Origin: an uncultured Clostridiaceae bacterium | GTDB lineage: Bacteria > Bacillota > Clostridia > TANB77 > CAG-508 | NCBI GenBank assembly: GCA_946998225.1 | Contig: CAMPYH010000002.1 | Location: 121,598-185,597 of the forward strand | Direction of reading: 5' to 3' | Length of the DNA stretch: 64,000 nucleotides | Shown: piece after piece, positions 1 through 64,000 of the stretch | How positions within the stretch are numbered: position 1 is the first letter of the stretch | How the letters are laid out: every line of letters starts with the position of its first letter | The notes under the pieces: generated by a model | What the model saw: only the letters and a program-made list of their open reading frames with translations | Told to the model about the DNA's origin: nothing | Database searches by the model: none | Position numbers and translations under genes: made by a program

Positions 1-171
1 GTTTATTGTATTTACTTTTAGTACTTTTACATTAAATAATTCTTCAACAGCTTTAGCTATTTCAACTTTATTAGCTTTTTTGTCTACTTTAAATGTATAT
101 TTTCCTAAATTAATATCTTCACTTGATTTTTCTGTAACAACAGGTGCTTTAATAATTTCTTGTGCTTTCAT
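1..171 (-). CDS. rplW: 50S ribosomal protein L23, N-terminal 57 codons (gene runs off the window start)
   Basis: Manual minus-strand translation from ATG at 171-169 gives [57 protein letters not shown]. The ATG overlaps the rplD stop (TAATG). The position follows the canonical S10-L3-L4-L23 order. Confidence 0.85.
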
Positions 172-794
172 TATGCAAACACCTCCTCTAATTTTTTAAC
201 TGTATCTACAGTCATTACTATTTTCTTGTTATTTAATAGTTCATATGCATTAACTTCATTTACATATTTTACTTCAGTTTTTGCTATATTTTTAGCTGAA
301 TTTAATATAATATCATTTGCTTCTGGTAAAAGTACTAATACTTTATTTTCCCCTACAAGTGTATTTAAAGCTTCAGCTACTGGTTTTGTTTTTATTTCTT
401 TAAATGGAAGTTTATCTACTACCACTATAGAACCTTCTCTTAGTTTGAATCCTAAGATTTGTTTCATTGCTTCTCTTTTTTCTTTTTTATTAGTATTTTT
501 TCTATATGATCTTGGCTTTGGAGCAAATGTTATTCCTCCTCCAACCCATATTGGTGATCTAGATGAACCATGTCTTGCTCTACCTGTACCTTTTTGTCTC
601 CATGGTTTTTTACCACCACCTCTTACTTCTGATCTAGTTTTTGCACTTTGGTTTCCTTGTCTTTGGTTTGAAAGATAAGCCACTATAACTCTGTGAACTA
701 AATCATTGTTGAAATCATTAGAAAAAATGTTTTCATTAATATCTATTGTACTTACTTTTTTACCTTTAATATCTAGTACATCAATGCTAGCCAT
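171..794 (-). CDS. rplD: 50S ribosomal protein L4
   Basis: 207 aa with the [23 protein letters not shown] motif. It lies between L3 and L23. Confidence 0.95.
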
Positions 795-841
795 TTTTTC
801 CTCCTTATGGTCTATTAATTTGTTTGTTAATTTTCTATTTT

Positions 842-1462
842 TTATTTACATTTAATTTCAAGTATTGTTCCTTTAGGACCTGGTACGCTACCTTTAATAA
901 GTAAAACGTTTTTATCTAGATCTGCTTTAACAACTTCTAAATTTTCCATTGTAGTAATTACATTACCCATTTGTCCTGGAAGTTTTCTACCTTTTATAAC
1001 TCTACTTGGTGTTGCTGATGCTCCAAGAGAACCTGGTCTTCTGTGGAATTTTGAACCGTGGCTCATTCTTCCTCTTTGGAATCCGTGTCTTTTAATTGCA
1101 CCTTGGAATCCTTTACCTTTTGTTCTACCTTTAACATCTACTTTGTCTCCTGCTTCAAAAACGCTTACATTTATTTCGTCTCCTACATTTAGTTCACTTG
1201 CATTTTCCAGTTTGAACTCTCTTAAATATTTAGTAGGTTCTACTTTAGCTTTTTCAAAGTGTCCTTTTTTAGCTTTTGTTAAGTGTTTGTCTTTTATCTC
1301 TCCATAACCTAATTGAACAGATGTATATCCATCAACTTCATCATTTTTAATTTGTACAACAATATTTGGTGATGCTTCAATTACTGTTACAGGAATGATA
1401 TTTCCTTTTTCATCGAAAACTTGTGTCATTCCAAGTTTCTTTCCTATTAAACCTTTCTTCAT
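842..1462 (-). CDS. rplC: 50S ribosomal protein L3
   Basis: 206 aa starting MKKGLIGKKLGMTQVF, with the FQRGRMSHGSKFHRRPGS region. AGGAGG-type RBS upstream. Confidence 0.95.
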   Translation of the reverse strand: MKKGLIGKKLGMTQVFDEKGNIIPVTVIEASPNIVVQIKNDEVDGYTSVQLGYGEIKDKHLTKAKKGHFEKAKVEPTKYLREFKLENASELNVGDEINVSVFEAGDKVDVKGRTKGKGFQGAIKRHGFQRGRMSHGSKFHRRPGSLGASATPSRVIKGRKLPGQMGNVITTMENLEVVKADLDKNVLLIKGSVPGPKGTILEIKCK

Positions 1463-1502
1463 TTTTTCCTCCTTAAATATTGGCTTTTAATAAAAGCATT
1501 GT

Positions 1503-1811
1503 TTAAAGTTTAATTTCAATCTCAACACCAGCTGGTAACTCTAACTTTTGTAGTAAACCAATTGTATTTTGTGTTGGATCTAAGATATCTATAACTCTTT
1601 TATGTGTTCTAATTTCGAATTGTTCTCTTGAATCTTTATGTTTGTGTGGAGAACGAATTACAGTTATGATCTCTTTTTTTGTTGGAACAGGAATTGGTCC
1701 TGAAACCTTTGCACCAGTTCTATTAGCTGTTTCTACTATTTTTTCAGCAGATTGATCTAATGTTACATGGTCATAAGATTTAAGTTTAATTCTTATTCTG
1801 TCTTTTTTCAT
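1503..1811 (-). CDS. rpsJ: 30S ribosomal protein S10
   Basis: 102 aa with [10 protein letters not shown]...[37 protein letters not shown]. Confidence 0.95.
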
Positions 1812-2004
1812 TGTTTCCTCCTTATTTTGCCTAGCAAATAAGTTTAACCGTCTCGGGTGTTTATATCTTTAAGCAAAAAATATTCAAGCTAAATACGCTT
1901 GAATGACAGTTTTAAAAAACTTATCGCCCTGGTCGTTGCCAAGACTTCTCCACCAGAGTTCCCTATGTCTAAGCATAGCCACATCTAGCTTCATCGCATT
2001 AGCT
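1812..2004 (-). promoter_or_regulatory. Roughly 190-nt structured 5' leader of the S10 operon
   Basis: This stretch is locally GC-enriched in a very AT-rich genome. Minus-strand helices include CUCUGGU/ACCAGGG (1927-1933 with 1952-1958), CUAUG/CAUAG, and a long-range AUAAGUUU/AAACUUAU pairing that encloses a terminator hairpin. Confidence 0.5.
1875..1904 (-). terminator. Intrinsic terminator or attenuator inside the S10 leader
   Basis: Minus strand reads AUUCAAGC-GUAUUUA-GCUUGAAU followed by AUUUUUUGC. It lies about 65 nt upstream of the rpsJ start codon. Confidence 0.5.
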
Positions 2005-2010
2005 TTTACT

Positions 2011-2039
2011 AGTATACAATAGTGATAAATTCCTGTCAA
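2011..2039 (-). promoter_or_regulatory. Sigma-A type promoter of the S10 operon
   Basis: Minus strand has TTGACA (2039-2034), an exact 17-nt spacer, then TATACT (2016-2011). Confidence 0.7.
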
Positions 2040-2059
2040 GTAAATTAAGCTAAGTTTTT

Positions 2060-3571
2060 TTAATTAGATACTTTAACTAGTATTTTCCCATTTTTGTATT
2101 TAATTGAATCTTTTTTAGGATATACGCTCATTGTTTTAACATACTCAAGTTCTTCTTTACTTAATTCATTTAATCCATTTAAGCTTACATGCATATTATA
2201 TGCCATTGCACCTCTTATAAACCATTCATATGTTGTTTGATATGTTACAGAAAGTTTTCCATATTGTTCTTCATTAGATAGTAATGCTCCATTTAAGAAA
2301 TATACTTGTGTCTTTCCTTTTTCATATCCATCTACTTGTTCAATTCTTGTAATTATTCTATTAAATAGATTTGTTGTCTTTCTAAATTCTAGTTCTTTAT
2401 TATAATACATTTGATTTGCATAAACTATATTATTAAATATTACTATAAAAGACAATATTAAAAGAAATGTTTTAAATGTATTAGATATCTTTGTTTCATC
2501 TTTTTTAACTTCTTTAAAATACATATCCATTAATAATATATACAGTACATATACAAGCATTAAAGCATATAACATAAGCAGGTGTGCCATACCACTAGAT
2601 AAAAAGCAAGATAAATTTAATCCGAGTGGCAAAAGAGCTATAACTAATATTAATGTTAGTATAGATTTAAAATTTAATTTTTTCTCTTTAATCAGCATTA
2701 TTCCAAAATATATTCCAGAAAATACTAATATTACATTTAAAACAATTGTAAGTACTCTATTAAAAGTATGTACCCTTAAATAAAATTCAAACATAGATAT
2801 ATATGTAATCTTTAATGCATGTAAAACTCTACTTATGCTATTTAATTCTTTTAAATTCCCTACACTATTATATCCATCAGACATCTCTATATTAAACAGC
2901 CTTACACTTACTTTTGTTCCAATAAAATACAGCATTAATCCCATAAGTATATAAAATACATATGTAAAGCCTCTTTTTAAAACTACATTTAATTCTTCTT
3001 TGTTTTTTAACAAATCCATAATTATATACATCATTAATATTCCAATACCAAATTGTATAAATGCTGGATATAATCCAAGAGATATAAAAAATGGTATTAC
3101 AGATAATGATTGTTTTAAAAAATTTCCTTTGTTTTTAATTAATATATATGCACCAAGTGTTGAAAAGAAAAGTGCTATCATATATATATCAAAATCATGT
3201 ATATATACTTCTATTGTTTTAATTACTACTCTATTTACACATAGTATTCCTACTATTAATATTTTTTGCCAATTCTCTTTAATATCAAATATCTTAAATA
3301 CCAAGTATGCAGTAAATGCTATAAATGCTATGCCAATAAAACCTACAAGCCATGGTACATAGTAATTACCTCTAAATTTAAATATAAACCAATGTAACAA
3401 TCTTCCAATTCCCATTTGGAATTTAACATCATTCTGAAACATAATTAAAGAGTCATGACTAAATATTATATTAAAAAAAGCATATGCATGCGCTAGTAGT
3501 CCTAATATAAAAGACGCTATTAATGCAAAATGCAAATCTTTATCTTTTGCTATATGTTTAATCTTTTCCAT
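2060..3571 (-). CDS. Polytopic membrane protein, tentatively GtrII-like glucosyltransferase family
   Basis: 503 aa with about 10 or more TM segments followed by a soluble C-terminal domain. The N-terminal region resembles GtrII-type proteins from memory only. Confidence 0.4.
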   Translation of the reverse strand: MEKIKHIAKDKDLHFALIASFILGLLAHAYAFFNIIFSHDSLIMFQNDVKFQMGIGRLLHWFIFKFRGNYYVPWLVGFIGIAFIAFTAYLVFKIFDIKENWQKILIVGILCVNRVVIKTIEVYIHDFDIYMIALFFSTLGAYILIKNKGNFLKQSLSVIPFFISLGLYPAFIQFGIGILMMYIIMDLLKNKEELNVVLKRGFTYVFYILMGLMLYFIGTKVSVRLFNIEMSDGYNSVGNLKELNSISRVLHALKITYISMFEFYLRVHTFNRVLTIVLNVILVFSGIYFGIMLIKEKKLNFKSILTLILVIALLPLGLNLSCFLSSGMAHLLMLYALMLVYVLYILLMDMYFKEVKKDETKISNTFKTFLLILSFIVIFNNIVYANQMYYNKELEFRKTTNLFNRIITRIEQVDGYEKGKTQVYFLNGALLSNEEQYGKLSVTYQTTYEWFIRGAMAYNMHVSLNGLNELSKEELEYVKTMSVYPKKDSIKYKNGKILVKVSN

Positions 3572-3637
3572 TTATATTCCTTTAAATTATTATATCCATA
3601 GTATATATGATATATATTAAGCTTACAAATATTTGCT

Positions 3638-4429
3638 TTATACTTTCTTATTTAAATCTTTTTTTCTTTGTTTCCAATCAGGCATATATTCTGTCATCAT
3701 ATTTTTAAACTCTTTTCCATGATTTGGATAAAAAAGATGACAAAGCTCATGAAGTACGACATATTCTATTTCTTTTATATTTTTATATACTAAATTAAAA
3801 TTTAAATTAATATATCCTTTTTTAGTATTACAGCTACCCCAGTTACCCTTACCGCTTGTTATTTTTAAACTCTCAGATCTTATATTTAATATTATCTCCC
3901 ACTTTTTTATAAGCTTTAAACCAATATCTCGTATAATCTCCTTAAATACATTTCTAATATATTCTTTTTTATCATTTACAGCTTCAGAATTTAAATATAT
4001 TGTTCTATCATCTTCTATTATAAAAATATATTTAAACATATTTTTATCTATATTTTTTTGTAAATTACTATTTACTACACTATCTTTGTATTTCTCTTTA
4101 TATGCATTAAAACCTTTTCTATCTAAGTATACAAGATTATATATATTTCCTAATACTAAAATCTTTTCATCATCTTCACCTTTTATATTCTCTACATTAT
4201 ATATTTCTTTTTGATCTTTTGTCTTTTCAATGCTTTTTAATATCCAAGTATATTTTTCATCAATAAATCTTTTAGCATCATTAATTGCTTTTTTAATATT
4301 TCTAGACTTACTTTCTGGTATGTAAAAAAACACATCACCATTTAAAACTTTAATGCTGTATCTTTTAACTTTTTTGATGCAAAACATTATATCTATATTT
4401 CTATAATTTATATTAAATTCCTTACTCAT
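3638..4429 (-). CDS. YgjP-like (DUF45) HExxH metal-dependent hydrolase
   Basis: C-terminal VVLHELCHLFYPNHGKEFKNMM motif. I moved the start to M39 (ATG 4429-4427), because the track start at 4543 lies inside the clpX terminator hairpin. Confidence 0.65.
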   Translation of the reverse strand: MSKEFNINYRNIDIMFCIKKVKRYSIKVLNGDVFFYIPESKSRNIKKAINDAKRFIDEKYTWILKSIEKTKDQKEIYNVENIKGEDDEKILVLGNIYNLVYLDRKGFNAYKEKYKDSVVNSNLQKNIDKNMFKYIFIIEDDRTIYLNSEAVNDKKEYIRNVFKEIIRDIGLKLIKKWEIILNIRSESLKITSGKGNWGSCNTKKGYINLNFNLVYKNIKEIEYVVLHELCHLFYPNHGKEFKNMMTEYMPDWKQRKKDLNKKV

Positions 4430-4532
4430 AATTTTCTTGCTTACTTTACTTTTTATTTTCCTTTTAATCTCTATTTTGTTTTTTCTTATTATATAGATTA
4501 TTCTATACATTATTCTATAATATATATAAGAA

Positions 4533-4560
4533 AAAATCACCAAATAATTTTGGTGATTTT
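4533..4560 (-). terminator. Intrinsic terminator after clpX
   Basis: 12-bp stem AAAATCACCAAA / TTTGGTGATTTT with loop TAAT and a T-run on the minus strand. Confidence 0.75.
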
Positions 4561-4618
4561 ATCCTTATCTATTCCATATATTATTTATTTTGTTTTATAT
4601 TATATAATATATTTTATT

Positions 4619-5947
4619 CTAAACCTTTTTATATTCCTTTTCTTCATCGTCTTTTAGATTTATATCTTCTTTATTATTTCTTTTTTTCTTTGTAATTATA
4701 TCTTCAGTTATTATTGGTTTAGATTTATTTAAAACTACATCTTTTGTAATAATACATTTTGTGATGTTTTCATTTGAAGGTATATTAAACATTATATCAT
4801 TCATGATTTCTTCTAGTATTGATCTTAGTCCTCTTGCACCTGTTTTTCTTATTATAGCTTTTTGTGCTATAGCATTAAGTGCTTCATCTTCAAATTCTAG
4901 TTTTACTTTATCTAATTCGAACAATCTTTGAAATTGTTTTATAACTGAGTTTTTAGGTTCAACTAAAATTCTCTTTAAATCTTCATCTCTTAAATCTTCT
5001 AAAGATGTAATAATTGGAAGTCTTCCAATAAATTCTGGGATCAATCCAAATTTTACTAAATCTCCTGGTTCTATTTCTTTTAATATATCTGCATTTTCTA
5101 ATTCTTTTTTAGATTTTACTTCTGCTCCGAAACCTATAGATTTATTTGAAGTTCTTTGATGAATTATTTCACCTAAGCCCTCAAATGCACCACCACATAT
5201 GAATAATATATTTGATGTATCGATATATACAAGTTCTTGTGAAGGATGTTTTCTTCCTCCTTGTGGTGGAACTCCTGCTGTTGTTCCTTCGATTATTTTA
5301 AGAAGTGCTTGTTGTACACCTTCACCACTTACGTCTCTTGTAATTGATTGATGTTCAGATTTTCTAGCAATTTTATCTATCTCATCTACATATATTATAC
5401 CTTTTTCTGCTTTTTCTAGATCATAGTCTGATGCTTGAAGAAGTCTTACAAGTATATTTTCAACATCATCTCCTACATATCCCGCTTCAGTAAGTGTAGT
5501 TGCATCTGCTATTGCAAAAGGTACATTTAGTATCTTTGCAAGAGTTTGTGCAAGAAGTGTCTTGCCAGAACCAGTAGGTCCTAATAATAGTACATTAGAT
5601 TTTTGTATTTCTACTCCTAAATCATCTTTACCACTTAAAACTCTTTTATAATGGTTATATACTGCTACAGCTAAAGTCTTTTTTGCATTTTCTTGACCTA
5701 TTACATATTCATCTAGTTTTTCTTTTATTTCTTTTGGTTTTAAAACATTTATTTCTTTGTTTTCAGTCTTTTTTGCATTATCTTTTAATGGACTTTCTGC
5801 TGTTACATCTAACATATCCATACATATTTGAATACATTCATCACAAATATATGAGCCATCAAGACCCTCTATTAATTTATCTGCTACATTTGCTGGTTTT
5901 CCGCAAAATGAACAACGTGGTATTTCTGTATCTTTACTCATGTGCAT
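4619..5947 (-). CDS. clpX: ATP-dependent Clp protease ATP-binding subunit ClpX
   Basis: N-terminal zinc ribbon CSFCGK...CDEC, Walker A GPTGSGKT, and the IGFG loop. It sits downstream of clpP. The true start may be the second ATG (M3). Confidence 0.95.
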
Positions 5948-5975
5948 TTTCCCTTTTCTCTTATTCTTATTTTAT

Positions 5976-6620
5976 TTATTTTTTATTTTTAGTATCTTTT
6001 CTAGTTGTAAATATTTCATCTATTAATCCATATTTTAAAGCTTCTTCTGCTGTAAGATAGTTATCTCTATCTGTATCTTTCTTTATTTCTTCTAAGCTTT
6101 TTCCTGTTGCATCTGATAAAATTTTATTTAATCTTTCTCTTAAAAATAGTATATGGTTTGAGTGTATCTCAATCTCTGTTGCTTGTCCTGAAAGTCCTCC
6201 ACCTGCTATAAGTGGTTGATGTATCATAACTTCTGAATTAGGCATAGCATATCTTTTACCTTTTGTTCCGCATGCAAGAAGTACTGCTCCCATTGATGCT
6301 GCCATTCCTACACATATTGTAACAACTGGACATTTAATATAGTTCATTGTATCAACTATTGCAAGTCCATCTGATATTGATCCACCAGGACTATTTATAT
6401 ATAAATATATTTCTTTATCTGGATCTTCTGATTCCAAAAATAGTAATTGTGCTATAACTATACTTGCTGTATTGTGATCTACTTGATCAGATAAGAATAT
6501 TATTCTATCTTTTAATAATCTAGAATATATATCATATGATCTTTCTCCCCTTGGTGTTGCTTCAATAACATATGGTACTAATGCATCTACCATATCATGA
6601 TCTTTAAAATTACTTATCAT
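5976..6620 (-). CDS. clpP: ATP-dependent Clp protease proteolytic subunit ClpP
   Basis: [20 protein letters not shown] (catalytic Ser) and MIHQP motifs. Confidence 0.95.
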
Positions 6621-6639
6621 CTGTTCTCCTTTATTATTC

Positions 6640-7986
6640 TTATTTAACTTTTACTTGTTTTACTAATGTATCAATAGCTTTTTTAATTTGTCCCGCTTTT
6701 TCCATATTTTCTTTTAGTTCTTTGTATTCTTTTCCTTTTATTTCTTTTTCAGTTACATTAGTTCCATACATTTTATTGTATTCATCTAAAGATTCTAGCA
6801 TCTCTTTTTCATCACATTTAATATCTTCCATTTTTATAATTGATTCAAGTACTATTTGTGTTTGAACTTCTTTTTTAATGTTTTCTTCAGATTCTTTTAA
6901 AACTTGTTTTAAATCTTCTGGAGACATTAATTGTGCTAAATCAAATCCTTGCATTTTATATTGTTCATTTGTTCTATCGAAATCAGATTTTGCTCTAAAT
7001 TCTACATATTTTTCTGAAACATTAATATTGTTTTCTTTTGCTAAAAATTCAACTGCTTTTTGAAGCATTATATTCTTTTTATTTTCTTCATTATGTTCAT
7101 TTAAATGTTCTTCTACATGTTTTTTGTATTCTTTTAAATTATCATAACCTAAATCTTTTGCAAACTCATCATCAAGTTCTGGTTTTTTAGTAATATATAT
7201 TTCAAATATTTCTACTTCGAATTTAGCCTTTTTACCTTGAAGACTCTTTTCAGCATATTCTTTTGGGAATGTAACTAAAACATCTTTTTTATCCCCCACT
7301 TTAAGACCAATTAATTGTTCTTCAAAATTATCTATAAATGAGTGTGATCCAATTACTAGATTAAATTTTTCGGCTGTTCCGCCTTCAAAATATTCATCTT
7401 CACCTTTATCATTTTTAATACTTCCTTTAAAAGATAAAACAACTTCATCTCCATCTTTAACTTTGTATTCTTTATCTTCAGAAAGTTCTTTACTTGAATT
7501 TTGTTCTAGATCTCTTTCAATTTGTTTTTTAGCTTCTTCTTTAACATCCATTAAATTATCTTTAATGTCTTTTTCTTTAACTTCAATTTTATCTAGTTTT
7601 TTAAGTTCTATAGTAGATGCAACTGCTACTTTAATTGTAACTTTAACATCTTTACCTTTTTCTAGATCTTTTTCGTCTATATCTACATTAATAATTCCAA
7701 GATTGTTTACATCTTTTTCTTTTTCTAATTTCTTTGTAATTTCTTCTGTACATTCTCCAAATGCTATAGCTTCAATTGCATCAGATAAAAATATATTTTC
7801 TCCATACATTTTTGTAACTATTTCATATGGTGCTTTACCTTTTCTAAATCCTGGTATATTAAAATAATTTTTGTTTTTCTTAAATTCATTTTTCATTTGT
7901 TCTTCTAGTTTCTCTCTTTTTACTACAAAAACAAATTCCATTTCTCCTTTGTCATGTCTATTATCTTTTAATTCTTTTATATCCAT
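6640..7986 (-). CDS. tig: Trigger factor
   Basis: 448 aa with the GFRKGKAP ribosome-binding signature. Fits tig-clpP-clpX synteny. Confidence 0.9.
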
Positions 7987-8063
7987 TTTTTCTTCCTTTC
8001 AAAATCTTTTGCATATCTAGTATATATAATTTAAGCATAAAAAGCAAATGAAGTAGTCGACTG

Positions 8064-9296
8064 CTAATCTCCAAAACTAATGCCTATAGATTTGCCTGCT
8101 TCTATAAATATATTGTCTTTTGGAACAAACTTTGTACTACCATTATCCGCATTAGAAGTACTACCTATTTCAGTATTTTTACCCACAACTTCATCAAGTG
8201 TTGTATATCCAAATTTTCCATCAACATATGTTACCATAGTACCAAAATGTCCTTCCATTGCAAGCTTCATTGCATTACATCCATAAGCTGTTGCAAGAAG
8301 TCTATCTGAAAATACAGGCGCTCCACCTCTTTGAAGATAACCAAGTGTTGTTGATCTAGCAAGTATTCCTGTTAACTCTTCTAGTTCTTTTGCAACCTTT
8401 TGTCCAACACCGCCAAATACATTTGAATCAATTCCTTCTGGTACACCTTCTTTTTTTGTAACAACCGATGTTCCTTTTTTATCTACTGCACCTTCTGAAA
8501 CAATAACAAGTCCAAAGTTTTTTCCATCTTTCTTTTTCTCTAATATACATTTTGCAACTTTATTTATATCATAAGGTATCTCAGGTATAAGTATGGCATC
8601 TGCTGCTCCTGCAATTCCAGCATAAAGAGCAATCCATCCTGCATATCTTCCCATAACTTCAAGTACCATAATTCTATTATGTGATTTAGCTGTTGTCTCT
8701 AACCTGCCTAAAGCATCTGTTGCAATATTTACAGCTGAGTCAAATCCAAAAGTTTTATCTGTCATTAAAACATCATTATCTATTGTTTTTGGAACTCCAA
8801 TAAAGTTTGCTCCCAAAACATAAAAGTCTCTTGCAGATTTTAAGCTTCCATCACCACCTAATAAAAATACGCAATCAAAACCTGCTTCTTTTATTCTTTC
8901 TATACATTCTAAACTAATGTCTTTAAACTCTGTTTCACCTTCAGCTTTATATGAAAATGGATTAGCATTATTTGAAGTTCCAATGATTGTTCCACCTTCA
9001 TCAATTATTCCATATGTAATATCACTTGTGTCTAGTCTAATATATCTATCTTCAATTAAACCTTTAAATCCTTCTAGATATCCATAAACCTCAATACCGT
9101 TTTGTCTTCCCATTTTAACAATTGCTCTAATTACAGCATTAAGTCCAGGAGCATCTCCACCACTTGAAATTATAGCTACTTTTTTAAGATTAGCTTTATT
9201 TTCTTTACCATATTCACTAGAATTTTTGTCTAATAATTCTACTTTTCTTCCACTTTTATTTGTTAAATTCAATCTAATCACTCTTTTATCCTTCAT
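8064..9296 (-). CDS. pfkA: 6-phosphofructokinase (PfkA family, ATP-type GGDGS motif) with a roughly 40-aa N-terminal extension
   Basis: SSGGDAPGLNAVIR, LGGDGS, PKTIDNDV and MGRYAGWIAL motifs. Confidence 0.85.
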   Translation of the reverse strand: MKDKRVIRLNLTNKSGRKVELLDKNSSEYGKENKANLKKVAIISSGGDAPGLNAVIRAIVKMGRQNGIEVYGYLEGFKGLIEDRYIRLDTSDITYGIIDEGGTIIGTSNNANPFSYKAEGETEFKDISLECIERIKEAGFDCVFLLGGDGSLKSARDFYVLGANFIGVPKTIDNDVLMTDKTFGFDSAVNIATDALGRLETTAKSHNRIMVLEVMGRYAGWIALYAGIAGAADAILIPEIPYDINKVAKCILEKKKDGKNFGLVIVSEGAVDKKGTSVVTKKEGVPEGIDSNVFGGVGQKVAKELEELTGILARSTTLGYLQRGGAPVFSDRLLATAYGCNAMKLAMEGHFGTMVTYVDGKFGYTTLDEVVGKNTEIGSTSNADNGSTKFVPKDNIFIEAGKSIGISFGD

Positions 9297-9379
9297 AAAT
9301 TACCTTTTCTTTTGTACTTAAATTTAATTATCTATACATATTTTATATATAATTAAATAAAATATCTATTAAATTTATT

Positions 9380-10663
9380 TTAATATCCTGGTCTTCCTAA
9401 TAATTGAAATACATTTTTCTTATAAGCTTCCACTCCTGGTTGATTAAATGGATCAACATCTAATATCCTTGCTGAATACGCGCATGAAAGCATAAAGAAA
9501 TATATTAAATATCCTAAATTTTCTTCATCCAACTTTTCCATTTCAATTAATATATTTGGAACACCACCATCAACATGTGCTTTAATTGTTCCCATCATAG
9601 CTATTTTATTTATCTCAGCTATACTTTTTCCAGTTAAATAATTTAAATTATCTAAGTCTTCTTTATCCTCTAAAACTTTAATATTTCCAGTTTTATTAAA
9701 ATATATTATTGTTTCAAAAAGCATTTTTGGTCCATCTTGAATAAACTGACCTAATGAATGAAGATCCCTTGTAAATATTGTTGAGGTTGGATAAAGACCT
9801 TTTCCGTCTTTCCCTTCACTTTCTCCAAATAATTGTACAAACCAATTGTTTATTCCTTCACATCTAGGTTCGTAATTTACAATATTTTCTACAACATATT
9901 TCTTTTCAAAATATAATATATTTCTAAGTACAGCATATTTTATAGCTGGATTATTTAAAACATCTATATCATTAAAATCATTTTTGGCCTTTTTTGAACC
10001 ATTTATAAGTTTTTCTATATCTATTCCAGCACACGCTATTGGAAGAAGTCCTACAGGTGTTAAAACTGAATATCTTCCACCAATATTATCTGGTACTATA
10101 AATGTTTTTAAATTATTTGCATTTGCAAATTCTTTTAAAGCACCTTTTTCTTTATCTGTAGTTATATATATTCTATCTATATACTCCTCTTTATATTTTT
10201 TAATCATTTCATTTTTTAAAACTCTAAAAGCAAGAGCTGTTTCAAGTGTTGTTCCAGATTTAGATATAACATTTAATGAATAATCTTTATCTTTAATATA
10301 TTCTATAGTATCTTCTAAATCTCTTTCAGATATAGAATTGCCTAAAAATATAATTTCAAGTTTATCATCTCTTTTTTGAAGTGCATCTATTATAGCCTCT
10401 GCTCCAAGATATGATCCTCCTATTCCCGCAACAATTAAAACATCTGATTCTTGTCTTATCTTTTCTGAAGCAGATTTAATTTCATTAAGTTCTAATTCAG
10501 CATAATTATCTGGAAGATCCATCCATCCTACATAATTATTTTGACCTAGTGCTTCTTCTTTTTTCATTTTTTCAAATTCTAATTTAATTTCATTTACTCT
10601 ATCTTGATATTTTTTTATATTATCTTCTATATCTTCAAATCCATATAATTTTAAATTAAACAT
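9380..10663 (-). CDS. pgi: Glucose-6-phosphate isomerase
   Basis: 427 aa of the short Firmicute-type PGI, with GIGGSYLGA and GGRYSVLTPVGLLP motifs. Confidence 0.9.
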   Translation of the reverse strand: MFNLKLYGFEDIEDNIKKYQDRVNEIKLEFEKMKKEEALGQNNYVGWMDLPDNYAELELNEIKSASEKIRQESDVLIVAGIGGSYLGAEAIIDALQKRDDKLEIIFLGNSISERDLEDTIEYIKDKDYSLNVISKSGTTLETALAFRVLKNEMIKKYKEEYIDRIYITTDKEKGALKEFANANNLKTFIVPDNIGGRYSVLTPVGLLPIACAGIDIEKLINGSKKAKNDFNDIDVLNNPAIKYAVLRNILYFEKKYVVENIVNYEPRCEGINNWFVQLFGESEGKDGKGLYPTSTIFTRDLHSLGQFIQDGPKMLFETIIYFNKTGNIKVLEDKEDLDNLNYLTGKSIAEINKIAMMGTIKAHVDGGVPNILIEMEKLDEENLGYLIYFFMLSCAYSARILDVDPFNQPGVEAYKKNVFQLLGRPGY

Positions 10664-10693
10664 TCATCCTCCTATAAGTTTAAACTATAAATT

Positions 10694-10718
10694 AAAAGGC
10701 GCTAGAAGAGCGCCTTTT
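10694..10718 (-). terminator. GC-rich intrinsic terminator after ackA
   Basis: AAAAGGCGCT / AGCGCCTTTT stem with a 5-nt loop, flanked by A and T runs. Confidence 0.75.
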
Positions 10719-10727
10719 TAAGTTGTC

Positions 10728-11927
10728 TTATTTATTTTTCACTAAATTTAAAGTATCTCTTGCTATCATTATTTCTTCATTTGTTGGTATAATCCAAACT
10801 TCTGCTTTTGAATCATCTGATGAAATAATTGTTTCTTTTCCTCTTACATTGTTTTTATCTTTATCTAGTTTAATTCCAAAACAATCTAAATATTTCATAA
10901 TCTTTTCTCTTGTCTCAGGTCCATTTTCCCCAAGTCCACCTGCAAATGCTATTACATCTACACCGCCTAAAAGACCAATATATCCTAAAATAAATCTAGC
11001 AGTATTATATGCATTAGACTCAAGTGCAAGTTTTGCTCTTTCATTTCCATTTTCTGCTGCTTCTTCTACATCTCTAAAATCTGAGTGAACACCAGATACA
11101 CCAAGTACACCTGATTTTTTATTCAGCATTGTATCTAATTCTTCATATGTCATATTATATTTTTTACCAATATATGTTACAACAGATGGATCAATATCTC
11201 CTGATCTTGTTCCCATTGGAAGTCCTGCAAGTGGTGTAAAGCCCATTGTTGTATCTATAGATTTACCATTTTTTATAGCTGCAATAGATGCACCTTGTCC
11301 TAAATGGCAAGTTATTAATTTAAGATCATCACCTTTTTTAAGTCCTTTAATTTCATATACTCTATCTGTTATATATCTGTGTGATGTTCCGTGGAATCCA
11401 TATTTTCTTATTCTATCTTTTTCATAATATTCATATGGAATATTGTATATATATTGAACTTTATCCATTGTTTGGTGAAATGCTGTATCAAATACTGCAA
11501 CTTGAGGAACACCTGGCAAGTTTTCAGTTATTGCACTAATTCCATCAAGATTTGCTCCATTATGAAGTGGTGCAAGTTTTTTATTATCTTCTATTCCTTT
11601 TATTACTTCATCATTTATTAAAATTGATTCTGTAAATTTTTCTCCTCCGTGAACAACTCTATGTCCTACAGCTTCTATTTCAGATATACTTTTTAATACT
11701 CCATATTTATCTGAAACAATTTCTTCAAGTATTGCTTTTATTCCTTCTGAGTGATTTAAAGTAGATTTAACTATTTTTTCTTTAATATCTCCAGATTTAT
11801 ATGTACAAAAAGCATCTTCGTGTCCTATTCTTTCATAAGTTCCTTTTATAAGTACATTTTCGTTTTCCATATCTACTACTTGAAATTTAATAGATGATGA
11901 ACCACAGTTTAAAACTAATATCTTCAT
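10728..11927 (-). CDS. ackA: Acetate kinase
   Basis: MKILVLNCGSSSIKFQ, GHRVVHGG and FHGTSH motifs. Confidence 0.95.
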   Translation of the reverse strand: MKILVLNCGSSSIKFQVVDMENENVLIKGTYERIGHEDAFCTYKSGDIKEKIVKSTLNHSEGIKAILEEIVSDKYGVLKSISEIEAVGHRVVHGGEKFTESILINDEVIKGIEDNKKLAPLHNGANLDGISAITENLPGVPQVAVFDTAFHQTMDKVQYIYNIPYEYYEKDRIRKYGFHGTSHRYITDRVYEIKGLKKGDDLKLITCHLGQGASIAAIKNGKSIDTTMGFTPLAGLPMGTRSGDIDPSVVTYIGKKYNMTYEELDTMLNKKSGVLGVSGVHSDFRDVEEAAENGNERAKLALESNAYNTARFILGYIGLLGGVDVIAFAGGLGENGPETREKIMKYLDCFGIKLDKDKNNVRGKETIISSDDSKAEVWIIPTNEEIMIARDTLNLVKNK

Positions 11928-12035
11928 ATTCTCCCCTTTTAATTAATTTGTTATATTTTTTTATTAAGTTTTTAAATAAGTTTAAATAAACTATTACCTC
12001 TTAATTATATATTGTTTTTAATATATTGCAATCTT

Positions 12036-13037
12036 TTATTTTTGTGCCTCTAATGCTGTTATTGCAATAACCCCTATTATTTCAGAAACGCTTGCACCTC
12101 TAGATAAATCATTTACCGGTTTTTTTATACCTTGAAGAAGAGGGCCATACGCTTTTCCTTTTGACATATATTGTGCCATTTTATATCCAATATTACCTGA
12201 ATCTAAATCCGGGAATATTAATATATTTGCTCGGCCTGCTACTTTTGAATCTTTTGCTTTTTTGTTTGCAACTTCTTTAATTAATGCTGTATCTAGCTGC
12301 ATTTCTCCATCTAATAAAAAGTCTGCTTTTTCTTTTGTAAGCCTAACTGCTTCTCTTACTTTTTTTGTTGAATCTGACTCCGCACTTTTAAATGTAGAAA
12401 AAGATAAAAACGCAAGTCTAGGATCTTTTCCTAATAGAGTTCTAAAAGTATGTGCTGAATCAAGCGCAATATTTGAAAGCTCAGATTCATCCGGATTAAT
12501 ATTTAATCCACAATCTGCCATAAATATTATTCCATCTTCTCCATATTCTTTTATATTTGTATCTATTAAAAAATATGATGAAACAATACTGCTTCCTTCT
12601 TTTGTTTTTATAATTTGAAGTGATGGTCTCAAAATATCTTTTGTTGCATATTTTGCTCCTGCTACAAGACCATCACATTCATTCATATCAAGAAGCATCA
12701 TACCGAAATACACAGGGTCTTTTAATATTTCTTTTGCTTCTTCAAATTCCATATTTTTACTTTTTCTAATTTCTGCAAATTTTAAAGCTTTTTTATTATA
12801 CTCTTCTTTATATTCTTCACTTAAATATTCAATTATTTTAATATTTTCATTTAATTTAAGATCATTTTCATCTAATATTTTTTGAATTTCTTCTTTACTT
12901 CCCAAAAATATTATATTTGCAATATTTTCCTCTGATGCAATAATACCCGCTTTTATTATTCTTTCTTCTATTTCTGGAAGCACTATTGTCTTTTTATTTT
13001 CTTTTGCTTTTAATTTAATACTGTCTATAAAGTTCAT
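12036..13037 (-). CDS. pta: Phosphate acetyltransferase
   Basis: 333 aa PTA_PTB family, with the SRGASV..II motif near the C-terminus. Adjacent to ackA. Confidence 0.9.
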   Translation of the reverse strand: MNFIDSIKLKAKENKKTIVLPEIEERIIKAGIIASEENIANIIFLGSKEEIQKILDENDLKLNENIKIIEYLSEEYKEEYNKKALKFAEIRKSKNMEFEEAKEILKDPVYFGMMLLDMNECDGLVAGAKYATKDILRPSLQIIKTKEGSSIVSSYFLIDTNIKEYGEDGIIFMADCGLNINPDESELSNIALDSAHTFRTLLGKDPRLAFLSFSTFKSAESDSTKKVREAVRLTKEKADFLLDGEMQLDTALIKEVANKKAKDSKVAGRANILIFPDLDSGNIGYKMAQYMSKGKAYGPLLQGIKKPVNDLSRGASVSEIIGVIAITALEAQK

Positions 13038-13044
13038 AAATTAT

Positions 13045-13587
13045 TTACCTTTTTTCTGTAATTTTTTTCATATTTTCTAAAGTAGCTTTATCTACTTCAA
13101 GTCTTTTTTCTCTACTTAAAGTTTGAGTTATTTGATTAACTTGCTTTTCATTTTCTCTTCTTATTCTTATGTTTTTATCTACAAAATAATACATTATAGA
13201 TATCATACATGCTGTAAGAACAACTAAAAATACAAGAGTTGAAAGTCTTTGACTATTTAATCTATGTATTCCTATAGTCTTTTTTATCTCTATTTTTTTA
13301 GCTTCATCATTTAAACTTCTATAATTTTTTTCTTCAAGTCTATCTAATGCTTTTTTTGCATCTCCACCAGAAATAATCTTCTCAAATTCTTTTGCATCTT
13401 CTTCAGTTAAATCGGTTTTTCTTCTTCCACCGATTAAATTATTATTTCTTCTATCACTTCCAGATCTTCTTTCCTCAAAGCTAGCAGAACTTTCATTTTT
13501 TTGTTCTCTTCTGTCTCTTCTTTCTTCAAGTTTAAGTTCATCTAGAATATCTTTTTTTAATTCATTACCTTCATTTTCTTTTTTCAT
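13045..13587 (-). CDS. Hypothetical single-pass membrane protein with an Arg-rich N-terminus
   Basis: 180 aa with one TM (LSTLVFLVVLTACMISIMYYF) and N-terminal RRDRR / SGSDRR / GGRRK motifs. No family recognised. Confidence 0.5.
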   Translation of the reverse strand: MKKENEGNELKKDILDELKLEERRDRREQKNESSASFEERRSGSDRRNNNLIGGRRKTDLTEEDAKEFEKIISGGDAKKALDRLEEKNYRSLNDEAKKIEIKKTIGIHRLNSQRLSTLVFLVVLTACMISIMYYFVDKNIRIRRENEKQVNQITQTLSREKRLEVDKATLENMKKITEKR

Positions 13588-13722
13588 TTGTACCCCTTAT
13601 ATAGACATATTTATTAAAATCTATATTTAAAATTAACAATAAAAAAGCATTTTTTCAAGTTATATAAATAAATATATCAATCTTTTAATGTAATTTAAGC
13701 TTAAAAAATACATCTAAATTTT

Positions 13723-16596
13723 CTATTTTCTATCTAGCATCATCTTAATATATTCAGCTGTTCTTGACTCTTTAGATTTTGAAACTTCTTCTGGAGTTCC
13801 AGTAGCTACTACCATTCCACCTAAATCTCCACCTTCAGGTCCTAAATCTATTATATGATCTGCTACTTTAATTAAATCCAAATTGTGCTCTATTACTATT
13901 ACAGTATTTCCTTGATCTACAAGCTCATTTAATATTTTAATTAGCTTCTTGACATCATCAATATGAAGTCCTGTTGTAGGTTCATCTAATACATATAAAG
14001 TTTTAGTTGTAGATATTTTAGAAAGTTCTTTTGCAAGCTTAATTCTTTGTGCCTCACCACCAGATAATGTTTTTGAATTTTGTCCAAGCTTAATATATCC
14101 AAGCCCTACATCTACTAATGTTTTTATTTTATTATATAGTGTTTTATATGCTTTTCTATTTTCAAAAAAGTCTAGTGCTTCTTCTGCAGTCATATCTAAT
14201 ACATCTGCAATAGTTTTACCTTTATATTTAACCTCTAGTGTTTCTCTATTATATCTACTACCACCACAAACTTCACAAGTTACAATTCTATCAGGCATAA
14301 AATACATAGATATCTTTTTAACTCCGTCACCATTACATGCTTCACATCTACCACCTGGTACATTAAATGAAAATCTAGATTTAGTATATCCTCTTAATTT
14401 TGCTTCATTTGTTTCAGCAAATATATCTCTTATTTGATCAAATGCACCTATATATGTTGCAGGATTTGATCTAGGAGTTCTACCTATTGGTGATTGATCT
14501 ATATTTATTAATTTATCTATATTTTCAACACCAGTAATTTTCTTGTATCTTCCTTCTTTTTCTTGTTTTTTATTTAATTTTGCATCTACTGCAGTATATA
14601 AAACATCTGAAACCAATGAAGATTTACCAGAGCCAGATACTCCTGTTACAACTATTAATTTACCAAGTGGAAAATCTACATCTATATTTTTTAAATTATT
14701 ATGTGCCACTCCTTTAAGGCTTATCTTTTTACCATTACCTTTTCTTCTTTTTTTAGGTACATCTATTTTTAATTTTCCAGATAAATATTTACCGGTTAAA
14801 GAATCAGGATTTGCTAAAATTTCTTTAGGTGTTCCTTCTGCTACAACTTTTCCTCCATGTCTTCCTGCACCTTCACCAATATCTATAATATAATCTGCTT
14901 CCATCATTGTTTCTTCATCATGTTCGACAACAATTACAGTATTTCCTAAATTCTTTAGTTTTTTAAGTGTTCCTATTAATTTTTTATTATCTCTTTGATG
15001 AAGACCAATACTTGGTTCATCTAGAATATATATAACTCCTGAAAGACCACTTCCAATTTGTGTAGCAAGTCTAATTCTTTGTGCTTCACCGCCTGAAAGC
15101 GAGGATGCTTCTCTAGCTAAACTTAAATAACTAAGTCCTACATCTATTAGAAAATCTAATCTTGTTACTATTTCTTTTATTATTTCTTTAGAAATATTGT
15201 ATTCTTCTTCAGAAAGCTCTAAATTAACAAAAAATTCTTTTATTTTATCTATAGACATAGATGTAAGTTCATAAATATTTAAGCCCCCTACAAAAATATG
15301 TAAAACTTTTTCTTTAAGTCTTGCACCTTTACATACATTACAAGGTTGTTCGGTCATATAAAATTCATACATTCGTCTACTACTGTCTGAAGCAGTTTCT
15401 CTGTGTCTTCTTTCAAGTATTGGAATAACACCTTCAAAAGGTTTTAAAGTTTCAACTTTTCTTCCTATAGCATTATACTCAAATTCAATCTCTTCATCGC
15501 CTGTACCATAAAGTATTTTGTCTAAAAATTCTCTTGGAAGATCTTTTATCTTTTTACCTTTAATATCTACTCCATAATGCTTACCTATACTTTCAAAATA
15601 CATTTTAGCAACAGTACTTCCTTTTTTCATAGTACTTGCACCAAATGCTTTTACTCCATCATAAAGAGTTTTATCTTTATCTGGAATAAGTAAGTTCTCA
15701 TCCATTTTTAAAAGATAACCTATACCTGTACAATTTTCACAAGCACCATATGGATTATTAAAAGAAAATAGTCTTGGAGATATTTCATCATAAGATATTT
15801 CCTTATGTACATAGCAAGAATAATTTCCGCTATATGTTTTTTCTTCTACATTTGATCTTACTCTTACAAGTTTATTTGAATACTTCATAGCTGTTTCAAC
15901 AGATTCAGAAAGTCTTGCTTTTATTCCATCTTTAATAACTAATCTATCCACGATTATATTAATATCATGTTTTTTGTTTTTATCCAGTGAAATTTCATCA
16001 AAAGAAAGATCATACTTTTCTCCATCTATTTCCGCACGTACAAAACCTTCTTTTGTAAGTTTGTCTAAAAGTTTTTCATGCATACCTTTTTCACCAATAA
16101 CACATGGAGATAGTATTTCAATTTTAGTACCTTCTTCTTTTTTTAATATATCATCTACTATTTCATCAACAGTTAACTTTTCTATTGTCCTACCACATAT
16201 TGGGCATCTTGGTATACCAATATTTGCATATAAAAGACGAATATAATCATAAATTTCTGTAACTGTACCTACTGTAGATCTTGGATTATTGGATGTTGTT
16301 TTTTGATCTATTGCAATTGCAGGTGAAAGTCCAGTTATACTTTTAACTTTTGGTTTGTCCATGACTCCCAAAAATTGTCTTGCATAACTTGAAAGACTTT
16401 CTACATATTTTCTTTGACCTTCCGCATAAATAGTATCAAAAGCAAGAGAAGACTTTCCTGATCCTGATACACCTGTTATTACAACCAATTTATTTTTAGG
16501 TATATCTAGATCAATCCCTTTTAAATTGTTTTCTCTAGCTTCTCTAATTTGTATATAATTTACATCTATTTTTTCTTTATTATCTTCAATTTTCAT
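13723..16596 (-). CDS. uvrA: Excinuclease ABC subunit A
   Basis: 957 aa with two ABC modules (GVSGSGKSS twice, LSGGEAQR twice) and zinc-finger Cys clusters. Confidence 0.97.
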   Translation of the reverse strand: MKIEDNKEKIDVNYIQIREARENNLKGIDLDIPKNKLVVITGVSGSGKSSLAFDTIYAEGQRKYVESLSSYARQFLGVMDKPKVKSITGLSPAIAIDQKTTSNNPRSTVGTVTEIYDYIRLLYANIGIPRCPICGRTIEKLTVDEIVDDILKKEEGTKIEILSPCVIGEKGMHEKLLDKLTKEGFVRAEIDGEKYDLSFDEISLDKNKKHDINIIVDRLVIKDGIKARLSESVETAMKYSNKLVRVRSNVEEKTYSGNYSCYVHKEISYDEISPRLFSFNNPYGACENCTGIGYLLKMDENLLIPDKDKTLYDGVKAFGASTMKKGSTVAKMYFESIGKHYGVDIKGKKIKDLPREFLDKILYGTGDEEIEFEYNAIGRKVETLKPFEGVIPILERRHRETASDSSRRMYEFYMTEQPCNVCKGARLKEKVLHIFVGGLNIYELTSMSIDKIKEFFVNLELSEEEYNISKEIIKEIVTRLDFLIDVGLSYLSLAREASSLSGGEAQRIRLATQIGSGLSGVIYILDEPSIGLHQRDNKKLIGTLKKLKNLGNTVIVVEHDEETMMEADYIIDIGEGAGRHGGKVVAEGTPKEILANPDSLTGKYLSGKLKIDVPKKRRKGNGKKISLKGVAHNNLKNIDVDFPLGKLIVVTGVSGSGKSSLVSDVLYTAVDAKLNKKQEKEGRYKKITGVENIDKLINIDQSPIGRTPRSNPATYIGAFDQIRDIFAETNEAKLRGYTKSRFSFNVPGGRCEACNGDGVKKISMYFMPDRIVTCEVCGGSRYNRETLEVKYKGKTIADVLDMTAEEALDFFENRKAYKTLYNKIKTLVDVGLGYIKLGQNSKTLSGGEAQRIKLAKELSKISTTKTLYVLDEPTTGLHIDDVKKLIKILNELVDQGNTVIVIEHNLDLIKVADHIIDLGPEGGDLGGMVVATGTPEEVSKSKESRTAEYIKMMLDRK

Positions 16597-16602
16597 ACAT
16601 TT

Positions 16603-16631
16603 AGTATATCACAAGTTTTAATTATTGAAAA
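16603..16631 (-). promoter_or_regulatory. Candidate extended -10 promoter of uvrA, positioned for a leaderless mRNA
   Basis: Minus strand reads TTTTCA, 17 nt, TGaTATACT, then AAATGT, then ATG. Only 6 nt separate the -10 from the start codon, and there is no SD. Confidence 0.4.
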
Positions 16632-16715
16632 ACCTAATTGAATTAAATAAAAATAAAAACAAAAAAGAAAAAATTAAAAATAAAAAGAAAAGCAAGAATA
16701 AAAACCAAACAAAAA

Positions 16716-16736
16716 TAGAAGAGTAAAACTCTTCTA
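16716..16736 (-). terminator. Intrinsic terminator after the 141-aa orphan gene
   Basis: TAGAAGAG / CTCTTCTA stem with loop TAAAA. T-runs lie on both sides, so it may act bidirectionally. Confidence 0.65.
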
Positions 16737-16783
16737 CTTTTGTTTTTGTGGGATAAAATATGATCAACTAATCAGTTATACGC

Positions 16784-17209
16784 TTATCTAAGTTCTTTTT
16801 CTGCTAGATTGTAATCTTTTTCAAGATTTATAAAAGCTATTTTTGTATCTTTTTTTTCGTGGTATTCACTTAAAAGATACTGAACATGTCTCATTACTTG
16901 GTCAAGCTTTTTATATAAGCTTTTCCTGTTGTCTAGATTGTCTTTAACAAATACATATCTTTTGTTTGTTATGTCGTATTTGATAAGTTCATCGACTTCT
17001 TTTGCTTTTTTCAAAGCTCTTGTACAAGACTTTAATATAGCTTCGCTATTTATATCGCCTTTGTTCTTTCTCATTCCTTCTTCGCCTAATATACATATTA
17101 GGTCTTGAACGTTTGTTTGGAAACTGTGTGTTTCTGTCTTTCTGTCTTTATTAATCTCGTCTATTATACTAGACAATTGTTCTTTGAAATTTTCTTTTGC
17201 TTTATACAT
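16784..17209 (-). CDS. Hypothetical 141-aa soluble protein (orphan) between uvrB and uvrA
   Basis: Strong RBS (GGAGGTAAAATATG), its own promoter and its own terminator. No TM segment and no family recognised. Confidence 0.7.
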   Translation of the reverse strand: MYKAKENFKEQLSSIIDEINKDRKTETHSFQTNVQDLICILGEEGMRKNKGDINSEAILKSCTRALKKAKEVDELIKYDITNKRYVFVKDNLDNRKSLYKKLDQVMRHVQYLLSEYHEKKDTKIAFINLEKDYNLAEKELR

Positions 17210-17319
17210 ATTTTACCTCCGTGATGCTTACATCAATTGCTTTTCATATGTCTCATATTTTTTCCCAACTTCACTACTTACAAGTTTGCAAGTTCCTATA
17301 TATCGATATTTGCATATCT

Positions 17320-17359
17320 AATACATTATTATTATAGCAAATCATAATGTATTTTGCAA
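17320..17359 (-). promoter_or_regulatory. Sigma-A promoter bracketed by a perfect 10-bp inverted repeat (candidate operator)
   Basis: Minus strand has TTGCAA (17359-17354), a 17-nt spacer, then TATAAT (17336-17331). The arms AATACATTAT (17320-17329) and ATAATGTATT (17344-17353) flank the -10. Confidence 0.6.
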
Positions 17360-17422
17360 AAAAATCAATAAAATTACAAAACAAATCTTTTTTATAATAA
17401 TTAATCTTTAAAACAAAAGTAA

Positions 17423-17448
17423 AAGGAAGCAGAGATTTATCTGCTTCC
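17423..17448 (-). terminator. Intrinsic terminator about 280 nt downstream of uvrB
   Basis: GGAAGCAGA / TCTGCTTCC 9-bp stem with a 6-nt loop, followed on the minus strand by TTTACTTTTGTTTT. Confidence 0.7.
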
Positions 17449-17461
17449 TATAACATTTTGA

Positions 17462-17615
17462 AAAATACAATTTTGTTTAGACTTAGGAATTGTGAAGAAA
17501 CACTTGCAATCTATATATGTGAAGAAGTCGAGAAAAGATTATCATAAACAAAAGGGTTTTTTTGTTTGAAAAGTAAAAATATGCTTTAATTAGGATCATC
17601 ACAAAATTGTATTTT
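17462..17615. repeat. Perfect 15-bp inverted repeat separated by 124 bp
   Basis: AAAATACAATTTTGT at 17462-17476 has its exact reverse complement at 17601-17615. The interior contains a 9-bp direct repeat, TGTGAAGAA, at 17491 and 17518. Confidence 0.6.
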
Positions 17616-17728
17616 CATAGTAATTGGTTAATTCAAAACAATTAGTCTCCTCATAATTTTAAAATTTTAAATTATTTAATAGATCTTCTTTTGATTAACA
17701 AACTAATTATACATTAAATTGACATAAA

Positions 17729-19720
17729 TTACAAATTTCTTTGATCTTTTTGGATTTTATTTATTAATTTAATTTTATCTCTTATCTCTGCCGCTTTCTC
17801 AAATTCCAGATTTTCTGAAAGTTTTATCATCTCTTCAGTTAATTTATTAATTAGTTCTTCAGCATCTTCGTCTTTATATATTTCATTTTCTTCATAAACT
17901 TTACTAATAGATATAAGTTCTCTAATGTCTTTTTTAATAGTTTTTGGAACTATATTATTTGCTTTATTATATTCCTCTTGTATTTGTCTTCTTCTATTTG
18001 TTTCTTTTATTGCTTTTTCCATTGATGCAGTAAGTTCATCACCATACATTATAACAGTACCGTCGCTATTTCTAGCAGCACGTCCTATTGTTTGTATAAG
18101 TGATCTTTCTGATCTTAAAAATCCTTCTTTATCTGCATCTAGTATTGCAACTAATGATACCTCAGGTATATCTAGTCCTTCTCTTAAAAGGTTTATTCCA
18201 ACAAGTACATCAAATTTACCAAGTCTTAAATCTCTAATTATTTCTATTCTTTCAAGTGTTTTAGTATCTGAATGCATATACCTTGCTTTTATATCTAAAC
18301 TATATAAATATTCACTTAAATCTTCTGCTTGTTTTTTAGTAAGAGTTGTAACAAGTACTCTTTCTTTTCTCTCCACTCTTTTATTTATTTCATTAATTAA
18401 ATCATCTACCTGATTCTCTGCAGGTTTTACTATAACTTTAGGATCTAAAAGTCCTGTAGGCCTTATTATCTGTTCTACTACGCTACTTGCTTTTTCTAAT
18501 TCAAAATCTCCAGGTGTTGCAGATACAAATACACATTGATTTATTCTATCTAAAAATTCATTAAATTTAAGAGGTCTATTATCTAGTGCTGATGGAAGTC
18601 TAAAACCATAATTTACTAGATTTTCTTTTCTTGCCCTATCTCCATTATACATTGCTCTTACCTGTGGAATAGTTGCATGTGATTCATCTATAAACATTAT
18701 ATAGTCTTTATCAAAGAAATCTAAAAGAGTATATGGAGGTTCTCCCTTTTTTCTACCAGATATGTGTCTTGAATAGTTTTCTATACCTTGAGTAAATCCT
18801 GTTTCTCTCATCATTTCTATATCAAAGAGTGTTCTTTCTTTTATTCTTTGTGCTTCAATAAGTTTGTTTTGAGATTCGAACATTTTAACTTGATCTTCCA
18901 TCTCTTCTTCTATAGCCTTTAATGCTCTTTCCATTTTAGCTGATGTTGTTACATAGTGTGAGTTCGGGAATATCATAATATAATCATTTGTATGAGTTTT
19001 ACGTCCTGTAAGTGGATTTATCTCATAAATTTCTTCTACTTCATCTCCCCAAAATTCTACCCTTATAGCTTTTCCTTCATTGTTTGATGGATAAATTTCA
19101 AGAATATCTCCTTTTGCTCTAAATGTTCCTCTTTCAAAAGATATTTCATTTCTTGTATACTGCATTTTAATAAGTTTCATCATTATACTTTCTCTAGATA
19201 CAGTATCTCCTTTTCTAATAGATAATGTGAAGTTTTCATAATCTTCAGGATCACCTAATCCATATATACAAGAGACAGATGCAACAACTATTACATTTCT
19301 TTCACTCATAAGTGAAGCTGTAGCACTATGTCTTAATTTATCTATTTCATCATTTATGCTTGCGTCTTTTTCAATATATGTATCTGAATGTGCAACATAT
19401 GCCTCAGGTTGGTAATAATCATAATATGAAACAAAATACTCAACTCTATTTTCTGGAAACAATTCCTTAAACTCAGAATAAAGCTGTCCTGCAAGAGTTT
19501 TGTTATGTGCAAGTATAAGCGCTGGTTTATTTAATTTTTCAATTACATTTGCCATAGTAAATGTCTTACCTGATCCTGTAACACCTAAAAGCATTTCAAA
19601 TTTAGATCCAGAATTAATACCAGAAACAATTTTGTCTATTGCTTCTGGTTGATCACCTGTAGGTTTAAATTTAGATTTTATTTTAAAATCATTTTTAATT
19701 TTATCTTCTTTATTAATCAT
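17729..19720 (-). CDS. uvrB: Excinuclease ABC subunit B
   Basis: 663 aa with [10 protein letters not shown], helicase motifs, and the C-terminal UVR domain ([11 protein letters not shown]). Confidence 0.97.
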
Positions 19721-19748
19721 TTATCCTCTAATCCTTAAAACCTCTTTT

Positions 19749-19777
19749 ATTATATGTATTTATTAGGATTTATTCAA
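19749..19777 (-). promoter_or_regulatory. Sigma-A promoter of uvrB
   Basis: Minus strand has TTGAAT, a 17-nt spacer, then TATAAT. Confidence 0.6.
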
Positions 19778-19797
19778 ATAAACGTAGAAATATAATA

Positions 19798-19828
19798 AAA
19801 CCTTCTTAAATTAAATTTAAGAAGGTTT
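19798..19828 (-). terminator. Intrinsic terminator after the GIY-YIG gene
   Basis: Perfect 14-bp stem AAACCTTCTTAAAT / ATTTAAGAAGGTTT with loop TAA and a T-rich tail. Confidence 0.8.
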
Positions 19829-19832
19829 ATTT

Positions 19833-20162
19833 TTATATTTTCTTTATATCTTTTCCTTTTACATATTTATCTTTGGATACTCTTTCTTTAAACACATCAA
19901 AGCTACTTGTAAGTATAAACTTTTCTTTATCATCTTTACTTAGTTTTTTAATCCAATATTCAAGTTTTGATGCATTAGATTTTGTATCTGTTATATAATA
20001 TGTTTCAAGTCTTTTAAATCCTTTTGATTTAGTGTATTTTGCCGCTTTTATATCTTTTGTTTTATGTTCATTTATTCTTCTTTCTAAATCATTTGTTATT
20101 CCTGTATATATTGAATCATCCTTGCATCTTAACATATATACATAATATTTATCTTTTTTCAT
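19833..20162 (-). CDS. Small GIY-YIG nuclease-family protein (UPF0213/YazA-like)
   Basis: YYVYMLRCKDDSIYTGITNDLERRINEH motif. Starts 4 nt after the permease stop. Confidence 0.8.
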   Translation of the reverse strand: MKKDKYYVYMLRCKDDSIYTGITNDLERRINEHKTKDIKAAKYTKSKGFKRLETYYITDTKSNASKLEYWIKKLSKDDKEKFILTSSFDVFKERVSKDKYVKGKDIKKI

Positions 20163-20166
20163 ATAT

Positions 20167-23103
20167 TTACATAGATCCTTTTTTAATTACATCTATTATA
20201 TTCATATCATCTATTTTAGATCTTGCATACCTCATTGTTGTAAATATTATAATCATTACTCCGAATACAGCTATTAATATACTTTTCACGCTTAAATTAA
20301 CTTGTAATGATACATCTTTTTTAATTAGCAGTTCTAATATCTTCATTAATCCAAATGATGTTATTACTCCGTAGATTATTACTTTAGTTCCATAAAGTAC
20401 TGATTCATAATCTAACATTTTTCTCATTTGCTTTTTAGTCATACCCATTGATTTTAAATTTGCAAATTCTCTTTGTCTTAAAATTATATTTGTAGATATT
20501 GTATTAAATACATTAGATACAGATATTAATACTATAAGTACTATGAATCCATATACTAATATTTTAATAATTGTATTGACCGCTCTTATGCTTGCAAATA
20601 TTTTTCCTACATCTTCAAAATATTCTTGAATCACTATATCTGCTTCCGGATCGTTTTTCTTTTTATGGTCTCTCATATAGTCTTCAAATTTTTCTATATC
20701 TTCTTTATTTACACCTTTTGTATTATATAATTTTAAGTAATTTACTGATGGCATATAATATATTACCATATTATCTTTTAGATCCTCTAAAGCTTCTTTG
20801 TTATTTTTTTCTTCATCTGACATATTTTCTAGTGCTAATTTATATCTATATTCATTAATCTTTTTACCATATATTTTAGTTAGTTCTTCTTCTTTAGATA
20901 CATGGTCTTTATATATTTTCATGAATGTTTTTTTATTTACAATTATTCCACCGATATCTTCTTGATAAGAATCATTTCTTAATGTAGGGAAGTCTTCATC
21001 ATATATTACCTTATTAATTTTTAAATCTGTAAATTTAACATATTCTTTTTTTATTTTTTTATTTTCTTCATCATATATATCTTCTTTTATGTATATATTT
21101 GCATTATTTTTAGCACCTTTAATTGGTTTTATATTATAGTATTTATCTTTTGTATTTTTTACAAAATTACCTACTAGTATACCTTCACCATCTTTAAGTT
21201 CTACATTGTTCTTTTTTAAATACTTTTCTAATATTTCACCTTCTGCCGCTATTAATTTTGTACTAAACTTTTTATCTATATTTTCGTTTTCGAATTTTTC
21301 TCTTTCTTCTCTTTCTTTTCTAATATATTCCTCTTCCTTAGAAGCTTTATTTTTGTTTGTAAGTCCTCTTTTATCTTTTATATATTTAAGATATTCATTT
21401 TTTTCTTTTTCATTTATATCAAAATCATCGTAAGATAGTGCAAAATTGTTATTGATTTTAATTATATTTGCATTGTTTAATTTTTTATACTCTTTATCTT
21501 CTAATACATAATCTAAAGTCTTATTTAATTCTTCTATATATTTTTTACTATCTCTATTTTTAATATTTAATTTTCCATCAGATACTTTATGTGCTTCACT
21601 CACAAATCCTGATACAACATAATCTGCTACATTAAGTACATCTGGAGATATATTTGCCATTTCAGCAGTTCCAACTGAAAGAGTATTTTGTACTATTAAA
21701 AATATTACTACAGATACTGTAAGAGATAATATAGTTATTCTATATTTACCCTTACTTCTTTTTAAAGATTTGTTTGCAAGATCTCCTTCAACACCTAAAA
21801 GTTTTTTAGATATAAAACTTGTTCTAAGTTTTCTAGGTTTTATTACTATCTCATCAATACCTTTTATAGATTCTATTGGAGATGTTTTAGAAGCTTTTCT
21901 TGCTGGTCTTAAAATTCCAAAATATGTAACTATATATGTAACTATAGTTGTAGTTAAAATAACTGGCCAGTTAAATACCATTTTTAGTTTTAAGTCAGAC
22001 ATATATTCTGCTTCTGTTCCCATATTTATTAAACCAATCATTAGTTTATTAAGCATTATATAAAGTATTTTAATTCCAACAAGTCCAACTAAAAATCCGA
22101 ATAATAGTCCAAATGTTGCCATTATAAATGCTTCAAATGTTACAAGTTTCCTTATTTGTTTTTTGCTTGCACCTACTGATATAAGCATACCATAATCTTT
22201 TCTTCTCTCTGCTATAGATATTGTAAAGCTATTATATATTACAAGTATTGTAGCAGCACCTATTACAACGAATAAAAATATTTGTACTATCCAAAGTACT
22301 TTATTTATTTTATCATCACTTGTTTTATCATATGGTAAAAGTGCATAAGTATTGTAATCTACATTTTCTGCATTTCCTATTTGTTCATTTTCTTTTAATA
22401 AATTATTTGCTTTTAATATTTTTGTAAGATCTTGTAAAGCTGTTGATTTATTTTTAAATACTAAAGATATTCCAATATTTTTTTCATTATTTAAAATATT
22501 TTCTTTTTCAAAATCTTTTACTATAAATATTGCTGAATAATTTATCCTATTTCCAGATGTTATATAATCTACCTTGATTTTATCTATATCTGCTTTTATA
22601 CTTGCATCACCATCAAGTTTAGTTGCAGTTAATATACTGCTTTCTAATTCTTTAGTTTGTAAAGATGTTTTAATATTTTCTGTTACAATTACAGTTCCTT
22701 CTTTAAGTTTTACATCTTTGTCTTTTATTTTTCCAAAATATATATTTGGATCTTTTTCTAATTCTTTTTTATCTATATAGTATAGTCTCGCTTCTGCTAC
22801 ATATTTCTTGCTATTTTTTTCATCTTTTAATTTATATAGATTTTTTTCTACATATGGTGCAGCTGTTTCAAATTTAAGATTTTTCTTAAAATCTAATACA
22901 TTTTGTTTATTTATATATTTAACTATTGCTTCACTATTACCATCTAATATTTTTTGTGTATCTGATACAATTCTTTTACTTGATTCTGAAAGCATAGATA
23001 CAGTCATTATCATTGCTACAGCTATCATAAGTCCTATTATAGTTGCAATAGTTCTTTCTTTATTTGTTTTTAAGTATTTTATTGTAAGATTTCTAAAAAA
23101 CAT
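20167..23103 (-). CDS. ABC transporter permease with tandem FtsX/MacB-type domains (8 TM, two large extracytoplasmic domains)
   Basis: 978 aa containing two copies of the pattern TM, large loop, then 3 TM. FtsX-like segments are present (ERRKDYGMLISVGASKKQI and RQREFANLKSMGMTKKQM). Confidence 0.85.
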   Translation of the reverse strand: MFFRNLTIKYLKTNKERTIATIIGLMIAVAMIMTVSMLSESSKRIVSDTQKILDGNSEAIVKYINKQNVLDFKKNLKFETAAPYVEKNLYKLKDEKNSKKYVAEARLYYIDKKELEKDPNIYFGKIKDKDVKLKEGTVIVTENIKTSLQTKELESSILTATKLDGDASIKADIDKIKVDYITSGNRINYSAIFIVKDFEKENILNNEKNIGISLVFKNKSTALQDLTKILKANNLLKENEQIGNAENVDYNTYALLPYDKTSDDKINKVLWIVQIFLFVVIGAATILVIYNSFTISIAERRKDYGMLISVGASKKQIRKLVTFEAFIMATFGLLFGFLVGLVGIKILYIMLNKLMIGLINMGTEAEYMSDLKLKMVFNWPVILTTTIVTYIVTYFGILRPARKASKTSPIESIKGIDEIVIKPRKLRTSFISKKLLGVEGDLANKSLKRSKGKYRITILSLTVSVVIFLIVQNTLSVGTAEMANISPDVLNVADYVVSGFVSEAHKVSDGKLNIKNRDSKKYIEELNKTLDYVLEDKEYKKLNNANIIKINNNFALSYDDFDINEKEKNEYLKYIKDKRGLTNKNKASKEEEYIRKEREEREKFENENIDKKFSTKLIAAEGEILEKYLKKNNVELKDGEGILVGNFVKNTKDKYYNIKPIKGAKNNANIYIKEDIYDEENKKIKKEYVKFTDLKINKVIYDEDFPTLRNDSYQEDIGGIIVNKKTFMKIYKDHVSKEEELTKIYGKKINEYRYKLALENMSDEEKNNKEALEDLKDNMVIYYMPSVNYLKLYNTKGVNKEDIEKFEDYMRDHKKKNDPEADIVIQEYFEDVGKIFASIRAVNTIIKILVYGFIVLIVLISVSNVFNTISTNIILRQREFANLKSMGMTKKQMRKMLDYESVLYGTKVIIYGVITSFGLMKILELLIKKDVSLQVNLSVKSILIAVFGVMIIIFTTMRYARSKIDDMNIIDVIKKGSM

Positions 23104-23122
23104 AATTTCTCCTTTCTAATTA

Positions 23123-23809
23123 TTATACTAATTTTCTATCTTCAATTATTTTTCCATCTTCTATTGTTATCATTCTATCAGCCATAACAGCTAAATCTTC
23201 ATCATGTGTTATCATAAGTATGGTTTGTCCTAAAGATTTATTAGTATATTTTAAAAGTTCCATTATTTCTCTTGCGTTTTTTGTATCTAGATTTCCTGTT
23301 GGCTCGTCTGCAAGTATTATTGCTGGTTCATTTGAAAGTGCTCTTGCTATAGATACTCTTTGTTCTTGACCTCCAGATAATTCATTAGGAAGATTTTTTA
23401 ATTTTGTTTCAAGTCCTAATTTTTCTACCATTTCATTAAATTTTTTCTTATCTACTTTTTTTCCATCAAGTAATATAGGAAGATTTATATTTTCTTCTAC
23501 ATTAAGTATTGGAAGTAAATTAAAGAATTGGTAAATAAGTCCTACTTCACGTCTTCTAAAAATGGCAAGTTTTTCCTCTTTTAATGAATATATATCTACT
23601 CCATCAATATATATCTTTCCGCTTGTTGGTTTATCTACACCACCCATCATATGTAAAAGTGTAGATTTTCCAGAACCTGATTTACCAACAATTGATACAA
23701 ATTCACCTTTATCTACTTTAAATGAAACATTGTCCACTGCTTTTACAAAATTGCTTTTTCCTTCTTTTCCGTAATATTTACATAAATTTTCTACTTTTAA
23801 TATTTCCAT
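23123..23809 (-). CDS. ABC transporter ATP-binding protein (MacB/LolD-like)
   Basis: GKSGSGKST, LSGGQEQRV, ILADEPTGNLD and ITHD motifs. I set the start at M8 (ATG 23809), which has an AAAGGTG SD; the track's M1 has none. Confidence 0.9.
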   Translation of the reverse strand: MEILKVENLCKYYGKEGKSNFVKAVDNVSFKVDKGEFVSIVGKSGSGKSTLLHMMGGVDKPTSGKIYIDGVDIYSLKEEKLAIFRRREVGLIYQFFNLLPILNVEENINLPILLDGKKVDKKKFNEMVEKLGLETKLKNLPNELSGGQEQRVSIARALSNEPAIILADEPTGNLDTKNAREIMELLKYTNKSLGQTILMITHDEDLAVMADRMITIEDGKIIEDRKLV

Positions 23810-23828
23810 ATTACACCTTTTTCCTTTC

Positions 23829-23866
23829 ATTATAACTATATATATTAATTGTGACTATAAAGTGAC
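23829..23866 (-). promoter_or_regulatory. Candidate response-regulator-dependent promoter of the ABC genes
   Basis: Minus strand has TATAAT (23834-23829) and, 17 nt upstream, a weak -35 (TAGTCA). The direct repeat GTCAC...GTCAC has starts 11 bp apart (forward GTGAC at 23851 and 23862) and overlaps the -35. Confidence 0.4.
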
Positions 23867-23876
23867 AATAAAAAAA

Positions 23877-23892
23877 TAGAGCTAATGCTCTA
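23877..23892 (-). terminator. Short hairpin terminator between the DUF898-like gene and the ABC genes
   Basis: TAGAGC / GCTCTA stem with loop TAAT, followed by a T-run on the minus strand. Confidence 0.5.
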
Positions 23893-23896
23893 CTTT

Positions 23897-24247
23897 TTAT
23901 TCAAAATGTGTATGTTTTACCACCCATTTTTTCATAGCTATTTTTACCCATAGTCCATATATTCCAATTGTTATTATAGTAAGAAGAAACCACTTAATCC
24001 ATTGTCCAAAAAGTCCTACTGCTGTTCCATCAAATGTAAGTCTTCTTCCATTTATTACTGTATGTTTTGCTTTATATCTTTCCATTATTACTACAGACCA
24101 AGGAAGACATATTCCAAGAGTAAATGTACTAACCAATAATCCTAAAAGATATGTTAGGAAAAGTCCTGTTAATGTACCATCGAAATATGATGGTTCTTTA
24201 GCATCAACCACACTTACGTTTATGTTTACACTATTTTCATTATCCAT
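23897..24247 (-). CDS. Small membrane protein, DUF898 (YjgN)-like single repeat
   Basis: YFDG...FTLGICLPW...FDGT...ITIGIYGLW pattern, typical of DUF898 units. Confidence 0.5.
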   Translation of the reverse strand: MDNENSVNINVSVVDAKEPSYFDGTLTGLFLTYLLGLLVSTFTLGICLPWSVVIMERYKAKHTVINGRRLTFDGTAVGLFGQWIKWFLLTIITIGIYGLWVKIAMKKWVVKHTHFE

Positions 24248-24276
24248 AATTTTCTCCTTTTATTTATTTTTTATTT

Positions 24277-25746
24277 TTATTTATCTATTTTTTTAAACAA
24301 CACTTCGTTTATTTCATTTTTGGTTTTTTCTAAGCTGGCTTCATTTATTATTCCTATGTATAAATTTCTATTTGGCATAGAATATGTACGTCCATGGCTT
24401 CCTGTAACCTCTAGTGCATTTGAAGTAATTTTCCATTTTGGCATTTCATCTATTTGTTTTTTAGCATATTCTTTCATAAAGTCTACTGTTATATTTGTAT
24501 ATATTTCTTTTCCCATTGCCTCTATAATATTGTCTAGTCTTGCTAGTATACTAGGAGTTGTAGATATTTTTTGTATTGCAGCACTTATTATTTTTTGTTG
24601 GTTTTTACCTCTATCAAAGTCTCCATGTGCAAGTTGTTTTCTTTCTCTAGAGAATATTAATGCAGATTTACCATTTAAATGTATATTTCCATATTTAAAA
24701 TTTACTCCATCTCTATAGAAAGGTTTATCATTAAATACTGTAACTCCACCTATTAAATCTATAGCTTTAATAACTCCACTAAAGTTTATTCTAATAAAAT
24801 TATCTATTTCTATATCAAATAGATCTTCAATTGTTCCTACAGATTTATCTACTCCATATACTCCAGCATGTGTTAATTTATCTTTTAAACCTGTTGTACC
24901 TCTTAAATTAACATATGTATCTCTAGGTATATTTGTAAGAAGTATTTCATGTGTATTTGGATTTACTGTTGCTAAAATATTAACATCTGTTAATGAATTA
25001 ATATTAAGTCCAGATCTTGTATCTATTCCTGCAATATATACTATAAATGCTCCATTTTTATCTCGTTTATTTTCTTTTTGTTCTACTTTTTCTTCTAATG
25101 TAAATTCATAAATAAATCTCAATTTGTTTTTTAATATTGGGAATTGTTCAATAACAAAATCATATTCACCTTCACTTAGAAGAATTATATTAATTTTTCC
25201 TTCTATTAAATTATTTACAAGTTCGTTTATGTTATTAAAGTCTTTTCTATTATATTTTGTAGTTTCTTTAAGTTTATCAAACGCTTTATTAGCATTTTCA
25301 TTTATTTTAATTACACCTACTTCTTCAGTACTTTCAGTTGAAAATTTAATATCTTCTTTATTTGTAACAAGATAATATTTATTTGTTATTACTTTGCTAT
25401 TTTTTAAAGCATTAAACACTTTATTTGTACTATATATTCCTTTAAATCCTACTAGTGAAACTAAAATAGTTGGAACTAAAAGTATGTAGTAAAATATTTT
25501 AGATGCCTTTTTCTCTCTTTTAACATTTAATATTCCAAGTATAAGTGCTACTAAAGCAATTACTCCAAAGAATATTCCTAAATACTTATTAGGTAATATT
25601 TTTAAGTTATATACAAAGAAGCTTAATACTGCCAGCATTATTAATACTGTTAAATAACTTAGACTAAATATGTGTTTTCTTTTTTTACTTTTATCTTTTT
25701 TATCTTTTTTATCTTTTTTTTCTTCTTTTTTATCTCTTCTTCTCAT
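24277..25746 (-). CDS. LytR-CpsA-Psr (LCP) family glycopolymer ligase with 3 TM segments and a Lys-rich tail
   Basis: NIPRDTYV, KLTHAG and FSRERKQLAHGDFDRGKNQQK motifs. Confidence 0.85.
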   Translation of the reverse strand: MRRRDKKEEKKDKKDKKDKSKKRKHIFSLSYLTVLIMLAVLSFFVYNLKILPNKYLGIFFGVIALVALILGILNVKREKKASKIFYYILLVPTILVSLVGFKGIYSTNKVFNALKNSKVITNKYYLVTNKEDIKFSTESTEEVGVIKINENANKAFDKLKETTKYNRKDFNNINELVNNLIEGKINIILLSEGEYDFVIEQFPILKNKLRFIYEFTLEEKVEQKENKRDKNGAFIVYIAGIDTRSGLNINSLTDVNILATVNPNTHEILLTNIPRDTYVNLRGTTGLKDKLTHAGVYGVDKSVGTIEDLFDIEIDNFIRINFSGVIKAIDLIGGVTVFNDKPFYRDGVNFKYGNIHLNGKSALIFSRERKQLAHGDFDRGKNQQKIISAAIQKISTTPSILARLDNIIEAMGKEIYTNITVDFMKEYAKKQIDEMPKWKITSNALEVTGSHGRTYSMPNRNLYIGIINEASLEKTKNEINEVLFKKIDK

Positions 25747-25775
25747 ATTTATCCTTTCGCTTAAGAATTTTAAAC

Positions 25776-27077
25776 TTATTTTAAAAATCCTAATATAAAT
25801 TCTGAACCAAGTCCTTTTTTAGATTTTATATTAATATATCCATCTTGTGCTTCCATTATTTTTTTACTTATATTAAGTCCTATTCCAATACTTGTTTCTT
25901 TAGAATTTTTTCCTTTATAGAATCTTTTAAATATATTTTTAATTTCTTCTTTTGTAAGGCCTTCTCCTTCATCTTTTATATATATTCTAGAGTATAATCC
26001 TAAATCCTTAAAAAATATATATATTTTTTTATTTTCTTTAGATATTTCAATTGCATTTTTTAAAATATTTGATACAGCCTCCATACACCAGTTATAGTCT
26101 CCCATAAAATATGCATCTTCATTTTCTTCTAAAACTACTTCTATATTTCCAAGCTCTAAAGTATATCTAAATTTTTCTATTATCTTTTTAATAAAATCAT
26201 TAAAATATATTTTTTCCTTTTTAAACTGTATAGATTTTGCATCAAGTCTTGCCATCTTTAAAAGTTCTTCTATTAAAAATGAAATCTTCTTTATATCTTC
26301 TTCAATGCTTTTAGTCTTTTTAATATATGAGTTTATTAGTTTTATATTATTATCATTTTGATCTTCTTTGCTTTTATTTAATTCTATTTCTAAGTTTTTG
26401 TTTAATTCATTTTTAATACTATATATTTGAACACTTATATTGGATATTGGTATTCTTATTTGATGTGAAATATCTGAAATAAAGTCTTCTATACTTATTC
26501 TACTGCTTTCTTCTTCACTTAGTGTTTTAACATATTTTTGCACTAGTTTATTTATATCTGATTTACCTTTATATATCTCACCTTCACTATATTGAATTAT
26601 GTTTTCTAGTTTTGTTTTATCTGGATATGCTTCTAATATTTCAGAGATATCTGCTAAATGTTTTAAAATCTTTTTGTTTTCAATATAAAAATATATTATA
26701 CATATTGTATATATTAAAAATATTAAAGAGCTTAAAACTATAAAACTTTTTATATATTCACTATAATATATATCGTCTTTATTAAAATCTGTTTTTTCTA
26801 TTCCTTTATTAATATATACTTTTTCTTTAGAATCTAAATACTTTTTATATTCATTTTCATTTCTAATTTCTTTATCATATATTGCTAATATATTTGAATC
26901 TAAATTTTTATCTTTTTCTATATATTTAATAATACCTATTTCAACATTTTCTCTTAGATGTATATATCTTGCTTTAATTACAAAGTTTAATGCTATTAAG
27001 ATTAAAATTGGAATATATATGTATCTAAAATATATTTTAATAAATTTAAAAACTTTTTTACTATTATCTTTATTCAC
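25776..27077 (-). CDS. Sensor histidine kinase
   Basis: Two TM segments flank a roughly 70-aa loop. H-box is FISDISHQIRIPIS. The HATPase domain has IKDEGEGL and GIGLNISK. Confidence 0.85.
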   Translation of the reverse strand: MNKDNSKKVFKFIKIYFRYIYIPILILIALNFVIKARYIHLRENVEIGIIKYIEKDKNLDSNILAIYDKEIRNENEYKKYLDSKEKVYINKGIEKTDFNKDDIYYSEYIKSFIVLSSLIFLIYTICIIYFYIENKKILKHLADISEILEAYPDKTKLENIIQYSEGEIYKGKSDINKLVQKYVKTLSEEESSRISIEDFISDISHQIRIPISNISVQIYSIKNELNKNLEIELNKSKEDQNDNNIKLINSYIKKTKSIEEDIKKISFLIEELLKMARLDAKSIQFKKEKIYFNDFIKKIIEKFRYTLELGNIEVVLEENEDAYFMGDYNWCMEAVSNILKNAIEISKENKKIYIFFKDLGLYSRIYIKDEGEGLTKEEIKNIFKRFYKGKNSKETSIGIGLNISKKIMEAQDGYINIKSKKGLGSEFILGFLK

Positions 27078-27741
27078 TTAATTTATATCCCATTCCTCTC
27101 ACAGATTCCACAATATATTTTCCATCATTAAGTCCAACTTTTTCTCTTATTCTTTTAATATATACTGAAACTGTATTATCATTAACATAATTATCTGTTT
27201 TATTATATATAATATCTTTAATTTGTTCTCTAGATATTATCCATCCACTTTTTTCAAAAAAGTTTTCCATTATTTCATATTCAATATATGTAAGTGAAAT
27301 TTCTTTTTCACCTATATATATTTTTTTCCTAGCTGTATCTAGTACATATATTCCTCTTGTTATTTTTACATCTTTACTTTTCTTTCTTACTAGATTCCTA
27401 ATTTTAGATATTAATATTTCGGTATTAAATGGTTTTGTTATGTAATCATCTGCTCCAAGATCAAGTCCCATTACATTATCTTTTATTTCATCTCTTGCTG
27501 TTAAAAATATTGTTATAACTTCTTCTAAATTAACTTTGTTTTTTAGCTTCTTAAAAAGTTCAAAACCAGATTTATATCCTAAATTAATATCTATTAAATA
27601 TATATTATATGTATTTTTAAACTCATCTTCTGCTTCTTCAAATGTATATACACTTTTAACAATATATCCTTCTTTTTCAAGGATTTCTCTTAATGTATTA
27701 TTTAATGTTTTTTCATCTTCAATAATTAATATTTTATTCAT
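27070..27741 (-). CDS. OmpR-family response regulator
   Basis: Receiver domain (ILIIEDE, IDINLG) plus a winged-helix C-terminus (VRGMGYKL). Overlaps the kinase gene start by 8 nt. Confidence 0.9.
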   Translation of the reverse strand: MNKILIIEDEKTLNNTLREILEKEGYIVKSVYTFEEAEDEFKNTYNIYLIDINLGYKSGFELFKKLKNKVNLEEVITIFLTARDEIKDNVMGLDLGADDYITKPFNTEILISKIRNLVRKKSKDVKITRGIYVLDTARKKIYIGEKEISLTYIEYEIMENFFEKSGWIISREQIKDIIYNKTDNYVNDNTVSVYIKRIREKVGLNDGKYIVESVRGMGYKLSE

Positions 27742-28057
27742 TTTCTTTATTTAATTTTCCTTTAGCTTTTACTTTTTTAAATCTTCTTTTTTCAAGTCCT
27801 AATACTTTATTTGGTTTTACTGAAAATCTTGTAACACCTGGATTTCTGTCCATTTCAAGTTTCACAATATTAGGATGTGTGTATTCTTCTCTTAAAAATC
27901 TTAGTATTCTTTGTCCATATTTATATCCATGTATAACCATTACTTCTTTTATGTTTTTATCTAAAAAGTCTAATGCTATATCTAATTCGTATTTAATCTC
28001 TTCCATTGTCATACCATGTGCATCTATTACTATCCTATTTTCTTCTGAAACAAACAT
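27734..28057 (-). CDS. Smr-domain protein
   Basis: IDAHGMTMEEI...VMVIHGYKYG pattern. Its 3' end overlaps the response regulator start by 8 nt. Confidence 0.6.
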   Translation of the reverse strand: MFVSEENRIVIDAHGMTMEEIKYELDIALDFLDKNIKEVMVIHGYKYGQRILRFLREEYTHPNIVKLEMDRNPGVTRFSVKPNKVLGLEKRRFKKVKAKGKLNKENE

Positions 28058-28109
28058 ACTTTCCTTTCTTTATTTTTAATTTTAAATTTACTTTTAGTTA
28101 TGATTTCTA

Positions 28110-28916
28110 TTAATACAAAGATATATTTATATGTTTTTTAAAGCCTTTTTGCATAAGAAATATAAACTCATCTTTAACATCTTTTTCTAAATTAAAATTA
28201 AATATATTTTCTAAATTCGATGTATATATGTATTTAACACTTGTATATATATTTATATTAAACAAATACTTTTTAATAAGTAATCCTTCATTTTCCTTTT
28301 TATTCTCTTTTATATTTATTGATCCGTCTTTTGCTTTTTTCTTTTCTTCTTCTGTTTCATATCTATATTCTTTTAAAGTACCTGAATTTTCTAAATATAT
28401 GGAAAATTTATCTTCTTTGTTTTTTCCTTTATTTTTATTTAAACTTTCTTTTAAATCTAAAGAATATCCCATTTCAAAAAGTAGTCTTGATATAAATATG
28501 CTGTATATAAATTCTGGATCTTTATCTGTTTTAGAAAGATAGTTTAATGCAAGTACTCCAAGTTTTAAATAATTATATACTTCATAATTTTCTGGTGATA
28601 CTGTTTTTAAAACCTTTAATATTTTAAATCCATAATCCATTTTTGAATATGAAAATCTTAGGTCATAAAACATATCTACAATTGAAGCTGAGTTAATGTA
28701 ATACATATTTGATCCTTCATAAAGTACAAAATTTGAAAACGAAAAAACTTGTGTTGGTGCAAGTAATGTACTTTTAGGTCTTCTTGAACCTTTTGCAAAA
28801 GCAGTTATTTTTCCCATATCTGAAGTAAGTATAGTTATTACTTTATCATAGTCACCTGAATTTGCTTCTGAAAGAACTAATCCATATGTTTTTTTAATCT
28901 TACTATAACTCATCAT
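28110..28916 (-). CDS. recO: DNA repair protein RecO (divergent, with a Lys/Glu-rich insertion)
   Basis: N-terminal OB-fold pattern (GLVLSEANSGDYDKVITILTSDMGKITAFAKGSRRPKS). Fits era-recO synteny. Confidence 0.75.
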   Translation of the reverse strand: MMSYSKIKKTYGLVLSEANSGDYDKVITILTSDMGKITAFAKGSRRPKSTLLAPTQVFSFSNFVLYEGSNMYYINSASIVDMFYDLRFSYSKMDYGFKILKVLKTVSPENYEVYNYLKLGVLALNYLSKTDKDPEFIYSIFISRLLFEMGYSLDLKESLNKNKGKNKEDKFSIYLENSGTLKEYRYETEEEKKKAKDGSINIKENKKENEGLLIKKYLFNINIYTSVKYIYTSNLENIFNFNLEKDVKDEFIFLMQKGFKKHINISLY

Positions 28917-28923
28917 AACCTTT

Positions 28924-29832
28924 CTAGCTTTTAAATCTTTTTAATATATTTGGATCTTCAAGCCAATTTCTTTTAACTTTTACAAGTAATTTTAGATTAA
29001 CTTTTTCATCTAAAAATCTTTCTATGTCTAATCTTGAAGCTATACCTATTTGTTTTAAAAGAGCTCCACCTTTACCTATTACTATACCTTTATGGTTTTC
29101 TTTACTAACATATATATTTGCATGTATATCTATTATGTTTTCCTTTTTAGTTGTTTTTCTTTCTTTAAACTCTTCTATTTCAACATATATTTCGTGTGGT
29201 ATTTCTTCTCTTACAAATTTTAAAACTTTTTTCCTAATAATTTCTTCGCACATTGTTCTTACATCTTGATCTGTATATTCATCATCTGGGAAGTATTTAG
29301 GTCCCTTGTTTAAGTTTTTAAATATAATCTCTTTAATTTCATCTATTCTAGATTTTCTATCGTTTTTTAATGAAACAGGAATTATTGCCAAATATTCATA
29401 CTCCTTATTATATTCTTTAATCTTTAAAGCAATATCTTCACCATTTACAAGATCTTCTTTATTTAAAATTAGTATAGCCTTTTTATTATATTTTTTAAGT
29501 TCATCAATAATTTTTAAATTAAACTGATTTATATTTTTTTCTTTAAGAGAAACTAAATGTACAACTATATCTGCATCTTTAATATTTTTTATAGCTTCAG
29601 TATTTAAAACATCTGAAAGACTAGACTTCCTTTTATGAAGTCCAGGTGTATCTATAAATATTGCTTGCATATTTTTATCTGTATAAATACCAAGCACATT
29701 TTTTCTAGTTGTTTGTGGCTTTGGAGTAACTATAGATAGTTCTTCACCTATAAACTTATTAATAAATGTAGACTTTCCTGCATTTGTTTCACCAACAACT
29801 GCTATATATCCTGATTTAAATTCTTTTTCCAT
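28924..29832 (-). CDS. era: GTPase Era
   Basis: GETNAGKST, DTPG and NKED motifs plus a C-terminal KH domain (GKGGALLKQIG). Confidence 0.95.
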   Translation of the reverse strand: MEKEFKSGYIAVVGETNAGKSTFINKFIGEELSIVTPKPQTTRKNVLGIYTDKNMQAIFIDTPGLHKRKSSLSDVLNTEAIKNIKDADIVVHLVSLKEKNINQFNLKIIDELKKYNKKAILILNKEDLVNGEDIALKIKEYNKEYEYLAIIPVSLKNDRKSRIDEIKEIIFKNLNKGPKYFPDDEYTDQDVRTMCEEIIRKKVLKFVREEIPHEIYVEIEEFKERKTTKKENIIDIHANIYVSKENHKGIVIGKGGALLKQIGIASRLDIERFLDEKVNLKLLVKVKRNWLEDPNILKRFKS

Positions 29833-29894
29833 ATATATTTATCCTTAATTTTTATTCATACATATTATACAATGCATAAGCTTTATCTTCAAAT

Positions 29895-29917
29895 AAAAAA
29901 GAGCATTGCTCTTTTTT
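29895..29917 (-). terminator. Hairpin terminator between the DUF3048 gene and era
   Basis: AAAAAAGAGC / GCTCTTTTTT stem with a 3-nt loop. Confidence 0.55.
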
Positions 29918-29980
29918 ATTTATTCATTTTTTATTTAGTTTTTATTTATCTTTTATCTGTTTTTATCTATTTTTATTTAT

Positions 29981-31117
29981 CTATTTAGCCTCTGTTTCTT
30001 GAGCAAGTGTATAATTGTATGAGATATCTGATTCTGGAACAATCATTATAAATGTTATTCCATCATTAAATACTATTTCGTTTCCATCTTTATCTAAATA
30101 TTTAGTTTTTGATGTTCTTGAATCTTTTTTAGCAATTATATCCATTACTCTACCATTTGTTGAATATATACCTTCTAGACTTCCTGTTGTTTTTACATTT
30201 TTTCTGTCTTTGTTTTCACCATCTACTAGTTTTGTAACTTCTGTTTTTAATATTATTATATTTTTAAGTTCTAGATTCTTATTTGTATTTTCATCTTTTT
30301 GAATTATACCTTTAGATGTTTTTGTATATTTTTGAGTATTTTCATCATATTTAAAAACTGTTTTATTTGCTGAATGATATGCACCTTCTAGTGATGAAAT
30401 CTTTTTAGATTTATCTTTATCTAGATTTATATTTTGTGCTGAATATTTAAATGGTACTCTTGTATCTGTTTCAGTTTTATATTTTCTTTCCTTTACTATA
30501 TTTGAAAGATTTTCCATATTTGTATATGCATTATGTGGTCTAAATTTATTAAATACTCTCCAAAATTCTCTTTTACTATTAGATTTTTTTCTTAATGTAT
30601 CATATAGTTGTCCATTAATATTTGAAATTCTAAGGCCTTCCATATCTATTACTGCTTGTGGACTTTTTCCTAAATGTACAAATATTGAATCATGTTCTAA
30701 AACATAATCTAAGAAATAATGTCTAGCAGATCTTATTGGTCCTACTTGAACATCTTTTTGATCTTTAAAAAATGCTAAAACTCTAGATTCTCCGCCTTCT
30801 ACTGGAAATTCATAAATTGCATATGCATTTGAAAGTCCTGCATGTGGCCAAGCATTTGTATTGTTATCATAAACTACGGCTACAGGTCTAGATTTAGATT
30901 TTTCATCGATTATATTTAACTTTGGTCCTTCTACTTCTTTAAATTCAATATTTATTTTTTTCAAGTCTTTTAATTTATTTCTTTGTTCATCATTTAATAA
31001 AAAGAAATATACTAATGTACCTATTAATGCAAGAAGTACAATAAACTTAAAAAATCTTGATCCTTTATGTTTTTTTGTTTTCTTTTTCTCATTTCTTATA
31101 TTTCTGGTTTTATCCAT
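29981..31117 (-). CDS. DUF3048 (YerB-like) secreted or anchored protein
   Basis: PVAVVYDNN..WPHAGLSNAYAIYEFPVEGGESRVLAFF...GPIRSARHYF pattern. I moved the start to M11 (ATG 31117), which has a GGAGAT SD 3 nt upstream. Confidence 0.7.
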   Translation of the reverse strand: MDKTRNIRNEKKKTKKHKGSRFFKFIVLLALIGTLVYFFLLNDEQRNKLKDLKKINIEFKEVEGPKLNIIDEKSKSRPVAVVYDNNTNAWPHAGLSNAYAIYEFPVEGGESRVLAFFKDQKDVQVGPIRSARHYFLDYVLEHDSIFVHLGKSPQAVIDMEGLRISNINGQLYDTLRKKSNSKREFWRVFNKFRPHNAYTNMENLSNIVKERKYKTETDTRVPFKYSAQNINLDKDKSKKISSLEGAYHSANKTVFKYDENTQKYTKTSKGIIQKDENTNKNLELKNIIILKTEVTKLVDGENKDRKNVKTTGSLEGIYSTNGRVMDIIAKKDSRTSKTKYLDKDGNEIVFNDGITFIMIVPESDISYNYTLAQETEAK

Positions 31118-31127
31118 ATTATCTCCT

Positions 31128-31508
31128 TTATTTTTTAATAATTTCAATTAATTTTGGTATAAATATACTTGCACCTATAATAACACTTAATATTGCTGCA
31201 AAAAGTACAAGTCCTGCTGAAATATCTTTTACATATTTTATATCTTCATTATATTTTGAATCATATATATTAAGTATTTCTTCAATTATTGTATTTACTA
31301 TTTCTGAAAATATAACTAAAAATATTGTAAGTAAAACTATTAATAATTCTAATCTAGATATTTTAAGTATAAAGCTTAATATTAATGCTATGATAGCTAT
31401 TACTAAATGTATTTTAACATTTCTTTCATTTTTTAGTATATTTTTCAAACCATTTAACGCAAATTTTAATGATGATGTAAAATTTTTAGCTTTAAAATTA
31501 TTTTCCAT
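31128..31508 (-). CDS. dgkA: DgkA-family lipid kinase (undecaprenol or diacylglycerol kinase)
   Basis: 126 aa with 3 TM segments and E..N motifs (SEIVNTIIEE). Lies after ybeY, as in Firmicutes. Confidence 0.8.
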   Translation of the reverse strand: MENNFKAKNFTSSLKFALNGLKNILKNERNVKIHLVIAIIALILSFILKISRLELLIVLLTIFLVIFSEIVNTIIEEILNIYDSKYNEDIKYVKDISAGLVLFAAILSVIIGASIFIPKLIEIIKK

Positions 31509-31511
31509 AAA

Positions 31512-32174
31512 TTACCTTTTAATATTTAATTTCTTTAAAACTTTTTCTTCTTCTTTACGCATAATTATTTCATCTTCTTTTTCTATATGATCATATCCTA
31601 ATAGATGGAAAAACGAATGTATTATTAAATATGAAAGTTCGCGTAAAAAGCTATGTCCATATTCATTTGCTTGCATAAATATTTTATCTATACAAATTAC
31701 CATATCTCCAAAATATATTGGTGGTAAAGTGCTTACTTCGTTATTATTTATATTTTCTTCTTGATCTTTTAAAAATTCATTTAACTCTTCACCTTCAAGA
31801 CCAGGAAAAGATAAAACATCTGTTACTTTATCTATATTTCTTTGTTTTTTATTTATTAGTCTTATTTCTTCTTTATCTACTATACTTATTGATGCATAGA
31901 TTTCTTTTTCATTTATATTTCTATATTTTAATAAATATCTAAATAATTCTTTTATATATATTAAAATATATTTTAAAATTTTCTTTAATTCTTCATTTTC
32001 TATATCTGTTAAATCGGAAAGAATAGCAGCATCATCTAAAATAATACTGCTATTCATTAAATTTAATATATTTTGAATTTCATCTTTAAAATTTTCTTTT
32101 TGTAATTCGCTGTTTTTTTCTTTAATTATATTTTCTAATTCTTTTTTATCTATATTTAATTCTATATCTAACAT
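31512..32174 (-). CDS. ybeY: rRNA maturation endoribonuclease YbeY, with insertions
   Basis: TDVLSFP motif and HSFFHLLGYDH zinc motif. At 220 aa it is longer than the typical ~150 aa. Confidence 0.85.
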   Translation of the reverse strand: MLDIELNIDKKELENIIKEKNSELQKENFKDEIQNILNLMNSSIILDDAAILSDLTDIENEELKKILKYILIYIKELFRYLLKYRNINEKEIYASISIVDKEEIRLINKKQRNIDKVTDVLSFPGLEGEELNEFLKDQEENINNNEVSTLPPIYFGDMVICIDKIFMQANEYGHSFLRELSYLIIHSFFHLLGYDHIEKEDEIIMRKEEEKVLKKLNIKR

Positions 32175-32181
32175 AATTCTC

Positions 32182-33372
32182 TTAAGCTGAAAGTTTGTTT
32201 TTTTCTTTTAAATTTCTTTCAAATCTTCCTTCTAATGTTTTATATCCTTTGCAATTTCTCATTACTCCATATTCAACAAGTTTTGAATTGTAGTATTTGA
32301 ATAATTCTTTATATTTTTCTTTTTCATCAGCTAATTGTCTTTTTTCTTCAGCTATCATTAAAATTTCTTTTTCTGCTTCAGTTTCTGCTTTTTTATAGTT
32401 TGACCAGAAAAATTTATTTTCTTCTTTATCTTTACTATTTTCCCAGAATACTTTTGTTGTAAGTATATCTTCATTTAATTTTTCAATAATTAATTGAATC
32501 ATCTTATATGCTTTTTCTTTTCTGAAATCATTTTTTGTATTCATTAAAAGTATTCTTGTATCTTTTAATAACTTATTATAGCAATTTTCAGCTGCATTTA
32601 GTGGAAGACTATGTGTAAATAAATTTCTACTTATTGATAGAAGTAGCAGATTTTTTTCTAGATAACTTCTTTCATCTAATTTTCCAACCATATATTTTTG
32701 AAGTTCATCATATTTTTTAATGCCTTCTGTATACTCATTTTCTGTATCGTATTTAATAAGTATTGGGAATATTTTTTCTACATATTCTTCAATAGCGATA
32801 AATATTGAAACATAAGTTTCAAGAGATGCTGATTCACCTTTTTCTGCTTTTTCTGTAATTTTCTTTGAATATTCTCTTAATAGATCTCTATGTATAATTG
32901 TTTGTTTCTCTGCATAAAGTTTTTCATGTTTTTCTGAAAGAAGTCCTTTTTGCATTTGTAAAATATAATCTAGTTCGATTAAGAATCTCTCTTTTCTTAG
33001 TTTATATTCTTCATAATTTGATTTTTTATATGTAGTTATCTTGTAGTAATTAAGAATAGATTGTTTCTCAAACTCATTACATATATCTAATTTTACTTTT
33101 TTATATATTGAATCCATTATTAATTTATCTATAGACTCTAAATAAACTAAATATTTTTCATTAAACATTTTATTTAGTTCATCTTTTTTCTCATCATCTT
33201 TTTTTCTTGAATTGTATTGTTCATATGATCTAATAAGTGCTTTTCTTTTCATTGAAACAACAAGCTCGTTATATCCTAATCTTGTTGGTATAAAAAGCTT
33301 CTTTAAACCTTTTATAGCTTTTTCAAAAAAAGTTAATTTTTTAGGCAATAAATCCTTATTAACGCCTTCCAT
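32182..33372 (-). CDS. Hypothetical 396-aa all-helical soluble protein
   Basis: RBS GGGAGG. No TM segment and no motif I recognise. First gene of the ybeY-dgkA operon. Confidence 0.6.
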   Translation of the reverse strand: MEGVNKDLLPKKLTFFEKAIKGLKKLFIPTRLGYNELVVSMKRKALIRSYEQYNSRKKDDEKKDELNKMFNEKYLVYLESIDKLIMDSIYKKVKLDICNEFEKQSILNYYKITTYKKSNYEEYKLRKERFLIELDYILQMQKGLLSEKHEKLYAEKQTIIHRDLLREYSKKITEKAEKGESASLETYVSIFIAIEEYVEKIFPILIKYDTENEYTEGIKKYDELQKYMVGKLDERSYLEKNLLLLSISRNLFTHSLPLNAAENCYNKLLKDTRILLMNTKNDFRKEKAYKMIQLIIEKLNEDILTTKVFWENSKDKEENKFFWSNYKKAETEAEKEILMIAEEKRQLADEKEKYKELFKYYNSKLVEYGVMRNCKGYKTLEGRFERNLKEKNKLSA

Positions 33373-33498
33373 ACAGCCTCCCTATTTTATTAAAACATAA
33401 TGTTTTACTGTTTTTTCTTTTGTTAAACTATTAATTAAATGGTATATCTTTTTAATTAAATAATCAACAGGTAAAATTATTTTTACATAAATTATATA

Positions 33499-33978
33499 TT
33501 AGATTTTATATTCTATATTTTTAAAAAATTCCTCTATTTTTTCCTTTTTTAAAAATTCTATTACATCTTTACATTGAAGATTTTTATACTTTTCATGCTC
33601 TTCTTCATTTTCTTTTTTTATAGCAAGTGGTCTCATATCATGTGTAGATACACATCTTATATTTTGACCATATGCGAGCATCTCATTTTGTTCATTAAAT
33701 ATACCTACTATATAAATCATTTTAGTATTTGTTATTTCATAAAGTGCAGTTTTTACATCAAGTATTTCTCCATATTTTGCTGGTTTTATATATATCATAT
33801 GGTTTTCAATAACTGGTGTAAAATATCCTTTTTCATCTTGAAATGCATTTAAATTATTTTTTTCTAAAAAATCTGTAATTCCATCTTCTTGGTATAAAAA
33901 GTATTTAGAATTATGTACAACATTCATTCTATCTACATCACTATATCTAACTCTTACTTTTGTTTCTGTCCAGTACAT
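33499..33978 (-). CDS. 4HBT/YbgC-type acyl-CoA thioesterase
   Basis: VRVRYSDVDRMNVVHNSKYF hotdog-fold N-terminus. Confidence 0.7.
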   Translation of the reverse strand: MYWTETKVRVRYSDVDRMNVVHNSKYFLYQEDGITDFLEKNNLNAFQDEKGYFTPVIENHMIYIKPAKYGEILDVKTALYEITNTKMIYIVGIFNEQNEMLAYGQNIRCVSTHDMRPLAIKKENEEEHEKYKNLQCKDVIEFLKKEKIEEFFKNIEYKI

Positions 33979-33987
33979 TTTGTCTCC

Positions 33988-35592
33988 TTATTTGCTCATT
34001 CCTTTAGATAAAAATACATCTTTTTGTTTGTGTTTTACAACTTCATATATTTTTTCTCTTCCAAGTTTTCCATAATCTCTTGGAGTAAAATTACTTTTGT
34101 TTTCAGCTAAGAATTTTCTAACCTCAGATGTCATTGCAAGTCTTAAATCTGTATCTACATTTATTTTAGATACTCCCTTTATTGCTGCTTCTTTTAGCAT
34201 CTCATCTGGCATTCCTTTTGCATCTGGAAGTTCTCCACCATATTTATTAATTGTTTGAACTAATTCTTGTATTACAGAACTTGCTCCGTGAAGTACTATT
34301 GGAGTATCTGGTAAAAGTTTTCTAACTTCTTTTAATATATCCATTCTTAATTTTGCTTCACCTTTAAATTTATATGCTCCATGACTTGTTCCGATTGCAA
34401 TTGCTAAACTATCTACTCCAGTAAGTTCTACAAATCTTTTTGCATCTTCTGGATGTGTATATATAGCATCATCTGAAGATACATTAACTTCATCTTCTAC
34501 TCCTGCAAGTGTTCCAAGTTCAGCCTCTACTGTAACACCTCTTGGATGTGCATATTCTACAACTTGTTTTGTAAGTTTTACATTTTCATCAAATGGGAGA
34601 CTTGATGCATCTATCATTACAGAAGTCCATCCATTATCTATTGCTTTTTTACAAATTTCAAAATTTGCACCATGGTCTAAATGTAGTGCAATTTCTATAT
34701 CTGAATTTTTAACAGCAGCCTCTACCATTTTATATATATAATCTATTCCCATATATTCAATTGCTGACTTAGATGTTTGAAGTATTACAGGACTTTTAAG
34801 TTCATTACTTGCTTTAATTATTCCTTGAAGGCTTTCCATATCTGATATATTAAAAGCACCTACTGCATATCCTTCTTTATGTGCTTTTTGAAGCATTTCT
34901 TTTGTATTAACTAACATATTTGTTTCTCCTTTTAAAATCTTTATTTTTTCTTTTGTTGCATAATTTTTATCTACTGAATTTGTTAAATACGTTCCAGAAA
35001 CTAAAATATCTGCATTATTTAGCAATCTTCTTGTGATATTATTTACGCTTCCATCTATTTCTATTTTTGTATCTAATTTATTTGATTCTATATATTTTTT
35101 TATATTTTCTATTTTTTTAATTACATCATACTCAAAAGGTCTTCCTCCTTCTCCAGGATGTACCGTCATTACTAAAACTCTATTTACGTATTTTAAATAT
35201 TTAAAAATTTCATCTTCTTTCGTTTCAGGATTAATTACAATACAAGGATTTTTTCCTAAATATTTAATATATTCAATAAACTTAATGATCTCTATTTCAT
35301 TTTTATCTTTAAATTCTTCAATATGTATTCCAATTGTATTTACATTATATCTTGAAAAAAGATTTATATTGTTTTTCAAATTAAAATACTTACACATTAA
35401 ATGTACATCTATATCTAGTCCTAGATCATTTACTGCCTCTATCTTTTCAATCATTTCATTTACTGTGTTTCTTTTAACAAATTCTCCATCCATAATATCA
35501 ATATGGAAAGAGTCTACACCAGCACTTTTTAGTGCCTGTGTAGCCTCTTTTATATTTTTATTAATTCCTAATAATGATACTGATACTTTCAC
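33988..35592 (-). CDS. fba: Fusion ORF: ribulose-phosphate 3-epimerase-like domain (aa 1-225) plus class II fructose-1,6-bisphosphate aldolase (aa 226-534)
   Basis: The Rpe part has FHIDIMDG, DVHLM, MTVHPGEGG and IEIDGS motifs. The Fba part has GYAVGAFN, LHLDHG, VEAELG and GTSHGAYK motifs. The GTG start directly abuts the prkC stop. Confidence 0.85.
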   Translation of the reverse strand: MKVSVSLLGINKNIKEATQALKSAGVDSFHIDIMDGEFVKRNTVNEMIEKIEAVNDLGLDIDVHLMCKYFNLKNNINLFSRYNVNTIGIHIEEFKDKNEIEIIKFIEYIKYLGKNPCIVINPETKEDEIFKYLKYVNRVLVMTVHPGEGGRPFEYDVIKKIENIKKYIESNKLDTKIEIDGSVNNITRRLLNNADILVSGTYLTNSVDKNYATKEKIKILKGETNMLVNTKEMLQKAHKEGYAVGAFNISDMESLQGIIKASNELKSPVILQTSKSAIEYMGIDYIYKMVEAAVKNSDIEIALHLDHGANFEICKKAIDNGWTSVMIDASSLPFDENVKLTKQVVEYAHPRGVTVEAELGTLAGVEDEVNVSSDDAIYTHPEDAKRFVELTGVDSLAIAIGTSHGAYKFKGEAKLRMDILKEVRKLLPDTPIVLHGASSVIQELVQTINKYGGELPDAKGMPDEMLKEAAIKGVSKINVDTDLRLAMTSEVRKFLAENKSNFTPRDYGKLGREKIYEVVKHKQKDVFLSKGMSK

Positions 35593-37533
35593 TTATTTAT
35601 CCTTTGGTATGCTCCAATTTGCCTTTTCTTTTAAATTTATATCGGCTAGTGCTTTTACACTTCCATCAACTGTTACTTGTATTTCTGTTCTTCCTTCTCT
35701 TGCTGTTATTGGAACAGATATACTTTTATTTCCTGAATCTATATCTTCTCTATATTGTTGTTCATTATTTACTTTAACAACAAGTTCTACTTTCTTTCCT
35801 TTTCTAGCATCTGATCCTAGTATTTTTTCTAAGTTAATATCTAATATTCCGTTTTTAATTTCTGGAATAGTATTTACTTCTAGATATATTTCAGTTCCTT
35901 CTTTTACTTCATCGCCTTCTTTAACACTAGCATAAAGTACTTCATTGTTTTCTTTACTTGGGTCGAAAATTTCATTAACTTTTGCTACAAGTTTTACTTC
36001 TTCAAGTGTTTTAACTGCATCTTCTTTTTTCTTTCCAATTACTTTTGGCATTTTTACTTTTTGGATGCTACTACCTTTACTTACTGTAAATTTAATTATT
36101 GTATTTAATGGTATTTCTTCATCTTTTTTGTATTCTGGTTCCATTTTTATAACTTTGTCTTTTTCTATCTTTTCATCAAATACTTCTTCAATTTCATATT
36201 TAAATTCAGTTTCAGCCATTTCTTTTTTTACATCTTCAATATTTTGATCTTTAAAATCTTTAGGAAGTTTAGCTTTTCTTGGTCCTTTACTAATTATTAA
36301 TTTAATAGTTTTGTTTTTCTTAACCTTATATCCTTCTTGGTATCTCGGATCTTGTCTTAAAACTTCTCCTTCTTTTACATCATTATCGTATTCTTCTTCA
36401 ATCTCATATTGGAAACCTAATTCTTCAATTTGTTTTATAGCCTCACTTTTTGTTAATCTTTTCTTTCCAAATTCACCTGTAAGATTTGGGAGAAATACCT
36501 CTGAACTATTTTTCTTAGTTTTAAGTATCCATGTAGATGCAAAAACTATAAGTAAAACAAATGCCGCAACACCAGCTGCAATTAATATATGTTTTATAAA
36601 TGGTGATATTTGTTTGTTTTCATCAGTTTTAATCTTACTTGAAGTTATTGTAGGTATAATTCTTGTAATACTTTCTTTTAATGAATCTTCTAAATTATAT
36701 AAATCTACATCAGGATTTTTAAGAACTAAATCTATATCTACTATCATTTCTTCAGCTGTTCTATATCTTAAAAGTTTATCTTTGCTCATTGCTTTTGAAA
36801 TAATATAGTTTACGCCTTCTGGTATATCTACAATATCTTTTGCAGGTATTGGATCTTCTTGTACTTGTTTTAAAGCAATAGATACAGCTGTATCTCCTTC
36901 AAAAGGAACCTTTCCTGTAACAAGTTCATACATTACAACACCTAATGAATATATATCTGATTGTGCATCTGTTTTTTCACCTTTTGCATGCTCTGGTGAG
37001 AAATAATGTACTGATCCTATTGTTGCTCCATGTGATGTTATAGTTGAATTAGTTACTGCTTTAGCTATACCAAAATCTGTAACTTTAACTACTCCATCTT
37101 CTGTTATCATAATATTATGTGGTTTAATATCTCTATGTACTATATGATTTTTATGTGCAACAGATAATGCTGCTGCAATTTGTCTTGCTATTTTAAGTGC
37201 TGTTTTATAATCAAAAGTACCTTGTTCGTCTAAAAGTTCTTTTAATGTCTTACCTTTTATAAGTTCCATAACAATATAATACATATTGTCTTCAACACCT
37301 ACATCATATATCGACACTATATTTTGATGTGCAAGTGATGCTGCCGCTTGTGCTTCAGAATTAAATCTTTTTATAAATTCTGAATCTGTTGTGTATTCAT
37401 CTTTTAGTATTTTTATAGCTACATCTCTATTTAATAAAGTGCATCTTGCACTATATACTGTAGCCATTCCACCTTCACCAATTTTTTTCTTTATTTCGTA
37501 TCTGTTACCCAGCATTTTCCCAACTAAGTTCAT
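35593..37533 (-). CDS. prkC: Ser/Thr protein kinase with three PASTA repeats (PrkC/PknB type)
   Basis: Kinase motifs HRDIKPHN and DFGIA, one TM segment, then three PASTA-like repeats and a C-terminal beta domain. Confidence 0.9.
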   Translation of the reverse strand: MNLVGKMLGNRYEIKKKIGEGGMATVYSARCTLLNRDVAIKILKDEYTTDSEFIKRFNSEAQAAASLAHQNIVSIYDVGVEDNMYYIVMELIKGKTLKELLDEQGTFDYKTALKIARQIAAALSVAHKNHIVHRDIKPHNIMITEDGVVKVTDFGIAKAVTNSTITSHGATIGSVHYFSPEHAKGEKTDAQSDIYSLGVVMYELVTGKVPFEGDTAVSIALKQVQEDPIPAKDIVDIPEGVNYIISKAMSKDKLLRYRTAEEMIVDIDLVLKNPDVDLYNLEDSLKESITRIIPTITSSKIKTDENKQISPFIKHILIAAGVAAFVLLIVFASTWILKTKKNSSEVFLPNLTGEFGKKRLTKSEAIKQIEELGFQYEIEEEYDNDVKEGEVLRQDPRYQEGYKVKKNKTIKLIISKGPRKAKLPKDFKDQNIEDVKKEMAETEFKYEIEEVFDEKIEKDKVIKMEPEYKKDEEIPLNTIIKFTVSKGSSIQKVKMPKVIGKKKEDAVKTLEEVKLVAKVNEIFDPSKENNEVLYASVKEGDEVKEGTEIYLEVNTIPEIKNGILDINLEKILGSDARKGKKVELVVKVNNEQQYREDIDSGNKSISVPITAREGRTEIQVTVDGSVKALADINLKEKANWSIPKDK

Positions 37534-37645
37534 TTTTGCTCCCTAATATATATTTACATAAATTTTATCTAATATGTTTTAATAAATATATGTTTTAATT
37601 TATTTTTCATTATTTTTAATAATTTTTATACATTTTTTTAATAAA

Positions 37646-38377
37646 TTATTCTTTTTCTACAATTATTACACTAATATTATCTGCCCCGCCTCTTTCATTT
37701 GCAAGGTCTACTAAATATTTAGCAGGATCTTCCATCTCCTCATCTTGTAGAATCTTTTTAAGTTCATCATCTTTAACATAATTTGTAAGTCCATCTGTAC
37801 AAAGAAGAAGTTTATCTTTAGAGATAAATTTTTGTACAGATAAATCCGGCTGTACAATTATAGACATGCCGATTGCTTTAGTTATCATATTTTTATCTGG
37901 ATGATTATCTTTATCTTCCTCTTTAATTGTTCCATCATCAACTAATTTTTGTACATAACTGTGATCTTTTGTAAGATGCCTTAAATTGTTATTTCTTAAT
38001 CTATATATTCTAGAGTCTCCAGCATGTGCTATATATAATCTATCCTTAATAATAAGAGCTATACCAATGGTAGATCCCATATTAGAATATTCTTCACCTT
38101 CTTTTTTCTCTTCTAAAATTAACATATTAGCATATTCTACAGCTCCATTTATTAATTTTAAAATATCTTCATCTGTATTAAATGTTATTTCATAATTATT
38201 TACAATATATTTTTTAGCATATTCTACAGACTTTTGTGATGCAACTTCTCCGCCTTTATATCCGCCCATTCCATCGGCAATAATATAAAGATTTACATTT
38301 TCATCTTTTGAAATATATATAGCATCTTCATTAATTTTTCTTACTCTACCTGTATCTGTATTTGAATATATTTTCAT
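37646..38377 (-). CDS. prpC: PP2C-family Ser/Thr phosphatase (PrpC/Stp)
   Basis: GRVRKINEDA, ADGMGG and TDGL motifs, with GGADNISV at the end. Confidence 0.9.
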   Translation of the reverse strand: MKIYSNTDTGRVRKINEDAIYISKDENVNLYIIADGMGGYKGGEVASQKSVEYAKKYIVNNYEITFNTDEDILKLINGAVEYANMLILEEKKEGEEYSNMGSTIGIALIIKDRLYIAHAGDSRIYRLRNNNLRHLTKDHSYVQKLVDDGTIKEEDKDNHPDKNMITKAIGMSIIVQPDLSVQKFISKDKLLLCTDGLTNYVKDDELKKILQDEEMEDPAKYLVDLANERGGADNISVIIVEKE

Positions 38378-38378
38378 A

Positions 38379-39419
38379 CTATCCTTCCTTTAATGCTTTC
38401 TTTCTAAGCTGTCCGCATGCTGCATTTATATCTTTCCCGAGGCTTCTTCTAATTGTTGCTACTATACCATGATCATTTAAATAGTCTCTAAACTTTACAA
38501 TATCTTCTTCATTAGAGCTTTTAAAATCTCTTTCTTCTATTTCATTTACTCTTATTAAATTTACATGTGCTTTTATATTATATTTTTTTATTAAATTAAT
38601 TACCTTATCTGCATCTTCTTTTTTATCTGTTTTGCCTTTTATAACTACATATTCAAGTGAAACTCTTTTCCCGGCTATATCATTATAATACTTAATAGCA
38701 GTAAATAATTCATCAAGTGGATAAGCTCTATTTATTGGCATAATACTAGATCTATATGTATCGTCCCCGCTATGAAGTGATATAGATAACGTACATTGCA
38801 TTTTTAGATCCGCAAGCTCATATATTTTTGGAACTATTCCACATGTAGATATAGTTATTTTTCTTGCTCCAATTTCAAGTCCTTTTGGACTGTTAATATT
38901 TGAAATTGCAGTTAATACATTATTAAAATTATCTAATGGCTCTCCTATTCCCATAAAAACAACATTAGAAATTCTATCTCCTAAATCATTTTCTGCAGAC
39001 ATAATTTGTTCGATTATTTCTCCTGCTGTAAGATTACCACCAAAAGGAGCTTTAGTAGATGCACAAAACTCACATCCCATCTTACATCCTTTTTGTGAAG
39101 AAATACAAATAGTATTTCCATAATTATATCTCATAACCGCAGATTCAATTATATCTTCTGATGGAAGTTTAAATAAATATTTAACTGTACCATCTTTAGA
39201 TACAAGTTTATCTACAATTTCTAATTTTTCAATATAAAATACTTCATCTAAAAGATTTCTTAAATCTTCTTTTAAATTTAACATCTCAAAAAAGCTATAT
39301 ACTCTTTTTTTATATAGCCACTCATAAATTTGAACTGCTCTAAATTTCTTTTCACCCAGCTCTAGCATTTTATCTTCAAGTTCATTAAAGCTAAGTGACT
39401 TAATGCCAATTTTTTCCAT
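38379..39419 (-). CDS. rlmN: 23S rRNA/tRNA m2A methyltransferase RlmN (radical SAM)
   Basis: CKMGCEFCAS radical-SAM cluster motif and the C-terminal INAACGQL motif. Confidence 0.92.
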   Translation of the reverse strand: MEKIGIKSLSFNELEDKMLELGEKKFRAVQIYEWLYKKRVYSFFEMLNLKEDLRNLLDEVFYIEKLEIVDKLVSKDGTVKYLFKLPSEDIIESAVMRYNYGNTICISSQKGCKMGCEFCASTKAPFGGNLTAGEIIEQIMSAENDLGDRISNVVFMGIGEPLDNFNNVLTAISNINSPKGLEIGARKITISTCGIVPKIYELADLKMQCTLSISLHSGDDTYRSSIMPINRAYPLDELFTAIKYYNDIAGKRVSLEYVVIKGKTDKKEDADKVINLIKKYNIKAHVNLIRVNEIEERDFKSSNEEDIVKFRDYLNDHGIVATIRRSLGKDINAACGQLRKKALKEG

Positions 39420-39485
39420 AATTATACTTTATATAATTTTAAAACTTTTTTCAATATTAAAAGAAAAAAAGCAGATATATCTGCT

Positions 39486-40523
39486 TTATAAATTACATTC
39501 ACCTATTGCATCTTTTACAGCTTTAACTGAAAGATCCATTTGTTTTTTCTCTATACTATTAAGATCTATCTCTATAACTTTCCTTACTCCGCTTCCATCA
39601 ATAATTGCTGGTGATCCTATAAAAAGATCACTATGACCATAATGTCCGTCTAAATAGCAAGATATTGGAAGTATGCTTCCTTGATCATTAAGTATTGTTT
39701 TACATATCTTAGTCATACTCATAGCAATTCCATAATATGTTGCACCTTTTTTATTTATAATCTCATATGCTGCATTTTTAACATTATGGAATATTTGATC
39801 AAGTTCTTTCATTGTACTTTCTTTTTCATTTTCTTCAAGCCATTTTGTAAGCGGAACACCTGCAATATTTGTTTGTGACCAACAAGGAAATTCTGTATCT
39901 CCATGTTCCCCTAATATATATCCATGAATATTTCTTGTATCTATATTTAACTTTTCTGCAATTTCTCTTCTTAATCTTGCTGTATCTAGTGTAGTTCCTG
40001 TACCAATAACTTTTTCTTTAGGAAATCCACTAATTTTCCAAGTAGCATATGTTAAAACATCTACTGGATTTGTAGCTATTAAAAATATTCCTTTAAATCC
40101 TGATTCAACTATTTTAGTAATTATATCTTTAAATACAATAATATTATTATTCAAAAGATCCATTCTTGTTTCACCAGGTTTTTGTGGAACTCCTGCTGCT
40201 ATTGCTACAATTTCTGCATCTTCACAATCTTTAAATTCAGCTCTATATATTTTCTTAGGTCTTGTATATGCAACAGCATTAGAAAGATCCATTGCATCAC
40301 CTTCAGCTCTTTCTTCATTTATGTCTATTATACCTATTTCTCTTGCTGCATCTTGTGCAACCAAAGTATAAGCAAAAGATGAGCCTACCGCTCCATCTCC
40401 TACTATTATTATTTTGCCTCTTTTTTTTCTTCTATCTTTTTTAATCTCTTCTGTTATTTCTTTTTTTATTTCGTCTTTAATTTCTTGTTTTTTATTTTCT
40501 AATTTTTCTAATAAATTTTCCAT
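39486..40523 (-). CDS. ldh: L-lactate dehydrogenase with a roughly 35-aa Lys/Glu-rich N-terminal extension
   Basis: IIIVGDGAVGSS Rossmann motif and GEHGDTE catalytic-loop region. Confidence 0.9.
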   Translation of the reverse strand: MENLLEKLENKKQEIKDEIKKEITEEIKKDRRKKRGKIIIVGDGAVGSSFAYTLVAQDAAREIGIIDINEERAEGDAMDLSNAVAYTRPKKIYRAEFKDCEDAEIVAIAAGVPQKPGETRMDLLNNNIIVFKDIITKIVESGFKGIFLIATNPVDVLTYATWKISGFPKEKVIGTGTTLDTARLRREIAEKLNIDTRNIHGYILGEHGDTEFPCWSQTNIAGVPLTKWLEENEKESTMKELDQIFHNVKNAAYEIINKKGATYYGIAMSMTKICKTILNDQGSILPISCYLDGHYGHSDLFIGSPAIIDGSGVRKVIEIDLNSIEKKQMDLSVKAVKDAIGECNL

Positions 40524-40566
40524 ATTTTTTCTTTCGTATAACTAATTTAATTATTTATTTTTTCTA

Positions 40567-41697
40567 TTATTGCCATAGATTTTCATTTTTTAATTTTTGT
40601 ATGATTTGTTTATGTTCTTCTAAAGTGTTTGTAAAATATATTTTACCGTTTTTATCTGAAACAAAAAACAATGCTGAATTTTGTTTATAATTTAATACTC
40701 CGCTTATTGCTTTTTCAGATGGTGATGCAATAGGACCTACCGGAAGTTTTCCTTCCATATTTGGACCTCTTGTATTAAATTTACCAGGTGTTTGAAGTTG
40801 TGATAATGTAAGTGGCACATTAAGTGGTGTATTTACCTCATAATGTGTTGTAGGATCACTTCCAAGAGACATGTTTTTATTTAATCTATTTATAAATAGT
40901 CCTGCAACAAGTGGTGCATCTTCTAGATGTCTTGCTTCTTTTTCAACAATTGATGCAAGTGTTAAAACTTCATGTGTATTAAATGAAATTTCTTTTAATC
41001 TTTTCTCATGTTTTTTAAGTATTCTACCCATTTCATCTAATGAAAGTTCTATTATTTGTTTTGGTGTTATTAATTCTTTATCAAAGATATATGTATTAGG
41101 TGCTATATATCCTTCTAAAGGATATTTTAAATCTTCATTTAAAATTTCTTTTTCATCTAAAAATGTATATTTTTTACAAAGTTCTTTCATATATTCTTTA
41201 TCTAAAAAAGTCTTTTTCATTTCTTCTTTAGTTATTTTAGTATTTTTTGCAACTGTATCTATAATTTGATCTATTTTATATCCTTCAATTATTGTAAGTT
41301 TTATATCATTTTTAAAAACTTCACCTTTTTTAATCATATCTAAAATCTTTTCAAGACTCATGTCTTTATTTACTTTATATTTTCCTTTGTTAATTAAATT
41401 AACTTTATGTCTTTTTACATATATTTTGTATGCATTTTCATCTTTAATAAGACCATTTTCTTTTAAAATTGTCCCTAACTCTCTTACAGTTGTATTTTCT
41501 TTTATATTAAAGATAACTTCTTTATCTTTATCTTTATTAGTTGGTGTTATTCCGTTTTTATACCAGCCATATGCTCCCAAAACTATTAAAGCTAAAATTA
41601 AAACAATCCCTATAATTATTTTAAAAAACATACCACCTTTTTTTACATCTCTTTTTATTGATTTGAATTCACCATTTTCTACATTAAAATCTTCCAT
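40567..41697 (-). CDS. mltG: Endolytic murein transglycosylase MltG (YceG family)
   Basis: N-terminal TM segment, then SLGSDPTTHY and LPVGPIASPS motifs. The ATG overlaps the upstream stop (TAATG). Confidence 0.85.
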   Translation of the reverse strand: MEDFNVENGEFKSIKRDVKKGGMFFKIIIGIVLILALIVLGAYGWYKNGITPTNKDKDKEVIFNIKENTTVRELGTILKENGLIKDENAYKIYVKRHKVNLINKGKYKVNKDMSLEKILDMIKKGEVFKNDIKLTIIEGYKIDQIIDTVAKNTKITKEEMKKTFLDKEYMKELCKKYTFLDEKEILNEDLKYPLEGYIAPNTYIFDKELITPKQIIELSLDEMGRILKKHEKRLKEISFNTHEVLTLASIVEKEARHLEDAPLVAGLFINRLNKNMSLGSDPTTHYEVNTPLNVPLTLSQLQTPGKFNTRGPNMEGKLPVGPIASPSEKAISGVLNYKQNSALFFVSDKNGKIYFTNTLEEHKQIIQKLKNENLWQ

Positions 41698-42677
41698 TAT
41701 TTATTTTCTTTCTTTATTTTATTTTTATCTTTTTTTATCTTCTTTGCTTTTTTAGTCTTTGTATTATGTGCTAAATATGTAAGAAGATATGTAACTATAG
41801 ATATTACATAATATATACCAAGTACAACAAGCATCGAAGTTGCTTTTAGTCCATTTATATTTACAAGCCATACTATCATTACAATAAATATAGTATATAT
41901 ATTCATTAATAATATATCTATAGGTAAAATATTTCTTAATAATTTCTTTTCATTTTTTTCATCATATAGTCCAAGTGATTTTCGGTAGTTTACTCCATTT
42001 TTATTAAATAATTTTATTCTTGCTTGTGATGAAATTATTATAACAATTATTAGCATTATGCTATTTATTAAAATATTGTCTACATTTTCTTTGAAAAGAA
42101 TTTTATTATTTTTAAAATCTATAAATTCTAATTTTAAATTTTCTGGAGTTTTACTTATTTTATCTATTCTGTTTTCTAAATCATCTAAATATTTATTTTG
42201 TCCTTTTTCGCCTTTTTCATATTTTTTAGAATAGTCTCCTAAATGAAGATTTTCATATCCAAAACCTTCAAAAATTGCTCCCACTGAAACACCAGACATT
42301 TTTTCACGAGATATTCCATAATGTTCAACTATTTTAGGCATAGATTTTAAATTGCTTTCTGCTGTATGAAAGAATTCTTTTTCTAAACCTTCCTGAATAA
42401 TATATACAGCTTGCACTCTACCTCTGTTTAGATTAACATAGCTATCTGCTTCATTTGAATATTCTAAAACATTAGCTTTTTTACCAAGTGCTTTTTTAAC
42501 TATTTTAGACAGTCTTGAATTGTCTTTATCTATAACAATTATATCTGTTTTATATTTATTAAAATTCTCATTATATATTTTCTTTCTTACACACATTCCC
42601 ATTATCATTGTAAATATTAAAAGGATTAATATATATGGAGTATATTTTTTATATAAATTTAAATATGTTTTTCTCAT
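41697..42677 (-). CDS. ABC-2-like membrane protein (N-terminal TM, extracytoplasmic domain, 3 C-terminal TM)
   Basis: 326 aa with a DIIVIDKDNS...NLNRGRVQAVYIIQEGLEKEF region, typical of ABC-2 permease ectodomains. RBS GGAGGAG, and a TAATG overlap with the upstream gene. Confidence 0.5.
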   Translation of the reverse strand: MRKTYLNLYKKYTPYILILLIFTMIMGMCVRKKIYNENFNKYKTDIIVIDKDNSRLSKIVKKALGKKANVLEYSNEADSYVNLNRGRVQAVYIIQEGLEKEFFHTAESNLKSMPKIVEHYGISREKMSGVSVGAIFEGFGYENLHLGDYSKKYEKGEKGQNKYLDDLENRIDKISKTPENLKLEFIDFKNNKILFKENVDNILINSIMLIIVIIISSQARIKLFNKNGVNYRKSLGLYDEKNEKKLLRNILPIDILLMNIYTIFIVMIVWLVNINGLKATSMLVVLGIYYVISIVTYLLTYLAHNTKTKKAKKIKKDKNKIKKENK

Positions 42678-44440
42678 TATTTCTCCTCCATCTTAATCTT
42701 TTTTATTTTTATATTAAATGCAATTATCCAAATAATACTTAAAACTACACCATATGCAAAAATTGCTAAAATATTACTAAATCCTACTCCTGTATTTCCC
42801 ATTAGTCTAAATAAATACATTCCATTTATATATAAATACATTGGATTAAGTCTTGCTATATATATAGTAAGCACATTTGTATATATTGAAGCAAAAGATA
42901 ATACTAAAAATAATACTGCAATTAATGTGTATACTATATTTTTAGTTTTAACATTTTTCTTATACATAATATTATTAAATACAAATGCAAATTTTGTAGT
43001 AAATAGTGTATATACTAGTATCATTAGCATTACTGTATATTTTGTATATTTTTCAAAATATCTATATATATCTGTTTTTAAATATTCCACTAACTTATTA
43101 ATCTCAAATCTATGATTTTCTGAAACCATTATTCCTAAAGATATTTTTAAAACAGATTCTAGTATGAAATAAAATACTATAGCAAATACTAGATTCATTA
43201 AAAATGCAAATAAAAAGCTTTTATATTCTCTTTTAAATAATTTTACCTTTTTAACATTTCTTAATACATTATTTTTTGTGCTTTGAATTTGTTCTTTTTG
43301 ATCTAAATATTTTATATTTAATATTCCTTGCATAAATATCATAAATGCTAAAAGAGATACAAATATATATATTCTATTTCCATTGTTTATTTTATAAAAT
43401 AATTCTTTATATTTCTTTTCTTGTTCTTGTTTTTGCTCTTGTTTAATTTTGTCTTCTATTGCTTTTTGCTTTTTATATTTTTCATATTTTTCTTTTTCTT
43501 CTTTAGAAAGTTTTGATTCATCTATTTCTGTTTCTTTTTGTTTTATTTTACTTAAATCTAAAGGTTCATTAGCATTTACAAATTTCATACTATGATGATC
43601 ATTATGTTTTGCTTGAATTTCCATTTGATTTATTTGTTCTTCTGTTGGTATATTTTGTTTTAAAGTTTCTTTTTTATTTTTATATTGAAGTCTTTGATAT
43701 TCTTGCATAATATCTTTTACTTTATATGGATCTTTTCCATTTTCTTTAACTTCATCATTTATGTATTTTACATACTTTTCTTCTAATTTATTTCCAAGCA
43801 TCATAAATGGTGTCTCATAACTTACATCTGCTAAATAATTTATTGGCATACCAGGAATCATGAATCTTTTAAACTTGTTTTTCTCAAATTCATCCATTAC
43901 TTCTTTTTGTGGTTTAGTAGTTAAAAGTTCTCTTTTAAAATCTGCATCTTTAATTAATGACTCTATATAATCTTTAAAAAGAAAAGTGTTTTCACTAACT
44001 CTACTACTTACAAGTTTAATACTCATTTTTTCACCAAGTTCTTCCTCTGTAAGTACTTTTTTATCTCCTGTTGTATATGCTTCTATATTCTTATTTATGT
44101 TTTTTAAATCTCTTTCTTTAACATAAAGGTACATATCTATATTACCTTTACCTAAATCATCTTTAGCTTCTTCTTCAGCATCATATCTAATATAATAGAT
44201 AAATGGCATTTCTAGATAGCTTGCATTTTTTGAAATGGAAACTAATGCCTCTACCATATTATCATCTTTTTGTATTGCTTCATTAAATACAATACCAATT
44301 TTTGCTATATCCATTTTTTTGCCAAATACATTATTAGAATAAATATTTGCAAGTATAACTAATAATATTGGTATAAAAAGAAAATATGTCCAAATTTTCT
44401 TATCTTTAAAATATATTTTTAATTCTTTCACATCAACCAC
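42677..44440 (-). CDS. ABC-2-like membrane protein (N-terminal TM, large ectodomain, about 6 C-terminal TM)
   Basis: 587 aa. The likely true start is the second GTG at 44431, 5 nt after an AAGGTGG SD. Confidence 0.5.
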   Translation of the reverse strand: MVDVKELKIYFKDKKIWTYFLFIPILLVILANIYSNNVFGKKMDIAKIGIVFNEAIQKDDNMVEALVSISKNASYLEMPFIYYIRYDAEEEAKDDLGKGNIDMYLYVKERDLKNINKNIEAYTTGDKKVLTEEELGEKMSIKLVSSRVSENTFLFKDYIESLIKDADFKRELLTTKPQKEVMDEFEKNKFKRFMIPGMPINYLADVSYETPFMMLGNKLEEKYVKYINDEVKENGKDPYKVKDIMQEYQRLQYKNKKETLKQNIPTEEQINQMEIQAKHNDHHSMKFVNANEPLDLSKIKQKETEIDESKLSKEEKEKYEKYKKQKAIEDKIKQEQKQEQEKKYKELFYKINNGNRIYIFVSLLAFMIFMQGILNIKYLDQKEQIQSTKNNVLRNVKKVKLFKREYKSFLFAFLMNLVFAIVFYFILESVLKISLGIMVSENHRFEINKLVEYLKTDIYRYFEKYTKYTVMLMILVYTLFTTKFAFVFNNIMYKKNVKTKNIVYTLIAVLFLVLSFASIYTNVLTIYIARLNPMYLYINGMYLFRLMGNTGVGFSNILAIFAYGVVLSIIWIIAFNIKIKKIKMEEK

Positions 44441-44441
44441 C

Positions 44442-45170
44442 TTATTTTACTTCTACTATTTTTTCACTATCTAATATTTCATCTTTATTTGTTGTTAAAT
44501 ATATTAATTTGAATTCTAATTCTTTTGAAAGTTTTCTTAAAAGAGCTAGCTCTAATTTTCTTTCTTCATTAGTTAAATTTAAATCATTATATACAAATAG
44601 ATAATCCGGATTTAAAGTTAAAGCATTTGCGATATTAACTTTTCTAAGTGTAAAATCACTTAAGCTTTTCATTTTCATTTTTCTTAAATCTTCAATTTCC
44701 ATTTTAGATATAATTGAATCTACATTTTCTACAACATCACCATAATTCATTGAAAGTAGTTCTAGTGTATAATCTAAAGTTTCTTCTACAGTAAAGTTTT
44801 TAATATAATTAAATTTTGATTCAACTATATTAAATCTCTCACATTTATTATCCTCATTTTTCTTGAAATTAATTATCGCTTTTTCAAAGAAATAATTATT
44901 ATCTTTCATATTAGGTCCATAAACCGCTATATTTTTATTTCCTTCTCCAAAGATATTTTCATTATTTTCTTCTACATTTTTAACTTCTGCTTTTTTAATT
45001 TCTACTTTATTTTCTTTTTTTGTATCTTTTTCTTTTATATCGTTTTTTAAATCTTTTTCTATATTTTTATTTTCTTTATTTACTTTATTTTTTTCTTTTG
45101 TATTTTGTTTTTTATTCTCTTTTTTAACGTCTTTTTTAACTTCTTTTTTAGTTTCTTTTTTGTTTTTCAC
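44442..45170 (-). CDS. Degenerate (predicted catalytically dead) ABC nucleotide-binding-domain protein with a Lys-rich N-terminal tail
   Basis: GTG start with a GGAGAG SD. NBD-like order of motifs, but all are mutated: GPNMKDNN (Walker A), LSDFT (signature), LFVYND (Walker B) and TTN (H-loop). Confidence 0.6.
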   Translation of the reverse strand: MKNKKETKKEVKKDVKKENKKQNTKEKNKVNKENKNIEKDLKNDIKEKDTKKENKVEIKKAEVKNVEENNENIFGEGNKNIAVYGPNMKDNNYFFEKAIINFKKNEDNKCERFNIVESKFNYIKNFTVEETLDYTLELLSMNYGDVVENVDSIISKMEIEDLRKMKMKSLSDFTLRKVNIANALTLNPDYLFVYNDLNLTNEERKLELALLRKLSKELEFKLIYLTTNKDEILDSEKIVEVK

Positions 45171-45241
45171 TTGGCTCTCCTTATATAAAATTTAATTATA
45201 ATATATCAAAAGCTTTAATCTAATTCAAATGGAAAATAAAA

Positions 45242-45267
45242 AAGTAAGGTTTATTAAAACCTTACTT
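45242..45267 (-). terminator. Intrinsic terminator overlapping the stop of the 156-aa gene
   Basis: 10-bp stem AAGTAAGGTT / AACCTTACTT followed by a TTTTATTTTCC tail on the minus strand. Confidence 0.7.
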
Positions 45268-45732
45268 AATTAAGATAGAAATTAAATATATCGCTGTTAT
45301 AATAAACAGTCCTGTAAGTTCAATAGACGTTAATATTAGCTCAATATTTAATACTAAAAAATAATTTTTTTCTGCCTCTAGTGTTTCTTTAGAATAAAAT
45401 AATGCATCTTCCTCTATTAGATTTCTTAGTACCACATCCATGTGTCTTACGTGTAAATCTAAACAAGAAATAAAGGATATATATAATAGATATTCAACTA
45501 TTAAAACAACTCTATCCATATAATGTGTATAAAGCAAAAAAGCTATAATAAACAACATTGTATATAAAACAAAGTTTACTAAAATAATTCCTTTAATAAG
45601 TTTATACCTATTTACATCCACACTATAATGCTTTGAGTCAGCAAACATTTTTTTAATATAAATCCTATTTGCTACATCCAAAAATCCTACTGCAAGCAGA
45701 AAAACAAACATTGCAAAATTCAAACAAATCAC
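45262..45732 (-). CDS. Hypothetical small polytopic membrane protein (about 4 TM)
   Basis: 156 aa with hydrophobic segments at both ends. No family recognised. Confidence 0.5.
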   Translation of the reverse strand: MICLNFAMFVFLLAVGFLDVANRIYIKKMFADSKHYSVDVNRYKLIKGIILVNFVLYTMLFIIAFLLYTHYMDRVVLIVEYLLYISFISCLDLHVRHMDVVLRNLIEEDALFYSKETLEAEKNYFLVLNIELILTSIELTGLFIITAIYLISILIK

Positions 45733-45819
45733 CCCTTTAAATAAATCTATTCCAAAGTATTAATCGAATAATCTTATTATACTTAATTTTATAGTTTTTT
45801 ACAATTTTTATGAAAATAA

Positions 45820-45839
45820 AAAGCACCTACCGGTGCTTT
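45820..45839 (-). terminator. Intrinsic terminator overlapping the stop of the 145-aa gene
   Basis: AAAGCACC / GGTGCTTT stem with loop TACC and a TTTTATTTTC tail. Confidence 0.7.
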
Positions 45840-46275
45840 AAAAACCTTCAAAAAGCTTTTCGATTGTTAAAGATACTATAAAGAAATATCCAATTAAAAG
45901 AAGAGCTATTGTAGCTATTTGTATAACAATTGTTAGCATTTTTATTTCATCTTTAAATGGTTTTATTCGTCTTTTCCTACTATAATTCATTACACTTTCT
46001 TCAGATAGATCAAATAGCTTAAGAAGAGCTATAAACACAATTAATTGCAAGATTACAAAAACTGTAAGCTCCACCTTTCGTTCCATAAGTATTGTTAAAA
46101 CTGCCATTACAAAAATCATTATATTCAATATATCTTGTGTCATCGAAATATTTACTTTTGTTTCTGATCTGTTTTTATCTGAGATTAAACTGTTTAAATA
46201 CCTAAATCCTATTCTAAGTATTATTATAAGCACACCATAAATTATGGTATAAAAATTGCTAAGCTTTTGAAACAT
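45838..46275 (-). CDS. Hypothetical small polytopic membrane protein (about 4 TM)
   Basis: 145 aa with RBS GGGGTGATAATATG. No family recognised. Confidence 0.5.
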   Translation of the reverse strand: MFQKLSNFYTIIYGVLIIILRIGFRYLNSLISDKNRSETKVNISMTQDILNIMIFVMAVLTILMERKVELTVFVILQLIVFIALLKLFDLSEESVMNYSRKRRIKPFKDEIKMLTIVIQIATIALLLIGYFFIVSLTIEKLFEGF

Positions 46276-46360
46276 ATTATCACCCCTATCATTAAATCTA
46301 ACAATATTAATAAATTATATTCCTTTAAAATCATATATCTATATTATATCTTACTTTTCC

Positions 46361-49300
46361 CTATAGTTCAAAAAAAGATATTTGATTAGACTCTGGAAGG
46401 CCTTCTAATGCTCCTGCTTTAGATAGCAGTTCTATAATTGAATCACCTATTTTAGCTTTTTCTCTTAGCATATCTCTTGTTGTAAATTTCAAGTTTTGTT
46501 TTATTCTTTCTTGTGCCGCTTCATATATTCCAAAAGATGCTTTTTCTCCAAGCCCAGGTAGAGCTGAAAATGGCATTCTTATTCCATCTTCTTCTATTAA
46601 AAAGTTTTTATAATGTGATTTGTATAAATCTACTGGTAAAAACTTAATACCTCTTCTGTACATTTCAATTACTATATCAAAAATTACCAGCATATTTTTT
46701 TCAACATCTGAAAGTTTTGGTTTGTTAATAAGTTCCATATAATTTTCAAGAACTGTAAAATATTCACCACTCATTAAAAATCCATCAAAATCTTTACCTT
46801 TAACAGATAGAAATGTTGCATAATATGCTTTAGGATAATTAACCTTATACCAAGCAATTTGAAAAGCTGCAGTAACATAAGCAGCAGCATGTGCTTTAGG
46901 GAACATGTATCTAATTTTCTTACATGAATCGATATACCAATCTGGAACATTATGTTCTCTCATCATTGCTTCTTGATCATCAGTTAATCCTCTTCCTTTT
47001 CTTACAGATTCCATTATCTTAAATGAATTTGCATGTGGCACACCTTTATTAATTAAATACACCATTATATCGTCTCTTGTACATATTGCATCTTTAAGTG
47101 TACATATACCTTCATTTATTAATTCTTCTGCATTCCCAAGCCAAACATTTGTACCATGAGATAATCCAGATATTCTAATAAGCTCATCAAATGTAGTAGG
47201 TCTTGTCTTTCTAAGCATTTCTTGAACAAAATTTGTACCAAATTCTGGTATTCCTTTTGTTCCTACATCATTTGGTATTTTTCTAATATCTAATGGATAT
47301 TTTTCCTCATCTATATTAAGTACATTATTTGCTGAAAATAAAGACATCGTAGTTTTATCATCAAGTGGTATATCTTTTGGCGCCACCTTCGTTATATCTT
47401 CAAGCATTCTAAGTATTGTTGGATTATCATGACCTAAAATATCAAGTTTTAAAAGATTGTGTTCTATTGCATGGTAATCAAAATGTGTAGTTATAATATC
47501 TACATCCATATTATCTGCAGGTCTTTGTATTGGAGTAAACTCATTTATCTCTCTTCCAGCAGGTAGTACTATAATTCCTCCCGGGTGTTGTCCTGTACTT
47601 GCTTTTACATCCTTACAACCCAAAGATATTCTTTCTATTTCAGGTTTTGTTAAATGCTTGTCTTTTTCTTCAAAGAAGTGTTTAGTATATCCATATGCTG
47701 TTTTTTCTGCAATTGTACCTATTGTTCCTGCTTTATATGTTTCTCCATCACCAATAAGCTCTAGGGTATAATTATGTGCAATAGCTTGATACTCGCTTGA
47801 GAAATTAAGATCTATATCTGGTTCTTTGTCTCCACTAAATCCTAAAAATGTTTCAAAAGGTATGTTCATTCCATCTTTTCTAAGTTTTGTTCCACATTTA
47901 GGACATACTTTATCTGGAAGGTCATAACCATTTGCCGCTACATCTGAAAATTCAGAGTATTTACAATTTGGACAAATATAATGTGGTGGGAGTGAATTTA
48001 TTTCAGATATTCCAGCCATATATGCTACAAGTGATGATCCTACAGATCCACGAGATCCTACCATATATCCATCATCATTAGATTTTTTAACCAGTTTATG
48101 TGCTAAAATATACAGTACGGCAAACTCATTAGAAATTATTGAATGAAGTTCTGTATCTATTCTCTCCTTAATTAATTTTGGAATTTCATCTCCATATATT
48201 CTTTTAGCTTTAGTCATAACAAGTTCAGTTAATTCTTTATCACTACCATCAATTCTTGGAGGACATTTTTCAGGACTTATTGGAACTACCTTTTCACACA
48301 TATCCATAATTTTTATTGGATTATCTATTACAATTTCTTCTGCTTTTTCTTGTCCTAAATATTTGAATGCATTTATCATCTCATTTGTTGTTCTAAAATA
48401 TACTTCTGGTTGAATATCTGCATCTCTTTGTTTTTTACCAGTTTTAATTATTTCTCTATATATTTTATCTTCTTTATCTAATAAATATACATCACCTGTT
48501 GCAGCAACTATCTTACCTAAGCTTTCTGCAAGTGAAATAATATATTTATTTATTTCAGCCCATTGATTTTCATCTTTAATATTTTGTTCTCTTTTTAATG
48601 CAAGTGCATTTTCAAATGGGACAACTTCTATAAAATCATAAAAGCTCATTATATCTAATATTTCTTTTTCAGACTTACCAGATATTACAGCTTCATATAC
48701 TTCTCCATTTATTCCGCCACTACCTAAGATTAATCCTTCCAAGTGATTTGTTAATATACTTCTTAATATTCTTGCTTTTATGTAAAAATACTTAACATGT
48801 GAAAAACTTACTAGTCTATATAAATTCAAAAGTCCTTTTTGGTTTTGAGCAAATATAGTTATTCTATGTGTTCTTAATCTTTGGTATACTCCATCGTCTA
48901 CTTCGTAATTTTTAGAAAAATCTTCCCAGGTATCCACTCCTTTTTCTTCTATTCTTTTAAACATTTTTCTAGTAACTGCAATCATTGTTTCAACGTCATC
49001 TACAGCTCTATGGGCAACATCAACAGTTATATTAAAGAAGTTTGCAATTCTTCCTAATGTATATCTTTTGATCTCTGGTATTAATATTTGTGAAAGTCTT
49101 AATGTGTCTAAATATGTATTATCTAACACTTTTCCTATATGCTTTTCTACATTATATCTCAAAAATCCAATATCAAAGTCTGCATTGTGTGCAACTAAAA
49201 TACTATCACCAATAAAATCATAAAAATCTGAAATAACAGTTTTTATATCTGGTGCATTTTTAACCATCTCATTAGTTATTTTTGTTATATCTATAATCTC

Positions 49301-50818
49301 TTGTGGTATTAAAACACCCGGATTTACGAAGCTAGAAAATCTATCGATTTCTTTTCCGTCTTTAATTTTAATAACACCTATTTCAATTATTTCATTATTT
49401 CTAAAAGAAAGTCCTGTTGTTTCAATATCCAAAAATGAATATACACTTCCTTCTATTTTTTGACCTTTATAGTTAAATATTGGATCTTCTTTATCATTTA
49501 CCATAAATCCATCAAGTCCATATAAAACTTTGAAATCTTCAAAATCATTTGTAAGATTCATAATTGTAGGAAATACTTGTACTCCAGCATCATCTGTTAT
49601 ACCTATTCCAGGCATATTATATTCTCTCGCTCTTTTAATTAAATCTACTGGATTAATTACACCTTCAAGCATACTCATTTTAGTATGGCATCTAAGTTCA
49701 ACTCTTTTTCTAGGATATGTATCTTTTCTTTTATTCTTTGCCATTACTTCAGCTTCATATATAGAATCTGCCATAATTATTAAATCTTGTGAATATGGAT
49801 CGTATTGTGCCATTCCATATACTTTTGCACCTTTTCCTACGGCTATATATTTATTTGCAAGTTCATATTTATTGCTGTTTACAAACTTTTTAATATTCAT
49901 GGTTGTTGTACCATCATATAAAGCAAATGTGAAAAGTGTTGAATCATTTTTTTCAATATATCTTTGTTCTACTTTAATTATTTCACCTTGAACTAAAACT
50001 CTACCACTATAGTTATTTATTTCTGTCATCTTATACATTTGTATATTTTTACTACCATATTGGTTTCTTCCATCAATAAGTCCAGATGCTGGAAGTTTTA
50101 ATTCTGCTTCAGGATCTTCAGTTTTCTCTTTTTTTGCATCTTTTTTTCTAACTCTTTTAACAGATACTTTCATAGAATTTAGATCTATTTTCATATTTCC
50201 ATCATTTGTTTTAGTAATATTTTCTGTATATTTTTCTTCTACTTCTATATCTTTTTTAACTAATTCCTTTTCATCATTAAATGCACTTAAAAAGGATTCT
50301 TTTTGTTCTAAAACAATTTTGTCTTTTTTATCTTCCTCTTTAATTTCTTTTGTTTCTTTAGTTCCATTTAATGTACACATACAATTAAATCCTAAAATCT
50401 TATTTAAACTATCTCTTACTAATTCATCTAATTTTAAATCTCCTAAAAAAAGACTTAATTGATCTGATGCATTTACAACTAAACAACCATTGTTTTCTTC
50501 TATTGTAGTGTTTTTAAGCATGCTTTCACCAAATGGTATATCATATGCTATATATTTTTTAATATTATCCCAATCATCAGTTATTTGCTTTATTTCAAGT
50601 TTTACTGGACTGGTATAATTTATTTCTAAATTCAAATCTTTTTGATAGTTTTGATTTATCCAATTTCTAAGGCCTAATGCTTCTTTTACAGAAATTAAAT
50701 TATCTGACTTTAATTTTAAATCTATTTTATCTTTTCCAGCTTTATATTTAGTTATTTCAGAAAACATTAAACTTTCTGAAAGATCATAGCCTTTAAATAT
50801 ATTTGTAATTTTATCCAT
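46361..50818 (-). CDS. polC: DNA polymerase III PolC-type alpha subunit
   Basis: About 1485 aa with the PHP domain, the inserted DEDDh exonuclease (FLDIETTGL...HNADFD...HRAVDD) and the polymerase core. The likely start is ATG 50818; the track begins one codon earlier at a TTG. Confidence 0.97.
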   Translation of the reverse strand: MDKITNIFKGYDLSESLMFSEITKYKAGKDKIDLKLKSDNLISVKEALGLRNWINQNYQKDLNLEINYTSPVKLEIKQITDDWDNIKKYIAYDIPFGESMLKNTTIEENNGCLVVNASDQLSLFLGDLKLDELVRDSLNKILGFNCMCTLNGTKETKEIKEEDKKDKIVLEQKESFLSAFNDEKELVKKDIEVEEKYTENITKTNDGNMKIDLNSMKVSVKRVRKKDAKKEKTEDPEAELKLPASGLIDGRNQYGSKNIQMYKMTEINNYSGRVLVQGEIIKVEQRYIEKNDSTLFTFALYDGTTTMNIKKFVNSNKYELANKYIAVGKGAKVYGMAQYDPYSQDLIIMADSIYEAEVMAKNKRKDTYPRKRVELRCHTKMSMLEGVINPVDLIKRAREYNMPGIGITDDAGVQVFPTIMNLTNDFEDFKVLYGLDGFMVNDKEDPIFNYKGQKIEGSVYSFLDIETTGLSFRNNEIIEIGVIKIKDGKEIDRFSSFVNPGVLIPQEIIDITKITNEMVKNAPDIKTVISDFYDFIGDSILVAHNADFDIGFLRYNVEKHIGKVLDNTYLDTLRLSQILIPEIKRYTLGRIANFFNITVDVAHRAVDDVETMIAVTRKMFKRIEEKGVDTWEDFSKNYEVDDGVYQRLRTHRITIFAQNQKGLLNLYRLVSFSHVKYFYIKARILRSILTNHLEGLILGSGGINGEVYEAVISGKSEKEILDIMSFYDFIEVVPFENALALKREQNIKDENQWAEINKYIISLAESLGKIVAATGDVYLLDKEDKIYREIIKTGKKQRDADIQPEVYFRTTNEMINAFKYLGQEKAEEIVIDNPIKIMDMCEKVVPISPEKCPPRIDGSDKELTELVMTKAKRIYGDEIPKLIKERIDTELHSIISNEFAVLYILAHKLVKKSNDDGYMVGSRGSVGSSLVAYMAGISEINSLPPHYICPNCKYSEFSDVAANGYDLPDKVCPKCGTKLRKDGMNIPFETFLGFSGDKEPDIDLNFSSEYQAIAHNYTLELIGDGETYKAGTIGTIAEKTAYGYTKHFFEEKDKHLTKPEIERISLGCKDVKASTGQHPGGIIVLPAGREINEFTPIQRPADNMDVDIITTHFDYHAIEHNLLKLDILGHDNPTILRMLEDITKVAPKDIPLDDKTTMSLFSANNVLNIDEEKYPLDIRKIPNDVGTKGIPEFGTNFVQEMLRKTRPTTFDELIRISGLSHGTNVWLGNAEELINEGICTLKDAICTRDDIMVYLINKGVPHANSFKIMESVRKGRGLTDDQEAMMREHNVPDWYIDSCKKIRYMFPKAHAAAYVTAAFQIAWYKVNYPKAYYATFLSVKGKDFDGFLMSGEYFTVLENYMELINKPKLSDVEKNMLVIFDIVIEMYRRGIKFLPVDLYKSHYKNFLIEEDGIRMPFSALPGLGEKASFGIYEAAQERIKQNLKFTTRDMLREKAKIGDSIIELLSKAGALEGLPESNQISFFEL

Positions 50819-50889
50819 CAATTTTCCCTTTTTATTAATTTTGACTAATAAATAATTGCATCTAGTTTTAGGTGCAATTTTTATTTTAT

Positions 50890-51504
50890 CTATTTCTTAT
50901 TTTCAAGTAAAATTCGTTTTAAATATTTTGGATCAACAGTTTTGATTATCTCATCTCTATATTCTGAATCATCTGGTTGATTCGGTATTTTTATGTCTTT
51001 AAATTTAAAAAGAAATGAATTCTTATGAATAAATTGTATATCTTTTATATTCATAATTGTTTTTATAAATGAATTGCTTATACTTCCATATCTTATATCT
51101 TTTAAATTATCATATTTTAATACTTTATCTTTATTAAAATACATATTTTTTCTAACTATTTTATCTTTGTATAGTAGATATATTGTATGCTCAAAAATCT
51201 TGTAATCTACTATAGCTTTTAATAGTAAAGTTAAAAACATAAAAAGAACTACCAGTCCCGATAAAACTTTATTATCTCCTGTAAAAATTATTAATATCAT
51301 AAATATAAATACAATTGTTATATTTATATTTAATTCATCATAAAACTTTAATAAGAAATTATATTTTGGTTTTATAATTTTTCTAACTTCTTTATCTTCA
51401 TAAAATGCTTTTATTTGTTTTTCTAAATTATCTTTTTTTACACTTTGTTTAGACTTAGTTTTTTTAACCACTTTTCTTCTTTTTCTTTCGATTTGTCTTT
51501 CCAT
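50890..51504 (-). CDS. Hypothetical membrane protein, possibly a bacterial PH-domain (YdbS/T-like) protein
   Basis: 204 aa with a Lys-rich N-terminus, 2 TM segments, then a roughly 100-aa soluble domain. The family call is weak. Confidence 0.4.
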   Translation of the reverse strand: MERQIERKRRKVVKKTKSKQSVKKDNLEKQIKAFYEDKEVRKIIKPKYNFLLKFYDELNINITIVFIFMILIIFTGDNKVLSGLVVLFMFLTLLLKAIVDYKIFEHTIYLLYKDKIVRKNMYFNKDKVLKYDNLKDIRYGSISNSFIKTIMNIKDIQFIHKNSFLFKFKDIKIPNQPDDSEYRDEIIKTVDPKYLKRILLENKK

Positions 51505-51512
51505 TTTATCCC

Positions 51513-52334
51513 TTAAATTAAAATATATTTAAATAGTATAAATGCTATAGGCGCTACAAATATTAAGCTGTCTATTCTGTCTAGTATTCCGCCATGTCCT
51601 AATAAAATATTTCCATAGTCTTTTTTGTTAAAAGCTCTTTTAATATATGATGCAAGTAAATCTCCAAATTGACTAAGTACACTTATTACAAATGTTATTA
51701 AAAGAACTGTATAAATATTAAACTGAGATCCATCAATTCTTAATGTTTTAATACCTATAATATATATAATTCCTATTGTTACTAAAGCTGTTATTACTCC
51801 TCCAACGCTTCCTTCTATAGTCTTATTAGGACTTAGCTTTGTTAGTTTATGTTTTCCAAATTTTGTTCCTATTAGATATGCACCTGAATCTGTCATCATA
51901 ACTGCAAACATTAAAATCATATATAATGCATGTCCATTTTTTAATGTAAATAGTTCTGGTATAAAAGAAAGCATAAATGGTATGTATAAATATCCAAAAT
52001 TTGAGATTGTAAGCTCATTTATATTTGTTTTTTCATATTTTATAATTGCAATTATTCCAGATAGCATAAAACCTAAAATAATTATTTCCTTTGCATATAT
52101 CTGAGTAGTTTCAAATACAAGTCCTGATAATGTATATAAAAGTACTAAAAAATATCCTATATATTTATATATCTTATTATCTACTTCTACCACATTAAAA
52201 TATTCATATATTGCAAGACACGCCTCTATACCAACAATTAATAAAGCATATGTATAACTTTCTAGTAATACTACAGACATTACTAGCATAAAATATATAA
52301 TGCTTGTAAGGCTTCTTTTTATAAATTTACTCAA
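51513..52334 (-). CDS. cdsA: Phosphatidate cytidylyltransferase
   Basis: SDSGAYLIGTKFGKHKL..SPNKTIEGSVGG and GHGGILDRIDS motifs. Confidence 0.9.
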   Translation of the reverse strand: MSKFIKRSLTSIIYFMLVMSVVLLESYTYALLIVGIEACLAIYEYFNVVEVDNKIYKYIGYFLVLLYTLSGLVFETTQIYAKEIIILGFMLSGIIAIIKYEKTNINELTISNFGYLYIPFMLSFIPELFTLKNGHALYMILMFAVMMTDSGAYLIGTKFGKHKLTKLSPNKTIEGSVGGVITALVTIGIIYIIGIKTLRIDGSQFNIYTVLLITFVISVLSQFGDLLASYIKRAFNKKDYGNILLGHGGILDRIDSLIFVAPIAFILFKYILI

Positions 52335-52336
52335 AT

Positions 52337-53038
52337 TTATTTACCCCCAAATCTTCTTTCTCTTCTATCAAATTCATTAATTGCCTCTTTTAAATCTTCT
52401 ATTTTAAAATCTGGCCACTTTTTATCTACAAAGTATAGTTCTGAATATGTACCTTCCCATGTTTGGAAATTACTTAGTCTCATTTCTCCGCTTGTACGGA
52501 TAATAAGTTCTGGATCTGGTATTTCTGGTGAATACATTTTAGAAGATATATATTCTTCTGTTATATCTTCTTTTTCTATTTTTCCTTCTTTTATATCATC
52601 ATAGATAGACCAAATTCCTTCTAGAATTTCTCTTCTTCCACCATAGTTAAAGCAAAGATTTAAAACTAATTCCGTATTATCTTTTGTTTTTTCCATGGCT
52701 TCATATTTCATTTTTTTAAGTGAAGGTGTTAAACGATCATCTGATCCAGAGAAAACAACTTTAATATTATGTTTTTTTGCATCTTTTATTAATTTCTTGA
52801 AATACATTGAAAAAAGATTCATTAGATATGTAACTTCTACTTTTGATCTTTTCCAGTTTTCAGTAGAAAAAATATATACCGTTAAAACATTAATAAGTTT
52901 TTCTTTTTTTATAGCTTTAATAAGCTCTTCTAGATTCTCCGCACCTTTTTTATGCCCATATTCTGGCTTTTTACCTTGCTCTTTAGCCCATCTTCTATTT
53001 CCATCTAAAATGATAGCTATATGATTTAATTTACTCAT
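52337..53038 (-). CDS. uppS: Undecaprenyl diphosphate synthase
   Basis: HIAIILDGNRRWA, STENWKR and IRTSGE.RLSNF motifs. Confidence 0.95.
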   Translation of the reverse strand: MSKLNHIAIILDGNRRWAKEQGKKPEYGHKKGAENLEELIKAIKKEKLINVLTVYIFSTENWKRSKVEVTYLMNLFSMYFKKLIKDAKKHNIKVVFSGSDDRLTPSLKKMKYEAMEKTKDNTELVLNLCFNYGGRREILEGIWSIYDDIKEGKIEKEDITEEYISSKMYSPEIPDPELIIRTSGEMRLSNFQTWEGTYSELYFVDKKWPDFKIEDLKEAINEFDRRERRFGGK

Positions 53039-53574
53039 TATACAGTCATAATCTCTCTTTCTTTTTCTTTATATACTTCATCTATTTGTTTTGTATATTT
53101 ATCTGTTAAATCTTGAACTCTTGTTTCTTCTCTTCTTTCATCATCTTCTGGAAGTTCTTCTAATTTTACAGCATCAAGAGCTTCTCTTCTTATATTTCTA
53201 ATACTTATTTTAGCTTCTTCTGCATATTCTTTTAAATCTTTAGCTATTTCTTTTCTTCTTTCACCTGTTAAATCTGGAAATATTAATCTAAGATTTTGTC
53301 CATCATTTTGTGGAATTATTCCAAGATCTGCTTCTATTAAAGCTCTTTCTACATCTTTTATAACATTTCTGTCCCATGGTTTAATAAGAATTTGTTTTGC
53401 TTCAGGAACGCTTATACTTGCTACTTGGTTAATTGGTGTACTTGTTCCATAATACATAACATTTACCTTGTCTAATATTCTAGGATTAGCTCTTCCAGCT
53501 CTTATTTCTCCATATGTTTCTTTTAAATATTCTATTGCATTTTTCATTTTATTTTCAAATCCACTAAAATCCAT
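53038..53574 (-). CDS. frr: Ribosome recycling factor
   Basis: 178 aa with IRAGRANP and IRNIRREA motifs. Confidence 0.95.
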   Translation of the reverse strand: MDFSGFENKMKNAIEYLKETYGEIRAGRANPRILDKVNVMYYGTSTPINQVASISVPEAKQILIKPWDRNVIKDVERALIEADLGIIPQNDGQNLRLIFPDLTGERRKEIAKDLKEYAEEAKISIRNIRREALDAVKLEELPEDDERREETRVQDLTDKYTKQIDEVYKEKEREIMTV

Positions 53575-53642
53575 TTTTGTCTCCTATTTATTTCATATAT
53601 TTATATACTATATTTTTTTCTAGTCTAATTCAAGACTAAAAA

Positions 53643-54392
53643 TTAATATGGTACTTCTAATTTAAATTTATTTTCGTCTATTTCATCATATTTATATACA
53701 TATATTATATTATTTTCTTTTTTTAATTTTTCATCAATTTTAATAAAATTTTCTCCTGAACTATTAGCTTTAGTTTTTGTAATTAAATCTTTATCTTTTA
53801 AAATACATACAGGTAAAGATTTTTTAAATTTTATACAATATGTATTTTTGTACTTTAACATTTCAAATCTAGATGAGTCTAAAAGTTCATTATCTCCTAC
53901 ATATATATTTGCAGAATCTAAAATTGGCAGTATTTTCTTAATTTCTGTTTCATACCTTTTACCAGTTATTCTTTTAATCTTTAATCTTTTAAAAAAGCCA
54001 AGTTCTTTAAATGGATTATATATTTCAATATCTTCCAAATACTTAAAACTATCTATATATTTTTTTTCCATATTTTCTTTATTTAAAAGAATACCAGCAT
54101 TTTCCTTATCTAAATATATTTCCTTTTTATTTGTATTAATTTTATACAGATTAAAACTCTTTTTGAATTCCTTAAATTCTGTATTTACTGAATCTATTTC
54201 ATCTCTATATATATTAGTATACTCTCCATAGGAAAATTTAGCTTTACTTAAATATTCATCTATACTTTTTTCCATATTAGATATATCTTTTAATTTTAAA
54301 AAAAGCATAAATACTAAAATACATATACAGCATAAAAATGCACCAATAAAGATACATATATACTTTTTATTTTTATTCACATCTATCCTCAC
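53643..54392 (-). CDS. Hypothetical N-terminally anchored protein
   Basis: 249 aa with one N-terminal TM segment. No family recognised. Confidence 0.45.
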   Translation of the reverse strand: MRIDVNKNKKYICIFIGAFLCCICILVFMLFLKLKDISNMEKSIDEYLSKAKFSYGEYTNIYRDEIDSVNTEFKEFKKSFNLYKINTNKKEIYLDKENAGILLNKENMEKKYIDSFKYLEDIEIYNPFKELGFFKRLKIKRITGKRYETEIKKILPILDSANIYVGDNELLDSSRFEMLKYKNTYCIKFKKSLPVCILKDKDLITKTKANSSGENFIKIDEKLKKENNIIYVYKYDEIDENKFKLEVPY

Positions 54393-54452
54393 ATTTACTT
54401 AAATAATATATTAATTAAAAAACTTCTTCAAACAAAATTACATATAAAAAAC

Positions 54453-54469
54453 GAGCTATAAATTAGCTC
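54453..54469 (-). terminator. Intrinsic terminator after greA
   Basis: GAGCTA / TAGCTC stem followed by GTTTTTTAT on the minus strand. Confidence 0.6.
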
Positions 54470-54482
54470 ATTTTTCCTTTAT

Positions 54483-54953
54483 CTAATATTTAATATTTAT
54501 TATTTTATATTCCATTTTACCAGCAGGTGCTTCAAAGAAAACTATATCTCCTTTTTTACTTCCCATAAGTGCTTTTCCTAATGGAGAGTCTTCAGATATT
54601 TTCTTTTCTGCAAAATTTGCTTCAGGCGCACTAACTATTTTAAATACATTATTTAATTGTTGTGAAAGCTCTGTAAGCTCTACTGTACTTCCTACTTGTA
54701 CTATATTTTTGTTTATTTTCTTTTCATCTATTATATCTGCATTTTTAAGAATATCTTCAAGCTCTGCAATTCTTCTTTCATTTTGTTCATTTGCATTTTT
54801 AGCTTCATCATATTCTGCATTTTCAGATAAATCTCCATGTTCTTTAGCTACTTTTAATCTTTCTGCTATTGCTTCTCTTTCTTCTTCTTTTAAATATTTT
54901 AATTCTTCTTTTACTTTATTATATCCTTCTTCAGATAATAATATCTTTTCCAT
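54483..54953 (-). CDS. greA: Transcription elongation factor GreA
   Basis: 156 aa with HGDLSENAEYDEAK in the coiled coil and a C-terminal SPLGKALMG motif. Confidence 0.93.
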   Translation of the reverse strand: MEKILLSEEGYNKVKEELKYLKEEEREAIAERLKVAKEHGDLSENAEYDEAKNANEQNERRIAELEDILKNADIIDEKKINKNIVQVGSTVELTELSQQLNNVFKIVSAPEANFAEKKISEDSPLGKALMGSKKGDIVFFEAPAGKMEYKIINIKY

Positions 54954-54975
54954 TTTATTCCTTCCTTGTCTCTTT

Positions 54976-56556
54976 TTATTTATTAAATTCTTCTATTTCT
55001 TTTTCTATATCTAATCTTTTAAATATTGGTTCAACTTTTTCTTTTACTTTTATTTCACCAGTATAATCTATCTTAAAACTTTCATAATGTCTATAGTCAT
55101 CTAAGATATTTAAGATATTTAGCGCTTCATTTGCTGTGTTTTCCATAAAAGGCATTATTGCTATACTTATTAACCTTACAGCTTCCACTAAATTATATAG
55201 TACTAAATTAAGCTCTTTTTTATCTTCATTTTTATTTAATTCCCATGGCTTTTTAATATCTATATATTTATTTATTTTATCTATACCTTTCCATATATTT
55301 TCTATTGCTTTTTGTATATGGAAAGTTTCAAATTCTCTTTCAAAATCTTCTAGCATTTCATTTAAGATGTTTTTAAATTCTTTTACTTCTTCTTTATTTT
55401 TATCCAATATATCTTTAACTTCTTCTTCAGTTAAAATTCCATTTTTATATGAATTAAGCATTCCTGCTGTTCTAGAAATTAAATTTCCCAAATCATTTGC
55501 TAAATTATAGTTATAGTTTTCTACAAAAGATCTTATTGAGAAATTTCCATCTTTATCATATGGAATCTCTTTTAATAGATATTGCTTTAAAGCATCAATT
55601 CCATACTTTTTAGCAAGATCATCTGGATATATTGTATTTCCCTTAGATTTACTCATCTTTTCATTTTCTACAACAAACCAATTATGTGCAAAAATTGTTT
55701 TTGGAAGAGGTAAATCTAATGCCATTAAAAAGATTGGCCAATAAATTGCATGAAATCTAATTATATCTTTTCCAACTATATGTACATCAGCTGGCCACCA
55801 CTTATCGATCATTTCAGATTTTTCACCAGGAAGATATCCAAGTGCTGTAATATAGTTTGTAAGGGCATCAAGCCATACATATAATATGTGCTTTTCATTT
55901 TCTTTAACAGGTATTCCCCATTTAAATGATGTTCTTGTAACAGATAAATCATTTATTCCTTCTTTCAAAAATGAATTCATTATTTCATTTTTTCTAGATT
56001 CTGGAATTACAAAATTTGGATTTTCCTCATAATGTTTTATAAGTCTTTCTCTATATTTTTCCATATTGAAAAAATATGCTTCTTCTTCCATATCTGTTAA
56101 TTCTTTTCCGCAGTCAGGACATTTGTTGTCATGTTCTTTTGCTTTAGTATCTGTAACATATGTTTCACAAGATACACAGTATTTGCCTTTATATTTTCCT
56201 AAATATACATCACCATTTTTTAAAAAATATGAAAATATTTTTTGTACAGCTTCAACATGAAAATCATTTGTAGTACGCATAAATATATCATAATTAATAT
56301 CTAGTTTCTTCCATAATTCTTTTGCATATTCAGCCATATCATCTACATATTCTTGTGGTTTCACATTTGCTTCTAATGCTTTCTCTTCTATCTTTTGTCC
56401 GTGTTCATCAAGTCCTGTTAATAAATATGTTTCAAATCCTCTTTGTTTTTTATATCTTTTAATTGTATCTGCAAGTATTGTTGTATATGCAGTACCTATA
56501 TGGAATCTTCCACTTGGGTAATATATTGGTGTTGTTACATAATATTTTTTATCCAT
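54976..56556 (-). CDS. metG: Methionyl-tRNA synthetase (short form, no C-terminal tRNA-binding domain)
   Basis: HIGTAY (HIGH) and KMSKSKGN (KMSKS) motifs and a zinc knuckle (CVSCE...CPDCG). The start overlaps the prfB stop by 8 nt. Confidence 0.95.
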   Translation of the reverse strand: MDKKYYVTTPIYYPSGRFHIGTAYTTILADTIKRYKKQRGFETYLLTGLDEHGQKIEEKALEANVKPQEYVDDMAEYAKELWKKLDINYDIFMRTTNDFHVEAVQKIFSYFLKNGDVYLGKYKGKYCVSCETYVTDTKAKEHDNKCPDCGKELTDMEEEAYFFNMEKYRERLIKHYEENPNFVIPESRKNEIMNSFLKEGINDLSVTRTSFKWGIPVKENEKHILYVWLDALTNYITALGYLPGEKSEMIDKWWPADVHIVGKDIIRFHAIYWPIFLMALDLPLPKTIFAHNWFVVENEKMSKSKGNTIYPDDLAKKYGIDALKQYLLKEIPYDKDGNFSIRSFVENYNYNLANDLGNLISRTAGMLNSYKNGILTEEEVKDILDKNKEEVKEFKNILNEMLEDFEREFETFHIQKAIENIWKGIDKINKYIDIKKPWELNKNEDKKELNLVLYNLVEAVRLISIAIMPFMENTANEALNILNILDDYRHYESFKIDYTGEIKVKEKVEPIFKRLDIEKEIEEFNK

Positions 56557-57662
56557 TATTTTTCACCTCTTTTTCTAAATATGTTTTAATAAATCCATCT
56601 AAATTTCCATTTAAAACAGATTCAACATTTCCTTCCTCATAATTTGTTCTATGATCTTTTACCAAACTATATGGTTGCATAACATATGATCTTATTTGAT
56701 TAGCCCAGCTTGAATGTATTGTTTCTCCTTTTAGCTCTTTAATTTTTTCTTTATTTTCTTCTTCCTTCTTAAAAAGCAATTTTGATTTTAATATCTTCAT
56801 AGCTATTTCTTTATTTTTACTTTGTGATCTTTCAGCTTCACAGCTTACACTAATATTTGTAGGCAAATGTGTTATTCTTACAGCTGTTTCGACCTTATTT
56901 ACATTTTGTCCGCCTTTTCCTCCAGATCTATATGTATCTATTTTAAGATCATTTAAATCTATATCTACATCATTTTCTAAATTTATCTCTGGTATAACCT
57001 CAACACCTGCAAATGTAGTATGTCTTCTTTTATTTGCATCGAATGGAGATATTCTAACTAATCTATGTGTTCCATGCTCGCTTTTTAAATATCCATATGC
57101 GTTTTCACCTTTAACTAAAAAGCTTACACTTTTAAGTCCTACCTCATCGCCTTTTTGAAAATCTAAAACATCTACTTTAAATCCTTTTCCATCGGCCCAT
57201 TTAATATACATATTAAATAGCATTTCGGTCCAGTCATTGCTTTCAGTTCCGCCTGCACCTTGAAAAATATTTACAATTGCATTATTGTGCGAATATTTAT
57301 CTTTAAATATTTTAGATATTTTAATCTCATCTATCTTTTCTTTCAGCCTAAATATTTCTTCATCTATGCTTAAAACCATTTCATTTAATTCATCATCTTT
57401 TATTTTATATTTTAGATCTTTTAAATATTTTAAATCTAGAATATTTTTATCTATTTCTTCAGTAATACTTTTAAATTCATCTAAGCTTTCTTTATATTTA
57501 GCAAGTTTAACACTTATATCTCTTGCATCATCTCTTGACCAAAAATTTTCTAAAAGCATCATACTATTAATATCTTTAATATTCTTTTCTAAAACTAAAG
57601 GATCAAAGTAACTCCTTTAATTCATTTTTTAAAACTTCTAACTCTTCTATCTTCTTATCCAT
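56549..57662 (-). CDS. prfB: Peptide chain release factor 2, with a programmed +1 frameshift
   Basis: Frame 0 runs from ATG at 57662 (MDKKIEELEVLKNELKELL) to an in-frame TGA at 57605-57603. The slippery site is CTT TGA T, preceded by an internal AAGGAG. The +1 frame continues DPLVLEKNIKDINSMMLLENFW into the 337-aa track ORF, which has the SGGKGGQ (GGQ) motif. Confidence 0.93.
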
Positions 57663-57685
57663 TAGTATCCTTTATATTATATTAT

Positions 57686-57723
57686 AAATACCTATTACGT
57701 CGCAGATGACATAATAGGTATTT
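57686..57723 (-). terminator. 16-bp stem-loop immediately 3' of tRNA-Ser (terminator or processing signal)
   Basis: Minus-strand RNA reads AAAUACCUAUUAUGUC-AUCUGC-GACGUAAUAGGUAUUU with one G-U pair; the plus-strand version would have a C-A mismatch. The U tract is weak (UUUAUAAU). Confidence 0.45.
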
Positions 57724-57724
57724 T

Positions 57725-57818
57725 TGGCGGAGAGTGAGGGATTCGAACCCTCGCGGCGGAAAAACTCCACCCTACAGGTTTAGCAAACCCGCCCCTTCAG
57801 CCTCTTGGGTAACTCTCC
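57725..57818 (-). tRNA. tRNA-Ser (anticodon GCU), type II with a long variable arm and encoded CCA
   Basis: Hand-folded. Acceptor stem GGAGAGU/ACUCUCC. 3-bp D stem CCC/GGG. Anticodon loop UUGCUAA. 6-bp variable arm. T arm GAGGG-UUCGAAU-CCCUC. Discriminator G plus CCA. Confidence 0.95.
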
Positions 57819-57829
57819 AGACTGCTTTT

Positions 57830-57858
57830 ATATTAGCATTTTATACTTTCTTTGTCAA
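57830..57858 (-). promoter_or_regulatory. Strong extended -10 promoter for tRNA-Ser
   Basis: Minus strand has TTGACA (57858-57853), a 17-nt spacer, then TGcTAATAT (-10 at 57835-57830). The mature 5' end lies 11 nt downstream of the -10. Confidence 0.7.
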
Positions 57859-57866
57859 TCCATTTA

Positions 57867-58610
57867 TTACAAGCTATTATCTAATATTTTAAAAAATACA
57901 TCACTTATTTTCTCATTAATTTCTATTAAATTTTCATTCTTTCCTATAGATACTTTATCTAAATTAATTATTCCAACAGGTTTTCCTTTTGCTAAAAACA
58001 TATTTGGTATATATGCTATAGGATAAACTAAAAGTGATGAACCAAGTACTAAAAGACTATCTGCATCATCTATAAGTTCTTGTATTTTTTTCATATCTTT
58101 AAGCTCTTCACCATATAAAACAACATCAGGTCTAATAAGACCACCACAAGTACAAAATATTTCTCTATCTTCAAGCATTTCGTTCATATCATATTTTTTA
58201 TTACATTTAGTGCAATAAAAATCTATTAAATTTCCGTGTGCTTCCACCACATTTTTACTTCCAGCTTTTTTATGAAGGCCGTCTATGTTTTGTGTAATTA
58301 CTCCTAAAACCCCGCCTTCTTTTTCAAGATTCGCAATTTTATTATATACATCCGTAGGAAAAGCTTCTTTGTAGTTCATATTCTCCCTAATATATTCATA
58401 AAACAATTCAGGATTTTTCATTAAAAAATCATGTGAAAGAATATATTCTGGATCTAGATTATAAAAGTTTTTAGAATATAAACCATCTTTTGATCTAAAG
58501 TCTGGTATGCCCGCTTCTTTTGAAAGACCTGCTCCGCTTAAAACTAATATTTTCGTTTTATCTTTAAACATATCTCTCATTTTATTAATATTTTCTAAAC
58601 TTTTTTCCAT
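57867..58610 (-). CDS. cobB: NAD-dependent protein deacylase (Sir2/CobB family)
   Basis: GAGLSKEAGIPDFRS, TQNIDGLH and the zinc ribbon CTKC...CTCGG. Confidence 0.9.
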   Translation of the reverse strand: MEKSLENINKMRDMFKDKTKILVLSGAGLSKEAGIPDFRSKDGLYSKNFYNLDPEYILSHDFLMKNPELFYEYIRENMNYKEAFPTDVYNKIANLEKEGGVLGVITQNIDGLHKKAGSKNVVEAHGNLIDFYCTKCNKKYDMNEMLEDREIFCTCGGLIRPDVVLYGEELKDMKKIQELIDDADSLLVLGSSLLVYPIAYIPNMFLAKGKPVGIINLDKVSIGKNENLIEINEKISDVFFKILDNSL

Positions 58611-58675
58611 ATATTTCTCCTACTTGAATATATAAAAATAATAAATAAAAAACCAATCATATCGATTGATTTTAA

Positions 58676-59032
58676 TGGTGGAGACGAGGAGACTCGAACT
58701 CCTGTCCAAAAGTAAAGACATTAGCTTTCTCCGAGTGCAGTATATTTTGAAATTTCAAATTTATTCTTAAAATATACAAAATGAATAAATTCTAACTTAT
58801 ATTTACTAAATTAAAGATATAAGTTTCTCTTTAATTAGTCTTCTTTTAGGTTCAAGATAATAAAACGAAAGAAGACACGTTTTAAAATCTTTCTTACGAC
58901 TTACAAATTAAGCTGCGTAAGCAAATTCATTTTGTTCTGCATTTATATGCTTTGTGTATTTTTAAAGTGGCCTCACCCCACTACTCGCTTTTCTAATCTC
59001 TAAAACACTTTTGTCGAAACCAAAACGTCCCC
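58676..59032 (-). ncRNA. ssrA: tmRNA (SsrA), 357 nt
   Basis: 5' end is GGGGACGUUUUGGUUUCGACA. 3' end is GGAGUUCGAGUCUCCUCGUCUCCACCA. The acceptor stem has the G3-U wobble. The tag ORF is GCA GAA CAA AAT GAA TTT GCT TAC GCA GCT TAA (58940-58908), encoding AEQNEFAYAA. Confidence 0.9.
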
Positions 59033-59040
59033 ATATTTGA

Positions 59041-59064
59041 AATAAAGCTCTTACGAGCTTTATT
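59041..59064 (-). terminator. Hairpin between the rpmF stop and the ssrA 5' end
   Basis: 10-bp stem AATAAAGCTC / GAGCTTTATT with loop TTAC. There is no clean U-tract on the minus strand. It ends 8 nt before the tmRNA 5' end. Confidence 0.45.
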
Positions 59065-59247
59065 TTATTTTTTCATTTCTTTAACTTCTTTATTATCATA
59101 ATATCCACAACTATCACACATTCTATGTTGAACCATTAGTTCTCCGCAATGTGGACATTTAACTAAGTTTTTTGAATCTATTGTCCATGCTGAATTTCTT
59201 CTTAAAGCTGATCTTCTTTTTGATTGTCTTCTTTTTGGTACTGCCAT
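59065..59247 (-). CDS. rpmF: 50S ribosomal protein L32 (zinc-ribbon form)
   Basis: MAVPKRRQSKRR...CPHCGE...CDSCG. Confidence 0.93.
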   Translation of the reverse strand: MAVPKRRQSKRRSALRRNSAWTIDSKNLVKCPHCGELMVQHRMCDSCGYYDNKEVKEMKK

Positions 59248-59320
59248 TTTATCTCCCTCTTCTTAATTTACAATTTTAAAATATATAAGCACATCAATGT
59301 GTGCCTGTTAATTCATAATA

Positions 59321-59349
59321 ATTTTACATTCTTTTAGTTTTTTTGTCAA
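59321..59349 (-). promoter_or_regulatory. Sigma-A promoter of rpmF (and probably ssrA)
   Basis: Minus strand has TTGACA (59349-59344), a 17-nt spacer, then TAAAAT (59326-59321). Confidence 0.65.
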
Positions 59350-59368
59350 ATAGTAAAGCACACTTTTT

Positions 59369-60559
59369 CTATTTTACCACCTTTACATCACTTAAAAGAC
59401 TTGTTAATATCTTTGAATATTTATTAAAATATACATCTTTGCCTGGTAAATCATTATTTGTTAACTTATCAAAAGGTATAAGTTTAAACTTATTAGATTT
59501 TTTAGTAAACATAAGTTTAGTCTCTATATTATCTACTGTAAGTTCTCCTTTTTTAAGTTTAATATCCATTGATGTAAGTCCACCTATTAAATTATCTGTT
59601 GGAAATTGTGAACTTATGAAATTTCCCATAGAATAAACTACAACAGTTTTATTTATTCTCTCTATTGGTTGAATAATATGTGAGTGATTTCCTAAAATTA
59701 TATCTACACCCATTTCTGAAAGTTCTTTTGCAATCTTCTTTTGATTTGGAGATATATCACTTCTGTTTTCCCATCCCCAATGTATTGCTACAATTACTAC
59801 GTCTACCTTATCTCTTACTCTTTCAATTTGCTTTTTAGCTCTTTCTTTAGAATAAATATTTACCTCATATGGACGTTTTGGATATAGCCCATTTGAAAGT
59901 GCTTCTTCTCTATATGAAAGCATTGTATATTTAATTCCGTTTTTTTCTCTTATATCTATTTTATTTGCTTCTTCTTCTGATGATGCACTACCATGAAACA
60001 TTACTTGATCTTTCTTCTTATTCCAATATCTCATTGAAGCATCTACACCTTTAGATCCTTTGTCTAATGTATGATTGTTTGCAAGTGATACTATATTAAA
60101 ACCTGCATCTATAAATGCATCACCTACTTGTGTTGGTGAACAGAACATTGGATAATTTGAAAGTGGAAGTTCATCACCTGCAAGTATTGTTTCTTGATTA
60201 TAATATGCTAAGTCATGTTTTTGTACTATTGGTTTAATATTTTCTAGCATTGGTTTAAAATCAAATCCACCTTTAACTCTTGCCGCTTCATATACACTAT
60301 TATGTATTAAGCAGTCTCCACCTGCTATTAAGCTAATTTTCTTTTCTCTATTTTCTTCTTCCTCTTTTTTCTTTCGTTCTTCTTCAGCTTTTCTTACCTT
60401 TTCCTCTTGAGCTTGTTTTTGTTTTAAGCTTTCTAATCTTTTATTTTTTCCTTCTTTGTATAAAGTTATTCCATAAAAAGTACCTAGAGAAATAATTATT
60501 AATGTAGTAAATAATATAAACAACTTTTTAAATACATTTTTCTTACCATGTTTTCCCAT
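59369..60559 (-). CDS. CapA/PGA_cap-family metallophosphatase-like protein, membrane anchored
   Basis: N-terminal TM segment and a Lys/Glu coiled region, then GGDCLIH...LANNHTLDKG...IHWGWE...GNHSH motifs. Confidence 0.8.
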   Translation of the reverse strand: MGKHGKKNVFKKLFILFTTLIIISLGTFYGITLYKEGKNKRLESLKQKQAQEEKVRKAEEERKKKEEEENREKKISLIAGGDCLIHNSVYEAARVKGGFDFKPMLENIKPIVQKHDLAYYNQETILAGDELPLSNYPMFCSPTQVGDAFIDAGFNIVSLANNHTLDKGSKGVDASMRYWNKKKDQVMFHGSASSEEEANKIDIREKNGIKYTMLSYREEALSNGLYPKRPYEVNIYSKERAKKQIERVRDKVDVVIVAIHWGWENRSDISPNQKKIAKELSEMGVDIILGNHSHIIQPIERINKTVVVYSMGNFISSQFPTDNLIGGLTSMDIKLKKGELTVDNIETKLMFTKKSNKFKLIPFDKLTNNDLPGKDVYFNKYSKILTSLLSDVKVVK

Positions 60560-60629
60560 ATTTTATTCCTTCCTTATACATATATTTATAGTCTATATAT
60601 AATTATATATTTTTTCTACAACATATTTT

Positions 60630-62432
60630 TTAATCATCTCCAAATTTTAAAACAGATAAAAACGCTTCTTGTGGTACTTCAACATTACCTACTTGTTTCA
60701 TTCTCTTTTTACCCTTTTTTTGTTTTTCAAGAAGTTTTTTCTTTCTAGATATATCACCGCCATAACATTTAGCAAGCACGTCTTTTCTTACAGCTCTTAC
60801 TGTTTCTCTTGCAATTATCTTTCCTCCAATAACTGCTTGTATTGGAACTTCAAATAATTGTCTTGGAATTTCATCTTTTAATTTTTCTGCAATTTTTCTT
60901 CCTCTTGCATATGCACTTTCCTTATGTACTATAAAAGATAAAGCATCAACAACTTCTCCATTTATGTGTATATCTAATTTTACAAGATCTGACTCTACAT
61001 ATCTTCCAAAAGTATAGTTTACTGATGCATAACCTCTTGTTTGTGATTTAATAAAATCAAAGAAATCATAGATTATTTCATTAAGTGGCATCTCATACTC
61101 CACATTAACTCTAGTTTCATCAAGATATGTCATAGATTTATATATTCCTCTTCTATCTTGGCATACTTTCATAACATTACCTATATATTCTGTTGGAATT
61201 ATTATTTCAACATTCATAAGTGGTTCTTCTATTTTTTCTATTTCAACAGGATCTGGTAAATCTGCTGGATTATATAGATTTAAAACATCTCCTTTTTTAG
61301 TATATACCTTGTATATAACTGATGGTGCTGTTGTAATAATTGGTATATTAAATTCTCTTTCAATTCTTTCTATGGTTATCTCTAAATGAAGTAAACCTAA
61401 AAATCCACACCTAAATCCAAATCCTAAAGCTTTTGATGTTTCTGGTTCAAATTCAAATGCCGCATCATTTAATTTTAATTTCTCATTTGCCTCTTTTAAA
61501 GCATTGTAGTCTTCACCATCTATTGGATACATTCCACAATATACCATTGATATACTTGGCTTATATCCTGGAAGTGGTACTATATTTATGTTTTCTTTAT
61601 GTGTTACAGTATCTCCTACTTGTACATCTTTTGCTTCTTTAATACTTGCTGCAAAATATCCTACTTCACCAGCTTTAAGTTCAGTTCCTTCATTTAAGCT
61701 TCCTGCTCTAAATGTTCCAATTTCATTTATTTCAAAAACTTTTCCGCCTTGAATAAATCTAATCTCTTCATCCTTTTTAAGTTTTCCATCCATAACTCTA
61801 ATATATGTTACAACACCTAGATAGTTATCATATTTGGAATCAAAAACTAAAGCCTTTAAAGGAGCATTTACATCTCCTTCTGGTGCAGGTATAATATCTA
61901 CTATTTTATCTAAAACCATTTCCATGTTTTCACCAGTTTTGGCAGATACACATGGTATATCTTCTTCATTTACACCTAAAAGATCTGCTACCTCTTTTTT
62001 TACTTCTTCAGTTCTTGCATTAGGTAGATCTATTTTGTTAATAACAGGTAAAATTTCTAAGTCATTATCTAGTGCTAAATAAAGATTCGCAAGTGTTTGA
62101 GCTTCTATTCCTTGTGATGCATCTACAACTAAAATTGCCCCTTCGCATGCTGCAAGACTTCTACTTACCTCATAATTAAAATCCACATGTCCTGGTGTAT
62201 CTATTAGATTTAAAATATATTTTTTACCATCTTTTACATACTCCATTCTAACAGCTTGAGACTTAACAGTTATTCCTCTTTCTTTTTCTATATCCATATT
62301 ATCTAAAACTTGTTTAGTCATCTCTCTTTTTTCAAGTGAACCTGTCATTTCTATAAGTCTATCTGCAAGTGTAGATTTACCATGATCTATATGTGCAATA
62401 ATGCTAAAATTTCTAATGTTTTCTAGTTTCAT
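60630..62432 (-). CDS. lepA: Elongation factor 4 (LepA)
   Basis: [20 protein letters not shown] and DTPGHVDF motifs, plus the LepA-specific C-terminal domain. Confidence 0.97.
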
Positions 62433-62485
62433 TTATTCCCTTTCTTTTTTTAGATATTATACAATTTTTAACTAAAATACAATAA

Positions 62486-62515
62486 AAGAAGCATTTAAGA
62501 TTTTAAATGCTTCTT
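62486..62515 (-). terminator. Intrinsic terminator right after the surface-protein gene
   Basis: 13-bp stem AAGAAGCATTTAA / TTAAATGCTTCTT with loop GATT and a T-rich tail on the minus strand. Confidence 0.75.
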
Positions 62516-62519
62516 AATA

Positions 62520-63920
62520 CTAATAACCTGTTTTTGGAAGAACTTTATATTTAACTTTCTTAATTTCTTTTTTAGCTTTTCTTTTTTCTCCATTTACTAT
62601 TAATCTATATTCTTTAGTTGGAGCTTCTTCATGTTTTATCTCTTCAGTTATTTTGTAATCTATATCATTTGTGCTAGGTCTAAAACTTTCTTTTCCTATT
62701 ACTTTTTGAGAAGTTTTATTCTTTTCAAAGCTAATCATATTATTTCTTACTACTAAAGTAGTTGTTTCATTAAATTTAAGATCTATATTTATATCTTCTT
62801 CTAATTTTGCATAACCTTCTAGCGTCTTTTCTTCTTTTACAGAATATTTTCCTGGTAATATTTTATCTATAACTATTTCACCTTTAGCATTAGTTTTGAA
62901 AACTTTACTATATCCATGTTCTTTAGAAGATATTCTAAACTTAACACCTTCTAAAGGTTTGTTTATCTCACCATCAAGTTTTACTACCTTTATTTTAGTT
63001 TCATTTGTTAAAGTAATTTCATGTTTAATTTGAATATCTGCATTTATTATGCGTCCTGTATACACATAGTTTTGCAACTTTTCATCATGTGTTTTTCCAT
63101 ATAATACTGGATATGTTTTCATGCTTGCTTTACCTTCTATATTAATCTTATTTACCTTTTTAAGATCTTTTATATCTACTTTTAAATAAAATTCATCTCC
63201 TACTTTGAAAGTTTTTTTGTTTCTTCCATAAATATCTACAATCTTAGCACTCTTAACTCCAGATACTTTTAAGTCAACTTTTCCTTCTCTGGTTCCTTGT
63301 ATAATATATTTTCTTTCAAGAGTTCTATTATTTAAAACAGTCCAGTCTTTACTAACACCTTCTATTTTAACTGCAACATTATTAAAAGTTCTTGTATCTT
63401 TTCTTGCATCAGTTATTATTTGTTTATATGCATTATGTATTCTATTGCTTTTTGCTGATCCATTTGAAGTATAATAATCTAATCCTAAATTATGTTGCAT
63501 TGCCCATACAGCAAATTTTGTAGCATAATATGCTTCTTTTGCATTTTGAACACCAAGCTCTTCTATTGTTTTATATGGATAGCCGTTTATTACCGCTCTA
63601 TATACAGGATCTTCTATATGTCTATTTTGCAAAGTTACTACTTGTGAGTGTATTCCAACACTTCCTACTCCAGGTCTTTCCATATTTATACAATATGCTG
63701 GAAAAAATTCTCCATCTTTTTTAGCTATGACATTCGGACAACCTTGATCTTTTGCCCCTCTTTTTAGTACATAAGGATCATAGCTTTCTCTTAAAATATT
63801 GATTTGTCCAATATCATTATTTGCAAATACTGGTACTACATTTAATATTGTCATAAATAAAAGTATTAAAGACAATATTTTAAAACTTAATCTGTTTTTA
63901 ATTTTTTTGTTATTTTTCAT
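62520..63920 (-). CDS. Secreted surface protein: thioester-domain (TED)-like N-terminal domain, Ig-like middle region, Cna-B/SpaA-type domain, and a C-terminal LPKTG motif
   Basis: Signal peptide ending VFA. TED-like motifs are AYCINMERPG, INGYPYK and ATKFAVW. The Cna-B-like part is VVKLDGEINKPLEGVKFRI...GKYSVKEEKTLEGY. The protein ends ...VLPKTGY then stop. Confidence 0.7.
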   Translation of the reverse strand: MKNNKKIKNRLSFKILSLILLFMTILNVVPVFANNDIGQINILRESYDPYVLKRGAKDQGCPNVIAKKDGEFFPAYCINMERPGVGSVGIHSQVVTLQNRHIEDPVYRAVINGYPYKTIEELGVQNAKEAYYATKFAVWAMQHNLGLDYYTSNGSAKSNRIHNAYKQIITDARKDTRTFNNVAVKIEGVSKDWTVLNNRTLERKYIIQGTREGKVDLKVSGVKSAKIVDIYGRNKKTFKVGDEFYLKVDIKDLKKVNKINIEGKASMKTYPVLYGKTHDEKLQNYVYTGRIINADIQIKHEITLTNETKIKVVKLDGEINKPLEGVKFRISSKEHGYSKVFKTNAKGEIVIDKILPGKYSVKEEKTLEGYAKLEEDINIDLKFNETTTLVVRNNMISFEKNKTSQKVIGKESFRPSTNDIDYKITEEIKHEEAPTKEYRLIVNGEKRKAKKEIKKVKYKVLPKTGY

Positions 63921-63934
63921 TTTTCACCTTTTAA

Positions 63935-64000
63935 TTATTCAACTATATATCCTTTAACTACAAGTCTTTTAGATGGTTTATTCATTACGCAAGTAATTAA
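63935..64000 (-). CDS. 3' end (21 codons) of an unidentified upstream ORF
   Basis: Open minus-strand frame ...LITCVMNKPSKRLVVKGYIVE, ending in TAA at 63937-63935. Too short to classify. Confidence 0.25.
   Translation of the reverse strand, partial: LITCVMNKPSKRLVVKGYIVE

Follow-up and report, generated by a model that had tools for sequence, protein, structure and literature searches.

ABC systems are defined by their ATPase, and the locus described here raises the question of what a membrane module of ABC type is kept for when its only nucleotide-binding domain (NBD) appears to have lost the motifs that handle ATP. The module lies in a window of 64 kb, the whole stretch of DNA that was analysed, from an uncultured, very AT-rich lineage of the Clostridia type. 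A first-pass annotation had placed four minus-strand open reading frames at 45170-40567, and re-reading bears out these coordinates: the genes encode, in this order, an NBD-like protein of 242 aa, a permease of 587 aa, a membrane protein of 326 aa and the glycan-strand terminase MltG. The GC content across the module is 21-25%. The features on which the argument rests are the following.

45242..45267, minus strand: terminator-like hairpin, 11-bp stem then TTTTATTTTC, after the upstream 156-aa membrane-protein gene
45200..45228, minus strand: promoter-like site found by consensus scan (TTGAAT, 17 nt, TATATT, TG preceding the -10)
44946..45170, minus strand: disordered Lys/Asn/Glu-rich tail of the 242-aa protein, codons 1-75 (AF2 pLDDT, composition)
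44442..44945, minus strand: pseudo-NBD domain, residues 76-242 plus the stop (NCBIfam, PDB profile alignment, AF2, Foldseek, motif table)
42677..44431, minus strand: 587-aa permease (584 aa from the likely GTG at 44431), Pfam ABC2_membrane_3 (PF12698)
41697..42677, minus strand: 326-aa divergent, C-terminally short ABC-2-like membrane protein (sub-threshold PF12698)
40567..41697, minus strand: MltG/YceG endolytic transglycosylase, 376 aa, N-terminal TM anchor (PF02618, TIGR00247)
39486..40523, minus strand: L-lactate dehydrogenase (ldh), 345 aa (Ldh_1_N and Ldh_1_C matches)
39468..39487, minus strand: terminator-like hairpin and T-run, 8-bp stem, AAAGCAGATATATCTGCTTT then TTTTCTTTT, ending the predicted five-gene unit

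The upstream hairpin (45242..45267) forms the 5' boundary of the predicted unit. The promoter-like site lies just downstream of this terminator of the 156-aa gene and precedes the start of the pseudo-NBD by about 30 nt; it is a consensus match only, sites of this kind showing no enrichment over shuffles in such AT-rich DNA. The 242-aa gene begins with a GTG preceded by a strong AGGAG ribosome-binding site. All the junctions of the four genes had been described as stop/start coupled, and the TAA at 44444-44442, the in-frame GTGs at 44440 and 44431 and the TAATG at both 42677 and 41697 are indeed present, but the first junction does not overlap. Since the orthologues of the 587-aa protein begin at the second GTG (44431), with MKELK or MKNLR as N-termini and 584 aa for P0009, this junction is a 10-nt gap, within which a GGTGG ribosome-binding site precedes the permease gene. 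The 43 nt between mltG and ldh hold no terminator, and the predicted unit continues through ldh to the hairpin at 39487-39468. The ldh gene, whose product is extended at the N-terminus by a conserved K/E-rich stretch of about 35 aa, is probably the fifth gene of the transcript.

The 242-aa product had been read as a Lys-rich tail followed by an NBD-like domain, and structure prediction agrees with this reading. Residues 1-69 are disordered (AF2 pLDDT <50), the tail containing 26 Lys for a net charge of +9, and residues 70-242 are modelled with a pLDDT of 80-94. When the PDB was searched by Foldseek with the AF2 model, the top 50 matches were all ABC NBDs (probability 1.0, E from 5e-9). The domain, of about 165 aa, keeps the RecA-like core and the helical subdomain of an ABC ATPase. 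In profile searches, 38 NCBIfam ABC-ATPase models match approximately residues 89-239 with E-values of 5e-9 to 1, at scores of 18-36 bits against cut-offs of 200-570 that do not pass the curated models, and Pfam ABC_tran (PF00005) gives no match at E up to 1.

The alignment of the family profile with NBDs of the PDB sets LSnfa opposite LSGGQ, lfvyNDl opposite lllDEPl and ylsTNkde opposite yvTHDqae. The motif table agrees with the replacement of the LSGGQ signature, the Walker B D-E and the H-loop His noted on first reading, and adds the loss of the Q-loop Gln. Among the orthologues, the signature reads LSDFT, LSNFA, LSNKS, LSNYT, LSPFT or LSEST, with LS alone kept; the Walker B acidic pair is ND, DD, LD or EN; the H-loop His is N or D; and the Q-loop Gln is S, P, K, E or N. 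As for Walker A, which had been assigned to G85-N92, the P-loop Lys is lost either way, but the exact register is ambiguous: the AF2 secondary structure agrees with this mapping, the structure-equivalent position reading GPNMKDNN, GKNKVDSE, GENYKENN and similar across orthologues, whereas in the MAFFT alignment and in several HMM alignments the P-loop is deleted and G85-P86 follows the gap. No GK[ST] is present anywhere in the six orthologues searched. The degeneration goes beyond point replacements. The N-terminal antiparallel β-subdomain and its A-loop aromatic (β1-β2, before Walker A) are missing, the ordered domain opening at strand 81-84 straight after the disordered tail, and only 33 residues separate Walker A from the Q-loop, about 13 fewer than the 46 of the intact NBD P0018. 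As judged from these alignments, every ATP-handling motif of the pseudo-NBD is lost, although the protein may bind a nucleotide in a non-canonical manner.

Such a degenerate protein could be a decaying, functionless relic, or the NBD-like reading could be an annotation artefact of AT-rich DNA, where a GC content this low yields Lys/Asn/Glu-rich, low-complexity sequence. The missing ABC_tran match and the near-neutral evolution of the tail (dN/dS 0.80 versus L008) would fit this explanation, but the rest of the module evolves otherwise. Six sublineages, at 48-99% identity, all keep the open reading frames intact, and purifying selection acts on the pseudo-NBD domain as on both membrane proteins, with dN/dS values of 0.23 for the domain, 0.27 for the 587-aa protein and 0.18 for the 326-aa protein, next to 0.29 for MltG. 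The alignment of the 242-aa protein (n=8 sequences) holds 84 invariant columns, 19 of the 47 positions of the helical subdomain are invariant, and even the tail, which varies in length between about 50 and 140 aa from one orthologue to another, stays in frame in every case. Together with the confident NBD fold and the strong ribosome-binding site at the GTG, these observations largely refute decay or artefact, which we regard as very improbable. The family is narrow: among the 1.84 billion representative proteins scanned, the 242-aa protein forms only two clusters at 50% identity (8 clusters at 90% identity), and it is therefore lineage-specific.

The two membrane proteins had both been assigned the ABC-2 permease architecture, and this assignment holds for the first of them. 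The 587-aa protein passes PF12698 (E 6.6e-10, 39.0 bits against a cut-off of 31.6, profile positions 1-346 of 347), its only Pfam match, NCBIfam giving 0 families; the orthologue of L009 scores 81.8 bits. Its topology is that of 1+5 TM helices (hydropathy peaks at 16-34, 357-375, 409-427, 470-488, 497-515 and 557-575), TM1 being separated from the five-TM bundle by some 320 aa of extracytoplasmic domain, the last part of which is a K/E-rich helix, and an invariant N395-V396-K397 lying in the TM2-TM3 loop. Coiled-coil-like stretches have been raised as a caveat for such profile matches (PMC3695513); here 28 bits of the score are contributed by TM1 with the beginning of the extracytoplasmic domain rather than by the coiled-coil-like stretch. 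The AF2 model of this protein is poor (pLDDT 48) and uninformative on the extracytoplasmic domain. The 326-aa protein stays below threshold (18.5 bits against 31.6, profile positions 9-255 of 347) and does not pass the curated model, PF12698 being nevertheless the top family, also below threshold, in all 5 of its orthologues (best E 5e-6). With 1+3 TM helices (hydrophobic segments 12-30, 199-217, 253-271 and 282-300) around an extracytoplasmic domain of about 170 aa, it departs from the six-TM topology. The comparison of the two families by hhalign is weak (probability 25%) and does not support homology between them.

Could the module nevertheless be a working transporter, in which an intact NBD encoded elsewhere energises the two membrane proteins, the 242-aa protein being an accessory, or in which the permeases form a passive or ion-coupled channel or flippase? 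Lipids, polymers or drugs are the usual export substrates of ABC-2 permeases, purifying selection acts on the membrane proteins, and our view of the genome is one of 64 kb, all of which would be compatible with transport. The gene survey, however, bears out that the operon encodes no intact NBD, and the sole other transporter NBD of the window (23123-23830) is paired with an FtsX-family permease (20167-23103) and with a histidine kinase/response regulator pair. The intact NBDs nearby belong to FtsX-type systems. Genes for ABC-2 NBDs nearly always adjoin those of their permeases, and at every orthologous locus this slot is filled by the pseudo-NBD. The ATP sites of an ABC dimer are composite, the Walker A of one NBD facing the signature of the other, and because of this architecture a borrowed intact NBD would still meet a dead signature opposite its P-loop. 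The 326-aa protein, moreover, has only four of the six helices that the fold comprises. Transport in either form is, in our estimation, improbable.

We propose, and consider likely, that the module is the remnant of an ABC-2 exporter, specific to this lineage, and that it persists as a membrane complex independent of ATP, no longer as an ATP-driven machine. An ancestral exporter with the gene order NBD-permease-permease would have ceased to work as such a machine, its cytoplasmic subunit retaining the NBD core, losing the ATP-handling motifs and the β-subdomain and acquiring a disordered polycationic tail. Judging by gene adjacency and the precedent of the family, the pseudo-NBD would still dock on both membrane proteins, stabilising their 587/326 heterodimer by contact with its cytoplasmic loops. 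The complex would exert its function on the outer side of the membrane, through its two large extracytoplasmic domains, and its role would therefore be structural or regulatory in the envelope, action on or with MltG being one candidate.

The closest exporters in layout are those with an NBD and two ABC2_membrane_3 permease genes, such as LnrLMN/YfiLMN of B. subtilis and YbhFSR of E. coli. The module shares with them the gene order, the NBD core fold and a PF12698 permease in which an extracytoplasmic domain separates the N-terminal TM helix from a C-terminal TM bundle. It differs from them by an NBD without catalytic motifs or β-subdomain and with a 75-aa disordered Lys-rich tail, by a second permease of 4 TM helices and by the size (about 320 aa) of the extracytoplasmic domain of the first; it also sits in a housekeeping unit with mltG and ldh and not in a resistance locus. 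ABC-2-like membrane proteins of the YhgE/Pip/EsaA type work without any NBD, and they resemble the module by a TM bundle around a large, part-helical extracellular domain and by an ATP-independent surface function. Their loci, however, encode no NBD-like protein, whereas the module consists of two chains and a cytoplasmic pseudo-NBD, and the YhgE/Pip models of NCBIfam and Pfam do not match it. In TM287/288, BmrCD, CFTR and Pdr5, NBD motifs are likewise replaced without loss of the fold or the complex (PMC5626490, PMC8421411), but one consensus site remains, the degenerate site binds ATP and hydrolysis persists. The module has a single NBD-like subunit, which has lost every motif, and therefore no ATP site would be able to form.

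Is MltG the partner of this complex? That the fourth gene encodes MltG is firmly established. Its product contains the segment SIVEKEA, the Glu of which we take to be catalytic after E. coli MltG, and it passes PF02618 (E 2.7e-68, 230.9 bits) and TIGR00247 (199.9 bits against a cut-off of 103.4). It also aligns with the solved structure of Listeria Lmo1499 (4IIW, E 1.5e-43), where SIVEKEA stands opposite SIIEKEA. The complex could be a dedicated membrane partner of this enzyme, positioning, scaffolding or gating it through the extracytoplasmic domains without ATP. The order module-mltG-ldh is no peculiarity of one strain: in every relative recovered, from six sublineages, the module lies directly upstream of mltG on the same strand (MltG identity 53-99%), with ldh after mltG in L001, L003, L005, L006, L008, L009 and L010, and the genes beyond ldh vary (rlmN-stp-prkC, TetR-MacB, PBP1 or capsule genes). 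In the outgroups, the slot before mltG is occupied by an unrelated envelope-type gene (TM anchor, Cu_amine_oxidN1, weakly GH18-like) that overlaps the mltG start, which suggests that the slot tends toward a wall-related partner.

The translational coupling to mltG, on the other hand, applies to this genome only. Across the six sublineages, the 326-aa gene and mltG are spaced by -1, +20, -34, +101, +100 and about +36 to +72 nt; next to the TAATG overlap of the window and the 34-nt overlap of L001, the gaps of about 100 nt in L006 and L009 leave room for a separate mltG promoter. Tight junctions are also a genome-wide habit, 16 of the 50 same-strand junctions of the window measuring 10 nt or less, and the unrelated frr and uppS are joined by a TAATG as well. 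The ldh gene is equally faithful to the block, yet this would hardly be taken to indicate a complex with Ldh. With only two 50%-identity clusters the clade is narrow, and the conserved order may therefore be inherited synteny.

The analogy with FtsEX drawn in the first-pass annotation does not hold either in its defining features. Both would be ABC-derived, non-transporting membrane complexes, and the module may likewise act on a wall-cleaving enzyme, but FtsX belongs to PF02687 (type VII, mechanotransmission), a family that Pfam does not find in the 587-aa or 326-aa proteins, and the permease of the module is of the ABC-2 type. The hydrolase partners of FtsEX are the EnvC-amidases, PcsB and CwlO, that is, amidase activators and endopeptidases, not MltG. 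According to PMC11627006, FtsEX signalling requires the ATPase activity of FtsE, a mode that would be impossible for a module without ATPase motifs. A precedent for dead enzyme domains controlling wall hydrolases is that of the dLytM factors EnvC, NlpD and DipM, the last of which regulates lytic transglycosylases among other enzymes (PMC10336132). The pseudoenzyme logic is the same, but the dLytM fold is unrelated to the NBD, and its dead domains are periplasmic and touch the hydrolase directly; that of the module is cytoplasmic and would therefore act at most through the membrane subunits.

Because the points on coupling, spacing, synteny and FtsEX all weaken it, scaffolding or regulation of MltG is not compelled by the data; we hold a dedicated partnership to be possible, with a rather low probability. 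The most specific version, in which an exapted, ATP-independent envelope scaffold, with the pseudo-NBD as a cytoplasmic clamp and a polycationic tether, replaced, in this lineage, the ancestral wall-type gene before mltG and positions or restrains the glycan-strand terminase, is doubtful, and a shade more so. Our searches of the literature turned up no description of a pseudo-ATPase ABC-2/MltG unit, in agreement with the first-pass annotation.

In conclusion, a conserved and selected NBD-fold subunit without any P-loop, still encoded beside its ABC-2 membrane partners, would be evidence that bacteria can retain the ABC-2 scaffold for an energy-independent task. In the degenerate ABC cases known to us, at least one working site is kept or the nucleotide is still bound. 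The practical value of the observation is limited for now, the lineage being narrow and uncultured. The pseudo-NBD would serve as a natural minimal NBD in which to study what the fold does besides hydrolysis. The control of glycan-strand termination in Gram-positive bacteria is, to our knowledge, poorly understood. If the link to MltG is true, the module would be a new kind of regulator of this step and, should the scaffold reading hold, the first pseudo-ATPase ABC complex governing peptidoglycan chain length.

The module consists of three minus-strand genes, encoding a 242-aa protein with the fold of an ABC nucleotide-binding domain (the pseudo-NBD) and two membrane proteins of 587 and 326 aa (P587 and P326), and lies upstream of mltG in a window of about 25% GC whose minus strand carries nearly all genes. 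The four open reading frames were located in the sequence where the first-pass annotation had placed them, together with candidate transcription signals:

45170-44442, minus strand: ORF, pseudo-NBD gene, 242 aa
44440-42677, minus strand: ORF, P587 gene, 587 aa
42677-41697, minus strand: ORF, P326 gene, 326 aa
41697-40567, minus strand: ORF, mltG, 376 aa
45267-45242, minus strand: terminator after the upstream 156-aa gene (consensus scan)
45228-45200, minus strand: promoter-like site (consensus scan)
39487-39468, minus strand: terminator directly 3' of ldh (consensus scan)

The junctions also read as first described, with a TAA at 44444-44442 followed by in-frame GTG codons at 44440 and 44431, and a TAATG at 42677 and at 41697. 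The stop/start coupling proposed for the first junction stands only in part: both GTG codons are present, but the orthologues begin at the second one (44431), so that the junction becomes a 10-nt gap with a GGTGG ribosome-binding site. The consensus scan detected no terminator in the 43-nt gap between mltG and ldh, and this, with the positions of the two terminators and the promoter-like site, leads us to predict a common transcript of five genes: pseudo-NBD, P587, P326, mltG and ldh. Between polC and the module lie the genes of two small four-TM proteins (45262-45732, minus strand, 156 aa; 45838-46275, minus strand, 145 aa), each with its own terminator; neither matches a family, no relatedness between them was detected (BLASTP E 1.8), and the position of the 156-aa gene is conserved in the relatives' loci L001-L005.

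The NBD ancestry of the 242-aa protein is established despite the missing match to Pfam ABC_tran. Thirty-eight NCBIfam ABC-ATPase models match approximately residues 89-239 (best E 5e-9), and a profile of six family members matched MalK, PotA, FtsE, EcfA and similar proteins in the PDB, pairing LSnfa with LSGGQ, lfvyNDl with lllDEPl and ylsTNkde with yvTHDqae. AlphaFold2, run on an 8-sequence alignment, gives residues 1-69 as disordered and 70-242 as confident (pLDDT 80-94), and the top 50 Foldseek matches in the PDB are ABC NBDs without exception (50/50; probability 1.0, E from 5e-9). The ordered domain starts at strand 81-84, immediately after a Lys-rich tail, so that the ABC beta-subdomain lacks its beta1-beta2/A-loop segment, and Walker A and the Q-loop lie approximately 13 residues closer together than they do in an intact NBD. 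Readings as a defence system or a phage gene were rejected, as PADLOC gave no match and PHROGs only a weak ABC-transporter match, for the pseudo-NBD.

This NBD-fold subunit is devoid of any ATP-site motif, and a motif table covering six sublineages upholds the initial claim that every catalytic motif is replaced. GK[ST] occurs nowhere in any member, the Walker-A-equivalent reading GPNMKDNN, GKNKVDSE or GENYKENN; the Q-loop has another residue in place of Gln, Leu-Ser alone is retained of the signature, Walker B reads ND, DD, LD or EN, and the H-loop His has become Asn or Asp. Since these positions vary between orthologues, they are under no constraint of the catalytic-site kind. The register of Walker A is ambiguous: the AlphaFold2 secondary structure (strand, helix 88-104, strand) favours the original mapping to G85, whereas MAFFT and several HMM alignments set G85-P86 after a deleted P-loop. 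There is no P-loop lysine under either register, and the loss of the Lys therefore holds both ways. Among the ordinary NBDs nearest to the pseudo-NBD profile is a metagenomic protein, P0016, itself partly degenerate (signature LSKGM and H-loop TSQ, with Walker A and B intact), which, judged by its motifs, may show NBD decay at an intermediate stage in a different organism of low GC.

The Lys-rich tail, whose length varies between about 50 and 140 aa across the orthologues, retains its composition, not its sequence. A mis-called start as its origin was rejected on account of the strong ribosome-binding site at the GTG, the conserved MKNKK N-terminus, a frame that stays open through indels in six sublineages, and the lack of an internal start before the domain.

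All three module proteins are under purifying selection. Between the window and the orthologous locus L008, at approximately 77-83% protein identity, dN/dS is 0.23 for the NBD-like domain, 0.80 for the Lys-rich tail, 0.27 for the 587-aa protein and 0.18 for the 326-aa protein, with 0.29 for MltG and 0.09 for Ldh. The value of 0.23 indicates that the domain is maintained and that its gene is not decaying; a functionless relic, in which the replaced motifs would simply reflect decay, is thus most improbable. The pseudo-NBD family is limited to a single narrow lineage, which is uncultured. When 1.84 billion representatives were scanned exhaustively with HMMER, the family made up no more than two clusters at 50% identity, the next matches being ordinary ABC ATPases (E 3.7e-9 or worse); a word-index search with the pseudo-NBD returned eight 90%-identity clusters, all metagenomic, and one with the 587-aa protein only 5 matches, low-complexity candidates dominating. 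A profile search of genome contigs revealed no relative with the pseudo-NBD alignment and, with MltG, one MAG contig, L007 ('uncultured Eubacteriales bacterium'), which starts at mltG and is the sole GTDB representative recovered for the lineage.

The large permease is of ABC-2 identity, the profile search bearing out the architecture first proposed: the 587-aa protein scores 39 bits against ABC2_membrane_3 (threshold 31.6 bits) over the whole profile, and its L009 orthologue reaches 81.8 bits against PF12698. It has 1+5 hydrophobic segments, separated by some 320 aa of extracytoplasmic domain, the last part of which is a K/E-rich helix whose length varies. PF12698 overlaps coiled-coil families (PMC3695513). 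A coiled-coil artefact as the source of the match was nevertheless rejected, given the orthologue's score and the origin of the signal in the TM1/extracytoplasmic part: when two fragments were rescanned, that from the N-terminus (TM1 and the extracytoplasmic domain to 290) gave 28 bits against PF12698 at residues 14-165, outside the K/E-rich, coiled-coil-like stretch at about 290-350, and the C-terminal TM bundle alone gave no PF12698 match. For the 326-aa protein, the same architecture is only partly upheld: PF12698 is the top family in 5/5 orthologues, but no score reaches the threshold (best E 5e-6), with a match ending at profile position 255 of 347 and 1+3 hydrophobic segments only. On these features we take it for an ABC-2-like protein that is divergent and shortened at its C-terminus; hhalign with the 587-aa family gave a probability of 25% over one TM pair, which does not demonstrate paralogy. 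PDB profile searches with both families yielded no meaningful match. The AlphaFold2 model of the 587-aa protein (mean pLDDT 48) was set aside as too poor, and Foldseek with it returned nothing below E 0.27, the non-significant top match being an insect ABCH transporter.

Could an intact NBD from elsewhere energize these permeases? None is encoded in the operon, as originally stated, and the only transporter NBD in the window (23123-23830; ABC_tran E 1e-35) adjoins a permease of the FtsX family (978 aa) as well as a paired histidine kinase and response regulator, neighbours which assign it to a Bce-like module (20167-27741):

27070-27741, minus strand: response regulator
25776-27077, minus strand: histidine kinase
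24277-25746, minus strand: LytR-CpsA-Psr protein
23123-23830, minus strand: intact ABC NBD
20167-23103, minus strand: FtsX-family permease

The other protein of the window with a Walker A and a signature is a UvrA-sized ORF (13723-16596), and at L001 the nearby NBD is also paired with an FtsX permease. Moreover, each ATP site of an ABC dimer combines one NBD's Walker A with its partner's signature, so that an intact NBD recruited from elsewhere would still be opposed by the inactive LSDFT motif. We regard a still-functional transporter as improbable. In gene order and permease family the module resembles ABC-2 exporters with one NBD and two permeases, LnrLMN and YbhFSR among them, but the pseudo-NBD lacks every catalytic feature of the NBD family. 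Exporters with a single degenerate site, such as CFTR and Pdr5, differ from the module in keeping one working site (PMC5626490, PMC8421411).

We consider it probable that the complex is instead a static, ATP-independent membrane assembly, in which the pseudo-NBD would still dock on the cytoplasmic loops of a 587/326 heterodimer, and in which function would lie with both large extracytoplasmic domains and perhaps also with the polycationic tail in the cytoplasm. Docking is suggested by the helical subdomain, invariant at 19 of 47 positions, and by an invariant N395-V396-K397 in the TM2-TM3 loop of P587; in real NBDs this subdomain forms the coupling-helix groove.

The fourth gene encodes MltG, as first annotated (YceG, E 2.7e-68; TIGR00247, 199.9 bits; 4IIW, E 1.5e-43, with the SIVEKEA segment conserved). 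The order module-mltG-ldh is conserved in every relative with fetchable context (L008, L001-L005, L006, L009, L010; cut upstream in L010 and downstream in L002 and L004), with MltG identity from 53% up and polC upstream of the module wherever visible; beyond ldh the neighbours vary (rlmN-stp-prkC, TetR-MacB, a class A PBP or capsule genes). The spacing from P326 to mltG takes values of -1, +20, -34, +101, +100 and about +36 to +72 nt, and the translational coupling to mltG proposed at first is therefore not conserved. Tight junctions here reflect genome compaction and carry little functional weight: 16/50 same-strand junctions within the window are of 10 nt or less, including a TAATG at frr/uppS and 0 nt between prkC and an rpe-fba fusion. 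The latter (33988-35592, minus strand) is a single 534-aa ORF in which ribulose-phosphate 3-epimerase (residues 3-203, E 8e-38) is followed by a class II fructose-bisphosphate aldolase (residues 228-530, E 1e-100); rsgA, which in Firmicutes usually separates prkC from rpe, is missing. Ldh, whose gene is always 3' of mltG in this lineage (window 39486-40523, minus strand; L006 7485-8528; L008 5355-6443, 362 aa, aligned), carries in the window an N-terminal extension, K/E-rich and some 35 aa long, the sequence of which, in contrast to the Lys-rich tail of the pseudo-NBD, is conserved in the L006 orthologue:

MENLLEKLENKKQEIKDEIKKEITEEIKKDRRKKRGK

MltG identity breaks from at least 53% inside the lineage to at most 45% outside, and the ABC module is absent at three outgroup mltG loci (L011, L012, L013). 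There, mltG is preceded by a gene of about 400 aa whose product has a Cu_amine_oxidN1 domain as well as a TM anchor, with a weak GH18-like region at the C-terminal end; this gene overlaps mltG by 4 nt in L012 and has polC further upstream in L013:

L011, 5801-6976: ~400-aa outgroup gene
L012, 5802-7004: ~400-aa outgroup gene
L013, 5969-6975: ~400-aa outgroup gene

The module is thus a lineage innovation, restricted to this lineage, and on the gene orders compared it occupies a slot filled elsewhere by a different envelope-type gene; in the outgroups this slot, uncharacterised, may be a conserved partner slot. The constant neighbourhood makes a partnership of the complex with MltG conceivable, but it is drawn from synteny in a narrow clade and unproven, and we hold it to be unlikely. 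The likeness to FtsEX suggested by the first-pass annotation is not retained: the module has no FtsX-family permease and is not of FtsEX type, and FtsEX needs the FtsE ATPase (PMC11627006).

In conclusion, no description of a pseudo-ATPase ABC-2/MltG unit was found in the literature searched, in agreement with the first reading of the locus, and the pseudo-NBD is both real and unusual.
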